A stretch of DNA of 50,781 bases, taken from the IMG/VR virus record IMGVR_UViG_3300045988_030121, positions 1-50,781 of that record. One strand, given 5' to 3'. Made by a program: the position numbers and the translations under genes. This DNA is from a virus. The notes beneath the pieces were generated by a model. It saw only the letters and a program-made list of their open reading frames with translations, did no database searches and was not told the DNA's origin. This document shows positions 1 to 50,781 of the stretch, one piece after another. Position 1 is the stretch's first letter; each line of letters starts with the position of its first letter.

Positions 1-119
1 GAAATTCTCCATTTCCTCCCGGCGGTCAAGAAGATAGTTGGATGCAAGCACCATCACATCAACCGAGTTCGACCAAAACCATGAGCCGAAATATTCATCC
101 CCGTTCTGCAAGAAGAATC
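1..119. repeat. Terminal direct repeat, copy 1 (identical to 50663-50781); most likely a circularisation/assembly overlap
   Basis: By-eye comparison shows both copies identical over 119 bp. The repeat lies inside the exonuclease coding sequence. Confidence 0.9.
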
Positions 120-450
120 CGCGCAAGAAATTGTTGTCAAACGCGGCATTGTTGTACCCCACAAGAAAGAACTTGTCCTTGCGGTTGAACTTGTCCACAT
201 ACTTTCCGAGCATGTCCACCAATGCATGATATACATCACGCATCGGGGGATATGCAAGGATTTGTTCTTTGGTCACGCCACCCACTTCCAGCGCCTTGTC
301 ATCAATGGCGGCTTTGGAATTTGGCTGCACCTTGAAATCGAATTTCTCTTTCACCATGCCATCAATGACTATCTGGCCGCTGATTTGGTGAATGCCATGC
401 TTTCCGGGGTTTGTCCCGGTTGTCTCCAAGTCGAAGAAAAAGAGTTTCAT
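1..450 (-). CDS. DnaQ-like DEDDh 3'-5' exonuclease, N-terminal 150 codons. The ORF runs off the window edge and continues at 50662->50552; full length is 186 aa.
   Basis: Absent from the ORF track because there is no stop codon in the window. ATG at 450-448. MKLFFFDLETTG is the ExoI motif and GYNNAAFDNNFL is ExoII. The frame is continuous with ORF 50552..50773, which carries HDAQYD (ExoIII, H-x4-D). Confidence 0.85.
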   Translation of the reverse strand, partial: MKLFFFDLETTGTNPGKHGIHQISGQIVIDGMVKEKFDFKVQPNSKAAIDDKALEVGGVTKEQILAYPPMRDVYHALVDMLGKYVDKFNRKDKFFLVGYNNAAFDNNFLRGFFLQNGDEYFGSWFWSNSVDVMVLASNYLLDRREEMENF

Positions 451-461
451 TGTAGATTTTC

Positions 462-476
462 GTATTACTATAACAC
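462..476. promoter_or_regulatory. 15-bp palindrome family, copy a (GTATTACTATAACAC; consensus GTGTTA-N3-TAACAC)
   Basis: Lies 11 nt upstream of the exonuclease ATG. Matches the other four copies at 14/15 positions. Confidence 0.6.
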
Positions 477-483
477 AAATTTA
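476..483 (-). promoter_or_regulatory. Bacteroidota-type -7 box TAAATTTG (minus strand) abutting palindrome a
   Basis: The minus strand reads AGTAAATTTGTGTTATAGTAATAC...ATG and matches TAnnTTTG. The predicted transcription start would fall inside the palindrome. Confidence 0.45.
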
Positions 484-484
484 C

Positions 485-1561
485 TTAAATTTTGGATAAC
501 CATTGCAACCATACTTGATTGCTCACTTGCGCCATCATCAGGGGCGGCACGGACATCCCGCAAATATAGTGTGCTGATTGTCCGCAAAAGTTGTAGTCCT
601 GTGGGAATGTCGAAAGACAACACACCTCTGATTGGCTCAAATACCGGGGTTGCTCAAAATGAACAAGGCATGATTCTTTTGATGCAAGTGTCGGAGAAAC
701 TTTGTCTAAATAGACATATTTATGGTTGAAGTTCGAATCTTTGCCATACAAGCGCATGTTAGCATCACCCTGTGAGACATCACCACGAATACGGATATCC
801 CACAGTTTCTTGATGACCGGCGAATCCGCCAATCTGCCTTTGAAATCAGCAAATTCACCAAAGATGATAGGCGCTTCATTGAACTCCATTTCCAACGCGG
901 GCTTTTCCTCAAAAAGATTCACTTGTTTCAGGAATGGTGCGCAAAGGTCTTTCCGCAAGCATACGAAAAACACCCTTTCACGCCTTTGGGGAACGCCCAT
1001 TGTTGCACTGTTCAAAAGGAAATGTTGTACCATATATCCGGCCTTGTCAAATTCATCATAGATTCTTACTACATACTTTTGCGCTTCACCGAGCAACAGC
1101 CCTTTTACATTCTCCGCAATTACCACTTTGGGTTGCAACTTCTTTGCAAGGTCAATGAAATCGAAGAAAAGTGTATCAAGGACTTGTGATGCCTGACCCT
1201 CTCTGAACTTCTTTTCCACACCCCATGCATCTTCACGGCTTCCGGCGATTGAGAATGTCGAACAAGGCGGTGAACCATCCAAGATGTCAAGCTGATACAA
1301 TTCATCGGGCAAGTCATCACGCAACTTGAATGTCTGTATCGGCTCTAAGAAGTTGAAACGCGGGTTGTGGTTTTGACAATAAGTGTACATCATGCGGGGG
1401 TCAATTTCATTGCAGCCTATAACATCGTAACCGCTTAATTTATAGCCCATTGAACTGCCCCCCCCACATGCAAAACACGAAAAGACCTTACCCTTATCCT
1501 TTGTAAAGGCCGCATCTTTCAGTGTCCAACGGTAGTTGAATTTGTGGGGTTGATATTTCAT
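485..1561 (-). CDS. DNA (cytosine-5)-methyltransferase, orphan (no adjacent endonuclease)
   Basis: 358 aa. Motif I FSCFACGGGSSMGY, motif IV GSPPCSTFS, motif VI AENVKGLL, motif VIII QRRERVFFV, motif X GMSVPP. Confidence 0.9.
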   Translation of the reverse strand: MKYQPHKFNYRWTLKDAAFTKDKGKVFSCFACGGGSSMGYKLSGYDVIGCNEIDPRMMYTYCQNHNPRFNFLEPIQTFKLRDDLPDELYQLDILDGSPPCSTFSIAGSREDAWGVEKKFREGQASQVLDTLFFDFIDLAKKLQPKVVIAENVKGLLLGEAQKYVVRIYDEFDKAGYMVQHFLLNSATMGVPQRRERVFFVCLRKDLCAPFLKQVNLFEEKPALEMEFNEAPIIFGEFADFKGRLADSPVIKKLWDIRIRGDVSQGDANMRLYGKDSNFNHKYVYLDKVSPTLASKESCLVHFEQPRYLSQSEVCCLSTFPQDYNFCGQSAHYICGMSVPPLMMAQVSNQVWLQWLSKI

Positions 1562-1574
1562 TGATTGAAATGGT

Positions 1575-2162
1575 TTACTTGTTCAATATGTCATCCACCC
1601 TGTCGGCGATGACACGAAAGTTCTTGTTGTACTTGTATTCATCCGAATAGACTTTGAGCAAATGAAGAATGGCCGAATGTGTCCGGTGGATATACTTGGA
1701 AATCTCCGACAACTTCATCTTGTTGCTCTTTCTGCAATGGTAGATGAAAATCATCCGGGCAAAGACACAATCCTGCTTCCGGGAATCATTGTCATATTCC
1801 CCGAATTTCAGCCCCGTCACCTCATGGATGGCATTTTGCAAAAGCATGATGGACAAGTCCCTGTTGATGATTGCGGATTCAAAGAGGATGTATTTGTCGG
1901 ATTCAAGAGCGATATTGTATTCAATCCGCGCCCCACGCGATGACCGCCAGCAATCAAGCATGTAGATGGCATCGCATGACATGAGCAATTCGACATCCTT
2001 GACGATGTGCCTTTCCCACGGCTCCGAGACCGCAAGACCGTTTTTCAGGGGGTTCACAACCTCAAATCCCGCGGATTCAAGGAATGATTCTGCCGTGTTG
2101 AATCTGTCACGGACAACATCAATGGGAAACCCCGTAATCTTTCCCGAAATGTAGATTTTCAT
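1575..2162 (-). CDS. DUF4406 (nucleoside 2-deoxyribosyltransferase-like) domain fused to a DnaA domain-IV-like HTH
   Basis: The N-terminal part MKIYISGKITG...CDAIYMLDCWRSSRGARIEYNIA has the DUF4406 pattern. The C-terminal part SRKQDCVFARMIFIYHCRK..KLSEISKYIHRTHSAILHLLKV follows the DnaA C-terminal pattern (SR..ARQIAMYL.R.....SL.EIG..F.R.HSTV.HA..KI). Confidence 0.7.
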   Translation of the reverse strand: MKIYISGKITGFPIDVVRDRFNTAESFLESAGFEVVNPLKNGLAVSEPWERHIVKDVELLMSCDAIYMLDCWRSSRGARIEYNIALESDKYILFESAIINRDLSIMLLQNAIHEVTGLKFGEYDNDSRKQDCVFARMIFIYHCRKSNKMKLSEISKYIHRTHSAILHLLKVYSDEYKYNKNFRVIADRVDDILNK

Positions 2163-3046
2163 TTTCCTTGCTGTTGATTGTATAAAAACCTATTGATGAA
2201 GTATTCTTGGCCTTTGGCCGTCACTTTGGTGGTGTTCTTTTCGATGATTTGCCCGTTTGGAAGCTGAACGCGGGATGCCTTGATGACAAACAAGCCTTGT
2301 TCGATGTATTTCTGCCGTGGCAAGTTGTATTCCGACCCCATTGCGCAAAGGAACTGATTGTCACGCATCCATTGGAAAAGGCGCATTTCACCGGTAGTGA
2401 TTCCATATTGGCAAAGCATCTTGGCCAATTCACCAATCGTGACAAGTTCTTGCGTTATCTTGATGGTGGATGACCTTTGCGGTGTGGCTGCCTGACCCCG
2501 GCCCGCTTTTGCGATGAAATCAAGAATGGCATCCAGCTTTCCATTGATGGCCGCCTGATTCTTTTCGAAAATGGCAAGCCGTCCAATGATGTATGACATG
2601 GTTTCCTCTTGCGATGCTTCCGGGGCTTCATTTTCCCTTTCCGAGCCATTTGACGGCTCAAAGAGTGTTCCGGTGGCCTGTTGCCCATCCGTTCCGGCTT
2701 CTTTTGTTTCAGGGGCGATTGCGGGCTTTTCAAGGGGTGCATCCCCGATGGCCTGTTCCACGGCTTCGAACCGTCCGAGGATTTCGGACACTTCAAGGGT
2801 GATTCCGTGAATGGTCTTTGTAACATCAATGAACCCGCGCTTGTTCATCACGAACTTTGGCAAGACCTTGCCGCCATTGATGTATGTGGATTGATAGAAA
2901 TTGCTTCCGCCGCCATGTTCGATAATTCGGCGGATTGCCTTTGTGATATTGGAATGTCTGCGATTCAGGTATTCCGCAATCAGCACGGAATCAGTCACCG
3001 GTGTGCCTTTGTCCGTCCTGTAAACAATAAGTTGTAGATTCTTCAT
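2159..3046 (-). CDS. Rha-family regulatory protein with a KilAC/ANT antirepressor C-terminal domain
   Basis: PVTDSVLIAEYLNRRHSNITKAIRRIIE is Rha-like. ELAKMLCQYGITTGEMRLFQWMRDNQFL...LPRQKYIEQGLFVIK is KilAC-like. The start was moved to the ATG at 3046 because the track start at 3169 overlaps the upstream gene by about 100 nt. Confidence 0.75.
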   Translation of the reverse strand: MKNLQLIVYRTDKGTPVTDSVLIAEYLNRRHSNITKAIRRIIEHGGGSNFYQSTYINGGKVLPKFVMNKRGFIDVTKTIHGITLEVSEILGRFEAVEQAIGDAPLEKPAIAPETKEAGTDGQQATGTLFEPSNGSERENEAPEASQEETMSYIIGRLAIFEKNQAAINGKLDAILDFIAKAGRGQAATPQRSSTIKITQELVTIGELAKMLCQYGITTGEMRLFQWMRDNQFLCAMGSEYNLPRQKYIEQGLFVIKASRVQLPNGQIIEKNTTKVTAKGQEYFINRFLYNQQQGK

Positions 3047-3068
3047 AATAGATTTTGATTTGATGTGA

Positions 3069-3785
3069 TTAAATTCTTCTTCTGTCTTTGCCGGTAATCT
3101 CAAAGTAATTGCACATTTCATTGAGCCTTGACGCGCATCTTTCCCCATACCTCTGCACAAACCGTTCATGAGCGAATGGGATGTTGGATGTTATCAATGT
3201 CATCTTGTCAGTGCAATCCCCACGAAATTCAAGTATAGCCCGCATCGGTTGCACCCTGTTGCCCATGAACACGGATTCTTCCGGTTCCGCGCCCAAATCC
3301 TGAAACCCGATGATTGGCATGGTCTTGTATTGCTGGATTTCCCCGGCCGTGGTGAAGCCGTCACAAATGACATCCGTGCGCACATTCTTCCATCGAAGCC
3401 CAATTGTGTTGCGGCCGAATGTGATTTGCGGGTTGTCCACAAGGCAATAAGCCGTCATGATGTCCAAGCACCAGGACTTGCCCGTCCCCGTGTTTCCGGC
3501 AATGTAGATGCCTTTGTGCAAATCACCCTGAATCCTTTGTTTCGTGACCGGGTGCAAGCACTCCATTGATGAATCACCATGCACCCACCTGATGATGTTC
3601 TCATAAGTGAAGCAGTTTTCATCATCAATCCGGAAGTTCGGATTGCGGGACTTTCCGAGGGCTTCCACCACATTCATGGCGATTTCCATCTTGAAAGGCA
3701 AGTATTGATACCGGCGAATGGTCGGCAAGAAGCCGTATTCATGCACTTTTCCGAGCAATTCGGCAATGTTTACTGAGTTGGCCAT
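3069..3785 (-). CDS. DnaC/IstB-like AAA+ ATPase (putative helicase loader)
   Basis: Walker A IAGNTGTGKSW. Walker-B-like IIGFQDLGAE. 238 aa, located in the replication module. Confidence 0.7.
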   Translation of the reverse strand: MANSVNIAELLGKVHEYGFLPTIRRYQYLPFKMEIAMNVVEALGKSRNPNFRIDDENCFTYENIIRWVHGDSSMECLHPVTKQRIQGDLHKGIYIAGNTGTGKSWCLDIMTAYCLVDNPQITFGRNTIGLRWKNVRTDVICDGFTTAGEIQQYKTMPIIGFQDLGAEPEESVFMGNRVQPMRAILEFRGDCTDKMTLITSNIPFAHERFVQRYGERCASRLNEMCNYFEITGKDRRRI

Positions 3786-4555
3786 ATATCATTCACTTGG
3801 GTTTGTTTCTTGCCCTGTGCGGGCTTGTTGTCATAATTGCCCTCATATACTTTCATCCAATTCTGCGGGTTCTTGAAAATCCAATCAAATGATGCCCATG
3901 AGCCGTTGCGCATAAAATCGGAGTTCTGCATCTTCGTGAACACGGTTTCAAGGACGGCCATGTCACCTTTCATTTCTTCGATGCGGGACTTGATTTTCTT
4001 TTTCCGTTCATCGGTCAGCTTCATGATGCGCGGGAAAGAAATGCAGATGCGGTGATACATGGAAACAATTTCATCGAAATTCACCTTTTCATGCGAATCC
4101 GCATTATCTGATTTATCAGATATTAAAATATCTTTTTCTTTCCTTTCCTTTTCTTTTATAGCATTGCAAGTGTCTGAATTTTCATTGCAATTGCTCTGCA
4201 TTTGCATTTGTCCCCTTGATTTCCAAGAACTTATGGCGGCACTTTTTCGCTTTTCGGAAATCTCTTTCCGGCGAGAAAGCCGGGAATTTACGGATTCCGA
4301 CCAAAAGTTTTCACCATCATTTTGGAACAAATTGAAGTCTTTTATGACACTTTCCACATCTTTGCTTTCAATGTGCATAGCAAATGCAATGCTTTTGCAT
4401 TGTGCAAGAGACAACACCCCTCCCTGCTCATAAAGCTGTTCGATGATGCACCAATAAACACCGATTCCGGCAACGCCCTTTTCCATCAAAAGGGATTGCA
4501 ATTTCGGGTCATTCCGCGCATTGAAATCGTGTTGAAAATAAAATGTCTCTTTCAT
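3770..4555 (-). CDS. DUF4373 (Lin1244/Lin1753-like) replication-associated protein
   Basis: The N-terminus MKETFYFQHDFNARNDPKLQSLLMEKGVAGIGVYWCIIEQLYEQGG matches the DUF4373 pattern from memory. Adjacent to the DnaC-like gene. Confidence 0.6.
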   Translation of the reverse strand: MKETFYFQHDFNARNDPKLQSLLMEKGVAGIGVYWCIIEQLYEQGGVLSLAQCKSIAFAMHIESKDVESVIKDFNLFQNDGENFWSESVNSRLSRRKEISEKRKSAAISSWKSRGQMQMQSNCNENSDTCNAIKEKERKEKDILISDKSDNADSHEKVNFDEIVSMYHRICISFPRIMKLTDERKKKIKSRIEEMKGDMAVLETVFTKMQNSDFMRNGSWASFDWIFKNPQNWMKVYEGNYDNKPAQGKKQTQVNDIWPTQ

Positions 4556-4571
4556 TGTTGCGAGTGTCTGA

Positions 4572-4605
4572 AAAGCCCCTCAAATGCCCAAATTCAAGGG
4601 GCTTT
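4572..4605 (-). terminator. Hairpin (9-bp stem AAAGCCCCT/AGGGGCTTT, 16-nt loop) between two early genes; possible attenuator or terminator
   Basis: Inverted repeat read directly from the sequence. The 3' arm ends in a short U run on either strand. Confidence 0.35.
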
Positions 4606-4620
4606 CGGTGATACTTGATT

Positions 4621-5364
4621 TTAGATTTCGATGATGGCGATGTCTGGTGCAATCTTCTTGATTGCTTCAAGCTGTGCATCAATCTCCGTGGCCTTGATTT
4701 CCTCATACAAGGCCGCCGCATCGGGCGAAATCAGGATGAAAGAGACATCACGCCCGGAAATCTTGGCAAAGGTCTCCACTTCGATGGATTCCGGCCGGCC
4801 GCCTTTCAGGACGGGGATGTTGATGGTGAATGATTCCGGCAGATTCGAATCCACTATCTGTGAAAAGTTGTCGGTTCTGTCACCGTTTTCGCGGGCGGGT
4901 TTCGCAATGGAATTGTTCACTGTTGCGACAAAGTTCATGAGGGTCGAAACCAATTTCATGTTCTCTGTCCTGTCCGCAAAGAAAGTGCGGTTCATTTTCA
5001 GGAACATGCCCAATTCCGTGGGTGTCCACACAACGGAAGAATCATTGATTCCAAATTCAAGGAACTTGGGATTGAAGGCCAATGCACCCTTGACCGTGCC
5101 GCGCTTGTATTCATCCGCTTCATTAGTGATAAGGGTGATTTCCGCCTTGTCCCTGTCTACAAGGATATGGCAATTCTTCTGCGAGAATTGACATGCTTCC
5201 ACCCTCTTTTCAAGCCATTCATTGACGGCTCCGATTGTTCCGGAAATGTTGATTTTGACCGGGGCTTTTTCATCAAGCACTTTGGCGGCCGGGGCTTCAC
5301 GCAAGGTGATTTCCACATTGTCCACGCCGGCGGGAAGATTGAAGATTGTTTTTTCTGTTTCCAT
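4621..5364 (-). CDS. Hypothetical early protein
   Basis: 247-aa ORF with an ATG start, co-oriented and tightly packed in the early operon. No motif recognised. Confidence 0.6.
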   Translation of the reverse strand: METEKTIFNLPAGVDNVEITLREAPAAKVLDEKAPVKINISGTIGAVNEWLEKRVEACQFSQKNCHILVDRDKAEITLITNEADEYKRGTVKGALAFNPKFLEFGINDSSVVWTPTELGMFLKMNRTFFADRTENMKLVSTLMNFVATVNNSIAKPARENGDRTDNFSQIVDSNLPESFTINIPVLKGGRPESIEVETFAKISGRDVSFILISPDAAALYEEIKATEIDAQLEAIKKIAPDIAIIEI

Positions 5365-5379
5365 GATGGTAAATGTTTG

Positions 5380-5835
5380 TTAGTTTGCGATTGCTTGTTT
5401 CCTGTTGTTGTCGGTGTTGGTCTTTCGAGCCAGCTTGAAAAGGTTGCCTTGCATTTCATCGGCCGTGGCCGGTCTGACTTCAATGAGGTTTCCATCCGCA
5501 TTGTAGAACCCGGTTTCCCCGGCTTCCTGGTCGGTAATCCTGTAACATTCTTCCGTCACAAGTTCGGCTTTCGCCTTGATGTTGCCCACAAGAATGTTCT
5601 TTTCCTCATGCAATGGTTTCAAGTCACCCTTGAACACTTCCATTGCAGCTTTCTTCTTGGCTTCGATGTCCGAAATCTTGATTGAGACATTCGCCAAATC
5701 CTCTTTCTTGCCCTGCAATTCGGCTGCGGAATAAGGCTTCATATAAGTCTTTTCCACCACTTCATCCGCATTATCAGACAAGAAGATTTTTCGCAAATTG
5801 ACATCCTTGATGTCCTGACCAATGTATTTTTCCAT
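5380..5835 (-). CDS. Hypothetical early protein (coiled-coil-like, charged)
   Basis: 151-aa ORF with an ATG start, in the early operon. Confidence 0.6.
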   Translation of the reverse strand: MEKYIGQDIKDVNLRKIFLSDNADEVVEKTYMKPYSAAELQGKKEDLANVSIKISDIEAKKKAAMEVFKGDLKPLHEEKNILVGNIKAKAELVTEECYRITDQEAGETGFYNADGNLIEVRPATADEMQGNLFKLARKTNTDNNRKQAIAN

Positions 5836-5847
5836 AACGCTTTCGGT

Positions 5848-6366
5848 TTAATCAAGGAACATTTCATTGTACAAGGCCGTGAATGTCTCTCCGAATTTGC
5901 GAGCTGTCGCGGACGATTTGAAGCAAAGCCGAGAACCGAAATTCGCATACGTATACGAAGCCGTGCTAGCCGTATGCGCATACACGAAGCCCGCATGGGG
6001 GGATTTATAGACAAACCACGGATAATATTTGTATTGGCTTGAATTTGAGAAATCAGGCACAAAGCCGTCAATCTTGTTCCATGCCTTTGCGATGATGGCC
6101 AGCTTATAGAAAGCCACGGCGGATTTTGCGATTCCATTGTCTCCTTTCAAGGCAATCGCGCTTTCGGGGATTCCGAGAAACTTGCAAGCATCGCCGAAAG
6201 TGAGGGGATAATCATCAATGTCTTTTTCCTCACACACCACATCGAAAACGGTATCAATCTGGTTGTCATCAATTGCTTCTGTCACAAATTCCGATGCTTC
6301 GACTTTCGTGTCAAATGTTCCGATGATGGAATCATCACTTTTGAGTTTTACGATAAATTTTTTCAT
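5848..6366 (-). CDS. Small DGR variable protein (remote second target carrying VR2)
   Basis: 172 aa with no signal peptide. The C-terminal part ...PHAGFVYAHTASTASYTYANFGSRLCF... is encoded by a 76-77-bp copy of the template repeat that differs only at template adenines. Confidence 0.8.
   Translation of the reverse strand: MKKFIVKLKSDDSIIGTFDTKVEASEFVTEAIDDNQIDTVFDVVCEEKDIDDYPLTFGDACKFLGIPESAIALKGDNGIAKSAVAFYKLAIIAKAWNKIDGFVPDFSNSSQYKYYPWFVYKSPHAGFVYAHTASTASYTYANFGSRLCFKSSATARKFGETFTALYNEMFLD
5921..5997 (-). repeat. DGR variable repeat 2 (VR2), homologous to TR 17902-17978
   Basis: Hand alignment is ungapped with 10 mismatches. All 10 are at plus-strand T of TR, that is A in the sense strand. 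Homology is lost beyond 5997. Confidence 0.85.
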
Positions 6367-6378
6367 TGTTGCGTTAAA

Positions 6379-7122
6379 TTAAAATGGTGTTTTGTCAAAT
6401 GGAATTGTCATCCCCGGTTCTGCGACATGGACGGTCTTGCCGGTTGCTTCCGCGATGCCGTCCTGAAATTCCCTTGCATTGGAATTGCCATCGGAAAGGT
6501 GAATCAAGACAATGTTGTTCACGGCTGTCAGGTCATTGGCTTCCATGATGGCCCTGCATGTATCAAAACTGCAATGGCTTCGCAAGGTGCGGTTCTTGAC
6601 CCTTTCCGGCAACTTTCCCGCCCTCACATTGGCTTCCAAGATGTCTTTCCGGAAATTGCATTCGATAAGAATGTTGTTCAAGCCCTGAAAGGTGTATTCA
6701 AGAAAGTATGTGTCGGTGGCGAACAAGGCCGTTCCCATTTCCGGGTGATGAATGAGAAATCCGAAAGGCTCACGGGCATCATGTTCAGTGTTGAACGGAT
6801 GCACGGTGAATGAGCCAATCTTATACGAATGCAATTCTTGCATCAAGTGGACACGCCGGGCATTGGTGATTCCAAGTTCCGCGGCCGTCCCGTTGGACAT
6901 CCAGCAATCAATGCCCGATTCAAGGCACTTTCCGGCTTGTTTGGCGTGGTCTTGATGCTCATGGCTTATCAAGCATCCAACCACCCCCGATATGTCGAAA
7001 TTAAGGGCTTTTTTGATGTCCTTGAAAGACACGCCGCATTCCACCATCAGGATTTCACCGTCCGATGCCCGGAACAAGTAACAATTGCCTTTTGAGGATG
7101 AACCCAAGATTTGCAAATTCAT
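6379..7122 (-). CDS. MBL-fold metallo-hydrolase (putative recombination-associated nuclease)
   Basis: HxHxDH motif LISHEHQDHAK. 247 aa, next to recT. Confidence 0.85.
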   Translation of the reverse strand: MNLQILGSSSKGNCYLFRASDGEILMVECGVSFKDIKKALNFDISGVVGCLISHEHQDHAKQAGKCLESGIDCWMSNGTAAELGITNARRVHLMQELHSYKIGSFTVHPFNTEHDAREPFGFLIHHPEMGTALFATDTYFLEYTFQGLNNILIECNFRKDILEANVRAGKLPERVKNRTLRSHCSFDTCRAIMEANDLTAVNNIVLIHLSDGNSNAREFQDGIAEATGKTVHVAEPGMTIPFDKTPF

Positions 7123-7145
7123 GGCCTTTCGGATTTCATTGGTGA

Positions 7146-7898
7146 TTAGAATCCCGGCCCTGCGGGGCCTGCGTTTTCAGCGGGCGCGGGCTGTTCGGGG
7201 GCCTGTGAAATCTCAACCGGGGCGGCCGTTGCATCCTGTGCGGGGATGCTGATGGACTTCTTGTTGCCCTTGTTCCTGATTTCTTCATCCACCTGTTCCT
7301 GATAGTCCACGGTGGTTTGTTCCTCTTGGGTGTACATTGCGCCAAGTTGTGCGGGGAATGCTTCACGAAGCGCTTGCACCTTTGCAATCTTGGAAATCAT
7401 CGTGGACGGCTTTTCTTTCCACAAGGATTGCTTCTTGTCATATTCGGCAAGGCTCACTTTGGACACATATGGGAATTTCTTGTCGGAACGGTACACCTTT
7501 GCCCATCCGCCCAAGAGTGTATCACCGGGGGCAAGGAAACAACCCTCGACTTCAATGACCTCTTTGCCACGAAGCACGATGATGCCGGCTTGCAGACCAT
7601 CGTAATTCTCACAAGCATCGGCCCGCTTCAAGAGGGCTTCTTTTGACACAACCATCTGCGCCGGCTGATTGCCGTACTTGATAAGGTAGGCTTCATTCAG
7701 GAACGGATTGAGTTGATTGAACTGACAGATGGAAATGAACTGCACGATGTCGGCATCTTCCACATTGGTTGCCCCTTTGGTAAGGTAGTTGCGCACTATT
7801 GTGCGGCTCAATGTAACATCCTGACCCGCGGATTTGTAGGTCACGGCTTTCTGATTCTCAACGGCGGAAACCACCGCCACTTCATTGTTGTTTGCCAT
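7146..7898 (-). CDS. recT: RecT-family single-strand annealing recombinase
   Basis: QFISICQFNQLNPFLNEAYLIKYG...GGWAKVYR...KSLWKEKPSTMISKIAKVQALREAFP are typical RecT blocks. Confidence 0.9.
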   Translation of the reverse strand: MANNNEVAVVSAVENQKAVTYKSAGQDVTLSRTIVRNYLTKGATNVEDADIVQFISICQFNQLNPFLNEAYLIKYGNQPAQMVVSKEALLKRADACENYDGLQAGIIVLRGKEVIEVEGCFLAPGDTLLGGWAKVYRSDKKFPYVSKVSLAEYDKKQSLWKEKPSTMISKIAKVQALREAFPAQLGAMYTQEEQTTVDYQEQVDEEIRNKGNKKSISIPAQDATAAPVEISQAPEQPAPAENAGPAGPGF

Positions 7899-8017
7899 AA
7901 GGTTTTAGAATTGAATAATGGTTTATTTATTATCTTTTAAGTGAGACCGCGGGGGGATTAGGTCGGTTGCTTGCTTTCGGATTTTCCGTTGCCGTTCCCC
8001 CTCGCGCTCACATGGTC

Positions 8018-9979
8018 TTATTCCACGATGATTTCCTTGTCCCTTGTCACCACAAGATTGATGATTTGCGAATCTGTGCGGATAAGTTCATTCACGGATT
8101 CCCGGTTGTCAATAAAGATGGGGGCGCATACATCGAAATGCTTGCAAAGGGTGTTGATGATGTCCAGCCCGGCATTGACTTGGGATGCGGAATTTGCAGA
8201 CCAATAAGGGATGCCGTCACAAAGAGGGGTGCAAACCTCATAGATGTTGCCCTCGATTGTTGTATCATACAACTTGAACTTCACGAAATGGAAGTGGCTG
8301 TTGATGCGGCTTTCGCATTCCTCAATCTTGACACGGATGAAGTCTTGGATGGCGATTTCTTCACCCTCAATGCCCGCGATTTCTTGGGCAAGGCGCTTTT
8401 CCTCTTGGGCAAGGCGAGCGATTTCGGCATCTGCCTTTGCGATGGCATCACGGGCGGCAAGGCGCTTCACGCAATTCTCCTTTTCAACACCCAAATCGGC
8501 CTTTTTCTGCGACAAGGCGGATGTGTCGGGGCTTCCGGCATTGCCGTTGCTCATGGTGGCTTCGATGGCGGAAATCTTCTTGTCAATTTCAGCGCATTCG
8601 GGGACATCAGCTTCCGTGACGGTTCTTGCCTTTGTTTCCACGATGGCGGCAAGGTCGGCTTCTTTCGCCTTGATTTCCGCATCAAGGTCGGCTTCCGCGC
8701 CCCTGGTCTCTTTGAGTTTTGCATCAATAGCCGCGATGTCGGCTTTCAGTGCATTGAGCCTTTCAACATTGGCCTTTCCATCTCTTGTGATGGATGCAAG
8801 GATTGCATTCTTGGATGCGTTGAATTTCTCGCGGGCGGCCGCCTTTGCATCTTCCGGCAATTCCTGATGGCATACCGGGCAAATGTCGCTTCCATCATAG
8901 GTTTTGGCATTCTCCACACCCCAAGACTTGCGGCCATCAGTGATTTTCACTTCAACATATTGTGCCGTCTTTTCCTTTTCGGCCTTTTCGTTTTCAAGGG
9001 TGTTGATTGACCGGCGCACCGAATCCAATTCATTCTTCTTGGAGCGGATTTCGGCCGCAAGTTCACGCCGGGACTGATTGGCCCTGAATGCCGCATCATT
9101 CTCATTGGATTGAGCATTGAAAACCAACTTTTGCTTTTCGGATTTGAGGGCATTGACTTCATCAGCCTTTCGCCTTTCTTCCTCATAGGCCGCACGAATG
9201 GCCTTTGTGATGTCCGCGATTTGGCCATCAACGGCCGCGATGTCCGCATCAATTTCGGCAATCCGCTTTTCGATGGCCGCGAAATCATCCGCCGCCGGCT
9301 TCATCTTTGTTGTCTGGTCAATACGCGGGGAAATCTCCGCAAGATTCTGCTTCAAAAGGCGCTTTTTGGCCGCAATTTCGCGCTTGAAGTCAGACAATGA
9401 CTTGCCGCTTATCTTGTCAAGCAATGTGGCAAATTCGGGCCTTTTTTCAACGATTTCGGCATCCGTCAATGTCTGTTCAAGGAAAAAGAGAGTGTCACGG
9501 CGCAATTGCATGTCCATGTTCACGAAGAAAGCCGGGTTTGTGAGCATCTTGAAAAGCGATTCATCAATGATGCTTGATACCCTCTTGGCATATTCGGTGA
9601 CATTCACCGGCACATCATTCCACCAACAATCAGTGCGATTGCCTTTGAAAACCCTTTCGGCCTTGCCGCGGGGCTTCACCCATTCTTCGACCAATGACCG
9701 TTTCAGGGTAATTTCTTCACCATTCACAATGATGATTGCGGAGACCGTGGCATCCACATTGTGAAGTTCCTGACCATTCACGCGGGTTTTGATTTCATAA
9801 TCCTTGCGGTCGGCCGAATCCTTGCCGAAAAGAAGCCAAATGAATGCATCGAAGTGGCGGGATTTTCCGAGACCGTTTGCACCCTTGATGGTGGTGACAT
9901 CGGAATTGAATGCCGTTGTCCTTTCCTTTTCCCCCTTGAAATTGGTAAGGGTGATTGATTTTAAGATAACTTGCTTCAT
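8018..9979 (-). CDS. SMC/Rad50/SbcC-like AAA ATPase with a long coiled coil
   Basis: Walker A GANGLGKS near the N-terminus. Long Ala/Glu/Lys-rich coiled coil. C-terminal IFIDNRESV is Walker B/D-loop-like. The first ATG is at 9979; the track start at 10015 is a TTG. Confidence 0.8.
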   Translation of the reverse strand: MKQVILKSITLTNFKGEKERTTAFNSDVTTIKGANGLGKSRHFDAFIWLLFGKDSADRKDYEIKTRVNGQELHNVDATVSAIIIVNGEEITLKRSLVEEWVKPRGKAERVFKGNRTDCWWNDVPVNVTEYAKRVSSIIDESLFKMLTNPAFFVNMDMQLRRDTLFFLEQTLTDAEIVEKRPEFATLLDKISGKSLSDFKREIAAKKRLLKQNLAEISPRIDQTTKMKPAADDFAAIEKRIAEIDADIAAVDGQIADITKAIRAAYEEERRKADEVNALKSEKQKLVFNAQSNENDAAFRANQSRRELAAEIRSKKNELDSVRRSINTLENEKAEKEKTAQYVEVKITDGRKSWGVENAKTYDGSDICPVCHQELPEDAKAAAREKFNASKNAILASITRDGKANVERLNALKADIAAIDAKLKETRGAEADLDAEIKAKEADLAAIVETKARTVTEADVPECAEIDKKISAIEATMSNGNAGSPDTSALSQKKADLGVEKENCVKRLAARDAIAKADAEIARLAQEEKRLAQEIAGIEGEEIAIQDFIRVKIEECESRINSHFHFVKFKLYDTTIEGNIYEVCTPLCDGIPYWSANSASQVNAGLDIINTLCKHFDVCAPIFIDNRESVNELIRTDSQIINLVVTRDKEIIVE

Positions 9980-9990
9980 ATAGATTTTTG

Positions 9991-10272
9991 TTAAATAGAT
10001 TTGTGTTCTTTCCAAAGTTCCACCGCCCTGTCTGCATCAACTATTATCAGGCGTTTGTCCTGCATGATGGCATCCTTTATCACGCCACTTTTCTTGATTC
10101 GGTTTGCCGTTGCAATCGAGCATCCAAAAACCGATGCGATGCCGGCGATGCCATACACAAGGCGTTTTTCCTTTTCGGGTTCCGTCCTGGTCGCTTTCAT
10201 GGTGTTCTCAATGAGTTCCACAAGCTGTGAGACGGTAAGGTCAATGATGCGTGTTTCGGGGGTGTAATTCAT
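9991..10272 (-). CDS. DUF3853-like helix-turn-helix protein (excisionase-like fold)
   Basis: YGIAGIASVFGCSIATANRIKKSGVIKDAIMQDKRLIIVDADRAVEL resembles Bacteroidales DUF3853 proteins from memory. Confidence 0.55.
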   Translation of the reverse strand: MNYTPETRIIDLTVSQLVELIENTMKATRTEPEKEKRLVYGIAGIASVFGCSIATANRIKKSGVIKDAIMQDKRLIIVDADRAVELWKEHKSI

Positions 10273-10275
10273 GGC

Positions 10276-10509
10276 TTATTCGGGAAAATAACCCCTTTTC
10301 TCCCACCTGTTGAACAAGATGACGGATGCTGCGCCAAAGGCATATCCGATGGCCTGTGAACCAAGAAGCGAGAGTGTCCAATTGGCCGCATCTTCCGCCG
10401 GCTCCGCTATAAGGAAAATAAATGCGATGCAACCGAGGATGCCCACGATTGTGCCGCGCCAATTGAAAGGGGATTGTTTTTGTTTCGAAGTGTTGTTGCT
10501 CTGTTTCAT
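10276..10509 (-). CDS. Small membrane protein (two predicted TM helices)
   Basis: 77 aa. The hydrophobic stretches IVGILGCIAFIFLIA and LLGSQAIGYAFGAASVILF are read from the translation. Confidence 0.5.
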   Translation of the reverse strand: MKQSNNTSKQKQSPFNWRGTIVGILGCIAFIFLIAEPAEDAANWTLSLLGSQAIGYAFGAASVILFNRWEKRGYFPE

Positions 10510-10521
10510 TGTTGCGATTTT

Positions 10522-10914
10522 TTAGATAAATTCAAATTCTGCATCGTCTTTGCGCCGTGTCTTTGTCCGAGTTCTTGCCACCCTTGCGCTTGCGGTTTTT
10601 TGCGGCCTTATCCAATTGTCATTGTCATCAACTGTTGCGATTTGTGGCAATAGAATCATCAAAAGGATGAAGCCGGCAATTGACCGTTTCAACGGGGACA
10701 AGTCAAAGGAAATGTGAAACCTCGTACAAAACCACCACGCGGACAACTCATTGGATTTCCCACACTCAACTTTCGTGTAAATGTTCTTGATGTGGTTCTC
10801 AACGGTTCTTTCCGAAAGGAATAAGCGGTTTGCAATCTCTTTCTTGCTTCCGCCCCACGCGACCAATTCCGCGATTTCGGATTCCCGTTTGGTGAGTTCG
10901 GCACGGGGATTCAT
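10522..10914 (-). CDS. LuxR/GerE-type HTH regulator with a C-terminal hydrophobic segment
   Basis: LTKRESEIAELVAWGGSKKEIANRLFLSERTVENHIKNIYTKV is a GerE HTH. IAGFILLMILLPQIATV is TM-like. The ATG at 10914 overlaps the upstream stop codon (ATGA). Confidence 0.75.
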   Translation of the reverse strand: MNPRAELTKRESEIAELVAWGGSKKEIANRLFLSERTVENHIKNIYTKVECGKSNELSAWWFCTRFHISFDLSPLKRSIAGFILLMILLPQIATVDDNDNWIRPQKTASARVARTRTKTRRKDDAEFEFI

Positions 10915-11225
10915 CAGCAAGCCCCCCAAACCTCTTTGATGCCGTAATCGGCAAAGATGGATTCGATGGCCTTGATTTCGGAGAATTTCGGTTCGACATC
11001 CCCGCGCTTGCGGTTCAGAAAAGCCGCCCTTGTGGTAAGGTTCAAGGCCGTCATCAGCTTTTCACGAACCGTGGCTGCATCACCGTTCTTTACCTGTGAC
11101 CAGCCCTTTTCAAATGAAAACTCTTTCTTGCACATAGTGTTATGAATGTTTGACTTTTTACCCCGAACACCCAAATTATCCCGCAATCGTTTCCATTTTT
11201 CGTGAAAATGACCTATTTTTGTCAT
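10914..11225 (-). CDS. First gene of the leftward early operon, possible Cro-like regulator. An alternative ATG at 11135 would give 73 aa.
   Basis: ATVREKLMTALNLTTRAAFLNRKRGDVEP looks like an HTH. The longer form would contain operator-like site C (11196-11209). Confidence 0.45.
   Translation of the reverse strand: MTKIGHFHEKWKRLRDNLGVRGKKSNIHNTMCKKEFSFEKGWSQVKNGDAATVREKLMTALNLTTRAAFLNRKRGDVEPKFSEIKAIESIFADYGIKEVWGAC
11196..11209. promoter_or_regulatory. Operator-like palindrome C (TTTTTCGTGAAAAT)
   Basis: Shares the core TTTCGTGAA with site B and its complement with site A. Confidence 0.4.
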
Positions 11226-11290
11226 TTCATATTGTTTTCCGTTGCTTTAACTTTGCGGTGTTAAAGGTTTACAAATGCAAAGTAACGCAT

Positions 11291-11304
11291 TATTTCACGA
11301 AATA
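11291..11304. promoter_or_regulatory. Operator-like palindrome A (TATTTC-AC-GAAATA)
   Basis: Perfect 6-bp arms. Lies in the divergent region between the leftward early and rightward lysogeny operons. Preceded by ACGCA, as is site B. Confidence 0.5.
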
Positions 11305-11321
11305 ACAAGAAAAATACGCAA

Positions 11322-11335
11322 TATTTCGTGAAGAT
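11322..11335. promoter_or_regulatory. Operator-like site B (TATTTCGTGAAGAT)
   Basis: Its centre is 31 bp from the centre of site A. 14 of 20 positions are identical to A when the flanking ACGCA is included. Confidence 0.45.
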
Positions 11336-11365
11336 TTTTTTGAGTTTAATTATATCTTGTTGATT

Positions 11366-11731
11366 ATGAGCGACTTTGATATAAAAGAAATTCGCACAAA
11401 GTTGCATGTTACACAAGAGGAACTTGCAAAGATGCTCGGTGTGTCGGTCAGGACGGTGCAGAATTGGGAATCCGGTGCAAAGATTCCAGAATCGAAACAT
11501 GCAATATTGCGTGATTTGGTTGTCAGGCCGCACCGTTATGCTGGTGGTGAACAAGTGAACACGCATGGTGACAACATCAATGGCAACAATGTGACGGTGA
11601 ACAAGACCGATGCGGAAAAGATGCTTGACCTCTTGGCCAGCAAAGAGGATTCCTTGCGAAAGTCACAAGAGCAAATTGACCGCCTGATTGCCATGCTTGA
11701 AAAATTGACCAACAAATTGACTGAACAATGA
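11366..11731 (+). CDS. XRE-family HTH repressor (CI-like) with a C-terminal coiled coil
   Basis: IRTKLHVTQEELAKMLGVSVRTVQNWESGAKIP is an HTH_3 pattern. First gene of the rightward operon that ends in the integrase. ATG at 11366; the track start is a TTG. Confidence 0.75.
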   Translation: MSDFDIKEIRTKLHVTQEELAKMLGVSVRTVQNWESGAKIPESKHAILRDLVVRPHRYAGGEQVNTHGDNINGNNVTVNKTDAEKMLDLLASKEDSLRKSQEQIDRLIAMLEKLTNKLTEQ

Positions 11732-11901
11732 GAATCAAGGTAAAAGACTATTATGGCAACCCGGATTATTATTCCGTTATGCCCCAAGCAATCTTCGATT
11801 CACTTGAAACCGCCTATCTTGATGGCCAAGAGTTCACGGATGTGGACAAGGAGCAATTTGACAAGATGGTGTGGGATTACCAAATCAAGATGGACAAATG
11901 A
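11728..11901 (+). CDS. Small hypothetical protein (57 aa), absent from the ORF track
   Basis: Translates to MRIKVKDYYGNPDYYSVMPQAIFDSLETAYLDGQEFTDVDKEQFDKMVWDYQIKMDK. Both ends overlap the neighbouring genes by ATGA, which suggests translational coupling. Confidence 0.45.
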   Translation: MRIKVKDYYGNPDYYSVMPQAIFDSLETAYLDGQEFTDVDKEQFDKMVWDYQIKMDK

Positions 11902-12311
11902 ACATTCGGCATATCATATCAATGCTTTTCCTTTCGGCCCTGATGATTGGTTGCGGCAAGGCCGAACAACCCATGGATGCCAACACCTTTGACAAGGTTT
12001 TCGGGACATGGGAGACAATCGCATATTGCACAAGTGATGGCTATTTCGTGCCGTCCACAATCAAGGAGACATTCATCTTCAAAGATGACAATACATTCAC
12101 CCATGACAATGACGGTTCAATATCTTTCGGGGAATATGGGTTCAACCCCGAAACCAATATCATTTCATGCAAAGAATCCCGTGGATGGGACATGCTCATA
12201 ACTGTGACTTTTGAGGATTATGAAAAGGCTGTGTTTAACATCAAGGGAAAGACCGCGGCAACATCATACAAGATTAGGGTGCAACACATGCCCCAAGGAT
12301 GGCAAAAGTGA
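11898..12311 (+). CDS. Lipoprotein (lipocalin-like), moron in the lysogeny operon
   Basis: MNIRHIISMLFLSALMIGCGK is a signal peptide with a lipobox Cys. 137 aa. Confidence 0.7.
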   Translation: MNIRHIISMLFLSALMIGCGKAEQPMDANTFDKVFGTWETIAYCTSDGYFVPSTIKETFIFKDDNTFTHDNDGSISFGEYGFNPETNIISCKESRGWDMLITVTFEDYEKAVFNIKGKTAATSYKIRVQHMPQGWQK

Positions 12312-12318
12312 TTTCATT

Positions 12319-12609
12319 ATGAAAAAAGCAATCAACCCGGAAGCGCTGGAAATCCAAAGGCGATTTTTCCAAGCCCTTGACCTCGCAATCAGTTTGGGCA
12401 AGGTCGGGAGCCTGACGGCCTTTTGTGATGACCACAAGTTGAACCGCACGAAATATTCCCGGATAAGAAGTACACTTGACAAACCAATGGATGAAAGGCT
12501 TTACAAGGTCATTGATATTGATGCATTATCTTCGATTTGCAAGGACTTTGGCGTGTCGGCTGATTGGCTGCTCACGGGACGGGGAAAGATGCTTAAAACG
12601 GATAAATAA
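12319..12609 (+). CDS. HTH (XRE-like) protein immediately upstream of the integrase
   Basis: LSSICKDFGVSADWLLTGRGKM has the typical XRE C-terminal helix and the WLLTG motif. Its stop codon overlaps the integrase ATG. Confidence 0.6.
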   Translation: MKKAINPEALEIQRRFFQALDLAISLGKVGSLTAFCDDHKLNRTKYSRIRSTLDKPMDERLYKVIDIDALSSICKDFGVSADWLLTGRGKMLKTDK

Positions 12610-13895
12610 TGCACATTCAAAGGGGAATCAAGTTCATTTTGCACAAGAGGAATCCGAATCAGGCGCAAAACCTCGGAATCCGCTTGCGTGTCACATTGCG
12701 GGGCAAGACACCCATTGATTTTCCCCTCGGATTCTCAACCGACATTGAGAATTGGGATGCATCTGAACAAATGGCCATTGGTGGGGATAACATGGCCGCA
12801 ATCAACAGAACCATCAAGGAATGGCGCAACACCCTTGATGAAATCTTTGCACGGTATGAGTTGATTGAGAAACGCACCCCCGAACCTGATGAATTGAAAG
12901 ACTTGTTCAATGACACCATCGGACGGCAAACCGACTTGAAGAAAGAGTTGGACAAGCTGGAAGCCGAACAAAACCCCGGATTCTTCAAGGTGTTCGACAT
13001 CTTCATGATTAAGACCGGCAAGCAAAACCAATGGATGGAATCAACATTCAAGAAGTTCCGCACCATCAAGCGCACATTGAGGGACTATGACAAGAAACTT
13101 TCTTTCGACACCATCACCCATGACAAGATGCAAGGGTACATGGAAAGCCTTTTGAAAGCCGGCAAGAAAAACACCACCGTTGCCAAAGACATTTCATTTG
13201 TCCGCTGGTTCCTGCATTGGGCATATCTCAATGGATATTACAACGGGAATCTTCATGAGACATTCAAGCCCAAGTTGAAAGGCGCGGACGGGGCTTCAAA
13301 GGAAATCATATTCCTGACAAGGGATGAAGTGAACAAGCTGGAAGAATGGCAATTCAAGCCCGAACAAAAAGCCCTTGAAAGGGTGCGTGATGTGTTCTTG
13401 TTCTGTTGCTTCACGGGGCTTCGATATTCGGATGTGGCAAAGCTGAAAAAGGCCGATGTCAAACAAGGGTACATTGATGTTGTCACCCAAAAGACCAATG
13501 ACAGCTTGAAGATTGAGTTGAACAGGCATTCACAAGCAATCATTGACAAGTACAAGGATGCCGGCGCATGGGATGGCCTTGCCTTGCCGGTAATCTCAAA
13601 CCAAAAGATGAATGATGCCCTGAAAGACTTGGGCAAGTTGTGCGGGATTGATGACCCCGTGCGGATTGTCTATTTCAAGGGGAATGAAAGGTGTGAGGAT
13701 GTCAAGCCGAAATATGAGGTCTTGACAACCCATTGCGCCCGGCGCACCTTTGTCGTGTCGGCCCTGCAATTGGGCATCCCCTCGGAAGTCATCATGCGTT
13801 GGACGGGGCATTCATCATTCAAGGCCATGAAACCATATTACAAAATCGTGGATGAAACGAAAGAGAAAGCAATGACAAAATTCGATGATTTTTGA
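12609..13895 (+). CDS. int: Tyrosine recombinase / phage integrase (Bacteroidales type)
   Basis: 428 aa. Catalytic blocks are CFTGLRYSD (Arg), THCARRTF (H-x-x-R) and WTGHSS...KPYYKI (His and Tyr). Confidence 0.92.
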   Translation: MHIQRGIKFILHKRNPNQAQNLGIRLRVTLRGKTPIDFPLGFSTDIENWDASEQMAIGGDNMAAINRTIKEWRNTLDEIFARYELIEKRTPEPDELKDLFNDTIGRQTDLKKELDKLEAEQNPGFFKVFDIFMIKTGKQNQWMESTFKKFRTIKRTLRDYDKKLSFDTITHDKMQGYMESLLKAGKKNTTVAKDISFVRWFLHWAYLNGYYNGNLHETFKPKLKGADGASKEIIFLTRDEVNKLEEWQFKPEQKALERVRDVFLFCCFTGLRYSDVAKLKKADVKQGYIDVVTQKTNDSLKIELNRHSQAIIDKYKDAGAWDGLALPVISNQKMNDALKDLGKLCGIDDPVRIVYFKGNERCEDVKPKYEVLTTHCARRTFVVSALQLGIPSEVIMRWTGHSSFKAMKPYYKIVDETKEKAMTKFDDF

Positions 13896-13896
13896 T

Positions 13897-13920
13897 GTAC
13901 ACGAATTTGTACACGAATTT
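13897..13920 (+). repeat. Tandem 12-mer (GTACACGAATTT x2), left arm-type repeat
   Basis: Exact tandem duplication. 21 nt recur at 14082-14102. Confidence 0.8.
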
Positions 13921-14081
13921 GGGTATGATTTTTGATATTATATGATATTTGTTAAATCGGAGAAAATGGGCTATGATATTGACAATGAAATATTTGACAC
14001 TTTATGATAGTGTGCAATATCATTCGTTAAAGTCCGCCCATCTCCACAACCTCAATTGATTTTCAATTGGTTACATCATCG

Positions 14082-14102
14082 GTACACGAATTTGTACACG
14101 AA
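14082..14102 (+). repeat. GTACACGAATTTGTACACGAA, right arm-type repeat
   Basis: Identical to 13897-13917. Confidence 0.8.
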
Positions 14103-14103
14103 A

Positions 14104-14127
14104 ACACCTCTTTTCGGGGTGTTTTTT
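14104..14127 (+). terminator. Rho-independent terminator (stem ACACCTC/GGGGTGT, loop TTTTC, T5)
   Basis: Hairpin followed by TTTTT, read directly from the sequence. Lies downstream of the int operon. Confidence 0.65.
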
Positions 14128-14174
14128 CCATTTGTAACCCCATTCGTAAACCATCCGTAATTCACCACCATTTA

Positions 14175-14206
14175 CAAAAGAAGCCGGGGCAACAAACCCG
14201 GCTTCT
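14175..14206 (-). terminator. Rho-independent terminator of the lysis/DGR transcription unit
   Basis: On the minus strand: 10-bp stem AGAAGCCGGG/CCCGGCTTCT, 8-nt loop, then TTTTG. It sits 62 nt after the stop of the last lysis gene. Confidence 0.65.
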
Positions 14207-14267
14207 GACATTGTACCGTGGCGCAACACCACGGCTCGCAACAATGTTTTGCAAAGATAGCATTTTT

Positions 14268-14867
14268 TCAGGAAACAATCTTGCGTACCCCCGCAAGGAT
14301 TCTTTTGATGAAATTGAGAATCGGAACCCGTTTGAGGTACATAAGCACCACCACCGCAAGGGCAAGAATGTAAAAGGCATATTTCAGGTGATTGGGCTTC
14401 GGGGCTTCCGTGACCTTTTCTTGGGATGAATCATTGACGGCGGCCGCCACCGATGTGTGACTCTCGGATTCCTCGCTTTTCTCCGTTTCGCGGCTTTCCC
14501 CCTTTTCTTCCGTCATGGTCTCAATGACCGTTTGGCGGACTGATTGGATTGAACCTTTGCCCTTGACCTTGCCGCCACCCGGCAATTCAAGTTCGATGGG
14601 GGCATTGTTGTCATTCTCCACCGGAACATTGGCGGTTGTGTCGGACTGCTTGCCCGCATCGGGAAAAAAGGTGATTTCCGTGATGGTCACTTTCCCGGAT
14701 TCGGTTTTGGTTGTGTCGATGAATATATCTTTGGAATCGGTCTTGACGGCTTCCACATGGGTGCTGTCACGGCTTTCCGAATGGTCTTGTTTCACCACGC
14801 GCCGGGAAACACCGCACCCGGACATCATGAGGATGACAAGAGCCGCCATGAATACATGTCTTTTCAT
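14268..14867 (-). CDS. Lipoprotein with a C-terminal TM helix; unimolecular spanin candidate
   Basis: MKRHVFMAALVILMMSGCG is a lipobox signal. The C-terminal YAFYILALAVVVLMYL is TM-like. It is the last gene of the holin-amidase cassette. ATG at 14867; the track start is a TTG. Confidence 0.5.
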   Translation of the reverse strand: MKRHVFMAALVILMMSGCGVSRRVVKQDHSESRDSTHVEAVKTDSKDIFIDTTKTESGKVTITEITFFPDAGKQSDTTANVPVENDNNAPIELELPGGGKVKGKGSIQSVRQTVIETMTEEKGESRETEKSEESESHTSVAAAVNDSSQEKVTEAPKPNHLKYAFYILALAVVVLMYLKRVPILNFIKRILAGVRKIVS

Positions 14868-14869
14868 AA

Positions 14870-15463
14870 TCAAAGGGTGTTAATGTACTGAATGATGCCA
14901 TCGGCCAGAACCTCGGAACATTCCACAATGGATTTATCGGTCATCAGATAGTTGCAATCTTCACGATTGTCCATGAAGAAATGTTCGACCAGGACGGCGG
15001 GGCAAACGGTCTGCCTTACAACCGCGAAATTTGCCTTGTAGTATTTTTGCAAGGGTTCGGGTTGCCTTGTCTTGAAGCCTTTAGCCTTTGCCCTGTCAAA
15101 AAGCAAATTCGCAAGCCGCACGGATTTCTCGGACGGCTTTGTGTATGTGAACACGCACCATCCGCGGGCATTCATCCATTGGCCGTTGCCGGCCGCGTTC
15201 ACATGGATGGACACAAAGGCCACATTGCCCGGCCCGACCGCATAAGCGACCTTGTTTGCGCGGTTGCATCTTTCCGTCAGGGTTATGTCGGTGATTTCAG
15301 GAACCACGATTTCGGCATCAATCCCCCTGTCTATGAGCAAGGCAAGGGTTGCGGCCGCGCATCGCCTGTTCCAATCATATTCACGCAACTTGCCATCGGG
15401 ACTTCTTTTGCCGGCCGTGTCAATCCCATGTCCTGGGTCAAGAAGCACTTTCACTTTCGTCAT
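14870..15463 (-). CDS. N-acetylmuramoyl-L-alanine amidase (endolysin, Amidase_3-like)
   Basis: KVLLDPGHGIDTAGKRSPDG..REYDWN...VSIHVNAAG. The ATG at 15463 follows the holin stop codon. Confidence 0.85.
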   Translation of the reverse strand: MTKVKVLLDPGHGIDTAGKRSPDGKLREYDWNRRCAAATLALLIDRGIDAEIVVPEITDITLTERCNRANKVAYAVGPGNVAFVSIHVNAAGNGQWMNARGWCVFTYTKPSEKSVRLANLLFDRAKAKGFKTRQPEPLQKYYKANFAVVRQTVCPAVLVEHFFMDNREDCNYLMTDKSIVECSEVLADGIIQYINTL

Positions 15464-15467
15464 GGCT

Positions 15468-15980
15468 TTATTCGGTTTGCGGCTTGTCCTTGTCCAAGAG
15501 GATGTCGGAAAGGGGGACATCAAGATGCCTTTCGGCCTTGTTTACCATAATGCGCTGCAAGGCTTTGGCAATCTTGTTGTCATTCTCGCTCGACCAATTT
15601 TCAAGGCAAGACCATGTTTCGTAAAAAAGGAAAACACCCACAACAAAACGCACGGCAAATCCATCATCACCCTTTATCACAAGTTCATCAACATACGATG
15701 CAAGCATGATGCACATGAAGATGATTATCATGGTGTATATGATTTGAAACTTGTGGACTGACTTGAATTTCCCATCCGATTGATTAGGGTATTTCCGGTG
15801 AACACGCCGCCCAAGACTGTAAGCCGTAATCACATCAAGCAAGATGGCGATGAAGCACGGCACAAGAAAGACGATGCTTGTCTCAAATGCCAAGAGCAAC
15901 CCGCCGGCGATGCTTGAAAGGTATTGGACAATCTTTGAACGGAATGTCATACCAAAATCATTCAATGGTATAGGTATCAT
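15468..15980 (-). CDS. Holin (Phage_holin_4_1-like multi-TM protein)
   Basis: Three or four hydrophobic helices. FYETWSCLENW resembles the E..SI.EN block of this holin family. Directly upstream of the amidase. Confidence 0.7.
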   Translation of the reverse strand: MIPIPLNDFGMTFRSKIVQYLSSIAGGLLLAFETSIVFLVPCFIAILLDVITAYSLGRRVHRKYPNQSDGKFKSVHKFQIIYTMIIIFMCIMLASYVDELVIKGDDGFAVRFVVGVFLFYETWSCLENWSSENDNKIAKALQRIMVNKAERHLDVPLSDILLDKDKPQTE

Positions 15981-15986
15981 CGCTTT

Positions 15987-16358
15987 TTAGGTAAATTGAA
16001 AACACTTTCCGACCTTGACGATTGTAGTGTCCAATGGATAAATGCTGATGCCCTTTGATTCCGCTTCTTGGATGGCCGCAATCAAGTTGTCTGACCCGGT
16101 GAAACATGACCGCCTTTCGCCACATGGCGTTCCATCCGCATTCTTCTTGTAGAAATCCCCGTTTGCATCCGGTTCATCCTCAAATGAAGCAAGAACCACT
16201 TGCATCTGCATCCTCAATCCCGATGTGTTCTTACCCGGAAAATTTGACGGCTTTATGAGGGTCTTTTCAATGAGAATCCTTTTTCCAAAGAGTTCATCCA
16301 TGTCAATACCCTTGCCGATGATTACATCGGAAGTGATGCCAAGTTCACTAAATCGCAT
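15987..16358 (-). CDS. Hypothetical protein
   Basis: 123-aa ORF with an ATG start, between the RT and the holin. Confidence 0.55.
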   Translation of the reverse strand: MRFSELGITSDVIIGKGIDMDELFGKRILIEKTLIKPSNFPGKNTSGLRMQMQVVLASFEDEPDANGDFYKKNADGTPCGERRSCFTGSDNLIAAIQEAESKGISIYPLDTTIVKVGKCFQFT

Positions 16359-16372
16359 AGGCCGTCCATGTT

Positions 16373-16756
16373 TTAGTTCAACATTTCAATGATGGCCGCA
16401 TCCACATCCTCGGTGAATGCCAAAAATTCCTTGTATGCTTCCACGGCGGCATCATCCTGACGGATGGCCAAGATGTGCTTGTTGTAGGAGTTCACAAGGT
16501 CAAATTCGGCCGATTCATCAATGACGGAACGGATGAATGCCCGCTTGATATTCGCCTTTGTGGGGGCATCCCAAATGCGGATTTCCCGGCAATTGTACCC
16601 CACCAATTCGGCTTTCTTCTTGCCCTCCGGCACTTCCGTTTCCTCGGTGATGTTGAAACGGACGATGGTTGAACCGTCATTGTCTCTTTCGATGGCAAGC
16701 GGTCGGCCATTCACCACATCATAATGGGCGTTTGGCTCTAACGAATTTAATCTCAT
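16373..16756 (-). CDS. Hypothetical acidic protein immediately downstream of the DGR RT
   Basis: 127-aa ORF. Its ATG at 16756 overlaps the RT 3' end by 38 nt. Confidence 0.5.
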   Translation of the reverse strand: MRLNSLEPNAHYDVVNGRPLAIERDNDGSTIVRFNITEETEVPEGKKKAELVGYNCREIRIWDAPTKANIKRAFIRSVIDESAEFDLVNSYNKHILAIRQDDAAVEAYKEFLAFTEDVDAAIIEMLN

Positions 16757-17750
16757 AAGGAAATGATTTAGAAAGTTTATTCAAAAGATTGATTGAGTTG
16801 CAGTATTTGCACCAACCCCACCACGAACATATTTGCTGCTTGTATTTCTCCATTGTAGGCACAATCTTTCTCTTGTTGAGAATCGCCACCCGGCGGCAAA
16901 GTGCCTGTTTGATGGACTTGCGCAACCTTGTATGAGTGTGACGGAACACATAACCAACGAAGTCAATTCCACGCGCATCAACCGGGAACACCTGATAATT
17001 CTTCTTGACTTTCAATTTCAGATTGTCACGAAGATAGGCGCGGATGTCATGCATGAGTGAATGCAAGAAATCCTTGTCATCGGATAGAATCACGATGTCA
17101 TCGGCATACCGGGAATAATGCTTGACACCTTTCCTTTCTTTCAACCAATGGTCGAAATATGCCAAATACAAATTGGCAAAATATTGGGAAAGGTAGTTGC
17201 CGATGGGGACACCCGCCGGCACGGAATCAATGATTTCATCAAGCAATGCCAAAAGCCTTTCATCTTTCAGCTTCCGGCGCACGATGCCTTTCAGGATGTC
17301 ATGGTCAATGGATGGATAGAACTTGCGGATGTCCATCTTCAAGCAATAGACCGTTCCTTTCGGGTCGGTTTTCAAGGCATGGCGCACCGCCCTTGCACAA
17401 GCATGGATTCCCCGGTTCTTGATGCAAGAATAGGTGTTGCCGTTGAAAATTCCCACCCAAATCGGCTCCATCACATTCATGATGGCATGATGCAAGATTC
17501 TGTCAGGATAGTAAGGCAAACGGAAAATCTGCCTTTCTTTCGGCTCAAAGATTGTGAAGATATGATATTTTGAAGTGTGAAATGTACCGTTCACCAATTC
17601 CTCATGCAAATGCATCAGGTTCGCATCCCGGTTCTTGTCATGGACACGGACACCATAAGACTTCAACTTGCCCTTGCGGGCTTTGTCATCCGCAAGGCGC
17701 AAATTTTCAAGGCTTATGACCTTATCAAAAAGGTTTGCAATTCGCTTCAT
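16719..17750 (-). CDS. DGR-type reverse transcriptase
   Basis: 343 aa. RT motifs include YPSIDH, the DGR hallmark PIGNYLSQYFANLYL, and the catalytic YADD. Sits immediately 3' of the TR. Confidence 0.93.
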   Translation of the reverse strand: MKRIANLFDKVISLENLRLADDKARKGKLKSYGVRVHDKNRDANLMHLHEELVNGTFHTSKYHIFTIFEPKERQIFRLPYYPDRILHHAIMNVMEPIWVGIFNGNTYSCIKNRGIHACARAVRHALKTDPKGTVYCLKMDIRKFYPSIDHDILKGIVRRKLKDERLLALLDEIIDSVPAGVPIGNYLSQYFANLYLAYFDHWLKERKGVKHYSRYADDIVILSDDKDFLHSLMHDIRAYLRDNLKLKVKKNYQVFPVDARGIDFVGYVFRHTHTRLRKSIKQALCRRVAILNKRKIVPTMEKYKQQICSWWGWCKYCNSINLLNKLSKSFPYEIKFVRAKRPL

Positions 17751-17902
17751 TGGTTTGCTTGAATAATAGGCTTCTTCATGGCCTTATGGCATTACCAAAG
17801 CCGTTTTTCGGTATGTAATCTTTTGCCGTTGATTGCTCAACTCATTCAACCCCCGATGGGCCGTTTTTGTGGCAAGGTTTCCGGTATGCAATAAATTTTA
17901 CA

Positions 17903-18016
17903 AGCATAGCTGAGAACCGATATTCGCATTCGTATTCGAAGCCGTGTTATTCGTATTCGCATACACGAAGCCCGCATTCGCACCATTATTCGCATTACCG
18001 CTGAACAACACGCCGC
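17903..18016 (-). repeat. DGR template repeat (TR), 114 bp
   Basis: Non-coding. In the VR frame it reads GVLFSGNANNGANAGFVYANTNNTASNTNANIGSQLC, which is rich in AAY codons. Homologous to VR1 (offset +214) and to VR2. Confidence 0.9.
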
Positions 18017-18090
18017 CGACACCGGACAACCCTTTCTTTTTCATTTCACACCCAAAATGTCACATTTCGATTTGTGCGCTTCGCGCCGAT

Positions 18091-19407
18091 TTATGCGGCC
18101 GCCCGATTTGCGGAATAGCAAAGCCGAGAACCGAAATACGCACCCGTATACGAAGCCGCGCGAGACGTATTCGCAGACACGAAGCCCGCAGACCCACCAT
18201 AATACGCAGCACCGCCGAACAACACGCCGCGTTCACTTACTCCACTATCGGGAATAGATGTGTAGAAGTAATCGCAGAAATATGTGGTTGAACCGCCACC
18301 AACGGCCGATGGCATGATTTCGCCATGTTCTCCCAAGCATATTGCCTTTACATATCCATCATTCCTCGGAAGTTCACCGCGCAACTCATAGTTTACGATT
18401 CCTGAACTTGTGAAGCTGGAAACATCATCGCAAACATAGAAAAGCGACTTGCCACCATCAGCTTCCGACTGAATCAGGCACTTGCAACCATCCGTCCACT
18501 TCCAAATGTGTCCGAAAGGATTTTCCACGCCACGATAAGACGGCACATGCTCAACGGTGGTTGTGGAATCATATTCGGTCGGCATGGTGTAATCCACGAT
18601 GCCCGTGTGATTGCCAAGAGAGTTCGTGACACCGCAAGGCACAACGGGATGATAACCATTAAATGCATTCCACTTGGAAGAATTGAGGTTCGTGACACCA
18701 TTGCCCAAACCGCCCTGACGATGGCCATTCGCATCAAGTTCGGCATTGAACTCCTTTTGCGAATTGAATGTGGCGTATTCCACGGCAAAGAGCCACCACA
18801 GCTTGCGATGGATGTGGTAGGTGTTGCAATTCCAATTCACGGAGCCGCGATTGCGGGCATAGGCCCTGAAATTGGTAAGCGATATTTCCGTTGCCGGCAT
18901 CCCAAGCATTGAACGGTAAGTGCCATCCCATGCCGAATTGTTGCCACCTCCACGATAATCCGCATCGGTGTTCACCACGGCCGCAAGTTTGTTCGTGCTT
19001 CTCTGCACGGTCGCTTCCACGGCCGAAACGAAGTCCCTGCCCCAAAGGGTGAATCCCGGAAGCGGGTATTCGGACATCAGGCAACGCGATTTGTCACCAT
19101 CGGTTTCAAAGCGGACATACATGTCCGGCAAATCAACCATGTACTGACCATCGGAGCCGTCAAGATTGGCGGCCGCGCCATTGTCCCGTTTCGTGGAATC
19201 ATTGGCATGAAGATAGTAATTGACCGTGCCGTCATCTTTGAGGATGCACCGGCGCATCAGGCTTTGAAGCGGGAGAGACTGATGCAATTCATCCTTGCCG
19301 ATTCGTGTCGGGTTCGGATTGGAGACGGTCGCATCCCACTCAATGCCATAATAGTAATCGTATGCGAATTTCGGCTTCGTATCACCGATTCCAATGACAA
19401 GTCCCAT
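18091..19407 (-). CDS. DGR target 1: tail receptor-binding protein with a variable C-terminal (C-type-lectin/FGE-like) domain
   Basis: 438 aa, located at the distal end of the tail module. The C-terminus GVLFGGAAYYGGSAGFVSANTSRAASYTGAYFGSRLCYSANRAAA is encoded by VR1. Confidence 0.88.
   Translation of the reverse strand: MGLVIGIGDTKPKFAYDYYYGIEWDATVSNPNPTRIGKDELHQSLPLQSLMRRCILKDDGTVNYYLHANDSTKRDNGAAANLDGSDGQYMVDLPDMYVRFETDGDKSRCLMSEYPLPGFTLWGRDFVSAVEATVQRSTNKLAAVVNTDADYRGGGNNSAWDGTYRSMLGMPATEISLTNFRAYARNRGSVNWNCNTYHIHRKLWWLFAVEYATFNSQKEFNAELDANGHRQGGLGNGVTNLNSSKWNAFNGYHPVVPCGVTNSLGNHTGIVDYTMPTEYDSTTTVEHVPSYRGVENPFGHIWKWTDGCKCLIQSEADGGKSLFYVCDDVSSFTSSGIVNYELRGELPRNDGYVKAICLGEHGEIMPSAVGGGSTTYFCDYFYTSIPDSGVSERGVLFGGAAYYGGSAGFVSANTSRAASYTGAYFGSRLCYSANRAAA
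18117..18230 (-). repeat. DGR variable repeat 1 (VR1)
   Basis: Ungapped 114-bp alignment to TR with 21 mismatches. 20 are at TR adenines (20 of 28 adenines changed). 1 is a C->G change at 17980/18194. Confidence 0.9.
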
Positions 19408-19408
19408 A

Positions 19409-19678
19409 TTAGTACCCCCATTTTAAGTTTAACGATGTCAGTGAAGTCGCTTTCACCGCCTTAACGATTTCCGGATTCCATCCTGGTTCAATGCGTGTCT
19501 TGATGAAATCCTCATTCCCGGCAAGCTGAATTTCAAGTTCAACGGCCGAAATGCCGTCATTCTTGATGTTGAAGCACTGACCGTCCGCAAGTGAGAAATT
19601 CCCATCTGCAAGCCCGGTGATTGCCCCCATCTTGCCAATTTGGGCGCTGACACCCTCGCCCGACCTTGTTATTCCCAT
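19409..19678 (-). CDS. Hypothetical protein, first gene of the DGR/lysis transcription unit
   Basis: ATG at 19678 (MGITRSGEG...). The track start at 19711 is a TTG lying inside the predicted -7 box. Confidence 0.5.
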   Translation of the reverse strand: MGITRSGEGVSAQIGKMGAITGLADGNFSLADGQCFNIKNDGISAVELEIQLAGNEDFIKTRIEPGWNPEIVKAVKATSLTSLNLKWGY

Positions 19679-19698
19679 ATTCTTTTCGAATTTTGGTT

Positions 19699-19706
19699 CA
19701 AAATTA
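19699..19706 (-). promoter_or_regulatory. -7 box TAATTTTG (minus strand)
   Basis: Matches TAnnTTTG. It is 8 nt downstream of palindrome b and 20 nt upstream of the ATG at 19678. Confidence 0.5.
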
Positions 19707-19714
19707 AACAATTT

Positions 19715-19729
19715 GTGTTATAGTAACGC
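19715..19729. promoter_or_regulatory. 15-bp palindrome family, copy b (GTGTTATAGTAACGC)
   Basis: 14/15 match to the consensus. Intergenic, upstream of the DGR operon. Confidence 0.6.
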
Positions 19730-19806
19730 ACAAAAGTCAATAAGTTTGGAATAACTTTTCACCCGGCATCATTCCAAACTTGCCCGGATTTGGCCATTGT
19801 GCGCCA

Positions 19807-20025
19807 TTACAAGGCTTCAATTGTCCATGTCTGTACAATTTTGCCATTGATTGTTTCGATGCGCTCCACGGCCATTTCACCATCATTCGCTTGTGGTTGT
19901 TCGCCCGCCACGAAATCAAGATAACCAGCCGCACGAAGTTCTGTGATTTTCCGACCATTGCGGAAATCGACATTTTGAATGTCCATCAAACCCGAATCCG
20001 GGTCAAGAATCTTTGCAAGTAACAT
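19807..20025 (-). CDS. Hypothetical small protein after the tail-tip gene
   Basis: 72-aa ORF. Its ATG is 3 nt after the stop of the 1329-aa gene. Confidence 0.45.
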   Translation of the reverse strand: MLLAKILDPDSGLMDIQNVDFRNGRKITELRAAGYLDFVAGEQPQANDGEMAVERIETINGKIVQTWTIEAL

Positions 20026-20028
20026 ACA

Positions 20029-23000
20029 TCAATAGTTCCAATTTTGTGAAACAACATACCAATTGCCCATGTAGTATTGCAATTCAATCGTGTCTTGCTT
20101 GTTAAGGTCAATTTTGCTTGCCGTGCTTCTAGACCTGTATATGCTCCCAACGGCCGTGTTGTCAGATGATGACCGGCGCGGTGGCAAAAGAGCAATCTTA
20201 TTTGAAGCTGATGCGCTGACAATGATTCGGATTCGGAATGTGACAACCCGGCTTGACAATGCATTGTTCACCAAAGTGGCCGATGGCAAATACATTGACA
20301 TGTATGATGATGCAATGCCGGTGAACATGAATGTGTGGGTGATTTTGAATTGTTCTTCCAATGTATCCGTGTACGCCATCCCGATGAATCCAATATCATA
20401 TTCGCTCTTTTTGCCGATTGCAAGTTCATTCCCCAAGCGCTCAAACGCCAATGGCCGATACCACAAATCCATATTGTTTGCAAGAGCCGTGTTCGAAAGC
20501 AAGTATTTGGCAAGAAGCGCAATTCCACCATCGCCATAATCTGTTTCATTGACCATTTCAAAGCGCCCCGCGCCTTTCACGCCCGTTGAAGCCGGTATGG
20601 TGTTGCCAACACCCGCATACACCTTTGTGTCCATGCTTAAATCACGGATGTAGATGGCATCATTATAAATTGACAAGCCGGCATAAGCATCACCGGTGTT
20701 ATTGACACCGATGCGGCCATTGCCAATTTCAAAGCCCCCTATCGTGCCGGATGATGCATTGATTTTCCCCGTCACTTCCGCATTTGTCATTATGACCTTA
20801 CCATCCTGCCGGACACGAAAAGGAGCCGTTGCCCTGTTCTCAAATGATGCGCCCGCCCAAAAGCGGATGGATGATGCGGCCGTCCCTTGTCCCGTCATGC
20901 CCGCAAGGATGGATGCGTTGCTGCCGGCAACTTGGATGGTTCCCGATGTCACAAGCCCGCCATCAATCACCGTCTTTGTGTTGTCATAGGTGACGGCCAA
21001 AACCCAATCATTGACTTGATAAGAGCCGCTTGCCCTTGCGGTCGCACACCGGCGCAAATCCGTTCCATTGACCCACAAATCCCCGATGTCATAAGGGGGA
21101 TAAGGCGTTGTCACGAACACGCGCCGCTTGCCATCGGCCGTGTCTTGTGCCGTGGCCGCATTATTGTATGCATCAATGGCCTTTTGGTCATGGATGTCCA
21201 CCCATGCATAAGAAGATGAATACCGTTTCAGGGTGTTCGTGCTTGAATTGAACCACATGTCACCGACATGCTTTGCCTTGATTGCGGCAGTTGTCCAAGC
21301 CGTTGCCGGGTCGGATGTCTGAAACCACGATTCAATCTTGCCGTCAATCTGATTGACAAGGTTTTCGATGTCATTCGCATAAGTTCCATTGACAAAGTCA
21401 TTGAAAGCGGAATTGTCCGTGTATTTTGAAGCCTTTTCCCAATCGGATGCGGTATAATTGCCCGATGCCCTTGCGGTCTTGCACCTCATAATGTCACCGG
21501 ATGCGCCCTGAACCCACAAATCGCCCACATCATAAGGCGTGTAAGGGGTGGATGTGAAGATTCGGCGCTTTGTGCCGGCAAGTGCAAGTGCATCATTTGC
21601 GATTGCAAGCGCTTGCGCCACCTCGGAATCCTGCAATTCCTGCCACTTGTACACGCTATTTTCCTTGACCCATCGGAACACCTTGCCTGTGTTGGTGTTG
21701 TAGAACAAATCCCCCAAGTGGTTTTCCTTGTCGGTGGTTGTTGTCCATGAGGATGCCGGCAAATTGGCCGTTGTGGGGTCATAAGTGTCAAAGAATTGCT
21801 CAATCTGACCATCCAATTGGGCTTGAATCTCACTCAAAATGCCCGGCAATGTGTTGTTGATGTAATTCTTTGTTTCAAGGGATTCCGCCCCAAGCTGTTC
21901 AAGGGTCTTTTCCTGACCATTGGAAGAAAAGACGATGCGGCCGCCAATTTCCCCATTGTCCAAGTCAAAGTAAGTGTCCCCATCCGCGGATTGGATGCGG
22001 CCGGTCTTGATGAAGCGGCCATTGACCATTGTGAAACCGTAAGTCAATGAAAGGGAGCGCACACCCAAATCGGGGTCAATGGATGACGCCGTGCCAATCA
22101 GGAAGTGCCAATAATTCGCATCATCTTCGACCTTGATTTGCTCGGTTGAGAAAAGGAATGTTCCACCCGTTGCCCCGTCCGCTTTCGGGCATTTGGCATA
22201 AAGGTAATATGGCACATTCTGACTGAATGTGACCGAACCATCAGCCATTGCCCACGACCTGATACCATCTTCGATGATGGTGTAATGGGTCAGAACACCG
22301 CCCTGCCACCTCATTGAATTGGCATTGCCGTTGTAATTCGGTTGAAAGACGGTATTTGTCAGGCCGAATTGCATTGATTTCGCACCCACGGACAACAATT
22401 GCGTGTCAATGGAAAGGGGCTTGATTTTCTCCGTGTAATAATCACCCTCCGCATCGAACACCATGTCAAGCAATTCCCGGCTTGTGCGCCAATTCGCCCT
22501 TGCTCTTATGGGGTCTTTCAAATTGTTGATAGTGAGAATGTTATCAATATCAATCAATTCGGAAATCACACGATTGGTGATATTGGTTGTCACCGTGTCG
22601 GAAATGGTCAGCTTGTAATCATATTCATCAAGAAGATTTCTTGTGAATGACTTGATACGCACTGACTTATCCACACCGATGTCATCATCCTTGATTGGAA
22701 GATAATCACCAGGAGTGAACACATTGACAATCGCGCCACCCGTTCCCACCAGCTTTTCAAGGTATTCTTTGGTTACTGAAAGGCTGTATTTGACTTTCGG
22801 TTGGCTGTTTTGGTTGTAGTAAGTTTGCGCGGTTTCCTGCAACTTGTTTTCGGCCGCGGTTATGAGCGCATCGGGCAAGGCGATTTGAAGTATCTTGTAT
22901 TCATCCCCGGCCGCGAATTGGAATGCCGTGCTTGTCTCGCTTGGGAATACCGCGCCACGGGCATCCGTGTATTTCTTCAACTTGAACTTGTGCGTTGCAT

Positions 23001-24018
23001 GGTCATAATTCGCAATCTCAAATTCATAGCCGGCAAGATTACCCGAATTGAAGTGAATGACCGCAGCCACCCCCGGAAGCAAATAGATGGTTTGGCCCTG
23101 TCCGTCCTTTGCATTGAGGTCGAAAGTGACGGATGTGTCCACAAATTCAAGGATGGAAGAAACCGTTTCGACATGCCCCGTGAATGTCGGCTTGATGTCA
23201 AATATCTTGGCCGCTTCATACACCCCATATTTGGCTATTGCGGCCGCATCTTCAATGTAAGATTCCCCCTTTGACTTGCCCGGAAGCAAGAGACGGTTTG
23301 ACCTGTATTTGTTGGTGATGTTCTCGGTCGAACCCCGCACTTTGAGCCGGGTGACAATGTTCGATGCCGACACATTTTCCCGTGTCAGGGAATAAAGCCC
23401 CTTGCCCTTGCCGTACTTGAATGTGTAAGGCAAGATTTGCCCCACTTGCTTGATGTTGATTGTGAAAGTACCATTTGAATGGACAATCTCAAATTGGACA
23501 TCATGTTTGTTGCAAAGGTTCTGTAAGACGGAAAGGCAATTGTCCGATTCCCCGAATGTCATGGTTTCAACATCCGTTTCGGGACATGTGCCAAGAGACC
23601 AAACGCCCGGAAATACCCTGTTAGCATTCGCAATCAAGATGCGCATGAAGTCACGAAGATTCCCCGTGTACGAATCACCGGAAACATCCTGCAAAGTGTT
23701 GTTCGTGGTGTTGATGGTAAGGTCATAGGTGACACGGAGCAAATCATATTGCATCCCCTCAAACTCCAAGTCATATTCAAACTCATGCATTCCCGTTTTC
23801 TTCGCTTTCGGCAAGCGGTTCAACTTGTAGATGCGTCCGAACACCTCAATCTTGTCACCAATCTCATAGGTCTGCGGGAATGGTGACACCACCGTGATGT
23901 CCACGGTTTCTTCACCCGACAAAGACCAATTCTGCTTTGCGGATTTGATGCCGGTTGCCGTGCGCCGGTTGGCAATCGGCACACGGTTCCCGTTCCTGAT
24001 AATTATAACTTGCTCCAT
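20029..24018 (-). CDS. Tail tip / host-specificity (Tal-like) protein with an internal tandem repeat
   Basis: 1329 aa, positioned after Dit. Two modules of about 125 aa share the blocks DG.IE.(F/W)F.T.DP, H(L/V)GD(L/M)(F/W)(Y/F)N, GKRR(I/V)F..TPY.PYD(V/I)GDLWV.G and C.TARASG.Y...DW. Confidence 0.8.
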   Translation of the reverse strand: MEQVIIIRNGNRVPIANRRTATGIKSAKQNWSLSGEETVDITVVSPFPQTYEIGDKIEVFGRIYKLNRLPKAKKTGMHEFEYDLEFEGMQYDLLRVTYDLTINTTNNTLQDVSGDSYTGNLRDFMRILIANANRVFPGVWSLGTCPETDVETMTFGESDNCLSVLQNLCNKHDVQFEIVHSNGTFTINIKQVGQILPYTFKYGKGKGLYSLTRENVSASNIVTRLKVRGSTENITNKYRSNRLLLPGKSKGESYIEDAAAIAKYGVYEAAKIFDIKPTFTGHVETVSSILEFVDTSVTFDLNAKDGQGQTIYLLPGVAAVIHFNSGNLAGYEFEIANYDHATHKFKLKKYTDARGAVFPSETSTAFQFAAGDEYKILQIALPDALITAAENKLQETAQTYYNQNSQPKVKYSLSVTKEYLEKLVGTGGAIVNVFTPGDYLPIKDDDIGVDKSVRIKSFTRNLLDEYDYKLTISDTVTTNITNRVISELIDIDNILTINNLKDPIRARANWRTSRELLDMVFDAEGDYYTEKIKPLSIDTQLLSVGAKSMQFGLTNTVFQPNYNGNANSMRWQGGVLTHYTIIEDGIRSWAMADGSVTFSQNVPYYLYAKCPKADGATGGTFLFSTEQIKVEDDANYWHFLIGTASSIDPDLGVRSLSLTYGFTMVNGRFIKTGRIQSADGDTYFDLDNGEIGGRIVFSSNGQEKTLEQLGAESLETKNYINNTLPGILSEIQAQLDGQIEQFFDTYDPTTANLPASSWTTTTDKENHLGDLFYNTNTGKVFRWVKENSVYKWQELQDSEVAQALAIANDALALAGTKRRIFTSTPYTPYDVGDLWVQGASGDIMRCKTARASGNYTASDWEKASKYTDNSAFNDFVNGTYANDIENLVNQIDGKIESWFQTSDPATAWTTAAIKAKHVGDMWFNSSTNTLKRYSSSYAWVDIHDQKAIDAYNNAATAQDTADGKRRVFVTTPYPPYDIGDLWVNGTDLRRCATARASGSYQVNDWVLAVTYDNTKTVIDGGLVTSGTIQVAGSNASILAGMTGQGTAASSIRFWAGASFENRATAPFRVRQDGKVIMTNAEVTGKINASSGTIGGFEIGNGRIGVNNTGDAYAGLSIYNDAIYIRDLSMDTKVYAGVGNTIPASTGVKGAGRFEMVNETDYGDGGIALLAKYLLSNTALANNMDLWYRPLAFERLGNELAIGKKSEYDIGFIGMAYTDTLEEQFKITHTFMFTGIASSYMSMYLPSATLVNNALSSRVVTFRIRIIVSASASNKIALLPPRRSSSDNTAVGSIYRSRSTASKIDLNKQDTIELQYYMGNWYVVSQNWNY

Positions 24019-25214
24019 ACTACAATGGCATTGGTCTCAAAGTCCGTGATTTCATCAATGCAACCGGTGATGACGGGGAAATAATCGCCATTGTCGGCAT
24101 AATCATGCGTGATGGTGATTTCTTCGCCCTCGATGTCATAGTCCACATTTCCGTCACCCCAATAGACATTCACCATCTTGGCCGTTGTCATGGTGATTGT
24201 GCATGTCTTTGTCGCATCGGATATGCGGATGTGCTTCAAAATGCGCTTGACAGGCTCCGGCTCAATCAACTTCAATTGGAATGTTCCCACCATCAGGGCA
24301 TCATTCCATGTCTTTGAGACATCAATGACATCCTGACAATAGACCTCATAAATTAGGGGCTTGACCGGGTGAACTTCAATGGAAAGGCGATTCGTACCTT
24401 TCTTGTCGAAAAGTTGTTGGAATCTGGACACCATGACGATGAAGTCATTTTTGTTGTCGGCCTTGATGAAGCAATCAAGGATGATTTCACGCGGTTCAAG
24501 GTATTTATGCTGCAAATCAACGGCCTTGCCGTGGTAATTGTCCCATGACAATTCCGCCGGGGTTTTCATCTTGGGCCTGTTCAAGATGCCGCGTGAACCG
24601 GAAACAAAGACACCGTATTCCTTGAAATCCACGCCATCAATCTTGTATGCCTGTTGCTTGCTTGTGGAAAGTTCATCAATGATTTCCGCTTGCGACAAGG
24701 CGATGTTGTAAATCTTTACATCATCAAGCAAGCAAAGGCCATATTCGCCGCCATAATAGTCTTGATTGAGTGATATGCCGTACAATGTCCCGGCGCGGGT
24801 GATGGTCGCAACCTCGGATGAATTGACATAGAAAGTGAAAGTGTTGTTCCTGCGTGTCATGGCAAGGGAATACCACGCACCCGGCTTCAATTCAATGGGG
24901 ACTTCGACAAAGTTTTCCGTGCCGCCAAAGTTAAGAACCCATATTCCCTTTGTGGGTGTTCCGGTCTCAACTTCAAGCGCTTGCACCCAAAAGAGCATTG
25001 AAAACTCCGCACCGCCGATTGTGGCAAAGATGTCCTTTGACAATTCGCAATATCCACCATCGCCCTTGAATGCAATGGCGTTGCCATTCTTTCCGGCCAC
25101 GAAATCCGCGCCAATGACATTCCCATCCGCACGGCTTCGACTGTAATCGTAAGCGACCAAAGAACCCGCGCTTTCATCGAATGGAAGATTTAAGATGATA
25201 TTATTTGAGTTCAT
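24003..25214 (-). CDS. Distal tail protein (Dit-like) with an N-terminal LamG/concanavalin-like lectin domain
   Basis: The N-terminal part (GKNGNAIAFKGDGGYCEL...WYSLAMTRRNNTFTFYVNS...LLDDVKIYNIALS) is LamG-like. The C-terminal 200 aa resemble siphovirus tail (Dit) proteins. The position after the TMP fits. Confidence 0.65.
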   Translation of the reverse strand: MNSNNIILNLPFDESAGSLVAYDYSRSRADGNVIGADFVAGKNGNAIAFKGDGGYCELSKDIFATIGGAEFSMLFWVQALEVETGTPTKGIWVLNFGGTENFVEVPIELKPGAWYSLAMTRRNNTFTFYVNSSEVATITRAGTLYGISLNQDYYGGEYGLCLLDDVKIYNIALSQAEIIDELSTSKQQAYKIDGVDFKEYGVFVSGSRGILNRPKMKTPAELSWDNYHGKAVDLQHKYLEPREIILDCFIKADNKNDFIVMVSRFQQLFDKKGTNRLSIEVHPVKPLIYEVYCQDVIDVSKTWNDALMVGTFQLKLIEPEPVKRILKHIRISDATKTCTITMTTAKMVNVYWGDGNVDYDIEGEEITITHDYADNGDYFPVITGCIDEITDFETNAIVVWSKL

Positions 25215-25215
25215 T

Positions 25216-25725
25216 TCAATAAGTCTTTTTATGTTTCTCTCTTACTTTGATTTGGGCTTCATCCGCACACTCGGAACGGATTTCGCCACCGTAACGATTC
25301 ACGCACACTTTTGCCCGGTCATGTGCATGGATTTCAAGGATGGTTTCATCAAACACATCCACCATGACAAAGGCATTCCCGGATGCCGTAAGGTCAAGGA
25401 TGGAATCATGCTTGACGAAAATTTCAGCCACATTGTAGCCGTCAATCTGAACCTTGCCGTGACTTGCCCCAAGAAGCACGATTTTAGGCCGATTCATGGC
25501 TTCAAACGAGTTGTTAAGATAAATCCCCCAATCATTGATAATATCCCCGAAATCGGCTGCGATAACGGCATTTTCAGGAAAGTCCTTTGATAGACAGAAA
25601 TCAATGTTTTCAAGGTAAAGATTCACCATGTCATTGCGGTCGGTCATCCCGGCCAGCTTGTCAAGGCCGGCCCGACATGCATCTTGCCGGGCGGCCATCC
25701 TCAAAAGTTTCTGTTCAATCCTCAT
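25216..25725 (-). CDS. Hypothetical protein between TMP and Dit
   Basis: 169-aa ORF with an ATG start, tightly packed. Confidence 0.55.
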   Translation of the reverse strand: MRIEQKLLRMAARQDACRAGLDKLAGMTDRNDMVNLYLENIDFCLSKDFPENAVIAADFGDIINDWGIYLNNSFEAMNRPKIVLLGASHGKVQIDGYNVAEIFVKHDSILDLTASGNAFVMVDVFDETILEIHAHDRAKVCVNRYGGEIRSECADEAQIKVREKHKKTY

Positions 25726-25734
25726 ATCCTTGAA

Positions 25735-28700
25735 TTAAGAAAGGCCCTGTGCCCTCATTGTCCCATCGGCCCCCATGCTTTCAAGCAAGGAAACAACCCG
25801 GTCAAGTTTGGCAAGGTGATAGTTGTATGATGTATTGTTCGCAATCTGATTCAAGGACATGAGCTGTTGCCGCATCACTTCCACGGCTTCCACCTGATTG
25901 ACCCTGATGGCATTGAGTTGCCCGGCAACGATGTTCGCGGTTTCCTCGGTCACACCCTTGACCGCTCCTGAAAGGGAATCTTCCGTTTCTTCCTCGCCGG
26001 TCAAGTCCTTGAACAAATCCTTGTACACCTCCATCGCTTGCATGTAGCCGTTTTTCGCGGCCGCAACCTTGTTCTTGAATTGGTCAATCTCATAGTCCGT
26101 CAGGCCGTCAAAGACAAATTCATCACCGTTCCAATAGCCCATTGACCTTTGCAATTGGTCAAGTGCGTCTTGCAATTGCTGTTCAAGGAAGTTCTTTTTA
26201 AGCTGGTTGATGATAGCATTCTTCAAGACATCATTGACGGTTTCTTCAAAGGCTTTGGAAGCATCCTCGCCCTTTTCAAAGGCTTCCGCAAGGGCATCGC
26301 CCAATTCTTCGGCAAAACTCTTTGCATCGGTCTGCACGATGTCATTGGCGATTTCCTCATACATGTCCGCGATTTGCCTTTCAAGTTCGGCATATTGCTC
26401 CTTGTAGTCCCTCACCTTGTCGGAATCGGTCTTTTTCTTGTCCTCTTCGGCTTTCCACATCTTTTCAAGATATGCTTGTTGTTGCTGCATGTTCTTGATT
26501 GCAGCCTGTTGGCTCTTATAGACCTGACCTCCCAAAGCCTTGTCAATTTCCCATGACAATTGCGCATAGGCGTTTTTGAGGTCATCCACCGCGCCTTTCC
26601 ACTTTTCAATCTGCTTTTCCAACTTGGCATCCTGATTCCCCACAATGGACTTCACCACATTGACAACGGCCTGAACAACCACCAATGCGGCTTGGATGAT
26701 GGCAAGGATTACACTTGACTTTTCGGCCGTCTTGATGGCCGTGGCAACGGCAATGGATGTTGCCGCCACCGATGCCATTGAAGAAATGGCCGTTGAACCC
26801 ACATCGCCGATGGCATCTTTCAGGAAGTCACAAGAATTGACCGCATCCAACACGAATTGGAATGATGCTTCCGTGCTTTCGCCAAGTTTCTTCCAATTCT
26901 TCTTGATTTGGTCGGCCGAATCCTTTGAATCATCCCCGGCATCCTTGAAGATGGCTTTCAGGCTTGCCCCAAGTTGCTTGAACGGGTTATCCTGCATCAA
27001 GACCATCCGGGCTTCATTCAGCTTTTCCCGGACTTGCTGCAAGTCAATGGGATTGAACACGCCTGACAATTCTTCAAAATTGCTTTCAATCTCTTGAATG
27101 AGGGTTTCAATCTCCGATGCCGTCAATTCATCCAAGTTGCTGAAAAGGTTAGTCCAGATTTCCGAACCGGTCAATTCGGATGTTGCAAGGGCGGAAATGG
27201 CTTTGGCTTGGGCTTCATTGAGTTTCTCAATCATGGCCGTGTTGCCCTGTTCCGTAGCGATACGGCGCTTTTCATCATATTCATCAATGATGGCTTGTTT
27301 GCGTTGCTCAAATGAGCCGTATTCGCTCAACATGGCATCATAATCGGCATTCCCCGAGCCTTTCGTGTTCTGTTGGTATTGGCGTTGCCGGTTTGCGATG
27401 GCATCGTCAATGGCTTTCCTTTCGTCATCCGTTTGGGCGGCAAGACGGGCTTTATTGAGGATTTCAAGGTCTGCGAAATACTTTTCATCAATGGCCTTGC
27501 GCTGCGCGGCATAGCCGGCATATTCTTCAAGCAATGCGGCCGTGTCCTGAGCAAGTTTCTCTTTGGCGGATTTTTCGGCATTGTCAAGGGCTTCACCCTT
27601 TTCATTGTCCACATCGGTTCCATCATTGGCCAATTCCTTGCGCCTTTGCTCAATGATGTTGAGCATTTCAATGGCCGTCTTTGCGTTGGAAAGGGCATCA
27701 TTCAATTCGGTGTTGAATGATTCAAGCACGGTCTTTTTCGTTTCTTCCGCGATGGCATCATTGAGCGCCCGCAATTGGTTGTTTTGCGCCTTTGTGCGGT
27801 TCGCCACATCCACTTCAAGAATCAAATCCCTTTGGCGTTTCAGATAGTCAATGTATGTCGAACCCTCTTTGAGCAACCCGGCAAATTCCTGATTGGCAGC
27901 TTTGACAAGGATGGCATCACCCGAATTGACCCACTTTGTGAATCGCTGGTATTCGGAACGCATCTTGTCAAGTTTCTCTTTGAACGGGTCTTTTGATGCC
28001 CCCGATGTCTTGGGTGCGCCTGTGATGGCTGAAAGTTGCTTTTGCAAATCTTCCAACTCTTTCATGCCGGCCTTGTAATCGGCCGCGTTGGTAAGAAGTT
28101 TCAAGGCCGCTTGCTTCTTTGCGATGGCCTGTTCAATCGCCCCCACCGTACCATCGGCATAAGAGTTCGCGGCATCAATGCCGGCCTTTTTTAGCAAGTC
28201 AAGCCCCTCGGATTCGGCATTGGCCGCATTCGAATATCCGGTAGTTATTTCGGCCCTCAATTCTTCAATCTGCTTCTTGACTTTCGCCTTTGCCGAATTG
28301 TCCACCTCAATGGCAATTGAACCACCGAAACTTCCACCCGGCGTGAATGTGGTTACACGGTCAGGCATGGAATTGTACTTTTGCTCCAATTCCATCAATT
28401 GCTTGACCTTTGCTTGAGCCTGGTCGAAATATACCATTGAACGCGCTTTTGCAATCTGTGCATCAATGAATGCTTGGGTATTGGCAACAAGCAAGTTTTC
28501 AGCATCCGTCACGCCATTGACTGATACCCCCAATTCTTCAAAGGATTTCTTGTTATGCTCAATAAACTTTTGCTTTTCTTCAAGATTATCCCCAAGTTCA
28601 TTCCACGCGGTTGAAAGTGCCTGAACTCGCCCAATTGGTTTGTATGCATTCTCAATCATGGACTTGGAAAATTCCTCTTGGGCTTTCTTGGCTTCACGGG

Positions 28701-29895
28701 CTTTCTTGGAGAAAAGGGAAATTGCACTGACCAAAGCACCGATTCCGGCAGCAATCCACCCGAATACCGGGATGGACTTGATGGCAACGCCCACGGCCCT
28801 GAATGCCCCCGCAAGGGTCAAGTTTGCGGCCGTTCCCGCCACCGCCGCACCGGTTTCTGCCGCTTGTGCCGTGGCTTCAACACCCGATGCCACCGCCGCG
28901 CCTTTGGATGCCGCGGTCTTGGCGGTCTTGGCAGCCGTTGCCGCACCCGTGGCTGTTGCATTGGCCGTTTCTGCGGCCGTCTCCGCAACCGTGGCTTGGG
29001 TTTCCGCTATCTCCGCACCTGTGGCGGCCGCCACCATCTTCGCCCAAATGTCTTTCAGACCATTGAGGGTGACAAGCTGAAATGCGGAATCCTTATTCAA
29101 GGTCTGTTGCACTTGCTGTAATCCCACGGTGATTGCCATGAGGGATTGCACTTTCAACATGACCTTTTGGATGTTCTCATTCTCCGTGCCAAAAAGAGAC
29201 AATGCACCCTGTGCGGCCGATGCCGCCCCGGAAACGCCCGAAAATGCAGAAATCAAGCCCTGCATTCCCCTTTGGTCATGGGCAAGGATATTCGCCTGTG
29301 CGGTCGCATCGGAATATGCATCAGTAAGCCGCCCCACTTCTTCCTGCAATGCCTTGTATTCGGCCGTTCCGCGTTGCCCGGCCATTTCCATTGCAATCAT
29401 TTCTTCACGCAATTCACGGATTTTTGTGCGCAAAGTTGTGTGCTTTTCACCGGCTTTCACGGCTTCATTGCTCGATTGCTCGATGTGGGTTGCATAGGTT
29501 TCAAGTTCATCAGATGCACGGCGGTAATCCCGCAACATATTTTCGTGCATTGTGATTGACCCCCTGATGGCCGCCTGTTCGTCCTGTAATGCCCTTACTT
29601 CATCGTCACGCCCCTCGGACAATGCTTTTCCTATCTTTGCTCCCAAAGTGTCATATTTGGCTTGCAATTGGGCAATTTCGGCTTCGTGTGATGCACATGC
29701 ATCACCAATTTGGGAAAGGGCTTGTCGGATGCTGTTCGCCGTCCCATCAAAGGCGGCATCAATGGCTGCACCCCCGGCAACGGTTGCATCGGAGAATCCT
29801 TGAACACGGCGCAAAGTTTCCTCAATTGCCGCATCCATCTGTTCATTGTCCATCGTTGATTTGAACGAAAGACCATTGCCCGAAATATCGCTCAT
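25735..29895 (-). CDS. Tape measure protein
   Basis: 1386 aa. Long coiled-coil Ala/Glu/Lys-rich sequence with a central hydrophobic Ala/Gly-rich segment. Lies between the chaperone pair and Dit. Confidence 0.9.
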   Translation of the reverse strand: MSDISGNGLSFKSTMDNEQMDAAIEETLRRVQGFSDATVAGGAAIDAAFDGTANSIRQALSQIGDACASHEAEIAQLQAKYDTLGAKIGKALSEGRDDEVRALQDEQAAIRGSITMHENMLRDYRRASDELETYATHIEQSSNEAVKAGEKHTTLRTKIRELREEMIAMEMAGQRGTAEYKALQEEVGRLTDAYSDATAQANILAHDQRGMQGLISAFSGVSGAASAAQGALSLFGTENENIQKVMLKVQSLMAITVGLQQVQQTLNKDSAFQLVTLNGLKDIWAKMVAAATGAEIAETQATVAETAAETANATATGAATAAKTAKTAASKGAAVASGVEATAQAAETGAAVAGTAANLTLAGAFRAVGVAIKSIPVFGWIAAGIGALVSAISLFSKKAREAKKAQEEFSKSMIENAYKPIGRVQALSTAWNELGDNLEEKQKFIEHNKKSFEELGVSVNGVTDAENLLVANTQAFIDAQIAKARSMVYFDQAQAKVKQLMELEQKYNSMPDRVTTFTPGGSFGGSIAIEVDNSAKAKVKKQIEELRAEITTGYSNAANAESEGLDLLKKAGIDAANSYADGTVGAIEQAIAKKQAALKLLTNAADYKAGMKELEDLQKQLSAITGAPKTSGASKDPFKEKLDKMRSEYQRFTKWVNSGDAILVKAANQEFAGLLKEGSTYIDYLKRQRDLILEVDVANRTKAQNNQLRALNDAIAEETKKTVLESFNTELNDALSNAKTAIEMLNIIEQRRKELANDGTDVDNEKGEALDNAEKSAKEKLAQDTAALLEEYAGYAAQRKAIDEKYFADLEILNKARLAAQTDDERKAIDDAIANRQRQYQQNTKGSGNADYDAMLSEYGSFEQRKQAIIDEYDEKRRIATEQGNTAMIEKLNEAQAKAISALATSELTGSEIWTNLFSNLDELTASEIETLIQEIESNFEELSGVFNPIDLQQVREKLNEARMVLMQDNPFKQLGASLKAIFKDAGDDSKDSADQIKKNWKKLGESTEASFQFVLDAVNSCDFLKDAIGDVGSTAISSMASVAATSIAVATAIKTAEKSSVILAIIQAALVVVQAVVNVVKSIVGNQDAKLEKQIEKWKGAVDDLKNAYAQLSWEIDKALGGQVYKSQQAAIKNMQQQQAYLEKMWKAEEDKKKTDSDKVRDYKEQYAELERQIADMYEEIANDIVQTDAKSFAEELGDALAEAFEKGEDASKAFEETVNDVLKNAIINQLKKNFLEQQLQDALDQLQRSMGYWNGDEFVFDGLTDYEIDQFKNKVAAAKNGYMQAMEVYKDLFKDLTGEEETEDSLSGAVKGVTEETANIVAGQLNAIRVNQVEAVEVMRQQLMSLNQIANNTSYNYHLAKLDRVVSLLESMGADGTMRAQGLS

Positions 29896-29896
29896 A

Positions 29897-30199
29897 TTAC
29901 ATCAGACTATTAACATAGTTCATAATATCTTCACTATTCTCGGAAGTGAGTTGGATGACTTCATCGTCTTTGCCCCCTTCAATGTCATAACTTGGCGCAT
30001 CAACCATCATCCTTTCCACCACCGACCACGGAATGCCGTGCATCAGGTAATCATAAGTCCATCCGAAATGTGCGCAAATCGCACCCCTGCGACCGTGTGG
30101 ACTATTTAGACCCCTTTGTTTTCCTCTATCCGAATCGGCATCGTGGTTCGGTCGCTTGACATCAATCGAATAGAGTTCGTAAAATCCCCCAAATTGCAC
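29897..30199 (-). CDS. Tail assembly chaperone -1 frame extension (gpT-like part of a putative G/GT pair)
   Basis: This ORF is in the -1 frame relative to 30106..30678 and overlaps it by 94 nt. It ends 1 nt before the TMP start. The track start is a GTG, with no independent ATG. Confidence 0.45.
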   Translation of the reverse strand: MQFGGFYELYSIDVKRPNHDADSDRGKQRGLNSPHGRRGAICAHFGWTYDYLMHGIPWSVVERMMVDAPSYDIEGGKDDEVIQLTSENSEDIMNYVNSLM

Positions 30200-30678
30200 A
30201 TGGCGTTGATAAGGATGGTCATCTGATACAGCTTTGAGGGCTTGATGTTCCGTGCGAAAAGCCGCGTCAATTCATCAAGTCTTTCTGTATCTTCAACCCA
30301 CTTCACGCCACCACCTCTTGCGGGTTTGGGGATTTCCCTTTCTTCACCCAACGCGGCAATAGCCACGATTCGGGCAAAGCGGATGGAATGGTCATGCACA
30401 AGCCTCCTTGACCTTTCAAGGGCATCTGTGGACTTCATGGCCGCTTCATCAAGGGCAAATTCAATCCATTCCGCGGAAAGCCTGTCAAGGGTTGAAAGTG
30501 TCGGTTCCACAATCTTGAAAGACCTGGTGACATTCTTGCGCTTGTGTTTCTTCACAAGGCCGAAAAACCGCTTTTCGACCTCAAATTCAACATCGTGAAC
30601 GGAGAAATCAACGCCCTTTCCAATCAGGGCATTCAATTCATCCTTTTCCTGTTGCAACTTCTTTATATCTTCATCCAT
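30106..30678 (-). CDS. Tail assembly chaperone (gpG-like)
   Basis: 190 aa and acidic. Positioned between the major tail protein and the TMP. Confidence 0.6.
   Translation of the reverse strand: MDEDIKKLQQEKDELNALIGKGVDFSVHDVEFEVEKRFFGLVKKHKRKNVTRSFKIVEPTLSTLDRLSAEWIEFALDEAAMKSTDALERSRRLVHDHSIRFARIVAIAALGEEREIPKPARGGGVKWVEDTERLDELTRLFARNIKPSKLYQMTILINAMCNLGDFTNSIRLMSSDRTTMPIRIEENKGV
30187..30193 (-). other. Candidate -1 slippery heptamer T TTG GGG
   Basis: In the zero frame of 30106..30678 (AAT TTG GGG GAT). After a -1 slip the codons read TTT GGG in the frame of 29897..30199. Confidence 0.35.
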
Positions 30679-30695
30679 CTTTCCTTGATATTAAA

Positions 30696-30729
30696 GAAGC
30701 CCCCAAAGCAATGATTGCCCGGGGGCTTC
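30696..30729 (-). terminator. Hairpin after the major tail protein gene (9-bp stem GAAGCCCCC/GGGGGCTTC)
   Basis: Inverted repeat read directly. Followed on the minus strand by TTTAAT. Probably a partial terminator or RNA stabiliser. Confidence 0.4.
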
Positions 30730-30755
30730 GGGTTTCGATAAAGTACCCCGACAAT

Positions 30756-31262
30756 TTATTCCGTGGTAGTATGAGGAACGCCACGAATCGCCTTGCCGGA
30801 AGTTACCGCACAAGGGGTGACGGTGAAATCCACAAGGAAGATGCCCTTTGCGGACATGTCAGCGTTGATGACGGCTTCGATGTCCCCGTTGGGAATCTCA
30901 AAGTCAAGTCCCTGTTCCGATTCGACCTTGACGGCCTTGTTTGCGACAACTTCATCACCGGAATAACCCCACTTCGGGGCATCGGATGTGCCGACATTCT
31001 CACCGCCGATGTAATCAATCAGGAACTGAACATCAGCATCCATGATGGAGAAAGTGAGAACCGGAATCTTTTTGGACTTCTTGCGCACTTCGGGGGCGGC
31101 TTTGCCCTCCTCATAATGCTCCGTCACCTCGGCGGCATCCTGCGCAATCTTGCAAGTGTCCTTGTAGGTCTTGCCTATTTTGGTCAGTTCGGCGGGCATC
31201 GTGCCATTTGCGGCCGCTGCTCCCACCTTAATCTGCGATAAACCAAGAGTAATGAGTGACAT
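30756..31262 (-). CDS. Major tail protein
   Basis: 168 aa. Position is upstream of the chaperone pair and it is followed by a hairpin. The N-terminus MSLITLGLSQIKVG... resembles siphovirus major tail proteins. Confidence 0.7.
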   Translation of the reverse strand: MSLITLGLSQIKVGAAAANGTMPAELTKIGKTYKDTCKIAQDAAEVTEHYEEGKAAPEVRKKSKKIPVLTFSIMDADVQFLIDYIGGENVGTSDAPKWGYSGDEVVANKAVKVESEQGLDFEIPNGDIEAVINADMSAKGIFLVDFTVTPCAVTSGKAIRGVPHTTTE

Positions 31263-31268
31263 AGTATT

Positions 31269-31673
31269 TTAATCGTTTTGAATGTTCCAATCCACGCGGA
31301 TGTTTGAAAAGTGTTGTTTCATGTTCGGCTCATTCATCATGGTGTGGTTCATCACCACGATTTTCAAGCCCTCAATGCGTGATTCACGCACAAGTGCAAG
31401 AACTTCATCCGTGATGGCTTTGAGCCTTTGCCGATTGGCTTGAATTTGCATCTTTCCACCGATTTTCACCTCAATGTCGGGGACATAGACATTGATATTG
31501 GATGTCCCGATTTGCGGCAAGGCATCTTGCCCCAAATCAATTGAGTTCACAACAATATCTTCTTTCTCCGAATTATCCGGCCTGTCATCTTCGACATACA
31601 CGCCGCCATTGGCGGATGTATTGCCGTGTAGCAAGCGGAAAAGGATTCCATTGGTATCAAATGCCGTTTTCAT
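31269..31673 (-). CDS. Tail terminator / tail completion protein (by position)
   Basis: 134 aa, directly upstream of the major tail protein gene. ATGA-type overlap with the upstream gene. Confidence 0.45.
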   Translation of the reverse strand: MKTAFDTNGILFRLLHGNTSANGGVYVEDDRPDNSEKEDIVVNSIDLGQDALPQIGTSNINVYVPDIEVKIGGKMQIQANRQRLKAITDEVLALVRESRIEGLKIVVMNHTMMNEPNMKQHFSNIRVDWNIQND

Positions 31674-32158
31674 TCGACCGCGTTTTTAATGTTTTTGACA
31701 AGCTGTTCCAACATCCGGGGCAATTCCTTTTCTGCAAGATGTTCCGCCCCCGTCAGGACATCCCGGCCTTTGCTTTCGACATATTGGGCATAATTCATCC
31801 CCGCAACGCACACAAGGCAAACGCCCGTTGTTTGCTCCCCGATTTGTCTGCAAAGTTCCTCTCCCACCTTGTTCCCGTTGTACACAATGCCATTGGAAAC
31901 TTCGGCTTTGGGCTGGACTTGCTCAAATGGGGATTGGTGAACCGCCACGCCATCCACAAAGACCATGTAACCGATTGATGACCGCAAGTTGCCGGTTTGG
32001 TCATGGAATCCGGTTTCGGGCGGCACACTCCGGGCATAGGCAACACACATTTCGCCAAGTTCTTGCAAGCGGGAAATCTGTTGCTTTTTGACAACATCAA
32101 GAAACGCATTCATTCGCCCCTTGACGGCATCCATTGAGAATGTGGGTGTTATAGCCAT
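31670..32158 (-). CDS. HK97 gp10-family head-tail joining protein
   Basis: FHDQTGNLRSSIGY matches the TGNLR.SI block of the HK97 gp10 family. Confidence 0.6.
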   Translation of the reverse strand: MAITPTFSMDAVKGRMNAFLDVVKKQQISRLQELGEMCVAYARSVPPETGFHDQTGNLRSSIGYMVFVDGVAVHQSPFEQVQPKAEVSNGIVYNGNKVGEELCRQIGEQTTGVCLVCVAGMNYAQYVESKGRDVLTGAEHLAEKELPRMLEQLVKNIKNAVE

Positions 32159-32487
32159 AGACGGGAATGCAATTGCCCGAAATCGAAATGCAAGACCGTC
32201 CCCATTATCCTGACATCATTGCCGTCCGCATCATTCGCCACCACTACCTTTGCACCATCATTGATTGGGGCAGTCCCTTTGGGAAGCTGAATCAACGCGG
32301 ATGCCTTGCGATATGTTCCACCGGCAACCTGATATTCAGCACCAGCGCCGCCGGTTTCTTCGCGGCATTTCGATACGAATTGCAATGAAGTCTGTGAAGC
32401 CGTCCAATTTCCGTTGTCATCCTGCACCGATTCGGCCGGGGCATCAATGACAAAAAGGAAATGCGGGTATTGCTGAATTATGGCCAT
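32149..32487 (-). CDS. Head-tail adaptor / head closure protein (by position)
   Basis: The ATG at 32487 follows the upstream stop codon. 112 aa. Confidence 0.45.
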   Translation of the reverse strand: MAIIQQYPHFLFVIDAPAESVQDDNGNWTASQTSLQFVSKCREETGGAGAEYQVAGGTYRKASALIQLPKGTAPINDGAKVVVANDADGNDVRIMGTVLHFDFGQLHSRLWL

Positions 32488-32488
32488 A

Positions 32489-32803
32489 TTACCACATGTT
32501 TGAACGGTCACGGATGACGGGACGGGCATTCAATACATTTTCAAGGCCGTATTCATTGCACAAGGCATTGTAATACATCTTTACCGCATCCATGTTCCAT
32601 GAAATCGAATAACCACCCTCGGAAATGTTCTGCTCCATCCCTTTCAGGACAACGGAAAACCTCTTGTGGACGGCCTTGTCACATGCTTCCACATCGGCGG
32701 TCGAATCGGCATCAATCTTGGCTTTGGCAATGATTATGTCAATGTCATCTTCCGAGACATTCAGCCCATTCAGGGACTTGGAAATATATTGTTTGTTTGT
32801 CAT
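32489..32803 (-). CDS. Head-tail connector protein (gp6-like, by position)
   Basis: 104 aa. First gene after the capsid gene terminator hairpin. Confidence 0.45.
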   Translation of the reverse strand: MTNKQYISKSLNGLNVSEDDIDIIIAKAKIDADSTADVEACDKAVHKRFSVVLKGMEQNISEGGYSISWNMDAVKMYYNALCNEYGLENVLNARPVIRDRSNMW

Positions 32804-32820
32804 GTCGGCATCAGGAATAA

Positions 32821-32852
32821 AGCCCGCGACAAGTAAGCACCGGCCGCGGGCT
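32821..32852 (-). terminator. Hairpin after the major capsid gene (8-bp stem AGCCCGCG/CGCGGGCT) followed by TTATT
   Basis: Inverted repeat read directly, 6 nt after the capsid gene stop codon. Confidence 0.45.
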
Positions 32853-32857
32853 GGATG

Positions 32858-33964
32858 TTAGTTCTTGTTCCAAGAAGTTGCGTTGGTCTGCATGAGGACG
32901 GAACGCCCTGCAAGATTCCAAGCGGGGAAAGCATTAGTGATGCCCTCGGTGACTTCCTGCACCGGTTCCTCGTTGGAGAATTTCTTGATAAGGGTGTGTC
33001 CGTGCATAACCTTTTCAGCAACGGAGCCGGGCATCTTCTTGGCATCAATTGGCTTTTTCCACCAAGTGTTGCCAAGAACCTTGCTTTCGGAGAACAGGAT
33101 GACATCATCCACGAAAGGATTTTCGGTGATGCGTGAGCCATCCGCAAGTTCAAGGGTTATGGATTGGTCAATGAGAACAATCTGCAAGCCCTTGTAAAGT
33201 TCATTCTTCTTGGCAAGGTATGCATTGACCGTTTTGAGGTCAGGGGCATCCGCGGTTTCGGTGACATTCTGAATGAATGTCGCACACTTCTTGATGACTT
33301 CCTCCTGTGCGGCCAGCTTCTCAAAAGTGTCCACATTCATGAAAGCGAACTTATACGCCGCACCATAAAGACGCTTGCCAAGTTTGATTGCTTTCACGAA
33401 GTCTTTTGTGAGGGGCTTGCCGGAAGTACCGGAAGAATAAGAGACTTCAACGCCGATTTTCTGTTCAGATGGAATCTGATAATCGACATCGTATTCAGTG
33501 ACGATTGCCGCGTTGTTGCTGTTTGTGAAAGTGACCTTTCCGAGCGAAATCTGACGAAGCGCAATCCACTCAATGCGGGCGGCAACGCCATCCCAACAAA
33601 ATTTGGTATCCTCGGCCCAAAATTCCACAAGGGCTTTAAGGTCGGGGTTGTTGGATGACATTGCGACAAGGATGTCATATTCCGTCAGTTCATCCTCGTT
33701 CTTTTCACGAGAAATGGAAATCTTGGGAATATCACCCTGAATGCGGGAAATGGCTTCACGGGTCTTGCGCGGAATAGTCGCACCACGGGAAACAAGGTCG
33801 GCGGCAATCTTCAAACCCGCCTGTGCTTCAAGCATCTTCCATGTCAGGAAGTTGGTCTCTTTCAGCGGGAAAAGGGTTGGATAGTAGTAATCATGCAAGT
33901 TGTAAGTGTAGATTACGGCCTGCATGTCTTTTTCATTCAACCCGACCATCAATGACTTCTGCAT
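32858..33964 (-). CDS. Major capsid protein (lambda gpE-like family)
   Basis: 368 aa. Blocks resembling gpE are PTLFPL near the N-terminus and VLGNT in the C-terminal third. The gene order scaffold - decoration - capsid matches lambda C/Nu3-D-E. Confidence 0.8.
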   Translation of the reverse strand: MQKSLMVGLNEKDMQAVIYTYNLHDYYYPTLFPLKETNFLTWKMLEAQAGLKIAADLVSRGATIPRKTREAISRIQGDIPKISISREKNEDELTEYDILVAMSSNNPDLKALVEFWAEDTKFCWDGVAARIEWIALRQISLGKVTFTNSNNAAIVTEYDVDYQIPSEQKIGVEVSYSSGTSGKPLTKDFVKAIKLGKRLYGAAYKFAFMNVDTFEKLAAQEEVIKKCATFIQNVTETADAPDLKTVNAYLAKKNELYKGLQIVLIDQSITLELADGSRITENPFVDDVILFSESKVLGNTWWKKPIDAKKMPGSVAEKVMHGHTLIKKFSNEEPVQEVTEGITNAFPAWNLAGRSVLMQTNATSWNKN

Positions 33965-33983
33965 ATCTGTTCAGATTTGAAGA

Positions 33984-34550
33984 TTACACATAAAGGATTC
34001 CTTTGAGCGCCGATTTGATGGAATCATTGACAATTGGTGCGTTGGATTCGCATACAACGCCAATAACCCAAATATCGGTAAAGAGGTTGTCTCCACTTTC
34101 GACATCCTGGTTCTGACCGGCGATGCCCACGGGGGCATATTTCAGGGTCTTGTTTGCGCCGGAAGATTCAAAGGCGCAAGTTCCGGCGGTGATTTCAGCA
34201 CCGAGGGTTGTTCCAACGGTGATGACATCCTTTGCGGAATCGGACTTGTCAATGGCAGTAATAAGCTGACCATTGCAAGCCGCGGTCGCAAAACGGTCAC
34301 CGACCTTGAAATGATGCCCCTTTGCCACATCATAGGTTGTCGCATCGGATGCGGCCTTGGTGATAATCTGTGCGGTTTTCACCACCTGATACACACCATT
34401 TGCTCCCTTTCCGAGAGGTGTTCCCTCAAAGAGTGCATTTCCGCCCAAATCGGCAACCTTGACAGTCACGCCACCGGGAATGTCCGCCACGCGGTGAAGC
34501 ACACACTTCACAACGCGGTTGTCTTTTTTTCTTTGGATTCTCAGTGCCAT
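33984..34550 (-). CDS. Putative head decoration / head fibre protein
   Basis: 188 aa and Gly/Ala/Thr-rich. Lies between the scaffold and capsid genes. Confidence 0.4.
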   Translation of the reverse strand: MALRIQRKKDNRVVKCVLHRVADIPGGVTVKVADLGGNALFEGTPLGKGANGVYQVVKTAQIITKAASDATTYDVAKGHHFKVGDRFATAACNGQLITAIDKSDSAKDVITVGTTLGAEITAGTCAFESSGANKTLKYAPVGIAGQNQDVESGDNLFTDIWVIGVVCESNAPIVNDSIKSALKGILYV

Positions 34551-34569
34551 AAGGCTTAAAGATTAATTG

Positions 34570-35268
34570 TTAAACGGTTTTGCCGGCAAACGCATTACCC
34601 TCCGGCGATTGTGACTTGATGAACTCCGAAACGCCTTTTGAAACGCCCGTTTCCGCTTCTTTCTGCGAGAAAAGGGGCGCACCACCGCCACGAAGTGCAT
34701 CATCGGCAACGCGCTGATTGGCCGTTTTTATATCGGCCGTCTTGCCAGACAAGTATTCATTGAAGTCATCATCAGATGCAAAGGACATCCGGCCAAAGTC
34801 TTTCAGGGTCTGCGTCTTGAAATTCTCGTCCTTGCAATCCTTTAAGGCATCTTCCAATGCTTGAAGCCTTGTCTTGCCGACTTCTTTGGCCTTGAATCCG
34901 TCAATGGTCTCTTTCATGGGTGCGAGGGCGGCATCAACGGCGGCTTTCACGATGGCCGCGATGTCATCCTTATTGCCATCATCCCCGCCGGGTTCGGTTT
35001 TGATGTCATCCTTGATGTTGAACTTCTTTCGGATGTTGGCTTCCAAAGTCTTGTTGCTTTCGGAAACTTCCTTGTCCACATCCTGACGGTAGCCCTTGCA
35101 GAACTCAATGACCTGCGCTTCGGTCAGCTTGTCCACGATGGCTTTCGCTTCTTCATCGTTTGTTGCCTGTAACGAGAGACCCCGCGCCAGATTGGTCAAG
35201 CCGTCTTTCCGCACGCCTGTGACATTGCCGAAAGCGGCAATCAGTAATGCTAAAATCGTTTTGAACAT
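34570..35268 (-). CDS. Putative scaffolding protein
   Basis: 232 aa, highly charged with Lys/Glu/Asp-rich helical sequence. First gene of the head operon. Confidence 0.55.
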   Translation of the reverse strand: MFKTILALLIAAFGNVTGVRKDGLTNLARGLSLQATNDEEAKAIVDKLTEAQVIEFCKGYRQDVDKEVSESNKTLEANIRKKFNIKDDIKTEPGGDDGNKDDIAAIVKAAVDAALAPMKETIDGFKAKEVGKTRLQALEDALKDCKDENFKTQTLKDFGRMSFASDDDFNEYLSGKTADIKTANQRVADDALRGGGAPLFSQKEAETGVSKGVSEFIKSQSPEGNAFAGKTV

Positions 35269-35313
35269 AATGTGATGAATTAAATGTGTTATGGTTGTAC
35301 AAAATCAACGGGT

Positions 35314-35321
35314 CAAAGTTA
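35314..35321 (-). promoter_or_regulatory. -7 box TAACTTTG (minus strand) for the head/tail operon
   Basis: Matches TAnnTTTG. It is 6 nt downstream of palindrome c and 45 nt upstream of the ATG at 35268. Confidence 0.5.
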
Positions 35322-35327
35322 ATCATT

Positions 35328-35342
35328 GTTTTATAGTAACAC
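35328..35342. promoter_or_regulatory. 15-bp palindrome family, copy c (GTTTTATAGTAACAC)
   Basis: 14/15 match to the consensus. Lies in the divergent intergenic region. Confidence 0.6.
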
Positions 35343-35453
35343 GCGCCATGTATCAACCAAGTTATCGAATACTTGTGAACATTTTGCTATGCAAATGCAC
35401 AAATTTTCTTGCAAAATAGTTGTTTTATTAAAAATAATCACCACCTTTGCGAT

Positions 35454-35468
35454 GTGTTACTATAACAC
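35454..35468. promoter_or_regulatory. 15-bp palindrome family, copy d (GTGTTACTATAACAC, perfect arms)
   Basis: 34 nt upstream of the ATG at 35503. Preceded by CCTTTG 4 nt upstream. Confidence 0.6.
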
Positions 35469-35502
35469 GATACGCAACAAGAACAATTAAACACTCGCAA
35501 CA

Positions 35503-35835
35503 ATGAAAGCAACTATCGTAAAAGACAATGACTTCAAGACGGTCGGATTCCTTGTGACCTCTAACGGCAAAGACATCATCAGATGGGGAATTTCCCCGCA
35601 TCCGATGGTATTCTGCAAAGAGGTTAATGCAAAGGATTGGGAAACCGACATCATAGCCCTTATTAAACTTCAAGAAAGGCTCATGTGTGAAAAGACCTTT
35701 GTGCAATATTGGTTCGAAGCGGCCGCGGCATCAGGGCTTGACACAAGTGACTTTTCTTTGAGGGTTACGGCCAATGAAAACCGAATCAAGAAAATTGAAA
35801 GCACGATTGAGAACATCATCAACAACATCATTTAA
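35503..35835 (+). CDS. Hypothetical protein (accessory island gene 1)
   Basis: 110 aa. ATG in the conserved ACACTCGCAACAATGAAAG context. Confidence 0.6.
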   Translation: MKATIVKDNDFKTVGFLVTSNGKDIIRWGISPHPMVFCKEVNAKDWETDIIALIKLQERLMCEKTFVQYWFEAAAASGLDTSDFSLRVTANENRIKKIESTIENIINNII

Positions 35836-35843
35836 GTCAAACC

Positions 35844-35859
35844 GGGGGCGAAAGCCCCC
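35844..35859 (+). promoter_or_regulatory. GNRA-tetraloop hairpin GGGGGC-GAAA-GCCCCC
   Basis: Perfect 6-bp GC stem 9 nt after the stop of island gene 1, with no U tract. Possibly an RNA stabiliser or processing element. Confidence 0.4.
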
Positions 35860-35878
35860 ATTGAATCCAACCCGCAAA

Positions 35879-36163
35879 ATGAAAGCATGGTATCTGTCAG
35901 CATTCGATTTTGAAGCCAATCTCACAAGGACATACCGCAAGCCAATCATCAACAATCCGACTGATTGGATGAACGAAAAAGCGGCCTTTCTCAAAAGGGT
36001 CTATCACTTTGACAAATGTGAGGTCATAAATACATACCCCGGAGGTTATGTCCTGATATGCACACGCGCAAAAGCACCGCGCCGCAAGGCGATGGAAATT
36101 CACTTCTATTTGCGCCCCGTCAATGTGGACGGCAAGCGAATCACCCTTATTCACGAACAATAA
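35879..36163 (+). CDS. Hypothetical protein (island gene 2)
   Basis: 94 aa from the ATG at 35879. The track start at 35774 would overlap gene 1 and the hairpin. Confidence 0.5.
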   Translation: MKAWYLSAFDFEANLTRTYRKPIINNPTDWMNEKAAFLKRVYHFDKCEVINTYPGGYVLICTRAKAPRRKAMEIHFYLRPVNVDGKRITLIHEQ

Positions 36164-36185
36164 ACCATCAAAATAAATCGCAACA

Positions 36186-36431
36186 ATGAAAAGCAACAGC
36201 AACATTCATCCCGTTTACAAATCAAGGGTCAAATCTCTTGAAGAAACCCTCACCCTCATCGCCGGTGTTCCGGTCGAAATCACCATCAGGGCCATTGACC
36301 ATTACACATTCACTTTCGATGGCCGCAATGACAAGGCCATGAGCAAACTTCAAGCATTCTTTCTCGGAAAGCTGAACGGGTGCGGCTATGACCAGGAATG
36401 CAACATGTCTTATGCTTATTATGATGCCTAA
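36186..36431 (+). CDS. Hypothetical protein (island gene 3)
   Basis: 81 aa, with the TCGCAACAATGAAA start context. Confidence 0.55.
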   Translation: MKSNSNIHPVYKSRVKSLEETLTLIAGVPVEITIRAIDHYTFTFDGRNDKAMSKLQAFFLGKLNGCGYDQECNMSYAYYDA

Positions 36432-36442
36432 ATCCCACCGCC

Positions 36443-36652
36443 ATGCAAGAGAAACACACATATCGCACACACATCAAGGTTGATGAACTTGCCTTTTTCC
36501 TTGCCCACAATTCCCGGCCATTCGAATGCGGCCGGGATGAAATGGGCTATCACATCCGCTTCAAGTGTGAACCCGATTTCCTTGAATACGCCATCAAGGA
36601 GCGCCCGCAATTCTCCATGATAAACTTCATTGATGATGGAATCCGCGGTTAA
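36443..36652 (+). CDS. Hypothetical protein (island gene 4)
   Basis: 69 aa with an ATG start. Confidence 0.5.
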   Translation: MQEKHTYRTHIKVDELAFFLAHNSRPFECGRDEMGYHIRFKCEPDFLEYAIKERPQFSMINFIDDGIRG

Positions 36653-36845
36653 GACTTCCACAAAGCGCACGATTTCCCCGTCTCCAATCCGCGTTGTTGT
36701 CACGGGGCCTCGTGGCGGCCTTGTCACCATGCGTTATTTCAATGACAAGGAAAGGGCAACGGACTTTTTTACCGATTGCCTTGCCAAATATCTTGATTAC
36801 AATGTCGAACTTGAAAATTTATGTGAAGATGGCTATTATAGATAA
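36633..36845 (+). CDS. Hypothetical protein (island gene 5), uncertain
   Basis: 70 aa from the first ATG. Overlaps both neighbouring genes. Confidence 0.35.
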   Translation: MMESAVKTSTKRTISPSPIRVVVTGPRGGLVTMRYFNDKERATDFFTDCLAKYLDYNVELENLCEDGYYR

Positions 36846-37182
36846 CAGACAAAGCCCGCCCGTGCCAAAGTACATAAAAGACCTCATGGCAAGGGCATCA
36901 TTCCAATTCTCGCAATCTTTTGCTGAACCCGGCTATACTATTGCCATAGGGAAAAGGACGGATTACACCCAAATTCAAACCCTCAAAGAAGAAATTGAGC
37001 AATTGTCCAAGTGGGTACACAAAGAATGCCGCCGGCGCGGAATGGACAAGGCCGGTGCGGATTCCACCATCATAGTCCACAGCATTCCACACATCACCCT
37101 GTATTGCCCGCAATATGCCTTTGTTACAATCTTTGACCCCATCATGCAAAGCCTTGAACCCTTTATCCCCAAGAAGAAATGA
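36829..37182 (+). CDS. Hypothetical protein (island gene 6)
   Basis: 117 aa from the ATG at 36829 (MAIIDNRQSPP...). Its stop codon overlaps the next ATG (ATGA). Confidence 0.5.
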   Translation: MAIIDNRQSPPVPKYIKDLMARASFQFSQSFAEPGYTIAIGKRTDYTQIQTLKEEIEQLSKWVHKECRRRGMDKAGADSTIIVHSIPHITLYCPQYAFVTIFDPIMQSLEPFIPKKK

Positions 37183-37685
37183 AACCGCAAGACAAAGAGA
37201 AAATCAAGAAGATTCGTGCCGACATCAAGGCTTCCAGCATCCCGGAAGAACTGAAAGTGCTGTACCTCTTGGCGAATGCCGTGGAAATCATATCGCAACA
37301 GTCCCTTTTGCGCCTGAAATCCGTATATGCACGGCATGGGTACAAAATCAAGGGCAATGACATGCTCACCGGCCTGAACCAATATTGCACTTATCAGAAG
37401 ATGGCAGCTTTCCAATTCTTCGAAAGGATTGACCCGGCCATCATCAATGCCACATGGGGAGCCGACCGCGATGAAGATGACCCAAACGCCCCCGGAAACG
37501 CGGCTGCGATAGATTCTTTCAATGAGGATGCAAATGAAATCATCCGCCTTGTGTACCTCTACATTGACCGCACTTCACGCAATAATGAGGGCTTTGCAAA
37601 GGTGTTCAAGACCTTGCGGCAATTGCCATCATGCGGGCTTTTCAAGGATGAAGATATTGCAAGATACAAAATGAAGCACCTATGA
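37179..37685 (+). CDS. Hypothetical protein (island gene 7)
   Basis: 168 aa, with ATGA overlaps at both ends. Confidence 0.6.
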   Translation: MKPQDKEKIKKIRADIKASSIPEELKVLYLLANAVEIISQQSLLRLKSVYARHGYKIKGNDMLTGLNQYCTYQKMAAFQFFERIDPAIINATWGADRDEDDPNAPGNAAAIDSFNEDANEIIRLVYLYIDRTSRNNEGFAKVFKTLRQLPSCGLFKDEDIARYKMKHL

Positions 37686-37933
37686 TTGGAAAAGAACCCG
37701 ATACATTGGGGATGCTTGACATCCTCACAAAGAACCATGTCGCATATAACATCACGAACCTTGTCATCAATGGGCTTGATGCCAATGGGCAAGTGGAATA
37801 CCGGCCCGAACACCATTGTGTCATCAGATTCGCCGGCCGTGACTTGTATTGCTTCATCGGGGATTCTTTTGAAAGAGTTGTCCGTGATGCCTTTGTCAAG
37901 GCCGTTGAATGTGGACTTGTCTTGCATTGTTGA
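37682..37933 (+). CDS. Hypothetical protein (island gene 8)
   Basis: 83 aa. Confidence 0.5.
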   Translation: MIGKEPDTLGMLDILTKNHVAYNITNLVINGLDANGQVEYRPEHHCVIRFAGRDLYCFIGDSFERVVRDAFVKAVECGLVLHC

Positions 37934-37964
37934 TTGTTTTATTAAATAAATTCACTATCTTTGT

Positions 37965-38558
37965 ATGAAAAATGATTTTACCATTGAGGAACTTGCAGCC
38001 AAGTATGGCTTGGAAGTTGCCTTTGCCGAAAGCCTTGCCGCCAAGATTGAGGACAAGGAAAACACCGTCCGCGCTTTCAGGATGTTTGCCGATGGCAAGC
38101 TGCCTTATGAGATTGCGACCCGCAAGGACACCACAATCAATGTGGCCGCGCTGCGCCATCAGATTGCCGTGAAACTTGTTGAACTGCGCAAGAACCAGGA
38201 AGAAGCCGCCCGTATGCAAATGGAGCATGAGAAGCGCATCTTTGAGTTTTACAATGGATGTGAACACATAGACCATGAACACACCGTATTCAGGAAAAGG
38301 GCGGTGGAAAGGGTTTATATCAAGGATGGCCATCTTGTTGCCTTTGCCCACTTTGAGGGGAAAACCGGTGGCATCTATGGGGCAAACAATGAGGTGATGC
38401 CCGCTTTCAAATGGCAACCCAAGAACTATTTGCGACAGCTCCGGAAAATCAACAAGGCATTCTTCCGCGCCGTCAAACATGCTGCGTATGCGGATGATGC
38501 AGAACTATTCAGGATGGATGAAAGAACCATAAGAAAGGACAAGACAAATGAACGGTGA
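37965..38558 (+). CDS. Hypothetical protein (island gene 9)
   Basis: 197 aa. Confidence 0.6.
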   Translation: MKNDFTIEELAAKYGLEVAFAESLAAKIEDKENTVRAFRMFADGKLPYEIATRKDTTINVAALRHQIAVKLVELRKNQEEAARMQMEHEKRIFEFYNGCEHIDHEHTVFRKRAVERVYIKDGHLVAFAHFEGKTGGIYGANNEVMPAFKWQPKNYLRQLRKINKAFFRAVKHAAYADDAELFRMDERTIRKDKTNER

Positions 38559-38784
38559 TACCATTTACCACCTGACCATCAAAGATGCGAACACGAACCA
38601 TTATTTTGGCTCTATTTCCGCAATCTTTGATGTGTTCACACCAACGGACATTGGTGTGAGCAAAACGCGCTTGTGGGGCTTCAAATTGACCGAGAACAAG
38701 CCGTATGAAAACAAGTTAATCATTCTCCGAAAGGGGAACTTGCACCGCAAGTCCTCTTACCGGGGACAAAAACGCAACAGATAA
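38548..38784 (+). CDS. Hypothetical protein (island gene 10)
   Basis: 78 aa. Confidence 0.5.
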   Translation: MNGDTIYHLTIKDANTNHYFGSISAIFDVFTPTDIGVSKTRLWGFKLTENKPYENKLIILRKGNLHRKSSYRGQKRNR

Positions 38785-38785
38785 T

Positions 38786-39562
38786 ATGATTGGAACAATT
38801 ATCGGTGATATTGTCGGGTCTCGCTTTGAGTTTGCAAACCATCGAAGCAAGCATTTCGACCTGTTCACCATCAAATGTGACTTCACGGATGACACCATCA
38901 TGACGATGGCCGTTGCCGATGCCTTGCAGAAAGGCAAGAGGTTCGACCGCGCATTCCGTGAATTTGGGAAACGGTACAACCGACCAATGGGCGGTTATGG
39001 CGCATCATTCCGCCAATGGCTTGACACGCCCGGAATGCCGGCTTACTATTCCTTTGGGAATGGCGCGGCCATGCGTGTTTCCCCCGTGGCCTTGCGCTTC
39101 AAGGATAAGCCCCTTGAAGATTGCCTTGCAATGGCCGAACAAACGGCCGTGGTGACACACAACCACCCCGAGGGCATCAAGGGTGCAAGATGCGTTGCAC
39201 ACCTCATTTGGGCGGCTCTCAATGGCGCAACAACAAAGCTGGCTATGTTCGCCATCGCAAGCAAGTATTATGAGGAAATTGATGGGCTTTCCGTGGATGA
39301 CATCAGGCAAGACAACATCTTTGATGAATCATGCCAAGTTACCGTTCCGCAAGCCATCGAATGTTTCCTTGAAGCATCTTCCTTTGAGGATGCCATCAGG
39401 AATGCAGTGTCCATCGGGGGTGATTCCGACACCATCGCGGCCATCACCGGCGGCATCGCGGAAGCATTCTTTGGTGTTCCGTTTGATTTGCAAGTGCAAG
39501 CCCGGCGATACCTGACACCAGAATTTATCAACATCCTAAATCGTGAATACAATGGCAAATAA
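38786..39562 (+). CDS. ADP-ribosylglycohydrolase (ARH/DraG family)
   Basis: 258 aa. Blocks are GDIVGSRFEF, FTDDTIMTMAVADAL, GGYGASF..W, GNGAAMRVSP and GGDSDTIAAITGGIAEAFFG (metal-binding Asp clusters). Confidence 0.88.
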   Translation: MIGTIIGDIVGSRFEFANHRSKHFDLFTIKCDFTDDTIMTMAVADALQKGKRFDRAFREFGKRYNRPMGGYGASFRQWLDTPGMPAYYSFGNGAAMRVSPVALRFKDKPLEDCLAMAEQTAVVTHNHPEGIKGARCVAHLIWAALNGATTKLAMFAIASKYYEEIDGLSVDDIRQDNIFDESCQVTVPQAIECFLEASSFEDAIRNAVSIGGDSDTIAAITGGIAEAFFGVPFDLQVQARRYLTPEFINILNREYNGK

Positions 39563-39872
39563 AGCTGAACTTTTGAAGTCTTGCCGGTTTTATGATGGCA
39601 AGGATGATTGTGGTTTCCCATCGGGGAGTGAGGAAGAAACCCTTTGGGCAATTGAACGGCTTTGGGTAAACAAGACATTACAGAAAGATGTCTTATTTAT
39701 CGAATCCGCGGTCAATGATTTCCTTGCCTATGGCTTGAACACTTTGGAAAGGCATGATGGCATTCCCGTTGAACTGAAAGCCGTTCTTTTCAATCGGTTC
39801 TCACAATACAATGAAAGGGTGGACACGGCGGCATTCAGAGACTATTATAAAAGACACTATGCAAAAGATTAG
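39552..39872 (+). CDS. Hypothetical protein (island gene 12)
   Basis: 106 aa from the ATG at 39552; the track start is a GTG. Confidence 0.5.
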   Translation: MANKAELLKSCRFYDGKDDCGFPSGSEEETLWAIERLWVNKTLQKDVLFIESAVNDFLAYGLNTLERHDGIPVELKAVLFNRFSQYNERVDTAAFRDYYKRHYAKD

Positions 39873-39893
39873 GGGGCAATCGCCCCCTTTTTT
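39871..39893 (+). terminator. Rho-independent terminator (AGGGGGC-AATC-GCCCCCT, T6) between convergent genes
   Basis: Hairpin plus TTTTTT immediately after the island. The stop codon of the 1227-aa minus-strand gene is 2 nt further on. Confidence 0.75.
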
Positions 39894-39894
39894 G

Positions 39895-42800
39895 TTAATC
39901 AAATGTGCAATATGTTCCGTTGCTTGAATGATTGACCTTGAAATTACGAGTCTCTTGTCCAAGCACTTCCACATCAATGTACCACATATCTTGCGCCTTG
40001 TCATATTCGGCTTTCGTGATACGCATCTTCGTACCTCTTTGCAACAAGACCTCGTTTTCATCATGTTTCCCCGGATTCGCCTTTTTGACACCATCCCAAG
40101 AACTGCCGAATGTCCCACATGATGAAAAGGCTTGGCAATATACGCCCTTTGTCCCTTTTGGACAATAGATGTTGTAAATTACATCTTTCTTTCCCGTGCA
40201 TGTGAACCTTGTTTCACGGCATGAGCCACAAGACATGAATGAATTATCTTGCCCAATTCTCCCTACAAGTGCGGACGGATTATTTCGATATGCCGCCAAT
40301 GATGGAATCCCAAACACATATTCGGCATCCCATGCGCCGGCATCCCTTTTTATCCAAACATCATTCGTGCAAATGTCAATGTCAAGGGCTTTTGTCAAAG
40401 ACTTTATATGCCTTTCGATTTCATCATCCGAATGTCTCCATGGGGCTTCATAATAGTGCCCACTGATTGCCCTCAATGGCTCCGTAATATAGGCACTTCC
40501 ACTTGTATATCCAGCAAATGCCCTCTTTTCATCATCAGTTGCCTTTTTCCAATATGCGGCTTGAAACTTATGGAAATAATCATCAGCATCCTGTGCTGTC
40601 AAATGCCATTTCGCAATATCCTTTCGGCTTTGACTGTACACATCATCAATATCTTCGCCCAATTGTTTCAATAAGGTGCGAATCTTCTTGTTATCAGGAT
40701 TGTCACCCGAAAGGATGATGGATATTTCATTGTACTTACTCTCTTGAAGTTTCGTCAATGGTGCTTTACCACTCAATGCATCAGTTATTCTCCGCGAACA
40801 CAAGGCAAATGCCGCATCCTCAAATTCTTCATCAGTCAAGGTGTATTGTAATGAATCATTTGATGATTTTGGTTTTCTGCGGCTCAATGTATGTTGCACG
40901 AACTTGTTGATTTCATCAAGTTTTGAGCGCATCAATGAAATTGATGCATCTGATTTTGCTACCAATGCTTGCCACTCGGAAACAAGTTCCTTTCCTTTCG
41001 GGCTTTTCGATGATTGAAGTGTTGCAATCGGCATTTGTGCTTGGCTTATCAATTCTTGCCGTTCCATCTGATATGAGACATCGGCAAGTTTCTTCTTGTA
41101 CGCCTTTTGCGCCACTTCCCAAGTGACATATTTATGATGTGCAGGGTCATCAAGATATTTGATTTCCCACTCCAACTTCATCTTCAAGTAATCCAATGCT
41201 GGATTCTTTTGATTCCATTGGTTTAACTTTGATTCAACGGCATTGAAAGCGGCATGAACAGCATCGGAGCCGAATTGTGCCTTTGCATCGGCCACATCAA
41301 CAAGCAAGGTGGAAAGATGCTCATTGTCTTTGGCTTCTTTGATGGCTTCCTGCAATTCCGTGATGGCCGATGTATAAGAAGCCTTGTCAAACGACCAAGT
41401 GGAATGATTGCCTTGCAATTTCTTCATCATTACCGCATAATGAGACACCGGGATGCCGTGATTCATCGCTTCCTGCATCAAAGGCATAATCTTGGCAATC
41501 CACGCATTGACATCTTCCAGCAACTTTTGCCCCGTGGCAACAATCTGTTCAATGCCGGTGGTGATTGAATGCATGTTCTTGTTCTGAATACCCACATCAA
41601 TCTGTGCCGTGGAAAGCCCCCATTCCTGTGCGACTTGCCGGGCTTGCTCAATCTGCGGCATGATGGCCATCAACTGCGGCTTGAAAGTGTCCACGGCCGT
41701 CTTGTTCTCAAAGGCATCAAGCAACTCTTGCGGGATGCCCTCTTTATCACCCATCATCCATTGTGAGAACCATTCCGCAAGCTGTTCCCGGTCGGTGGTC
41801 TTTGCGTATGTGGAATTGTATGCGTTGCCGGCATAACCCTCACCTCCGTTGAACTTGTGGTCGAAAAGATGCCCAAATTCATGGTGAATAGTCGCTTTCA
41901 CGCGGTCTTTCACATCTTTCAGGGAATATGCATAAGTGAAAGTGATTTCATCATGGCCGGCGGCAATATCCTTTTGGAACTTGCCAATCTTGATTTCGAT
42001 GTCGGTGACACGGGACTTCATTTGCTTGATGTCCTGTTTCAACATCTTGTCCGCGGCCGGATTGATGCCCAACTTGGCTTCAAATTGCATGATTTGCTCT
42101 TGCAACTTGGCCTTTTGCACTTCAAGGGATGCGATTTTCTCCAAGATGGGCTTGCCCGAATCCGCATCATCACCGAAAATGTCAAGGTTGATGACTATTT
42201 CATTGGTCTGCGTGTTGTAATGCCCACCCTCTTTCTTTGTGTGCATGTCACCTTTGGCGAATGAAAGGCCATTCAGGGGGATTCCGGCATCACCGAAATA
42301 GTCAAATTCCTCTTGCAAGGCTTCAAGGATGATGTTTGCCTGTTCCACCGTGGCATTACCAAAGTCAATGTGGCTGATTCCGAACCCCTTTGCCACCTCA
42401 ATCGCTTGCATGATAGTCTTGACACCACCATCATTCGCCCCTTGCTTCAATCCAAGAGACAATTGCCCGTCAATGAAGTTGTCCGCGATGAAATACGGGG
42501 TTGATGCCCAATTCTCTTGTGCCGCCACATTCTCCGAAATCCATTCCTTGAACCCGACCGGGACATCCAGCACCTCATTCTTTGCCCTCTTGGGCTTGTA
42601 TGGCTTGCCGGTCAATGCGGCTATCAATTCAGCTTGCTCATTGGCGTTGCGCGTTTCTTCATCCATAAGGATGGGGGTTGCATAACACATGCATTGCGGA
42701 TGCCACCCCTTGAACTTGAATGTCTTTGGATAACGCCCCACAAGCCGTTCACACAACTTGCACTTGCACAACGGCTTATGGGTTGAACGGTGAATCTCAA

Positions 42801-50551: not shown

Positions 50552-50781
50552 TCACTTCACGATGTCATAAATAAGTTTTGTCAATTCTATGTCATACTGA
50601 GCATCATGCAAGGCATCATCTTCAACGGCAATATTCAGGAACTTGGCAACCGTGGAAAGTTTGAAATTCTCCATTTCCTCCCGGCGGTCAAGAAGATAGT
50701 TGGATGCAAGCACCATCACATCAACCGAGTTCGACCAAAACCATGAGCCGAAATATTCATCCCCGTTCTGCAAGAAGAATC
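50552..50781 (-). CDS. C-terminal part of the DEDDh exonuclease gene that starts at position 450 (50663-50781 duplicates 1-119)
   Basis: HDAQYD ExoIII motif. The frame is continuous with 1..450 across the circular junction. Confidence 0.85.
   Translation of the reverse strand, partial: FFLQNGDEYFGSWFWSNSVDVMVLASNYLLDRREEMENFKLSTVAKFLNIAVEDDALHDAQYDIELTKLIYDIVK
50663..50781. repeat. Terminal direct repeat, copy 2 (identical to 1-119)
   Basis: By-eye comparison, exact match. Confidence 0.9.

Follow-up and report, generated by a model that had tools for sequence, protein, structure and literature searches.

The gene under study lies at 5848..6366 on the minus strand of the window, i.e. of the whole analysed stretch of 50,781 nt, and encodes a protein of 172 amino acids (19.2 kDa, pI 5.0), hereafter VR2p; the ORF list agrees with the frame and length given in an earlier annotation made from the letters alone (the sequence-only reading). 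Upstream of it, on the same strand, Pfam and PHROG place an MBL-fold hydrolase (6379-7122), the annealase RecT (7146-7898) and an SbcC-like ATPase (8018-10015). The downstream neighbours (3069..5835, minus strand) include p151 (phrog_12688), p247 (phrog_11501), a Lin1244_N/DnaD-like protein (3770-4555) and a DnaC/DnaI-like loader (3069-3785). Gaps of 12 nt separate the VR2p gene from the MBL and p151 genes, and in approximately 76 of 102 related loci it is found between recombination (SbcC-like/annealase/MBL) and replication genes, as expected from its earlier assignment to an early recombination/replication block. Sigma-70 promoters and terminators predicted near the gene were no more numerous than in shuffled sequence, and an Rfam scan returned no match. 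Against GenBank phages, megablast with region 5000-7500 yielded no match, and tblastn gave only two weak ones.

The phage is a temperate gut phage of Bacteroidales. Its tyrosine integrase, recognised by Pfam families, is encoded at 12609..13895 (plus strand) with attP just downstream, and host junctions were observed in L004 and L272. The IMG/VR contigs are mostly in prophage form, with the integrase at one end.

The DGR cassette comprises three parts. The reverse transcriptase (RT) of 343 amino acids (16719..17750, minus strand; RVT_1, E = 7e-17; phrog_1423, E = 4e-121) contains the motifs IGNYLSQ and YADD; [LIV]GxxxSQ and YxDD motifs are marks of DGR RTs. The non-coding template repeat TR (17902..18021, minus strand) lies 152 nt upstream of the RT gene and has an A-rich AAY codon design. 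The first variable repeat, VR1 (18116..18235, minus strand), forms the 3' end of a gene for a protein of 438 amino acids (18091..19407; phrog_5302 'tail protein', E = 9e-119). VR1 aligns with TR over 119 nt, where 20 of 24 mismatches are at adenines and three of the four others at the 5' edge. The spacer between TR and RT harbours a structured element (17820..17876, minus strand), in which an outer helix CTTGCC/GGCAAAAG encloses two hairpins; RNAalifold on 24 lineages gave 16 pairs, 9 of them with compensatory changes. Avd, which is common among DGRs but not universal, had no Pfam match in five small ORFs around the cassette, and NCBIfam and PADLOC were empty for two ORFs downstream of RT. In Table S3 of Dahlman et al. 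2025 (PMC12629997), at least, Avd is entered as 'NA' for Bacteroides DGR phages.

The second variable repeat and its elements

The 3' 77 nt of TR are repeated, without gaps, inside the VR2p gene at 5921..5997 (minus strand), where they encode amino acids 124-149. The computed alignment of 5921-5997 with TR 17902-17978 (offset -11981) has 67/77 identities and 0 gaps, and all 10 mismatches are at sense-strand adenines of TR (17907, 17911, 17921, 17930, 17936, 17947, 17950, 17951, 17957 and 17978). The software thus reproduced exactly the ungapped alignment and the ten mismatches that the sequence-only reading had listed by hand; the tabulation of mismatch classes that it proposed showed neither a gap nor a mismatch at a non-adenine template position, and its translations of TR and VR2 were correct on recomputation. 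With 21 adenines in the 77-nt TR segment, the hypergeometric probability of all ten mismatches falling on adenines is 3.2e-7. When both strands of the entire window were scanned with this 77-mer, TR scored 77, VR2 67 and VR1 61; the next best score was 40 and the background 19.4 ± 4.0, which puts VR2 about 12 SD above chance. A third VR is thus absent from the window, and the central claim, that the same DGR has a second VR at a remote site, is upheld by ten adenine mismatches out of ten in the sole extra copy besides VR1. The stated separation of VR2 and TR, 12 kb, applies to the circular form of the genome; in the integrated prophage they are about 39 kb apart, at opposite ends, since attP just downstream of the integrase splits the genome there.

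The diversified part of VR2 spans 5940..5997 (minus strand) and holds 19 TR-adenine sites in 12 codons (amino acids 124, 129, 131-135, 138-140, 142 and 143 in the codon table). The earlier count of 21 adenine-derived positions is right as a count of adenines, but two of them, 17911 and 17907, are fixed TR/VR differences and are not diversified. By arithmetic, the 12 randomised codons (amino acids 124-143) allow roughly 1e10-1e11 protein variants. At 18-20 TR-adenine sites, all four bases occur in VR1 (68 unique sequences) and VR2 (92 unique sequences) alike, the remaining sites being fixed in both repeats. The non-adenine sites of VR2 are invariant or co-vary with TR in the per-site table of the 92 unique VR2, and protein alignments agree with this.

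The 3' end of VR2 (5921..5939, minus strand) reads TCGGTTCTCGGCTTTGCTT, its TR counterpart being ...CTCAGCTATGCTT. Two fixed TR-to-VR differences are located here, A to G and A to T, the second of which is silent; both are present in 68/68 VR1, while among the 92 unique VR2 the G is found in 88 and the T in 92. By analogy with BPP-1 (PMC3240598), we infer for this end and its TR counterpart the roles of IMH and IMH*, respectively. Near the other end lies an adenine-free block, TGCGGGCTTCGTGT (5982..5995, minus strand), with the same letters in TR (17963-17976) and VR1 (18177-18190); its length was correctly given before as 14 nt, although the string printed with it had 13 letters. In the 92 unique VR2, from all lineages, VR2/TR homology begins at or just 5' of this block, which fits the earlier proposal of an upstream homology anchor; judged by analogy, the block is a probable anchor for 5' cDNA integration. 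Within the coding sequence, 10 nt downstream of VR2, there is an inverted repeat, GCGA-CAGC-TCGC (5899..5910, minus strand), a possible target-recognition hairpin. No conserved hairpin, including the GC-rich hairpin or cruciform with a GRNA loop expected within about 24 bp of a VR, was common to 63 flanks downstream of VR2, a coding region; VR1 flanks carry GC hairpins with GAA, GAAA or GTAA loops.

Variation of VR2 among related phages

To relate each VR2 to its own template, separate VR2p and RT loci of IMG/VR phages were paired by contig name. In 22/22 contigs with both a VR2p homologue and an RT, VR2 matched the cognate TR over about 75 nt, and 265 of the 295 VR2/TR mismatches were at adenines; the remaining ones lay mostly past the 3' end of the repeat or in its IMH-like last bases. 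Lineage-specific non-adenine bases of TR were mirrored in the cognate VR2 (e.g. TGGTCG, CCGACG, GCATCG and GCGGCG), which shows continuing transfer from TR to VR2. The substitution spectra of the two repeats are near-identical (VR1: A188/T88/G64/C53; VR2: A191/T91/G55/C56). Homologous phages had been suggested as a check for variation at the same VR2 positions, and the comparison revealed adenine-site variation in the 92 unique VR2. The closest relative, L090, shows 97.8% identity with the window over 8.3 kb of flanks and 85.7% in VR2, with 11/11 VR2 differences at TR-adenine sites. Likewise, 28 cluster members are near-identical outside amino acids 110-143, whereas each of the 28 has different VR2 codons.

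These data bear directly on the idea that VR2 is an inactive relic of an old duplication or fragment of the tail VR. Such a history would agree with the extent of VR2, which covers only the 3' two-thirds of TR, with the decayed or non-VR-like loops of some distant family members, and with the identity of VR2 in at least eight samples of the strain. In these samples of this exact strain, the consensus sequences of VR1, TR and VR2 are all nucleotide-identical, hence diversification is visible only between strains. A relic would hardly differ between near-identical genomes at TR-adenine sites only, nor receive the non-adenine changes of TR in every lineage, nor keep the reading frame and the IMH-like end intact in 92/92 unique VR2. 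We consider this explanation largely refuted and highly improbable: by its pattern of variation, VR2 is a real and recently active DGR target.

A further question is whether VR1 and VR2 change together. Their identity at adenine sites was 0.39 within a genome and 0.37 between genomes (permutation p = 0.16), so the earlier conclusion that the two repeats were diversified independently stands, while the argument offered for it, that their substitutions differ, was too simple. In the window itself, VR1 and VR2 agree in their base at 6 of the 9 sites mutated in both, two of these six being the fixed IMH-like differences. A shared VR1/VR2 specificity in each genome was considered and rejected, within-genome likeness being no higher; because own-genome pairs are no more alike than cross-genome ones, a shared ligand is not indicated.

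The same comparison weighs against DNA-level gene conversion or homologous recombination, without reverse transcription, as the process that keeps VR2 similar to VR1 or TR. The three copies do have identical blocks of 14-19 nt in common, on which recombination could act. It would be expected, however, to homogenise VR1 and VR2, yet no within-genome excess of similarity is seen; it would not give rise to differences confined to adenines, and the two fixed 3' differences from TR have never been overwritten. This account is scarcely credible.

Taken together, the sequence data make it very probable that the single DGR of the phage serves VR2 in trans, as a genuine second target. In the mechanism that we propose, RT (16719-17750) would copy TR RNA (17902-18021 plus the structured spacer) into cDNA, misincorporating opposite template adenines. 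The cDNA would replace VR1 in the tail protein and, independently, its 3' 58-77 nt would replace VR2 (5921-5997) in the small early-operon protein. Targeting would probably proceed via the 3' element TCGGTTCTCGGCTTTGC, common to both VRs, whose two fixed differences from TR would give directionality in the manner of IMH versus IMH*, and the 5' junction would probably be resolved in the adenine-free block. The cis elements in this scheme are inferred.

VR2p and its possible function

VR2p begins with a beta-beta-alpha-beta domain (amino acids 1-49), which an acidic linker joins to a C-terminal module of approximately 120 amino acids. This module carries VR2, and the variable codons lie in a loop of a conserved display scaffold, flanked by its conserved motifs PWFxY and SRLCFK. 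The protein is a member of phrog_11581, of unknown function (E = 3.4e-23, amino acids 46-119); the tail target matches this profile in its VR part only, and hhalign could align VR2p with the tail target only over the VR and 9 amino acids. Homologues are numerous: 1640 at 90% clustering, and 2769 clusters at 50% identity, 1102 of them with E <= 1e-10. As mentioned, the variable loop is decayed or non-VR-like in some distant members.

The C-type-lectin/FGE-like fold anticipated by the sequence-only reading was not found. Neither the window protein nor 78 family members had any Pfam match at E <= 1, whether to a C-type-lectin, FGE-sulfatase or DUF1566 domain or to another, a PDB profile search with VR2p found nothing, and Foldseek with two AF2 models (pLDDT 83 and 75.5) gave no match of any kind in the PDB at E < 1, a comparison that is weak because the VR segment itself was modelled at a pLDDT of only 53-59. 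In BFVD, Foldseek matched only uncharacterised gut-phage proteins, and the N-terminal domain matched small DUF7336-like phage proteins.

A signal peptide or TM helix was found neither before nor here (maximum KD19 = 1.05). From the position of the gene and the missing export signals, a hypothesis regarding function may be derived: VR2p would be a cytoplasmic, early-expressed hypervariable binder acting in phage-host or phage-phage conflict. We put this forward tentatively, with rather less than even confidence, although an intracellular binding role as such is plausible from the sequence. In phage lambda, Gam accompanies Bet and Exo; by analogy, our best guess is that VR2p might neutralise, for example, a variable host defence or nuclease. 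PADLOC, Pfam and NCBIfam were empty for VR2p, p151 and p247 with respect to defence or anti-defence homology.

Alternatively, VR2p could be a virion-associated or lysis-released binder, an accessory receptor-binding or decoration protein that serves host-range adaptation and is encoded outside the structural module. Its variable loop is Tyr/Ser/Asn-rich like that of the tail protein, the TR being common to both, and in the literature both proteins diversified by two-target phage DGRs have been interpreted as receptor-binding (tentaclins, PMC10743442). Such a role is nevertheless unlikely: the gene sits between recombination and replication genes in about 76/102 loci and directly after the Cro-like gene in BT-TP2, neither a PHROG structural category nor a structural homologue was found for VR2p, and VR1 and VR2 of one genome, which resemble each other no more than a cross-genome pair does, do not suggest a shared ligand.

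VR2p might also be a prophage/host defence or superinfection-exclusion factor, a hypervariable sensor of the proteins of competing phages. Conflict-linked targets are known at least among the cellular DGRs treated in PMC10907252, the BT-TP2 homologue adjoins the lysogeny switch, and the same VR2 is stably held in many lysogen samples. On the other hand, the gene runs in the same direction as lytic recombination and replication genes, with which it is tightly packed, and is directed away from the integrase/repressor side, and VR2p has no effector domain and no PADLOC match. Such a role appears quite unlikely to us, and an intracellular binder deployed early in infection remains the reading we prefer.

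A broader interpretation, which we regard as rather doubtful, is that phrog_11581 is a very large, previously undescribed family that provides a third DGR display scaffold, neither C-type lectin nor Ig. Its PWFxY-SRLCFK loop may be randomised by whichever DGR the phage carries, and the family may serve temperate Bacteroidales phages inside the cell much as an antibody would, by binding variable targets in host defence or takeover. The scaffold may have captured only the 3' part of the tail-protein VR together with the targeting signal.

Comparison with known DGR systems

To our knowledge, DGRs are the only natural targeted protein hypermutation system known in prokaryotes, and those of phages are understood almost entirely as receptor-specificity switches. 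An abundant, conserved, signal-less early-operon family diversified by the same cassette suggests that a recognition molecule for use inside the cell evolves in phages as well. The novelty implied by the sequence-only reading was too high, however: distal second DGR targets were described in Bacteroidota gut phages for Quimbyvirus ORF 80/84 (Benler et al. 2021, PMC8008677), and Dahlman et al. 2025 (PMC12629997) added Saffi, LoVEphage, Shia and Wilby, four prophage species with two VRs; in these Bacteroidota phages the second distal VRs already sit in non-structural, counter-defence-associated genes. VR2 of the window phage is an addition to this published class of second, non-structural targets. 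To this class our work adds evidence of active target maintenance in many lineages, the definition of a conserved scaffold and a variable loop, and a putative minimal natural remote target composed of a 19-nt 3' element and a 14-nt anchor.

Quimbyvirus and the four prophages are, like the window phage (which has a methylase at 485-1561), temperate phages with Bacteroidales hosts. Their published descriptions give genomes of 46-114 kb and place them in other lineages. A C-type lectin domain was described for the Quimbyvirus target, whereas no lectin fold was detectable in VR2p. In the window phage, VR2 corresponds to no more than 77 nt at the 3' end of TR, and the target gene lies within a recombination/replication string.

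By the rules of the Bordetella BPP-1 DGR (Mtd/VR, TR, Avd, bRT), any sequence can become a target, in trans, if it has an IMH, an element downstream of it and upstream homology of 8 bp or more (PMC3240598, Guo et al. 2011). The window phage shares with it the adenine-specific TR-to-VR transfer, a VR near the 3' end of the ORF, fixed 3' differences between VR and TR that would give directionality, the sufficiency of a short upstream homology and the possibility of targets in trans. It differs in having no detected Avd and two targets, the second apparently no surface protein; the (GC)14 tract of BPP-1 is replaced by a 3' element of 17-19 nt that is only moderately GC-rich, and no conserved GRNA hairpin was found downstream of VR2. 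The tentaclin DGRs of gut phages (Tikunov et al. 2023, PMC10743442) also use one TR for two different proteins, and there too the second VR is the shorter one, with 20-21 of 25-28 adenines usable, but both targets lie inside the DGR cassette and are interpreted as receptor-binding proteins with C-lec domains, while the second target of the window phage is 12 kb off, in the early region.

A cultured counterpart is BT-TP2/BT-TP1 (PQ571279; PMC12694917), which is temperate in B. thetaiotaomicron and has an RT, a TR (40633-40744) and a VR1 in the tail protein gp44, the latter being the only DGR target named in its paper (PMC12694917). Its TR differs in sequence, and VR2 there extends over all 112 nt of TR. 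We found this VR2 (record positions 122-233), which differs from TR only at adenines, in a VR2p homologue whose gene is unannotated and split by the record ends; it directly follows the Cro-like HTH, next to the cI and integrase genes. BT-TP2 in B. thetaiotaomicron thus offers a cultured, genetically tractable model for a target gene that had been overlooked there.

A remote variable repeat and its template

The cassette of the diversity-generating retroelement (DGR) lies on the minus strand and comprises the reverse transcriptase (RT) gene (16719-17750; RVT_1, phrog_1423, with IGNYLSQ and YADD seen in the translation), the template repeat (TR, ~18021-17902) and a variable repeat (VR1, 18235-18116) at the 3' end of the gene of a 438-aa tail protein (18091-19407, minus strand; phrog_5302). 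A second repeat, VR2 (5921-5997, minus strand), is carried by the gene of a 172-aa protein, VR2p (5848..6366, minus strand). In the computed alignment VR2 matches TR 17902-17978 without gaps and with 67/77 identities, and all ten mismatches fall on sense-strand adenines of TR (hypergeometric P = 3.2e-7, with 21 A in 77 nt). The software alignment thus reproduced that of the sequence-only reading, including the exact positions of the ten mismatches and their restriction to adenines. When the whole window was scanned on both strands with the 77 nt, the matches were TR, VR2 (67/77) and VR1 (61/77), the best further score being 40 (background, 19.4 ± 4.0). VR1 alone matches the 5' 43 nt of TR, and the window holds exactly two variable repeats.

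IMG/VR loci were fetched for homologues of VR2p and for RT, and 22 contigs had both. In all 22, a match of ~75 nt to the cognate TR was found within the VR2p gene, which strongly supports the earlier reading of VR2 as a remote DGR variable repeat. TR adenines accounted for 265 of the 295 mismatches between VR2 and TR; the others were mostly past the 3' end of the repeat or in its IMH-like last bases (IMH and IMH* being the 3' elements of VR and TR in Bordetella phage BPP-1). Lineage-specific non-A bases of TR (for example in TGGTCG, CCGACG, GCATCG and GCGGCG) recurred in VR2 of the same genome, for which continuing transfer from TR to VR2 is the sole explanation.

A per-site table of 68 unique TR/VR1 pairs and 92 unique VR2 sequences showed TR mirrored by VR2 over -74 to 0. 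All four bases were present at 18-20 TR-A sites, in VR1 and in VR2, and the sites other than these diversified ones were fixed throughout. The spectra at TR-A sites were practically the same (VR1, A188/T88/G64/C53; VR2, A191/T91/G55/C56). Between the window and its closest IMG/VR relative, the flanks are 97.8% identical (8.3 kb), yet VR2 is only 85.7% identical, and 11/11 of its differences are at TR-A positions. Similarly, 28 VR2p members from two 90% clusters are near-identical except at aa 110-143, and all 28 are mutually distinct at aa 129, 131-135, 138-140 and 142-143, positions that coincide exactly with the adenine-containing codons of TR. Because of these results, with their adenine-only differences between strains and TR-mirrored non-A bases, the possibility that VR2 is an inactive relic was rejected for the lineage, and we consider VR2 very probably to be a DGR target. 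VR1, TR and VR2 were nucleotide-identical in contigs from at least eight samples of the window strain, so diversification of VR2 is documented between strains, not inside the population of this strain.

Two further observations concern the region near the 5' edge of VR2. TR position -69 (17973, G in the window TR), the silent third base of an Ala codon, is A in 47/68 TR lineages; the position is G in 67/68 VR1 and 88/92 VR2, with the adjacent A sites diversified. Such a never-variable silent adenine is not predicted by random adenine mutagenesis. Just upstream of VR2, 6001-6042 (VR2p aa 109-112 and 121-123) shows a few discrete haplotypes among near-identical proteins (SSQY..KSP, ADQY..KTQ, SDQF..KST, SDQY..ETK) with no correspondence to TR adenines; this resembles variation by lineage or by recombination, or else selection on residues beside the variable loop.

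Elements at the repeat edges and candidate accessory factors

The 3' end reads TCGGTTCTCGGCTTTGC in both variable repeats and TCGGTTCTCAGCTATGC in TR. The two differences, of which one is silent, are fixed (68/68 VR1; in VR2, G in 88/92 and T in 92/92), and therefore at most 19 adenines are diversified, fewer than the 21 adenine-derived positions counted in the sequence-only reading, two of which are these fixed TR/VR differences. They resemble the directionality-giving IMH/IMH* distinction of BPP-1 (PMC3240598). At the opposite edge, the proposed 14-nt adenine-free block TGCGGGCTTCGTGT (5982-5995, minus strand) was indeed located at the 5' start of the VR2/TR homology, after one edge codon (aa 124) that precedes the block and has limited NNT-type variation. 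In BPP-1, a target requires IMH together with a hairpin downstream and a minimum of 8 bp of homology upstream, the upstream sequence being dispensable (PMC3240598); since these rules need nothing more, a partial repeat would be mechanistically sufficient as a target.

Downstream of VR2, an inverted repeat GCGA-CAGC-TCGC lies in coding sequence (5899-5910, minus strand), and GCGCG-CGC-CGCGC is found in some lineages; no structure common to the 63 flanks, and hence no conserved hairpin, was found in this coding region. The 3' flank of VR1 (18040-18116, minus strand; related loci L170-L249) contains one to five copies of CAAATCG(A/G), placed both in varied reading frames and in non-coding DNA. 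They usually lie beside GC-rich hairpins (loop GAA, GAAA or GTAA) or within the loop itself. The hairpin in the window is GCGC-GAA-GCGC (18076-18086). CAAATCG also lies directly 3' of VR2. The motif and hairpin region downstream of VR1 is a candidate target-recognition element.

In the same loci, the TR-RT spacer just downstream of TR (17820-17876, minus strand) has a conserved GGAAACCTTGCCACAAAAAC motif and a three-helix structure of two hairpins inside an outer helix CTTGCC/GGCAAAAG, with compensatory changes in 9/16 pairs across 24 lineages. It matched no Rfam family and is probably the DGR RNA element recognised by RT. No Avd homologue was found near the cassette, in agreement with 'Avd NA' for Bacteroides DGR phages in Table S3 of Dahlman et al. 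(PMC12629997). For this reason, two conserved small ORFs between RT and holin (15987-16358 and 16373-16756, minus strand; 123 and 127 aa), without Pfam, NCBIfam or PADLOC matches, are candidates for an alternative accessory factor. The latter ORF overlaps the 3' end of the RT gene.

The VR2p family and its genomic setting

VR2p (19.2 kDa, pI 5.0) lacks hydrophobic segments (maximum KD19 = 1.05), which bears out its description as cytoplasmic-looking and free of TM helices. It matches phrog_11581 (unknown function, E = 3e-23). Clustering at 90% gave 1640 homologues, and at 50% identity there were 2769 clusters, 1102 of them with E <= 1e-10. The AF2 model (pLDDT 83) has an N-terminal beta-beta-alpha-beta domain, helices 57-64 and 77-99 and two C-terminal helices, while aa 100-150, including the variable repeat, are poorly defined (pLDDT ~57); a second model, of a 206-aa relative, has the same layout. 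Neither model matched a PDB structure (best E > 1), and BFVD returned only uncharacterised gut-phage proteins, the N-terminal domain matching small DUF7336-like phage proteins. PDB profile searches with VR2p were empty, and Pfam searches of 78 family members gave no lectin, FGE or DUF1566 domain; the C-type-lectin/FGE-like fold suggested earlier was thus not found. Since hhalign of VR2p with the tail target (C-terminal 220 aa) aligned only 38 columns, namely the variable repeat and nine residues downstream, the two proteins have the diversified cassette in common but no detectable common scaffold.

The family core is ...AWNxxDxFxPDFSxxxQxKxFPWFxY-[loop]-SRLCFK(S/T)xxRAxQFGxxFxxLxN. The scaffold has exchangeable N-terminal domains. 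Of 146 diverse representatives, about half have a VR-like loop; some have a full-length repeat there (P0159, BT-TP2), and in others the loop is clearly unlike a VR. The scaffold therefore occurs both with DGR coupling and without it, never coupled or coupling lost. In P0207, P0228, P0258, P0070, L271 and L133 the loop between PWFxY and RLCFK is non-VR-like, shortened or decayed, and L093 has a truncated ORF of the family.

The window corresponds, in rotated form, to the 50,781-bp circular contig ERZ27229681 k119_316334 (ENA), whose record ends fall inside the intact tail-target ORF (18868/18869). The phage is temperate and has a tyrosine integrase (12609-13895); attP lies just past the integrase gene (13895-14268), where L004 and L272 have host DNA; with host junctions directly after the integrase, VR2 and TR are ~39 kb apart in the prophage. 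Gaps of 12 nt separate the VR2p gene from the upstream MBL-fold hydrolase gene and from the downstream p151 (phrog_12688). The order SbcC-like ATPase, annealase (RecT or a replacement), MBL hydrolase, VR2p, p151, p247 (phrog_11501), DnaD-like protein, DnaC-like loader and antirepressor is kept in ~76/102 related loci. A few kb downstream lie genes for a DNA methylase and for an RNase T-like exonuclease. The ATPase (8018-10015, minus strand) also matches LmuB, the Lamassu SMC-like protein (PADLOC, E = 1e-19), probably through the common SMC/Rad50 fold and not a defence role. Relatives come from assemblies of Prevotella, Alloprevotella, Bacteroides, Alistipes, Muribaculaceae and Tannerellaceae.

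Because of the early-operon position, the lack of export signals and the place of the homologue in cultured phage BT-TP2 directly after a Cro-like gene, we tentatively favour VR2p as a cytoplasmic, early-expressed binder in conflict with the host or other phages; the intracellular ligand proposed earlier seems plausible. A virion-associated or lysis-released binder is unlikely, and an exclusion factor expressed in the lysogen somewhat more so. VR1 and VR2 were no more alike within genomes (0.39) than between them (0.37, p = 0.16), and so a ligand common to both targets is not indicated.

Comparison with known two-target systems

Distal second DGR targets are already known, as they were described by Benler et al. 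2021 in a defence-related island of Quimbyvirus (non-structural and, by the authors' statement, without precedent at the time; PMC8008677) and by Dahlman et al. 2025 in four induced Bacteroidota prophage species, distal from RT and near counter-defence genes (PMC12629997). Two-target cassettes with a shorter second repeat were described by Tikunov et al. 2023 (PMC10743442). Remote targets were explicitly beyond detection in Roux et al. 2021 (PMC8144416). The window therefore holds a further case of a known phenomenon. In BT-TP2 (PQ571279; TR 40633-40744), whose published sole DGR target is gp44 (PMC12694917), which carries VR1, we found a full-length 112-nt VR2 (122-233) that differs from TR at adenines only, in an unannotated VR2p homologue across the record ends (~44890-45224 + 1-330), a terminally repeated region. 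In contrast, VR2 of the window is partial, covering 77 nt of TR; the present case is further marked by a scaffold that is not recognisably a lectin fold, by the fixed position of the gene within the recombination/replication operon and by the very large size of the family.

What the first reader, a model, noticed from the sequence alone, without database searches (positions are those of the whole stretch)
16719..19407. Complete diversity-generating retroelement targeting the distal tail receptor-binding gene
On the minus strand the order is target ORF 19407->18091, TR 18016->17903, then RT 17750->16719. The RT has the DGR-specific motif PIGNYLSQYFANLYL and the catalytic YADD.

TR (17903-18016) aligns with VR1 (18117-18230) over 114 bp without gaps. 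There are 21 mismatches. 20 are at template adenines (20 of 28 adenines changed), and one is a C->G change at 17980/18194. In the VR frame TR reads GVLFSGNANNGANAGFVYANTNNTASNTNANIGSQLC, which is rich in AAY codons. VR1 reads GVLFGGAAYYGGSAGFVSANTSRAASYTGAYFGSRLC.

The string CAAATCG occurs just 3' of both VRs (plus-strand cgatttg at 18104-18110 and 5914-5920) but not 3' of TR. A small GC hairpin (GCGC-GAA-GCGC, about 18077-18087) follows the VR1 gene stop codon. These are candidate IMH-like and cruciform determinants, but the evidence is weak.
Basis: partly seen in the sequence, partly recalled or inferred. Interest (0 to 1): 0.8.

Follow-up and report, generated by a model that had tools for sequence, protein, structure and literature searches.

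The report
Avd-less phage DGR with two targets
This is a genuine, intact diversity-generating retroelement in a gut Bacteroidales prophage; it rewrites the tip of a tail protein and also a small early-gene protein, belongs to an already known Avd-less class of DGRs, and is always followed by an uncharacterised small gene that may be its missing helper.

Summary
TR 17903-18016(-) and VR1 18117-18230(-) align over 114 nt without gaps. There are 21 mismatches, 20 at TR adenines (20/28 A; Fisher p=6e-15). The RT's best solved relative is the Bordetella DGR RT (E=9e-49; group II RT 8.5e-20). The DGR reading is supported.

A second variable repeat, VR2 (5922-5996), lies in a 172-aa protein of the replication/recombination module. 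It copies only the 3' 75 nt of TR, with 9-10 mismatches, all at adenines.

Across 73 related loci, TR/VR mismatches are 1260 at A and 43 elsewhere. Near-identical natural copies of both targets differ almost only at AAY-coded codons.

Comparison also defines:
- an IMH/IMH* pair, including a fixed synonymous difference;
- a DGR RNA with strong covariation, including an 11-bp helix that clamps TR.

No Avd is detectable. A ~100-aa family that includes p123 (15987-16358) follows this RT clade almost without exception.

The kind is known (lineage-3, Avd-less; two-target phage DGRs exist), so this is a new member. A C-type-lectin fold for the targets could not be confirmed.

The parts
18091..19407 (-). 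Target gene 1 (438 aa), the last gene of the tail module; VR1 encodes residues ~394-431
   Evidence: ORF. PHROG 5302 'tail protein', E=9e-119. It lies downstream of the tape-measure-like ORF and the 1329-aa tail ORF. The 10 most variable columns of the family alignment are all AAY-coded VR positions.
18117..18230 (-). VR1, 114 nt
   Evidence: 21 mismatches to TR, 20 of them at TR adenines. The same register is found in 73 related loci: 1260 mismatches at A against 43 elsewhere.
18117..18134 (-). Candidate IMH, TCGGTTCTCGGCTTTGCT (3' end of VR1; identical at VR2, 5922-5939)
   Evidence: It differs from TR at positions 106 (A>G in 73/73 loci) and 110 (A>T in 63/63 loci; a synonymous CTA>CTT change). 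Where TR has G at position 109, VR still has T (10/10).
18068..18110 (-). Flank downstream of VR1: CAAATCG (18104-18110), AAATCG (18087-18092), hairpin GCGC-GAA-GCGC (18076-18086), AAATCG (18068-18073)
   Evidence: Coordinates. Over 44 distinct related flanks AAATCG occurs 1.5 times per 70 nt, against 0.03 in shuffles. GC-rich hairpins of 4-6 bp with GAA or GTAA loops and differing stem sequences lie 13-21 nt after VR.
18021..18032 (-). 5' strand of RNA helix P1, just upstream of TR (GGGTTGTCCGGT)
   Evidence: Pairs with 17875-17885. Of 11 pairs, 7 show compensatory changes and 99.5% of cells are paired.
17903..18016 (-). TR (template repeat), 114 nt with 28 adenines; its 3' end (17903-17920) is the IMH*, TCGGTTCTCAGCTATGCT
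   Evidence: TR is far more conserved than VR among relatives: 0-11 differences against 10-26 in the 3' 75 nt.
17751..17902 (-). Spacer (Sp) part of the DGR RNA, 152 nt. Helices: P1 3' strand 17875-17885; P2 17871-17874/17824-17827; P3 17858-17862/17848-17852; P4 17837-17841/17828-17832; P5 17797-17802/17769-17774; P6 (tetraloop ATAA here, GNRA in most relatives) 17790-17792/17778-17780. CAAGCA at 17756-17761 is complementary to the TR 3' end TGCTTG (17901-17906).
   Evidence: RNAalifold found P1-P6 on its own. Pair counts: 98.5% paired, 167 double-change cells against 34 in shuffles (0/500 shuffles reach this), and the slid controls collapse. Coordinates. The TR:Sp complementarity is invariant in 53/53 sequences, with G:C replaced by A:U in 2. 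No Rfam family matches.
16719..17750 (-). DGR reverse transcriptase (343 aa)
   Evidence: PDB: bRT 8ub7_A E=9e-49 over residues 2-328, against group II RT 8.5e-20 and retron RT 7.8e-17. Pfam RVT_1. PHROG 1423 E=4e-121. All NCBIfam group II, retron and Drt models score below their cut-offs.
16373..16756 (-). p127, an acidic small ORF that overlaps the RT 3' end by 38 nt; possible cassette member
   Evidence: Follows the RT in 76/76 viral loci and in 36/77 genome loci. pI ~4.8. No Pfam or PDB match.
15987..16358 (-). p123, a member of a ~100-aa family (PHROG 19665) coupled to this RT clade; candidate accessory protein
   Evidence: Homologues lie within 1.3 kb downstream of the RT in 76/76 viral and 69/77 genome loci. 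Seeding from the family instead, 79/79 loci have a DGR RT ending less than 200 nt upstream. It also follows the RT in the archaeal viruses ANMV-1 and vir525. Alignment A6.
5848..6366 (-). Target gene 2 (t172, 172 aa, acidic), inside the replication/recombination module
   Evidence: Neighbours are a RecT-like protein, an SbcC-like ATPase, an MBL hydrolase and a DnaD-like loader. The family has 1640 members and no Pfam domain. Members that are near-identical elsewhere differ almost only within the VR motif HAGFVxAxTxxxASxxxAxxGSRLC.
5922..5996 (-). VR2, matching TR positions 39/40-114
   Evidence: 9-10 mismatches, all at TR adenines (of 20-21), and 0 of 55 at other bases; p=8e-7. In 18/18 related contigs that carry both genes, VR2 matches that contig's own TR from about position 41.
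5892..5920 (-). Flank downstream of VR2: CAAATCG (5914-5920), hairpin GCGA-CAGC-TCGC (5899-5910), AAATTCG (5892-5898)
   Evidence: This stretch is coding sequence, so protein constraints confound the signal. The motif is less regular in related VR2 flanks.

Best explanation
The locus is an intact DGR of the Avd-less 'lineage 3' type, with the order target-VR-TR-RT. It is carried by a temperate siphovirus-like phage of Bacteroidales.

Inferred mechanism, by analogy with Bordetella phage BPP-1:
1. An RNA is made that covers about 25 nt upstream of TR, TR itself and the 152-nt spacer.
2. An 11-bp helix forms between the TR 5' flank and the start of the spacer. It closes TR into a loop, like the BPP-1 'cPRT Stop' duplex.
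3. The rest of the spacer folds into a three-way junction and a tetraloop-capped stem.
4. The spacer sequence CAAGCAAAC pairs with the TR 3' end and probably supplies the cis-priming site.
5. The RT copies TR and misincorporates opposite adenines.
6. The cDNA replaces VR1 (all 114 nt; tail protein) or VR2 (the 3' 75 nt; the early protein t172).
7. Direction is set by the IMH TCGGTTCTCGGCTTTGCT, which both VRs share and which TR's IMH* alters at two positions. The 5' junction is set by where homology ends.

Shown here:
- the repeats and their adenine bias;
- the RT's clade;
- the fixed IMH/IMH* differences;
- covariation in the RNA;
- natural variation at AAY codons in both targets.

Inferred only:
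- the priming site;
- the homing steps;
- that the two RT-coupled small ORFs (above all the p123 family) stand in for Avd.
For: - Adenine-specific TR/VR1 mismatches, p=6e-15, and TR/VR2, p=8e-7.
- 73 related loci in the same register: 1260 mismatches at A, 43 elsewhere.
- 18/18 contigs with a matching VR2.
- The RT is nearest to bRT: 170 bits against 74 for a group II RT. It is 52.8% identical to the crAssphage LMMB RT, which its authors place in lineage 3 with no avd (PMC7290462).
- Fixed IMH/IMH* differences, one synonymous and one at a non-adenine.
- RNA helices P1-P6: 98.5% of cells paired, 20 of 33 pairs with compensatory changes, 0/500 shuffles as high, slid controls collapse.
- These helices parallel the duplex and tetraloop stem described for BPP-1 and 207 other DGRs (bioRxiv 10.1101/2023.10.23.563531).
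- Near-identical natural proteins differ almost only at VR codons.
- No Avd: none of 38 small ORFs hits PF05635 at E<=0.1, and there are none among the precomputed Pfam hits.
- The p123 family is tied to the RT in both directions.
Against: - VR1 is identical in three independent samples that carry this exact phage. Activity in this particular genome is therefore not shown.
- One VR1 mismatch is not at an adenine.
- The target folds could not be confirmed. The AlphaFold2 model of the 438-aa target failed (pLDDT 39.5). The t172 model has a disordered VR and no PDB match.
- The proposed TR:spacer priming duplex is almost invariant, so covariation support is thin (2 sequences).
- The role of p123 and p127 rests on association only. 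The window's own p123 is acidic (pI 5.15), whereas its distant relatives are basic.
- BPP-1 bRT needs Avd for activity, and nothing here shows how this RT does without it.
Confidence: 0.9

Rival explanations
1. It is a fossil DGR. The adenine-biased differences record past activity, and the element no longer diversifies its targets in this phage.
For: VR1 is identical in three samples with this exact RT. VR1 has one non-adenine mismatch. The window's p123 carries a 24-aa insertion and is acidic, unlike its relatives.
Against: The RT is full length, has YADD and aligns end to end with bRT. TR, the IMH/IMH* pair and all RNA helices are intact. Proteins 92-97% identical to each target differ mainly at VR codons, which implies recent turnover in very close relatives.
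Confidence: 0.07
2. It is a canonical Avd-dependent DGR, and its Avd is too diverged to detect or is supplied by the host or another prophage.
For: BPP-1 bRT is inactive without Avd, and the spacer here has a tetraloop-capped stem resembling the Avd-binding stem-loop. Avd genes are known to be very poorly conserved (PMC5758913).
Against: No PF05635 hit in any small ORF at E<=0.1. hhalign of the p123 and p127 families against BPP-1 Avd gives probabilities below 1%. Wu et al. searched genomes of avd-less DGRs with profiles and found no avd elsewhere, and lineage 3 as a whole lacks it. The phage moves between many Bacteroidales hosts, which makes a factor supplied in trans unlikely.
Confidence: 0.1
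3. It is not a DGR. The repeats are an ordinary duplication, and the RT belongs to a retron, a group II intron or a defence system (Drt or Abi).
For: NCBIfam's best partial hits are the group II, Drt3a and retron models, because that library returned no DGR-specific model.
Against: All those hits fall far below the curated cut-offs: 115 bits against 300, 82 against 200, 61 against 235. bRT is by far the best solved relative. The mismatch spectrum is adenine-specific in 73 loci. There is no intron RNA or msr/msd match in Rfam.
Confidence: 0.01
4. p127 and p123 are ordinary phage genes, for example lysis-module or morphogenesis genes, that merely sit next to the RT and play no part in retrohoming.
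For: They lie between the RT and the holin/endolysin genes. In BPP-1 small unrelated ORFs also follow brt before the endolysin. p127 is confined mainly to one phage lineage. crAss-like DGRs of the same lineage lack a detectable p123.
Against: p123-like genes follow the RT in Mu-like prophages, siphoviruses and archaeal viruses whose other neighbours are unrelated. 79/79 loci seeded from the family have the RT directly upstream, often with overlapping stop and start codons.
Confidence: 0.4

Closest known systems
Bordetella phage BPP-1 DGR (mtd-avd-TR-brt)
   Same: - The RT aligns over its full length (E=9e-49) and shares the I/LGxxxSQ motif.
- VR lies at the 3' end of a tail gene and the mismatches are adenine-specific.
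- There are IMH/IMH* differences at the 3' ends of the repeats, and a GC hairpin after VR.
- A spacer RNA of ~150 nt lies between TR and the RT. [quoted passage not shown]
   Different: - There is no avd gene; only 74 nt separate the target's stop codon from TR.
- A second, remote target exists.
- The catalytic motif is YADD, not YMDD.
- Small RT-coupled ORFs unrelated to Avd are present.
- The hairpin is only 4 bp with a 3-nt GAA loop.
Lineage-3 / Architecture-A DGRs (Wu et al. 2018), e.g. crAssphage LMMB
   Same: - The order TG-VR(IMH)-TR(IMH*)-RT without avd.
- Hosts are Bacteroides and relatives.
- TR has 28 adenines in AAY-rich codons.
- The RTs are 52.8% identical.
   Different: - The host phage is a ~50-kb temperate siphovirus-like phage, not a crAss-like podovirus.
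- It has a second target.
- It has p127 and p123 after the RT. LMMB instead has a ~95-aa C-terminal RT extension with no detectable similarity to p123.
Two-target phage DGRs (nd4/nd12 'tentaclin' phages; Faecalibacterium Toutatisvirus)
   Same: One TR serves two VRs in different genes, one adjacent and one many kb away (17.5 kb in Toutatisvirus, 12 kb here).
   Different: In those phages both targets are presumed virion or receptor-binding proteins (C-lec plus Ig; DUF6273). Here the remote target is a 172-aa acidic protein with no N-terminal hydrophobic stretch visible by eye, it lies inside the replication/recombination operon, and only part of TR is used.
Archaeal virus ANMV-1 DGR (Paul et al. 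2015)
   Same: - The order is target, TR, RT, then a ~98-aa ORF.
- That ORF (AJP62065.1) is a p123-family homologue (41% identity, E=5e-8) starting 3 nt after the RT.
- GRA trinucleotide-loop hairpins downstream of VR are described in the same paper for archaeal (Nanoarchaeota) DGRs.
   Different: The host domain and the target protein (adtA) differ. That paper drew an ORF as 'Avd' in its ANMV-1 figure and, for the Nanoarchaeota DGRs, picked such small ORFs by pI and molecular weight. It did not define a sequence family.
Bacteroides Hankyphage DGR (Benler et al. 2018)
   Same: A temperate Bacteroides phage DGR. A small ORF near the RT was noted to have an Avd-like pI and molecular weight.
   Different: Hankyphage is a Mu-like phage with a 2225-aa target. 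There is no DNA similarity to this window.

Membership tests
Diversity-generating retroelement (DGR) | An RT of the DGR clade with the [I/L/V]GxxxSQ motif in domain 4 and an intact catalytic YxDD | tested here: met
   PIGNYLSQ and YADD are present. The best PDB relative is bRT, 8ub7_A, E=9e-49 over residues 2-328. PHROG 1423 E=4e-121. No formal phylogeny was run.
Diversity-generating retroelement (DGR) | A TR/VR pair whose differences fall almost only at TR adenines | tested here: met
   VR1: 20 of 21 mismatches at A, p=6e-15. VR2: 9-10 of 9-10, p=8e-7. Family: 1260 against 43.
Diversity-generating retroelement (DGR) | VR lies at the 3' end of a protein-coding target, with adenines concentrated in the first two codon positions (AAY); TR lies next to the RT | tested here: met
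   VR1 encodes residues ~394-431 of 438. VR2 encodes residues 124-149 of 172. TR has 12 AAY codons (11 AAT and 1 AAC) and lies 152 nt upstream of the RT.
Diversity-generating retroelement (DGR) | An IMH at the 3' end of VR and a non-identical IMH* at the 3' end of TR | tested here: met
   Two fixed differences occur in 73/73 and 63/63 loci. One is synonymous. The G>T case in 10 loci cannot be adenine mutagenesis. Both VRs carry the same IMH. Function was not tested.
Diversity-generating retroelement (DGR) | Ongoing diversification of VR in populations | tested here: met
   Targets that are near-identical elsewhere differ almost only at VR codons. For this exact genome the test is inconclusive, because VR1 is identical in 3 samples.
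Diversity-generating retroelement (DGR) | cis-acting RNA around TR (spacer, and a duplex joining upstream and downstream sequences) | tested here: met
   Helices P1-P6 are supported by covariation. They are comparable to the elements reported by Handa et al..
BPP-1-type (Architecture B) DGR | An avd accessory gene (PF05635 four-helix bundle, basic, ~128 aa) | tested here: not met
   No hit at E<=0.1 in 38 small ORFs. None in the precomputed Pfam hits for +/-10 kb. hhalign against BPP-1 Avd gives probabilities below 1%.
Lineage 3 / Architecture A DGR (Wu et al. 2018) | The order target-TR-RT with no avd, HRDC or MSL gene; hosts are Bacteroides and relatives | tested here: met
   Gene order. No Avd. 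Bacteroidales hosts. 52.8% identity to the lineage-3 LMMB RT.
Lineage 3 / Architecture A DGR (Wu et al. 2018) | The RT falls in the lineage-3 clade of the reference tree, and VR belongs to class CLec3 | not testable with these tools
   The reference RT set and the VR class profiles (myDGR) are not available here.
C-type-lectin-fold DGR variable proteins | The target's C-terminal domain adopts the CLec/FGE-sulfatase fold and VR forms the ligand-binding surface | tested here: inconclusive
   No Pfam hit even at E<=10. No PDB hit with a profile. The AlphaFold2 model of the 438-aa target failed, pLDDT 39.5. The t172 model scores 78, but its VR is below 50 and Foldseek finds no PDB match. That the ...GSRLC ending resembles the GFRC(V/A)-type ending of CLec/FGE domains comes only from my own recollection.
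Retron / group II intron / defence RTs (Drt, Abi) | Score above the family's curated cut-off, or the associated ncRNA or intron RNA | tested here: not met
   All NCBIfam hits are far below their cut-offs. No Rfam family matches anywhere in the window.

The most novel reading that the evidence does not exclude
The ~100-aa p123 family (PHROG 19665; no Pfam domain; everywhere annotated 'hypothetical protein') may be the so-far unrecognised accessory subunit that lets Avd-less DGR RTs work.

- It is translationally coupled to the RT.
- Most members are basic, as Avd is.
- It is unrelated to Avd in sequence.
- It accompanies this RT clade from Bacteroidota phages to archaeal viruses.

A second open possibility is that the same element diversifies a cytoplasmic early protein (t172), i.e. 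a hypervariable intracellular binder rather than a receptor-binding protein.
Probability: 0.4. Interest if true: 0.65.

Novelty: new member of a known kind. Interest (0 to 1): 0.42.

Why it matters
As a DGR the element is ordinary. Gut Bacteroidales phages carry hundreds of close relatives: at least 596 in IMG/VR alone.

Its value is as a clean, complete example of the Avd-less class, whose mechanism is unresolved. Wu et al. concluded that an 'Avd-independent mutagenic homing' mechanism must exist.

The comparative data gathered here turn that question into experiments:
- a defined RNA scaffold;
- a defined IMH/IMH* pair;
- a candidate priming duplex;
- one or two candidate protein partners.

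The conserved remote target inside an early operon also suggests that phage DGRs are used for more than host-range switching.

Tried and rejected
1. DNA similarity to annotated phages: none (megablast). By protein, the nearest are crAss-like DGR RTs at ~60% identity.
2. Rfam over the whole window: no family.
3. C-type-lectin test of the targets: Pfam, NCBIfam and PDB, by sequence and by profile, found nothing. The AlphaFold2 model of the 438-aa target was unusable (pLDDT 39.5). Foldseek of the t172 model found no PDB match and only uncharacterised gut-phage proteins in BFVD.
4. Avd search: negative in all small ORFs and by hhalign against BPP-1 Avd.
5. The idea that the ~95-aa C-terminal extension of crAss-like RTs is a fused p123 domain: no support (HMM and hhalign).
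6. The idea that p123 resembles ribosomal protein bL31: the best PDB profile hit has E=0.054, which is not significant.
7. Whether BPP-1 bbp4, which also overlaps brt, is a p123 relative: no.
8. Whether Wu et al.'s 'CH1' accessory gene (160-169 aa, pI 4.7) equals p127 or t172: this could not be decided, because no supplementary sequences are held.
9. Seeding loci from the full p123 alignment (A6) and from the p127 family alignment: both failed because the alignments are too diverged. A narrower p123 alignment (A7) worked; p127 was not re-seeded.
10. AAATCG as a window-level oddity: the hexamer is common in this genome, with 66 copies. Only its clustering after VR1 and its recurrence in related flanks are notable.

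Full report
**1. The observation**

On the minus strand the order is:
- target ORF 19407->18091 (438 aa);
- TR 18016->17903;
- RT ORF 17750->16719 (343 aa).

TR and VR1 (18230->18117) align over 114 nt without gaps. There are 21 mismatches: 8 A>T, 7 A>G, 5 A>C and one C>G at TR position 37. Thus 20 of 28 adenines differ against 1 of 86 other bases (Fisher p=6e-15). The translations, the RT motifs, the CAAATCG strings and the small GC hairpin are all present. The hairpin lies at 18076-18086, one base from the stated position. A repeat search finds a third copy at 5922-6035. Only its 3' 75 nt (5922-5996) are homologous to TR. There it has 9-10 mismatches, all at adenines, and none at the 55 other bases (p=8e-7).

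**2. The genome**

- The window is ENA contig ERZ27229681 k119_316334.
- Its 119-bp terminal direct repeat equals the assembler's k-mer length, which suggests a circular genome.
- GC content is 47.8%.
- It encodes an integrase, a C5-methylase, RecT, SSB, an SPP1-type portal, a major capsid protein E, a holin and an amidase.
- Relatives are prophages in Alistipes, Bacteroides pyogenes, Prevotella, Parabacteroides and Muribaculaceae.
- No annotated phage is similar at the DNA level.

**3. The RT**

- Pfam reports RVT_1.
- The best solved relative is the Bordetella DGR RT bRT (8ub7_A): E=9e-49, 170 bits, aligned over residues 2-328, including GVPIGNYLSQYFANLY against GIPIGSLTSQLFANVY.
- Group II and retron RTs score 74 bits or less.
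- The NCBIfam group II, Drt and retron models all fall far below their cut-offs.
- The nearest annotated phage RTs are crAss-like DGR RTs at 50-61% identity. One is crAssphage LMMB at 52.8%. Its authors place it in lineage 3, with the order TG-VR(IMH)-TR(IMH*)-RT and no avd (PMC7290462).

Both fail to refute the DGR reading.

**4. Family-level evidence of activity**

- IMG/VR holds at least 596 relatives of the RT.
- In 73 loci where TR and VR are in the same register, mismatches number 1260 at TR adenines and 43 elsewhere.
- TR is much more conserved than VR.
- In the target family the ten most variable columns of the 438-aa alignment are all AAY-coded VR positions. A 97%-identical homologue has 13 of its 16 differences inside VR.
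- The second target shows the same pattern. Proteins 91-95% identical to it differ almost only within the motif HAGFVxAxTxxxASxxxAxxGSRLC.
- In 18/18 contigs that carry both the RT and a t172 homologue, VR2 matches that contig's own TR from about position 41 to 114, with about 245 mismatches at A and about 3 true non-A mismatches.
- A caveat applies to this exact phage. Three samples with the identical RT have an identical VR1, so current activity in this strain is not shown.

**5. IMH and downstream elements**

Three TR adenines differ from VR in every locus and always in the same way: position 15 (A>G, 66/66), position 106 (A>G, 73/73) and position 110 (A>T, 63/63).
- The change at 110 is synonymous (CTA>CTT).
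- In ten loci TR has G at position 109 while VR keeps T.
- Random adenine mutagenesis followed by protein selection cannot explain these cases. They look like the fixed IMH (VR: TCGGTTCTCGGCTTTGCT) and IMH* (TR: TCGGTTCTCAGCTATGCT) pair.
- VR1 and VR2 carry the same IMH.

Downstream of VR1 the window has CAAATCG, AAATCG, GCGC-GAA-GCGC and AAATCG within 43 nt.
- In 44 distinct related flanks AAATCG occurs 1.5 times per 70 nt, against 0.03 in shuffles.
- Short GC hairpins with GAA or GTAA loops and differing stems lie 13-21 nt after VR.
- GRA trinucleotide-loop hairpins after VR were described for archaeal DGRs (PMC4372165).
- The evidence is moderate. The sequences are related to one another, the hexamer is common in this genome (66 copies), and the VR2 flank is coding.

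**6. The DGR RNA**

An alignment of 53 distinct sequences runs from 25 nt upstream of TR to the RT start. On it RNAalifold predicts, and pair counting confirms, the following helices:
- P1, an 11-bp helix between the TR 5' flank (18021-18032) and the start of the spacer (17875-17885);
- a three-way junction, P2-P4;
- a stem, P5/P6, capped by a tetraloop (GNRA in most relatives; ATAA in the window's own copy).

Overall 98.5% of cells are paired and 20 of 33 pairs show compensatory changes. There are 167 double-change cells against 34 in shuffles (0/500 shuffles reach this), and the slid controls fall to 29-62% paired. One P1 pair alone occurs as AU in 28 sequences, UA in 17, GC in 7 and CG in 1.

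The conserved spacer sequence CAAGCAAAC (17752-17761) is complementary to the TR 3' end TGCTTG (17901-17906).
- The pairing is invariant in 53/53 sequences. In two of the three sequences where the TR G is an A, the pair is AU; the third has an A·C mismatch.
- A similar AAGCAAAG motif sits before the RT start in distant relatives.
- By analogy with the BPP-1 TR:Sp template-primer duplex, I propose that cDNA is primed here. This is an inference with thin covariation support.
- If it is right, cDNA would start at or 5' of position 110. That fits the observation that TR information at positions 106 and 110 never reaches VR.

**7. Accessory proteins**

No Avd is detectable.
- PF05635 does not appear among the hits of 38 small ORFs at E<=0.1.
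- It is absent from the precomputed Pfam hits around the RT.
- This matches lineage 3, which 'notably lacks avd'. For avd-less DGRs in general, profile searches found no avd elsewhere in the genomes (PMC5758913).

Two small ORFs follow the RT: p127 (16373-16756, overlapping the RT by 38 nt) and p123 (15987-16358).
- Against a 97%-identical relative, the conserved block runs from the target through p123, while both flanks are diverged.
- p123 belongs to a ~100-aa family (alignment A6; PHROG 19665; no Pfam domain; all members annotated 'hypothetical').
- This family is the ORF immediately after the RT, usually overlapping its stop codon, in most distant Bacteroidota DGR loci.
- Family members lie within 1.3 kb downstream of the RT in 76/76 viral and 69/77 genome loci.
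- Seeding from the family instead, 79/79 IMG/VR loci with enough upstream sequence have a DGR RT ending less than 200 nt upstream.
- The pairing holds in Mu-like prophages of Elizabethkingia and Mucilaginibacter. It also holds in the archaeal viruses ANMV-1 and vir525.
- Distant members are basic (pI ~8.8-9.3, close to Avd's 9.5). The window's copy is acidic because of a 24-aa insertion.
- Neither family resembles Avd by hhalign.
- Earlier papers flagged small ORFs near DGR RTs by pI and molecular weight only.

I regard p123 as a candidate accessory factor with probability of about 0.4-0.5. p127 is a weaker candidate, and it is confined mainly to the siphovirus lineage.

**8. The targets**

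Target 1 is the last gene of the tail module. It lies after a tape-measure-like ORF, a 403-aa ORF, a 1329-aa tail protein and a conserved 100-aa ORF, and it matches PHROG 5302 'tail protein'. A receptor-binding role is plausible but inferred.

Target 2 (t172) lies on the same strand, between an MBL-fold hydrolase next to RecT and a DnaD-like loader, that is, in the early replication/recombination operon.
- It is acidic, and I see no N-terminal hydrophobic stretch.
- Its family has 1640 members.
- In distant relatives of the RT clade, the protein directly upstream of TR-RT resembles t172 rather than the tail protein (26-48% identity). For example, in the Elizabethkingia Mu-like prophage a 154-aa ORF of unconfirmed identity lies just upstream of the RT.
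- The small t172-type protein is therefore probably the usual target of this RT clade. The siphovirus lineage would then be the one that also aims the same TR at a tail protein.

Neither target could be assigned a C-type-lectin fold here.

**9. Comparison and verdict**

The element works like BPP-1's DGR and meets every defining DGR feature I could test. It fails only the Avd criterion, which defines the BPP-1 architecture and not DGRs as a whole. It fits the known Avd-less lineage-3 / Architecture-A class. Two-target phage DGRs are already described (PMC10743442; bioRxiv 10.1101/2024.10.15.618418).

It is therefore a new member of a known kind, and a common one. The parts that a specialist might find useful are:
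- the covariation-supported RNA scaffold of an Avd-less DGR;
- the sharply defined IMH/IMH* pair;
- the RT-coupled p123 family;
- the conserved early-operon target.

Noticed in passing
window 1-119 and 50663-50781: An exact 119-bp terminal direct repeat. The source contig is named k119_..., so the repeat equals the assembler's k-mer length. It most likely marks a circularly closed, complete phage genome rather than a biological terminal repeat.
   Followed up: partly
window 15980-19400 compared with L001: Against a relative whose RT is 97% identical, the block from the target gene through RT, p127 and p123 is ~95-99% identical, while both flanks have ~30-90 differences per 100 nt. The whole cassette appears to have moved between phage backbones as one module.
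   Followed up: partly
window 6379-7122 (-): The MBL-fold hydrolase immediately upstream of target 2 has a faint precomputed hit to the Anti-Pycsar Apyc1 family (PF23023) beside a weak Lactamase_B hit. If real, the DGR-diversified t172 would sit next to an anti-defence gene.
   Followed up: no
window 18052-18058 (-), about 20 nt upstream of helix P1: ATTTTGG lies here. Related loci have TTTTGA, TTTTGG or TCTTGA at a similar distance upstream of the RNA's first helix. It may be a Bacteroidetes-type -7 (TAnnTTTG-like) promoter element for the DGR RNA. The promoter scanner on hand covers only sigma-70 consensus sites, so this was not tested.
   Followed up: no
window 17898-18044 (-): TR sits inside a 48-codon ATG-initiated ORF, in the same frame as VR (MKKKGLSGVGGVLFSGNANNG...). 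It is probably a by-product of TR's origin rather than a gene. ANMV-1 has an annotated 64-aa ORF in the interval between its target gene and the RT.
   Followed up: no
window 21071-21129 and 21512-21570: A 59-nt imperfect direct repeat (71% identity) inside the 1329-aa tail protein gene. It is probably an internal protein repeat.
   Followed up: no
window, ORF not mapped (one or two of the 59 ORFs scanned): The proteome has strong Pfam hits to ADP-ribosylglycohydrolase (2e-40) and to an ADP-ribosyltransferase exoenzyme domain (1.5e-14). This suggests an ADP-ribosylation toxin or effector pair in the phage.
   Followed up: no
L082 and L083 (ENA samples ERZ2660548 and ERZ949051): Contigs from two other samples carry the identical RT and an identical VR1, including the one non-adenine C>G change. 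The same phage clone is therefore shared between samples, or the DGR is rarely active in it.
   Followed up: partly
L332 (BPP-1) 1527-1775: In BPP-1 a small ORF (bbp4, 82 aa) also overlaps the 3' end of brt by 20 nt, ahead of the endolysin gene. It shows no similarity to the p123 family.
   Followed up: yes
L325 (crAssphage LMMB) 4015-4296: The crAss-like DGR RT is annotated with a ~95-aa C-terminal extension that the window's RT lacks. No similarity to p123 was detectable.
   Followed up: yes

Follow-up and report, generated by a model that had tools for sequence, protein, structure and literature searches.

Five copies of a palindrome lie between genes of a temperate phage genome

The window, by which we mean the whole 50,781-nucleotide stretch of DNA analyzed here, holds a circular temperate phage genome of 50,662 bp, because positions 1 to 119 are identical to positions 50663 to 50781. 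A megablast search with 10 kb of the sequence found no match to a near-identical isolate among 50,697 phage records, and only two Porphyromonas gingivalis phages are close at the protein level.

Five copies of the palindrome GTGTTACTATAACAC, each with at most one mismatch, start at positions 462, 19715, 35328, 35454, and 48479 and are referred to as sites a to e. A first-pass annotation of this DNA had reported such a five-copy palindrome restricted to intergenic DNA, and the report withstood more permissive searches. The full 15-mer at up to three mismatches returned the same five sites, against 0.29 expected, and none of 100 shuffles reached six (the search output had six rows, since site d was counted again on the other strand). 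The form GTGTTANNNTAACAC occurs exactly only once, at 35454-35468, where site d has its perfect arms; at up to two mismatches it was found at exactly five sites, compared with 0.82 expected, a number reached by 1 of the 100 shuffles. All five copies are intergenic, with none extra in coding DNA. The 15-mer, which had been taken as the unit, is a real core, but the functional unit that emerges from the relatives described below is a 19-bp site. The putative operators of the window are as follows.

460-478: site a, putative 19-bp operator; core 462-476, GTATTACTATAACAC; exonuclease ATG (450, minus strand) 9 nt downstream
19713-19731: site b, putative 19-bp operator; core 19715-19729
35326-35344: site c, putative 19-bp operator; core 35328-35342; lies within the spacer region of the promoter for head and tail genes
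35452-35470: site d, putative 19-bp operator; core 35454-35468, with perfect arms; the transcription start is expected within it
48477-48495: site e, putative 19-bp operator; core 48479-48493

Site a is flanked by the stop codon of a C5-methyltransferase-like gene (485-487) and by the ATG of the exonuclease gene (450), which spans the window junction. Site b lies between an ORF end at 19737 and an ATG at 19678, and site e lies between the RuvC stop codon (48521) and an ATG at 48431. The latter is the likely start, rather than 48485 in a longer ORF that overlaps site e, because the extension would contain the -7 box of this site. Sites c and d share a 234-bp divergent gap (35269-35502), where they are separated by 126 bp from center to center. 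The central triplet is oriented. Sites a and d read CTA on the plus strand; for b, c, and e, CTA is the minus-strand sequence.

The copies adjoin Bacteroidota-type promoter elements

All five sites adjoin a sequence resembling the -7 element of the canonical Bacteroides sigma-A promoter, which consists of a -33 TTTG and a -7 TAnnTTTG. The boxes that had been pointed out at a to e were found as described, with gaps of 8, 6, and 8 nt between motif and box at b, c, and e. These boxes and the neighboring elements are listed by position.

476-483, minus strand: -7-like box of a, TAAATTTG; its last G is common to the motif, and it stands directly after the methyltransferase stop codon
19699-19706, minus strand: -7 box of b, TAATTTTG; 8 nt past the motif; diversity-generating retroelement (DGR) and lysis unit, ATG 19678
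19736-19757, minus strand: upstream element of b, AAGTTATTCCAAACTTATTGAC, the window version of the family element AAGTTATGCTTTACTTATC
35284-35306, minus strand: leader element conserved in the head operon, with the family form GATTTGTAACACAT; contains one operator half-site
35314-35321, minus strand: -7 box of c, TAACTTTG; 6 nt past the motif; head and tail promoter, ATG 35268
35359-35377, minus strand: upstream element of c, CACAAGTATTCGATAACTT; in relatives TGTGGATAAGTAAAGCATAAGT, containing the DnaA-box-like TGTGGATAA
35386-35402, plus strand: TGCA-repeat block, GCTATGCAAATGCACAA, located between promoters c and d; in the family, ATGCAnnTGCAnTGCAAAA
35420-35422, plus strand: TTG of d fitting a -33 element, 19 nt before the -7 box
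35442-35449, plus strand: -7 box of d, CACCTTTG; 4 nt ahead of the core motif and 2 nt ahead of the 19-mer
48463-48470, minus strand: -7 box of e, TATTTTTG; 8 nt past the motif; packaging unit, ATG 48431
48507-48531, minus strand: upstream element of e, AAGTTCGATAACTCAATAATAACTT; overlaps the 3' end of the RuvC gene

The match to TAnnTTTG is perfect at a, b, c, and e. The box at d is weak in the window and a perfect TAnnTTTG in relatives, where the TTG again lies 19 nt upstream; among the window promoters, d is the only one with a TTG at the -33 distance. With its operator over +1, the d promoter has the classical geometry of a repressed promoter. No TTTG was found 19 to 21 nt upstream of the -7 box at b, c, or e. 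Unlike the canonical promoter, these three have the palindrome in the place of the -33 element, together with an upstream element of ATAAGT repeats that is common to them. The box at a abuts the motif in the window, as had been noted, but it is not conserved: most relatives lack a -7 box at site a, which simply precedes the exonuclease ATG by 5 to 9 nt. A near copy of the TGCA-repeat block, GCAAAGCAAATGCACAA, is present 3' of the e -7 box at 48447-48463.

A symmetric 19-bp site is conserved at orthologous positions in relatives

The motif first noticed in this single genome recurs at orthologous positions in approximately 300 related loci from Prevotella, Alistipes, Bacteroides, and Porphyromonas prophages. 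The b, c, d, e, and a positions are conserved among phages that are 57 to 90% related, and the element is also kept in relatives at 65 to 72% nucleotide identity, in Porphyromonas phage005a, which is carried by the cultivable strain Porphyromonas gingivalis ATCC 49417, and in Bacteroides pyogenes prophages. When relatives were selected by the gene downstream of b, 24 of the 26 distinct ones had an orthologous site, and the center-to-center distance between c and d is 124 to 128 bp (mode, 126) in 21 relatives. Most loci anchored on RuvC fell into a more distant group, and clear a or e sites were not obtained from them. At least 133 of 212 sites in relatives fall in non-coding DNA, as judged with a crude ORF caller that over-calls coding sequence (93% coding).

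The family consensus is a symmetric degenerate 19-mer, GTGT-D-T-Y-A-CTA-T-R-A-H-ACAC. Among 77 distinct 19-mers (275 occurrences), positions 3, 4, 6, 8, 9 to 12, 14, and 16 to 18 are almost invariant, and the degenerate positions are themselves mirrored (Y7 by R13 and D5 by H15), so that the site displays the two-fold symmetric conservation of an operator. Discrete, covarying 15-bp and 19-bp classes were considered and abandoned in favor of one degenerate consensus, with several half-site variants occurring within single genomes. In distant clades, both half-sites drift together, from TGTnTYA to CGTATTA. The central CTA/TAG flips relative to transcription between lineages and site types, with TAG in 22 of 24 b sites and CTA in most c and d sites.

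The position of the element relative to the promoter varies. At b, c, and e, it precedes the -7 box by 0 to 10 nt; at d and a, it follows the box by 2 to 4 nt; and in a third context, seen in relatives, it stands 5 to 9 nt ahead of start codons that have no promoter. Over all sites and clades, the center of the palindrome ranges from approximately 26 bp upstream of the TA of the box to approximately 20 bp downstream. The distance from the end of the 19-mer to the box is 0 to 2 nt at c (4 nt in the window), 4 to 6 nt at e, 4 to 8 nt at b, and 17 to 19 nt in the relative L389; the spacing at c is tightly kept across very distant clades, whose major capsid proteins (MCPs) are 57 to 100% identical.

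The statement that the palindrome heads only non-early units is accurate for this window but does not extend to the family, as 40 of 80 relative loci sampled have a copy inside the left early operon. Other relatives carry copies between the terminase and portal genes, after the tape-measure gene, or just past the integrase gene. The immunity region, searched from -3.0 to +1.4 kb of the GerE gene in 80 loci that were chosen independently, contains no copy; it has its own, different inverted repeat.

The palindrome has the properties of a double-stranded DNA site

A palindrome near gene starts could function as a hairpin in RNA or single-stranded DNA, serving as a 5' stabilizer, a translational operator near start codons, or a terminator. 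Many copies do lie 5 to 9 nt before ATGs, d and a would stand at the extreme 5' end of their transcripts, and site e is embedded in a stable structure with a U-tract.

48475-48497, minus strand: terminator-like hairpin around site e; 10-bp stem with 5 G-C pairs, tail TTTTTATTTT, -14.4 kcal/mol

This hairpin is placed at the end of the exonuclease-to-RuvC unit, and e is the only site with a G+C-rich stem and a T-run; b, c, and d were left unflagged by the terminator scan. (The scan uses a sigma-70 consensus, which does not cover Bacteroidota-type promoters, and only its terminator output was considered.) An apparent terminator before the TerL/portal copy in relatives has a stem of only 4 to 5 bp and was discarded. 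Fold energies of the five window sites range from 0 to -14.4 kcal/mol, those of a, b, c, and d from 0 to -4.8 kcal/mol; site c forms no fold (0 kcal/mol), and for the family's commonest site the value is only -0.4 kcal/mol, with a z-score of 0.08. Variable arm positions are uncompensated, with few Watson-Crick pairs: positions 5 and 15 pair in 33, and positions 7 and 13 in 40, of the 77 distinct sites. Site c lies upstream of its own -7 box in the divergent gap, where transcription is not expected, and an Rfam scan of the window gave no match. Because the arms do not covary, the energies vary, and the center (the loop of any hairpin) flips strand, the palindrome is better understood as a double-stranded site for a symmetric dimer than as an RNA hairpin, an explanation that we regard as largely refuted in general. 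The first-pass annotation had argued against simple terminators. This holds insofar as hairpin stability is not conserved, although e is also a good intrinsic-terminator-like hairpin.

Judged from its sequence and conservation, the palindrome is very probably a double-stranded DNA operator bound by a symmetric dimer of a phage-encoded regulator. The earlier proposal, that a dimeric protein recognizes a specific sequence where non-early units start, is also supported by the orthologous conservation, the symmetry, and the lack of copies in the immunity region. A promoter for a T7- or T4-late-like phage polymerase, suggested by the CACTATA/TATAAAAC center, was dropped, as the site is symmetric; the largest unassigned protein is a MuF-ADP-ribosyltransferase fusion, and the phage005a annotation lists no RNA polymerase. 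Alternatively, the dimer might be a host global regulator or nucleoid protein that couples prophage late genes to host physiology. The core GT-N-T-Y-A N3 T-R-A-N-AC is indeed kept across prophages of several Bacteroidales genera, as a shared host factor would allow, but the outer bases and the center drift by phage clade, as expected from co-evolution with a phage protein, and no mention of the motif sequences turned up in the literature. We consider a host factor very improbable.

Candidate regulators are encoded in the early and lysogeny operons

Three phage proteins are of interest for regulation at these promoters.

1575-2162, minus strand: DUF4406 protein with a DnaA domain-IV helix-turn-helix (HTH) (DnaA_C); present in all palindrome-bearing phages examined
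2159-3169, minus strand: Rha and KilAC/ANT antirepressor-like protein; early operon
12319-12609, plus strand: p96, a 96-amino-acid XRE/Cro-CI-like HTH protein; lysogeny operon, immediately upstream of the integrase gene

Only p96, p103 (10914-11225), and DnaA_C are recognized DNA-binding proteins found in all four palindrome-bearing genomes compared. p96, which is conserved and encoded beside the integrase gene, appears to be the best candidate for the palindrome binder. It is 55% identical between the window and phage005a, though the immunity repressors of the two are unrelated. Its predicted recognition helix, LNRTKYSRIK, is nearly invariant where the operator center is CTA/TAG; the helix changes to LHRPKYSNxR in four loci with the sites GTATYA-C(A/T)(G/C)-TGATAC, a correspondence confounded by phylogeny. 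The AF2 model of p96 (pLDDT, 90.8) has five helices, and the top Foldseek matches in the PDB were all XRE-type repressors or controller proteins, with weak E values of 0.2 to 3 and TM-scores of 0.45 to 0.59. Pfam gave only a sub-threshold match to HTH_19, PHROG repressor families matched at approximately 4e-4, and PDB sequence searches with p96 and with DUF3853 yielded no usable match. p103 and DnaA_C fit the presence/absence pattern as well as p96 does.

Several HTH proteins had been nominated as binders by the first-pass annotation. The one at 12319-12609 fits best, whereas the GerE/LuxR protein (10522-10914) was rejected, as phage005a keeps the palindrome and has no homolog of it, even by profile search. 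DUF3853 (9991-10272), an excisionase/AlpA-like winged-helix protein, is weakened as a candidate by its absence from the relatives L388 and L389, which keep the palindrome. DnaA_C is a candidate for binding the asymmetric upstream element rather than the palindrome, and the Rha/ANT protein might antagonize a repressor that has no cleavage domain.

Repression by occupancy is favored over activation

The 19-mer stops 0 to 8 nt short of the -7 box or begins 2 nt beyond it and so overlaps the core promoter or the start. A bound regulator could act by occupancy of host sigma-A-type promoters. It would take up the spacer or -33 region of promoters b, c, and e and cover the transcription start of d and a. 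At the promoter-less copies just before start codons in relatives, a bound protein could only be a roadblock. In a prophage, binding would silence structural and packaging units as well as those for lysis and accessory functions. This would not depend on the immunity repressor, which has its operators elsewhere. The c and d operators, 126 bp or 12 helical turns apart, could in addition be bridged as a loop. The b, c, and e promoters, having no -33 element, would probably be served by an activator bound to the ATAAGT-repeat element. If p96 is the palindrome binder, the Rha/ANT protein of the early operon could lift its repression. We give about even chances to this reading as a whole, in which the palindrome is an operator for a phage regulator that acts mainly by repression through occupancy.

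The palindrome could also be where an antiterminator of the lambda Q or AlpA type loads. Bound within or beside the promoter, such a processive factor would modify RNA polymerase and thereby allow read-through of terminators in the long late operons. The center of site c lies in the promoter spacer, like the lambda Q binding element in PR', the TTTG-containing leader element GATTTGTAACAC after the c -7 box could be a sigma-dependent pause, site e is embedded in its terminator-like hairpin, and the phage encodes the AlpA-like DUF3853. The leader element, however, is found at c only, L388 and L389 do without DUF3853, and the promoter-less and +1 copies would go unexplained; Pfam, PHROG, and NCBIfam scans of the proteins examined revealed no lambda Q homolog. 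Antitermination thus seems quite improbable.

The more serious competitor is a late activator, or a dual-function switch, made from an early or middle operon and acting like P1 Lpa or a restriction-modification controller protein. Bound in the promoter spacer, it would turn b, c, and e on; bound over +1, it would turn d and a off. These two groups differ in kind, the former heading structural, packaging, and lysis units and the latter accessory or replication units. At b, c, and e, a perfect -7 box without an upstream TTTG leaves a space that the palindrome fills, and the spacing at c is nearly fixed across clades. There is also precedent, because the late genes of all well-studied phages are under positive control, and in P1 all 11 late promoters pair a -10 element with an inverted repeat, the site of the activator (Lpa), which stands in for the -35 element (PMC10695390). 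The center-to-box distance, however, differs by 5 bp among c, e, and b and by approximately 15 bp in L389; an activator would therefore be placed on different helix faces, which we count against this explanation. Promoter-less copies before essential late genes, such as the portal gene and the gene that follows the tape-measure gene, would serve no purpose for an activator or would do harm. The usual place for activator binding is already taken by a separate upstream element, and the best-fitting binder is encoded in the lysogeny operon. Activation through the palindrome is possible but doubtful.

The first-pass annotation had offered either an activator in place of -33 recognition or a global repressor. 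An occluding repressor is to be preferred to a stereospecific activator because the distance to the -7 box is variable and copies occur at +1 or in promoter-less gaps, from which we infer the sign of regulation. Three observations sit uneasily with repression: a model with a repressor only leaves late timing after infection of a naive cell unexplained, occlusion would not require the tight 0- to 2-nt spacing at c across distant clades, and an activator in the promoter spacer has a precedent in P1 Lpa.

A tentative extension of repression by occupancy is a two-key late switch. Throughout this family of Bacteroidales prophages (Prevotella, Alistipes, Bacteroides, Porphyromonas, and others), p96 would serve as a conserved second repressor that locks every host-type promoter of late and accessory genes through the shared 19-bp operator, an antirepressor would release it, and an activator at the ATAAGT element would supply the second key. 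Such a lock would be independent of the immunity repressor, which is not of one kind among these phages, with unrelated proteins at the immunity-repressor position in the window and in phage005a. Literature searches on the motif sequences and on late promoters of Bacteroides prophages gave no relevant result, and we found no published description of late-gene timing or silencing in temperate Bacteroidales phages; a two-key switch, if real, has not been described for any Bacteroidota phage.

The palindrome belongs conceptually to a known class, phage operators, and its value is practical rather than revolutionary. Together with the ATAAGT-repeat element and the -7 box, it defines a concrete, testable late-promoter architecture conserved throughout the family, one that can be used to draw transcription units in hundreds of uncultured gut and oral prophages and that comes with a short list of regulators. 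If the repressor reading is correct, it would also supply Bacteroides engineering with a portable operator-repressor pair and offer a way to manipulate prophage induction.

Comparison with known phage regulatory sites

In phage P1, the Lpa inverted repeat is located near -22, and many operators are bound by C1, a repressor without a cleavage domain that is antagonized by antirepressor-type proteins. The present phage resembles P1 in that one temperate genome carries many short protein-binding sites heading separate transcription units, and the proposed binder, like C1, has no cleavage domain. It differs in its promoter grammar, which is that of the Bacteroidota -7 TAnnTTTG, and in its symmetric 19-mers, as C1 operators are asymmetric 17-mers. 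Moreover, one motif is found here both in the spacer, like the Lpa box, and at +1, like a repressor operator; site c agrees with the Lpa-type geometry, but the distance is not constant across the b, c, and e promoters or in L389.

The stoperators of mycobacteriophage L5 are numerous sites in intergenic gaps at which the gp71 repressor blocks elongation as well as initiation. The promoter-less copies before ATGs in relatives recall these. L5 stoperators are asymmetric, lie in one orientation, and share their sequence with the site at the early promoter, whereas the palindrome is symmetric, has a center that flips, and is absent from the immunity region. The binding elements of lambda Q and Pseudomonas AlpA are DNA sites within or beside a late promoter that are bound by a small phage-type protein; those proteins are antiterminators acting at a single promoter with a defined pause site, compared with 5 to 10 sites per genome in three positional contexts here.

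Controller (C) proteins of restriction-modification (R-M) systems and XRE repressors of the Cro/CI type are small five-helix HTH dimers with palindromic operators in or near the -35 region, and C proteins activate or repress according to the operator occupied. An extra N-terminal helix distinguishes p96 from these proteins, and no R-M system is involved. The best fold matches of p96 are C.BclI, C.Esp1396I, 186 CI, 434 Cro, P22 c2, lambda cI, and P2 C.

Gene order of the phage genome

An exact 119-bp duplication joins the two ends of the window (bases 1-119 = 50663-50781); the window is therefore a temperate phage genome, 50,662 bp long and assembled as a circle, with a junction spanned by the exonuclease gene (450 down to 50552). 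Gene order was derived from ORF lists, Pfam and PHROG scans, and comparison with phage005a, a Porphyromonas gingivalis prophage. It is listed here with the five copies (sites a to e) of a 15-bp palindrome.

11366-11731, plus strand: XRE-type immunity repressor, in the lysogeny operon, with small ORFs after it
12319-12609, plus strand: 96-aa HTH protein (p96), lysogeny operon
12609-13895, plus strand: integrase, lysogeny operon
11225 down to 485, minus strand: early-left operon, divergent from the lysogeny operon; its first part encodes a Cro-like 103-aa protein (p103), a GerE/LuxR HTH protein, DUF3853, an SbcC-like ATPase, and RecT, and the rest a metallo-beta-lactamase nuclease, a replication initiator and loader, Rha/ANT, DUF4406-DnaA_C, and a cytosine methyltransferase
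450 to 48521, crossing the junction: exonuclease-MazG-SSB-RuvC unit, behind site a (462-476)
48431 to 39895: packaging unit, behind site e (48479-48493)
35503-39872, plus strand: accessory island, behind site d (35454-35468)
35268 to about 19737: head and tail unit, behind site c (35328-35342)
19678 to 14268: diversity-generating retroelement (DGR) and lysis unit, behind site b (19715-19729)

The palindrome recurs in the window and in related phages

A search with GTGTTANNNTAACAC, which has one exact occurrence in the window, returned five sites at up to two mismatches, each with at most one. These are the five copies reported in the first-pass annotation; all of them (5/5) lie between genes, as it had claimed, and the adjoining -7 boxes (TAnnTTTG, the Bacteroidota sigma-A element) were found where it had placed them. 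The full 15-mer GTGTTACTATAACAC at up to three mismatches matched the same sites and no others (0.29 expected), a count reached in 0 of 100 shuffles. The central triplet has an orientation: the strand carrying CTA is plus at sites a and d and minus at the other three.

Scanning viral contigs for the exact 15-mer gave, besides chance hits, about 30 loci that can be aligned with the window (65-72% identity) and two close relatives. In these, the exact motif is found at the orthologs of sites d, e, b, and a. To remove motif-selection bias, we gathered protein-anchored loci, the anchors being the GerE gene (n = 80), RuvC (n = 24), the major capsid protein (n = 80), the first gene after site b (n = 42), and p96 (n = 80), together with prophages in named genomes (n = 39). 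Hosts include Prevotella, Alistipes, Bacteroides pyogenes, Alloprevotella, Parabacteroides, Muribaculaceae, and Paludibacter. The 15-mer (≤2 mismatches) is present at the c and d positions in 50 of the 80 capsid-anchored loci, and the remaining 30 carry recognizable variants in those places. Upstream of the first gene after b, the core palindrome is found in 24 of 26 distinct regions, followed by TAnnTTTG in 24/24. The c, e, and b positions of phage005a read GTGTTTTA-TAT-TAAAACAC.

Conservation of the palindrome points to a dimeric protein

Pooling 275 occurrences (77 distinct) gave the family consensus G T G T D T Y A C T A T R A H A C A C. The 15-mer seen in the window corresponds to the core of this 19-mer, whose outer GT/AC has decayed in the window's clade. 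Positions 3, 4, 6, 8, 9-12, 14, and 16-18 are near-invariant, and the variable positions mirror each other (Y7/R13, D5/H15). Watson-Crick pairing is found at 5/15 in 33 and at 7/13 in 40 of the 77 distinct sequences; covariation thus does not preserve pairing. In distant clades (capsid identity of ~60%), both half-sites shift together to CGTATTA or CGTATCA, and the center is free. RNA folding yielded -4.8, -3.0 (a different fold), 0, -4.3, and -14.4 kcal/mol for the five window sites and -0.4 kcal/mol (z-score, 0.08) for the commonest family site, and no Rfam family matched anywhere in the window. In the direction of transcription, the triplet is CTA at most c and d sites and TAG at 22 of 24 b sites; its orientation at b and e differs between the window and its relatives.

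Because conservation is symmetric and sequence specific, without structural compensation or fixed polarity, we infer that the palindrome is very probably the operator of a phage-encoded symmetric dimer. The first-pass annotation had preferred a dimeric-protein site to simple terminators. The symmetric conservation upholds this, with a reservation at e, where the site probably also terminates the upstream unit: it is extended to a 10-bp stem followed by a T-run, and a comparable stem is built from other flanking bases (AAAGGGT...ACCCTTT) in relatives.

Operator positions favor repression

The operator occurs in three contexts. In class I (b, c, and e), 0-8 nt separate the 19-mer from a TAnnTTTG box downstream of it. 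The gap at c is 0-2 nt in almost every clade (4 nt in the window); at e it is 4-6 nt, and b sites have 4-8 nt. One distant phage has a gap of 17-19 nt. These promoters have no -33 element (TTTG) and carry a separate upstream element in the zone usual for activators. In class II (d, plus site a of the window), the 19-mer follows the end of the -7 box by 2 nt and so covers the expected start. A TTG 19 nt upstream of the -7 box makes d a complete host-type promoter, and with the operator over +1 it is a textbook repressed promoter. Class III copies, seen only in relatives, stand 5-9 nt before start codons without a recognizable box: before the exonuclease gene, in the terminase/portal gap, after the tape-measure gene, and inside the accessory island. 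Others lie ~100 bp past the integrase stop and, in 40 of 80 GerE-anchored loci, mid-left operon, 5-6 kb past GerE. This last copy precedes a homolog of gene 5380-5835 by 5-9 nt, splitting the left operon (among loci L122-L201). The window (5836-5847) has no such copy, carried by half of the sampled relatives; it was either lost or never present.

A stereospecific activator is expected to keep to a single position and helical face; an occupancy or roadblock repressor can act anywhere in the footprint or path of the polymerase. Measured from the TA of the -7 box, the operator center ranges across sites and clades from ~26 bp upstream to ~20 bp downstream; copies also occur in gaps without promoters. 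A repressor is favored by this variable distance, by the promoter-less copies, by the geometry of d, and by the upstream element at b, c, and e, which holds the usual activator zone and leaves the palindrome as a negative element. The bound dimer would silence all non-early units in the prophage and might also loop the c and d operators together, a reading that, judged from sequence, has about an even chance of being correct. In 21 relatives, the center-to-center distance between c and d is 124-128 bp (mode, 126, or 12 helical turns). The main rival is an activator resembling P1 Lpa or a controller protein, or else a dual switch. It is supported by the near-fixed palindrome-to-box spacing at c and by positive control of late genes as a general rule among phages (PMC10695390). 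An activator is hard to reconcile with that range of positions and with the promoter-less copies, however, and we consider this rival less likely than repression.

p96 is a candidate operator binder

In a profile search over four palindrome-bearing genomes (the window, phage005a, and the related loci L388 and L389), p96 (12319-12609), p103 (10914-11225), and the DUF4406-DnaA_C protein (1575-2162) were the only recognized DNA-binding proteins common to all four. The GerE/LuxR protein was rejected as the binder since the search found no homolog in phage005a, where the palindrome is kept. DUF3853 is a weakened candidate, none being found in L388 or L389. The XRE-type immunity repressor is limited to the window's clade. 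In distant relatives, GerE-type and DUF3853-type early genes are apparently mutually exclusive (L388 and L389 versus L306, L391, and L392); the window has both.

The window and phage005a versions of p96 share 55% identity, although the immunity repressors of the two phages are unrelated. Its predicted recognition helix is near-invariant (LNRTKYSRIK) where the operator center is CTA/TAG and becomes LHRPKYSNxR in four loci with sites GTATYA-C(A/T)(G/C)-TGATAC, a covariation confounded by phylogeny. The AF2 model has a pLDDT of 90.8, and the top PDB fold matches, at weak E-values, are all XRE-type phage repressors or R-M controller proteins. Location in the lysogeny operon fits a prophage-state repressor. 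From sequence and predicted fold, we infer that p96 is the best candidate for the operator binder. The HTH of p103 is variable, as would be expected of a Cro protein coevolving with immunity operators. Since DnaA domain-IV-type domains recognize asymmetric 9-mers, the DUF4406-DnaA_C protein would suit the ATAAGT/DnaA-box-like upstream element better than the palindrome.

No operator copy lies in the immunity region of the GerE-anchored loci (0/80). The window has a different inverted repeat there, TTTCACGAAAT / ATTTCGTGAA (11283-11330), in the gap that separates the immunity repressor from the early operon. It is unrelated to the palindrome and probably serves the XRE-type repressor as its operator.

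Relation to known operators

The system is a phage operator, a known class. Its closest analogues are P1, with dispersed C1 operators and Lpa boxes in late promoters, L5 stoperators, C-protein boxes, and Q/AlpA loading sites. Symmetry of the site and the lack of a copy at the early promoter set it apart from the L5 type. A full-text literature search for the motif sequences found none, and we therefore count the operator as new within its class and the late-promoter architecture as the first to be proposed for temperate Bacteroidales phages.

Other elements of the control regions and genome

Alignment of the c-d divergent region from 18 phages gave the block order d operator, d -7 box, d -33 TTG, TGCA-repeat block, TGTGGATAAGTAAAGCATAAGT, 12-14 variable nt, c operator, c -7 box, and leader element GATTTGTAACACAT. 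The family form TGTGGATAAGTAAAGCATAAGT comprises two ATAAGT repeats and a perfect DnaA-box-like TGTGGATAA. This ATAAGT-repeat element recurs at e and, inverted and only 5-7 nt from the 19-mer, at b:

19736-19757, 35359-35377, and 48507-48531: ATAAGT-repeat element (ATAAGT/AACTT) upstream of the b, c, and e promoters of the window
about 30535-30560, 15240-15265, and 44880-44905: the same element in the related locus L306

It stands in either orientation, ~5 to ~14 nt upstream of the 19-mer, and an activator of the late promoters may bind there. The TGCA-repeat block GCAAATGCACAA (family form, ATGCAnnTGCAnTGCAAAA) lies between the c and d promoters (35386-35402) and again right after the e -7 box (48447-48463).

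Repeats of GTACACGAATTTGTACACGAA following the integrase stop (13897-13917, 13909-13929, and 14082-14102) probably serve as arm-type sites for the integrase in attP; some relatives have an operator copy (GTGTGGCACTATAAAACAC) adjoining repeats of this type. The DGR (16719-18230) includes a putative reverse transcriptase (16719-17750) and a 114-nt template/variable-repeat-like pair (17903-18016 and 18117-18230, 82% identical), the second copy inside the 3' end of a 438-aa gene (18091-19407).

The island behind promoter d looks like a hot spot for accessory cargo. Its content differs widely (window 35503-39872 versus L226-L305 and L306 23766-30500), with antirepressor, lectin-fold, second integrase, XRE regulator, and SLOG-like genes in relatives, and promoter d and operator d are kept despite these differences. 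The product of the window's island gene 38786-39562 looks like an ADP-ribosylglycohydrolase, sharing 50% identity with the one annotated in phage005a. It may be the antidote to a neighboring ADP-ribosyltransferase, the C-terminal toxin domain of a 1,227-aa protein (39895-43578) that the first-pass annotation called MuF and whose N-terminal part aligns to the phage005a minor-capsid protein. In the early operon, the metallo-beta-lactamase-fold nuclease (6379-7122) is the counterpart of a phage005a gene annotated Anti-Pycsar (Apyc1-like), and its Pfam family was flagged in relatives too.
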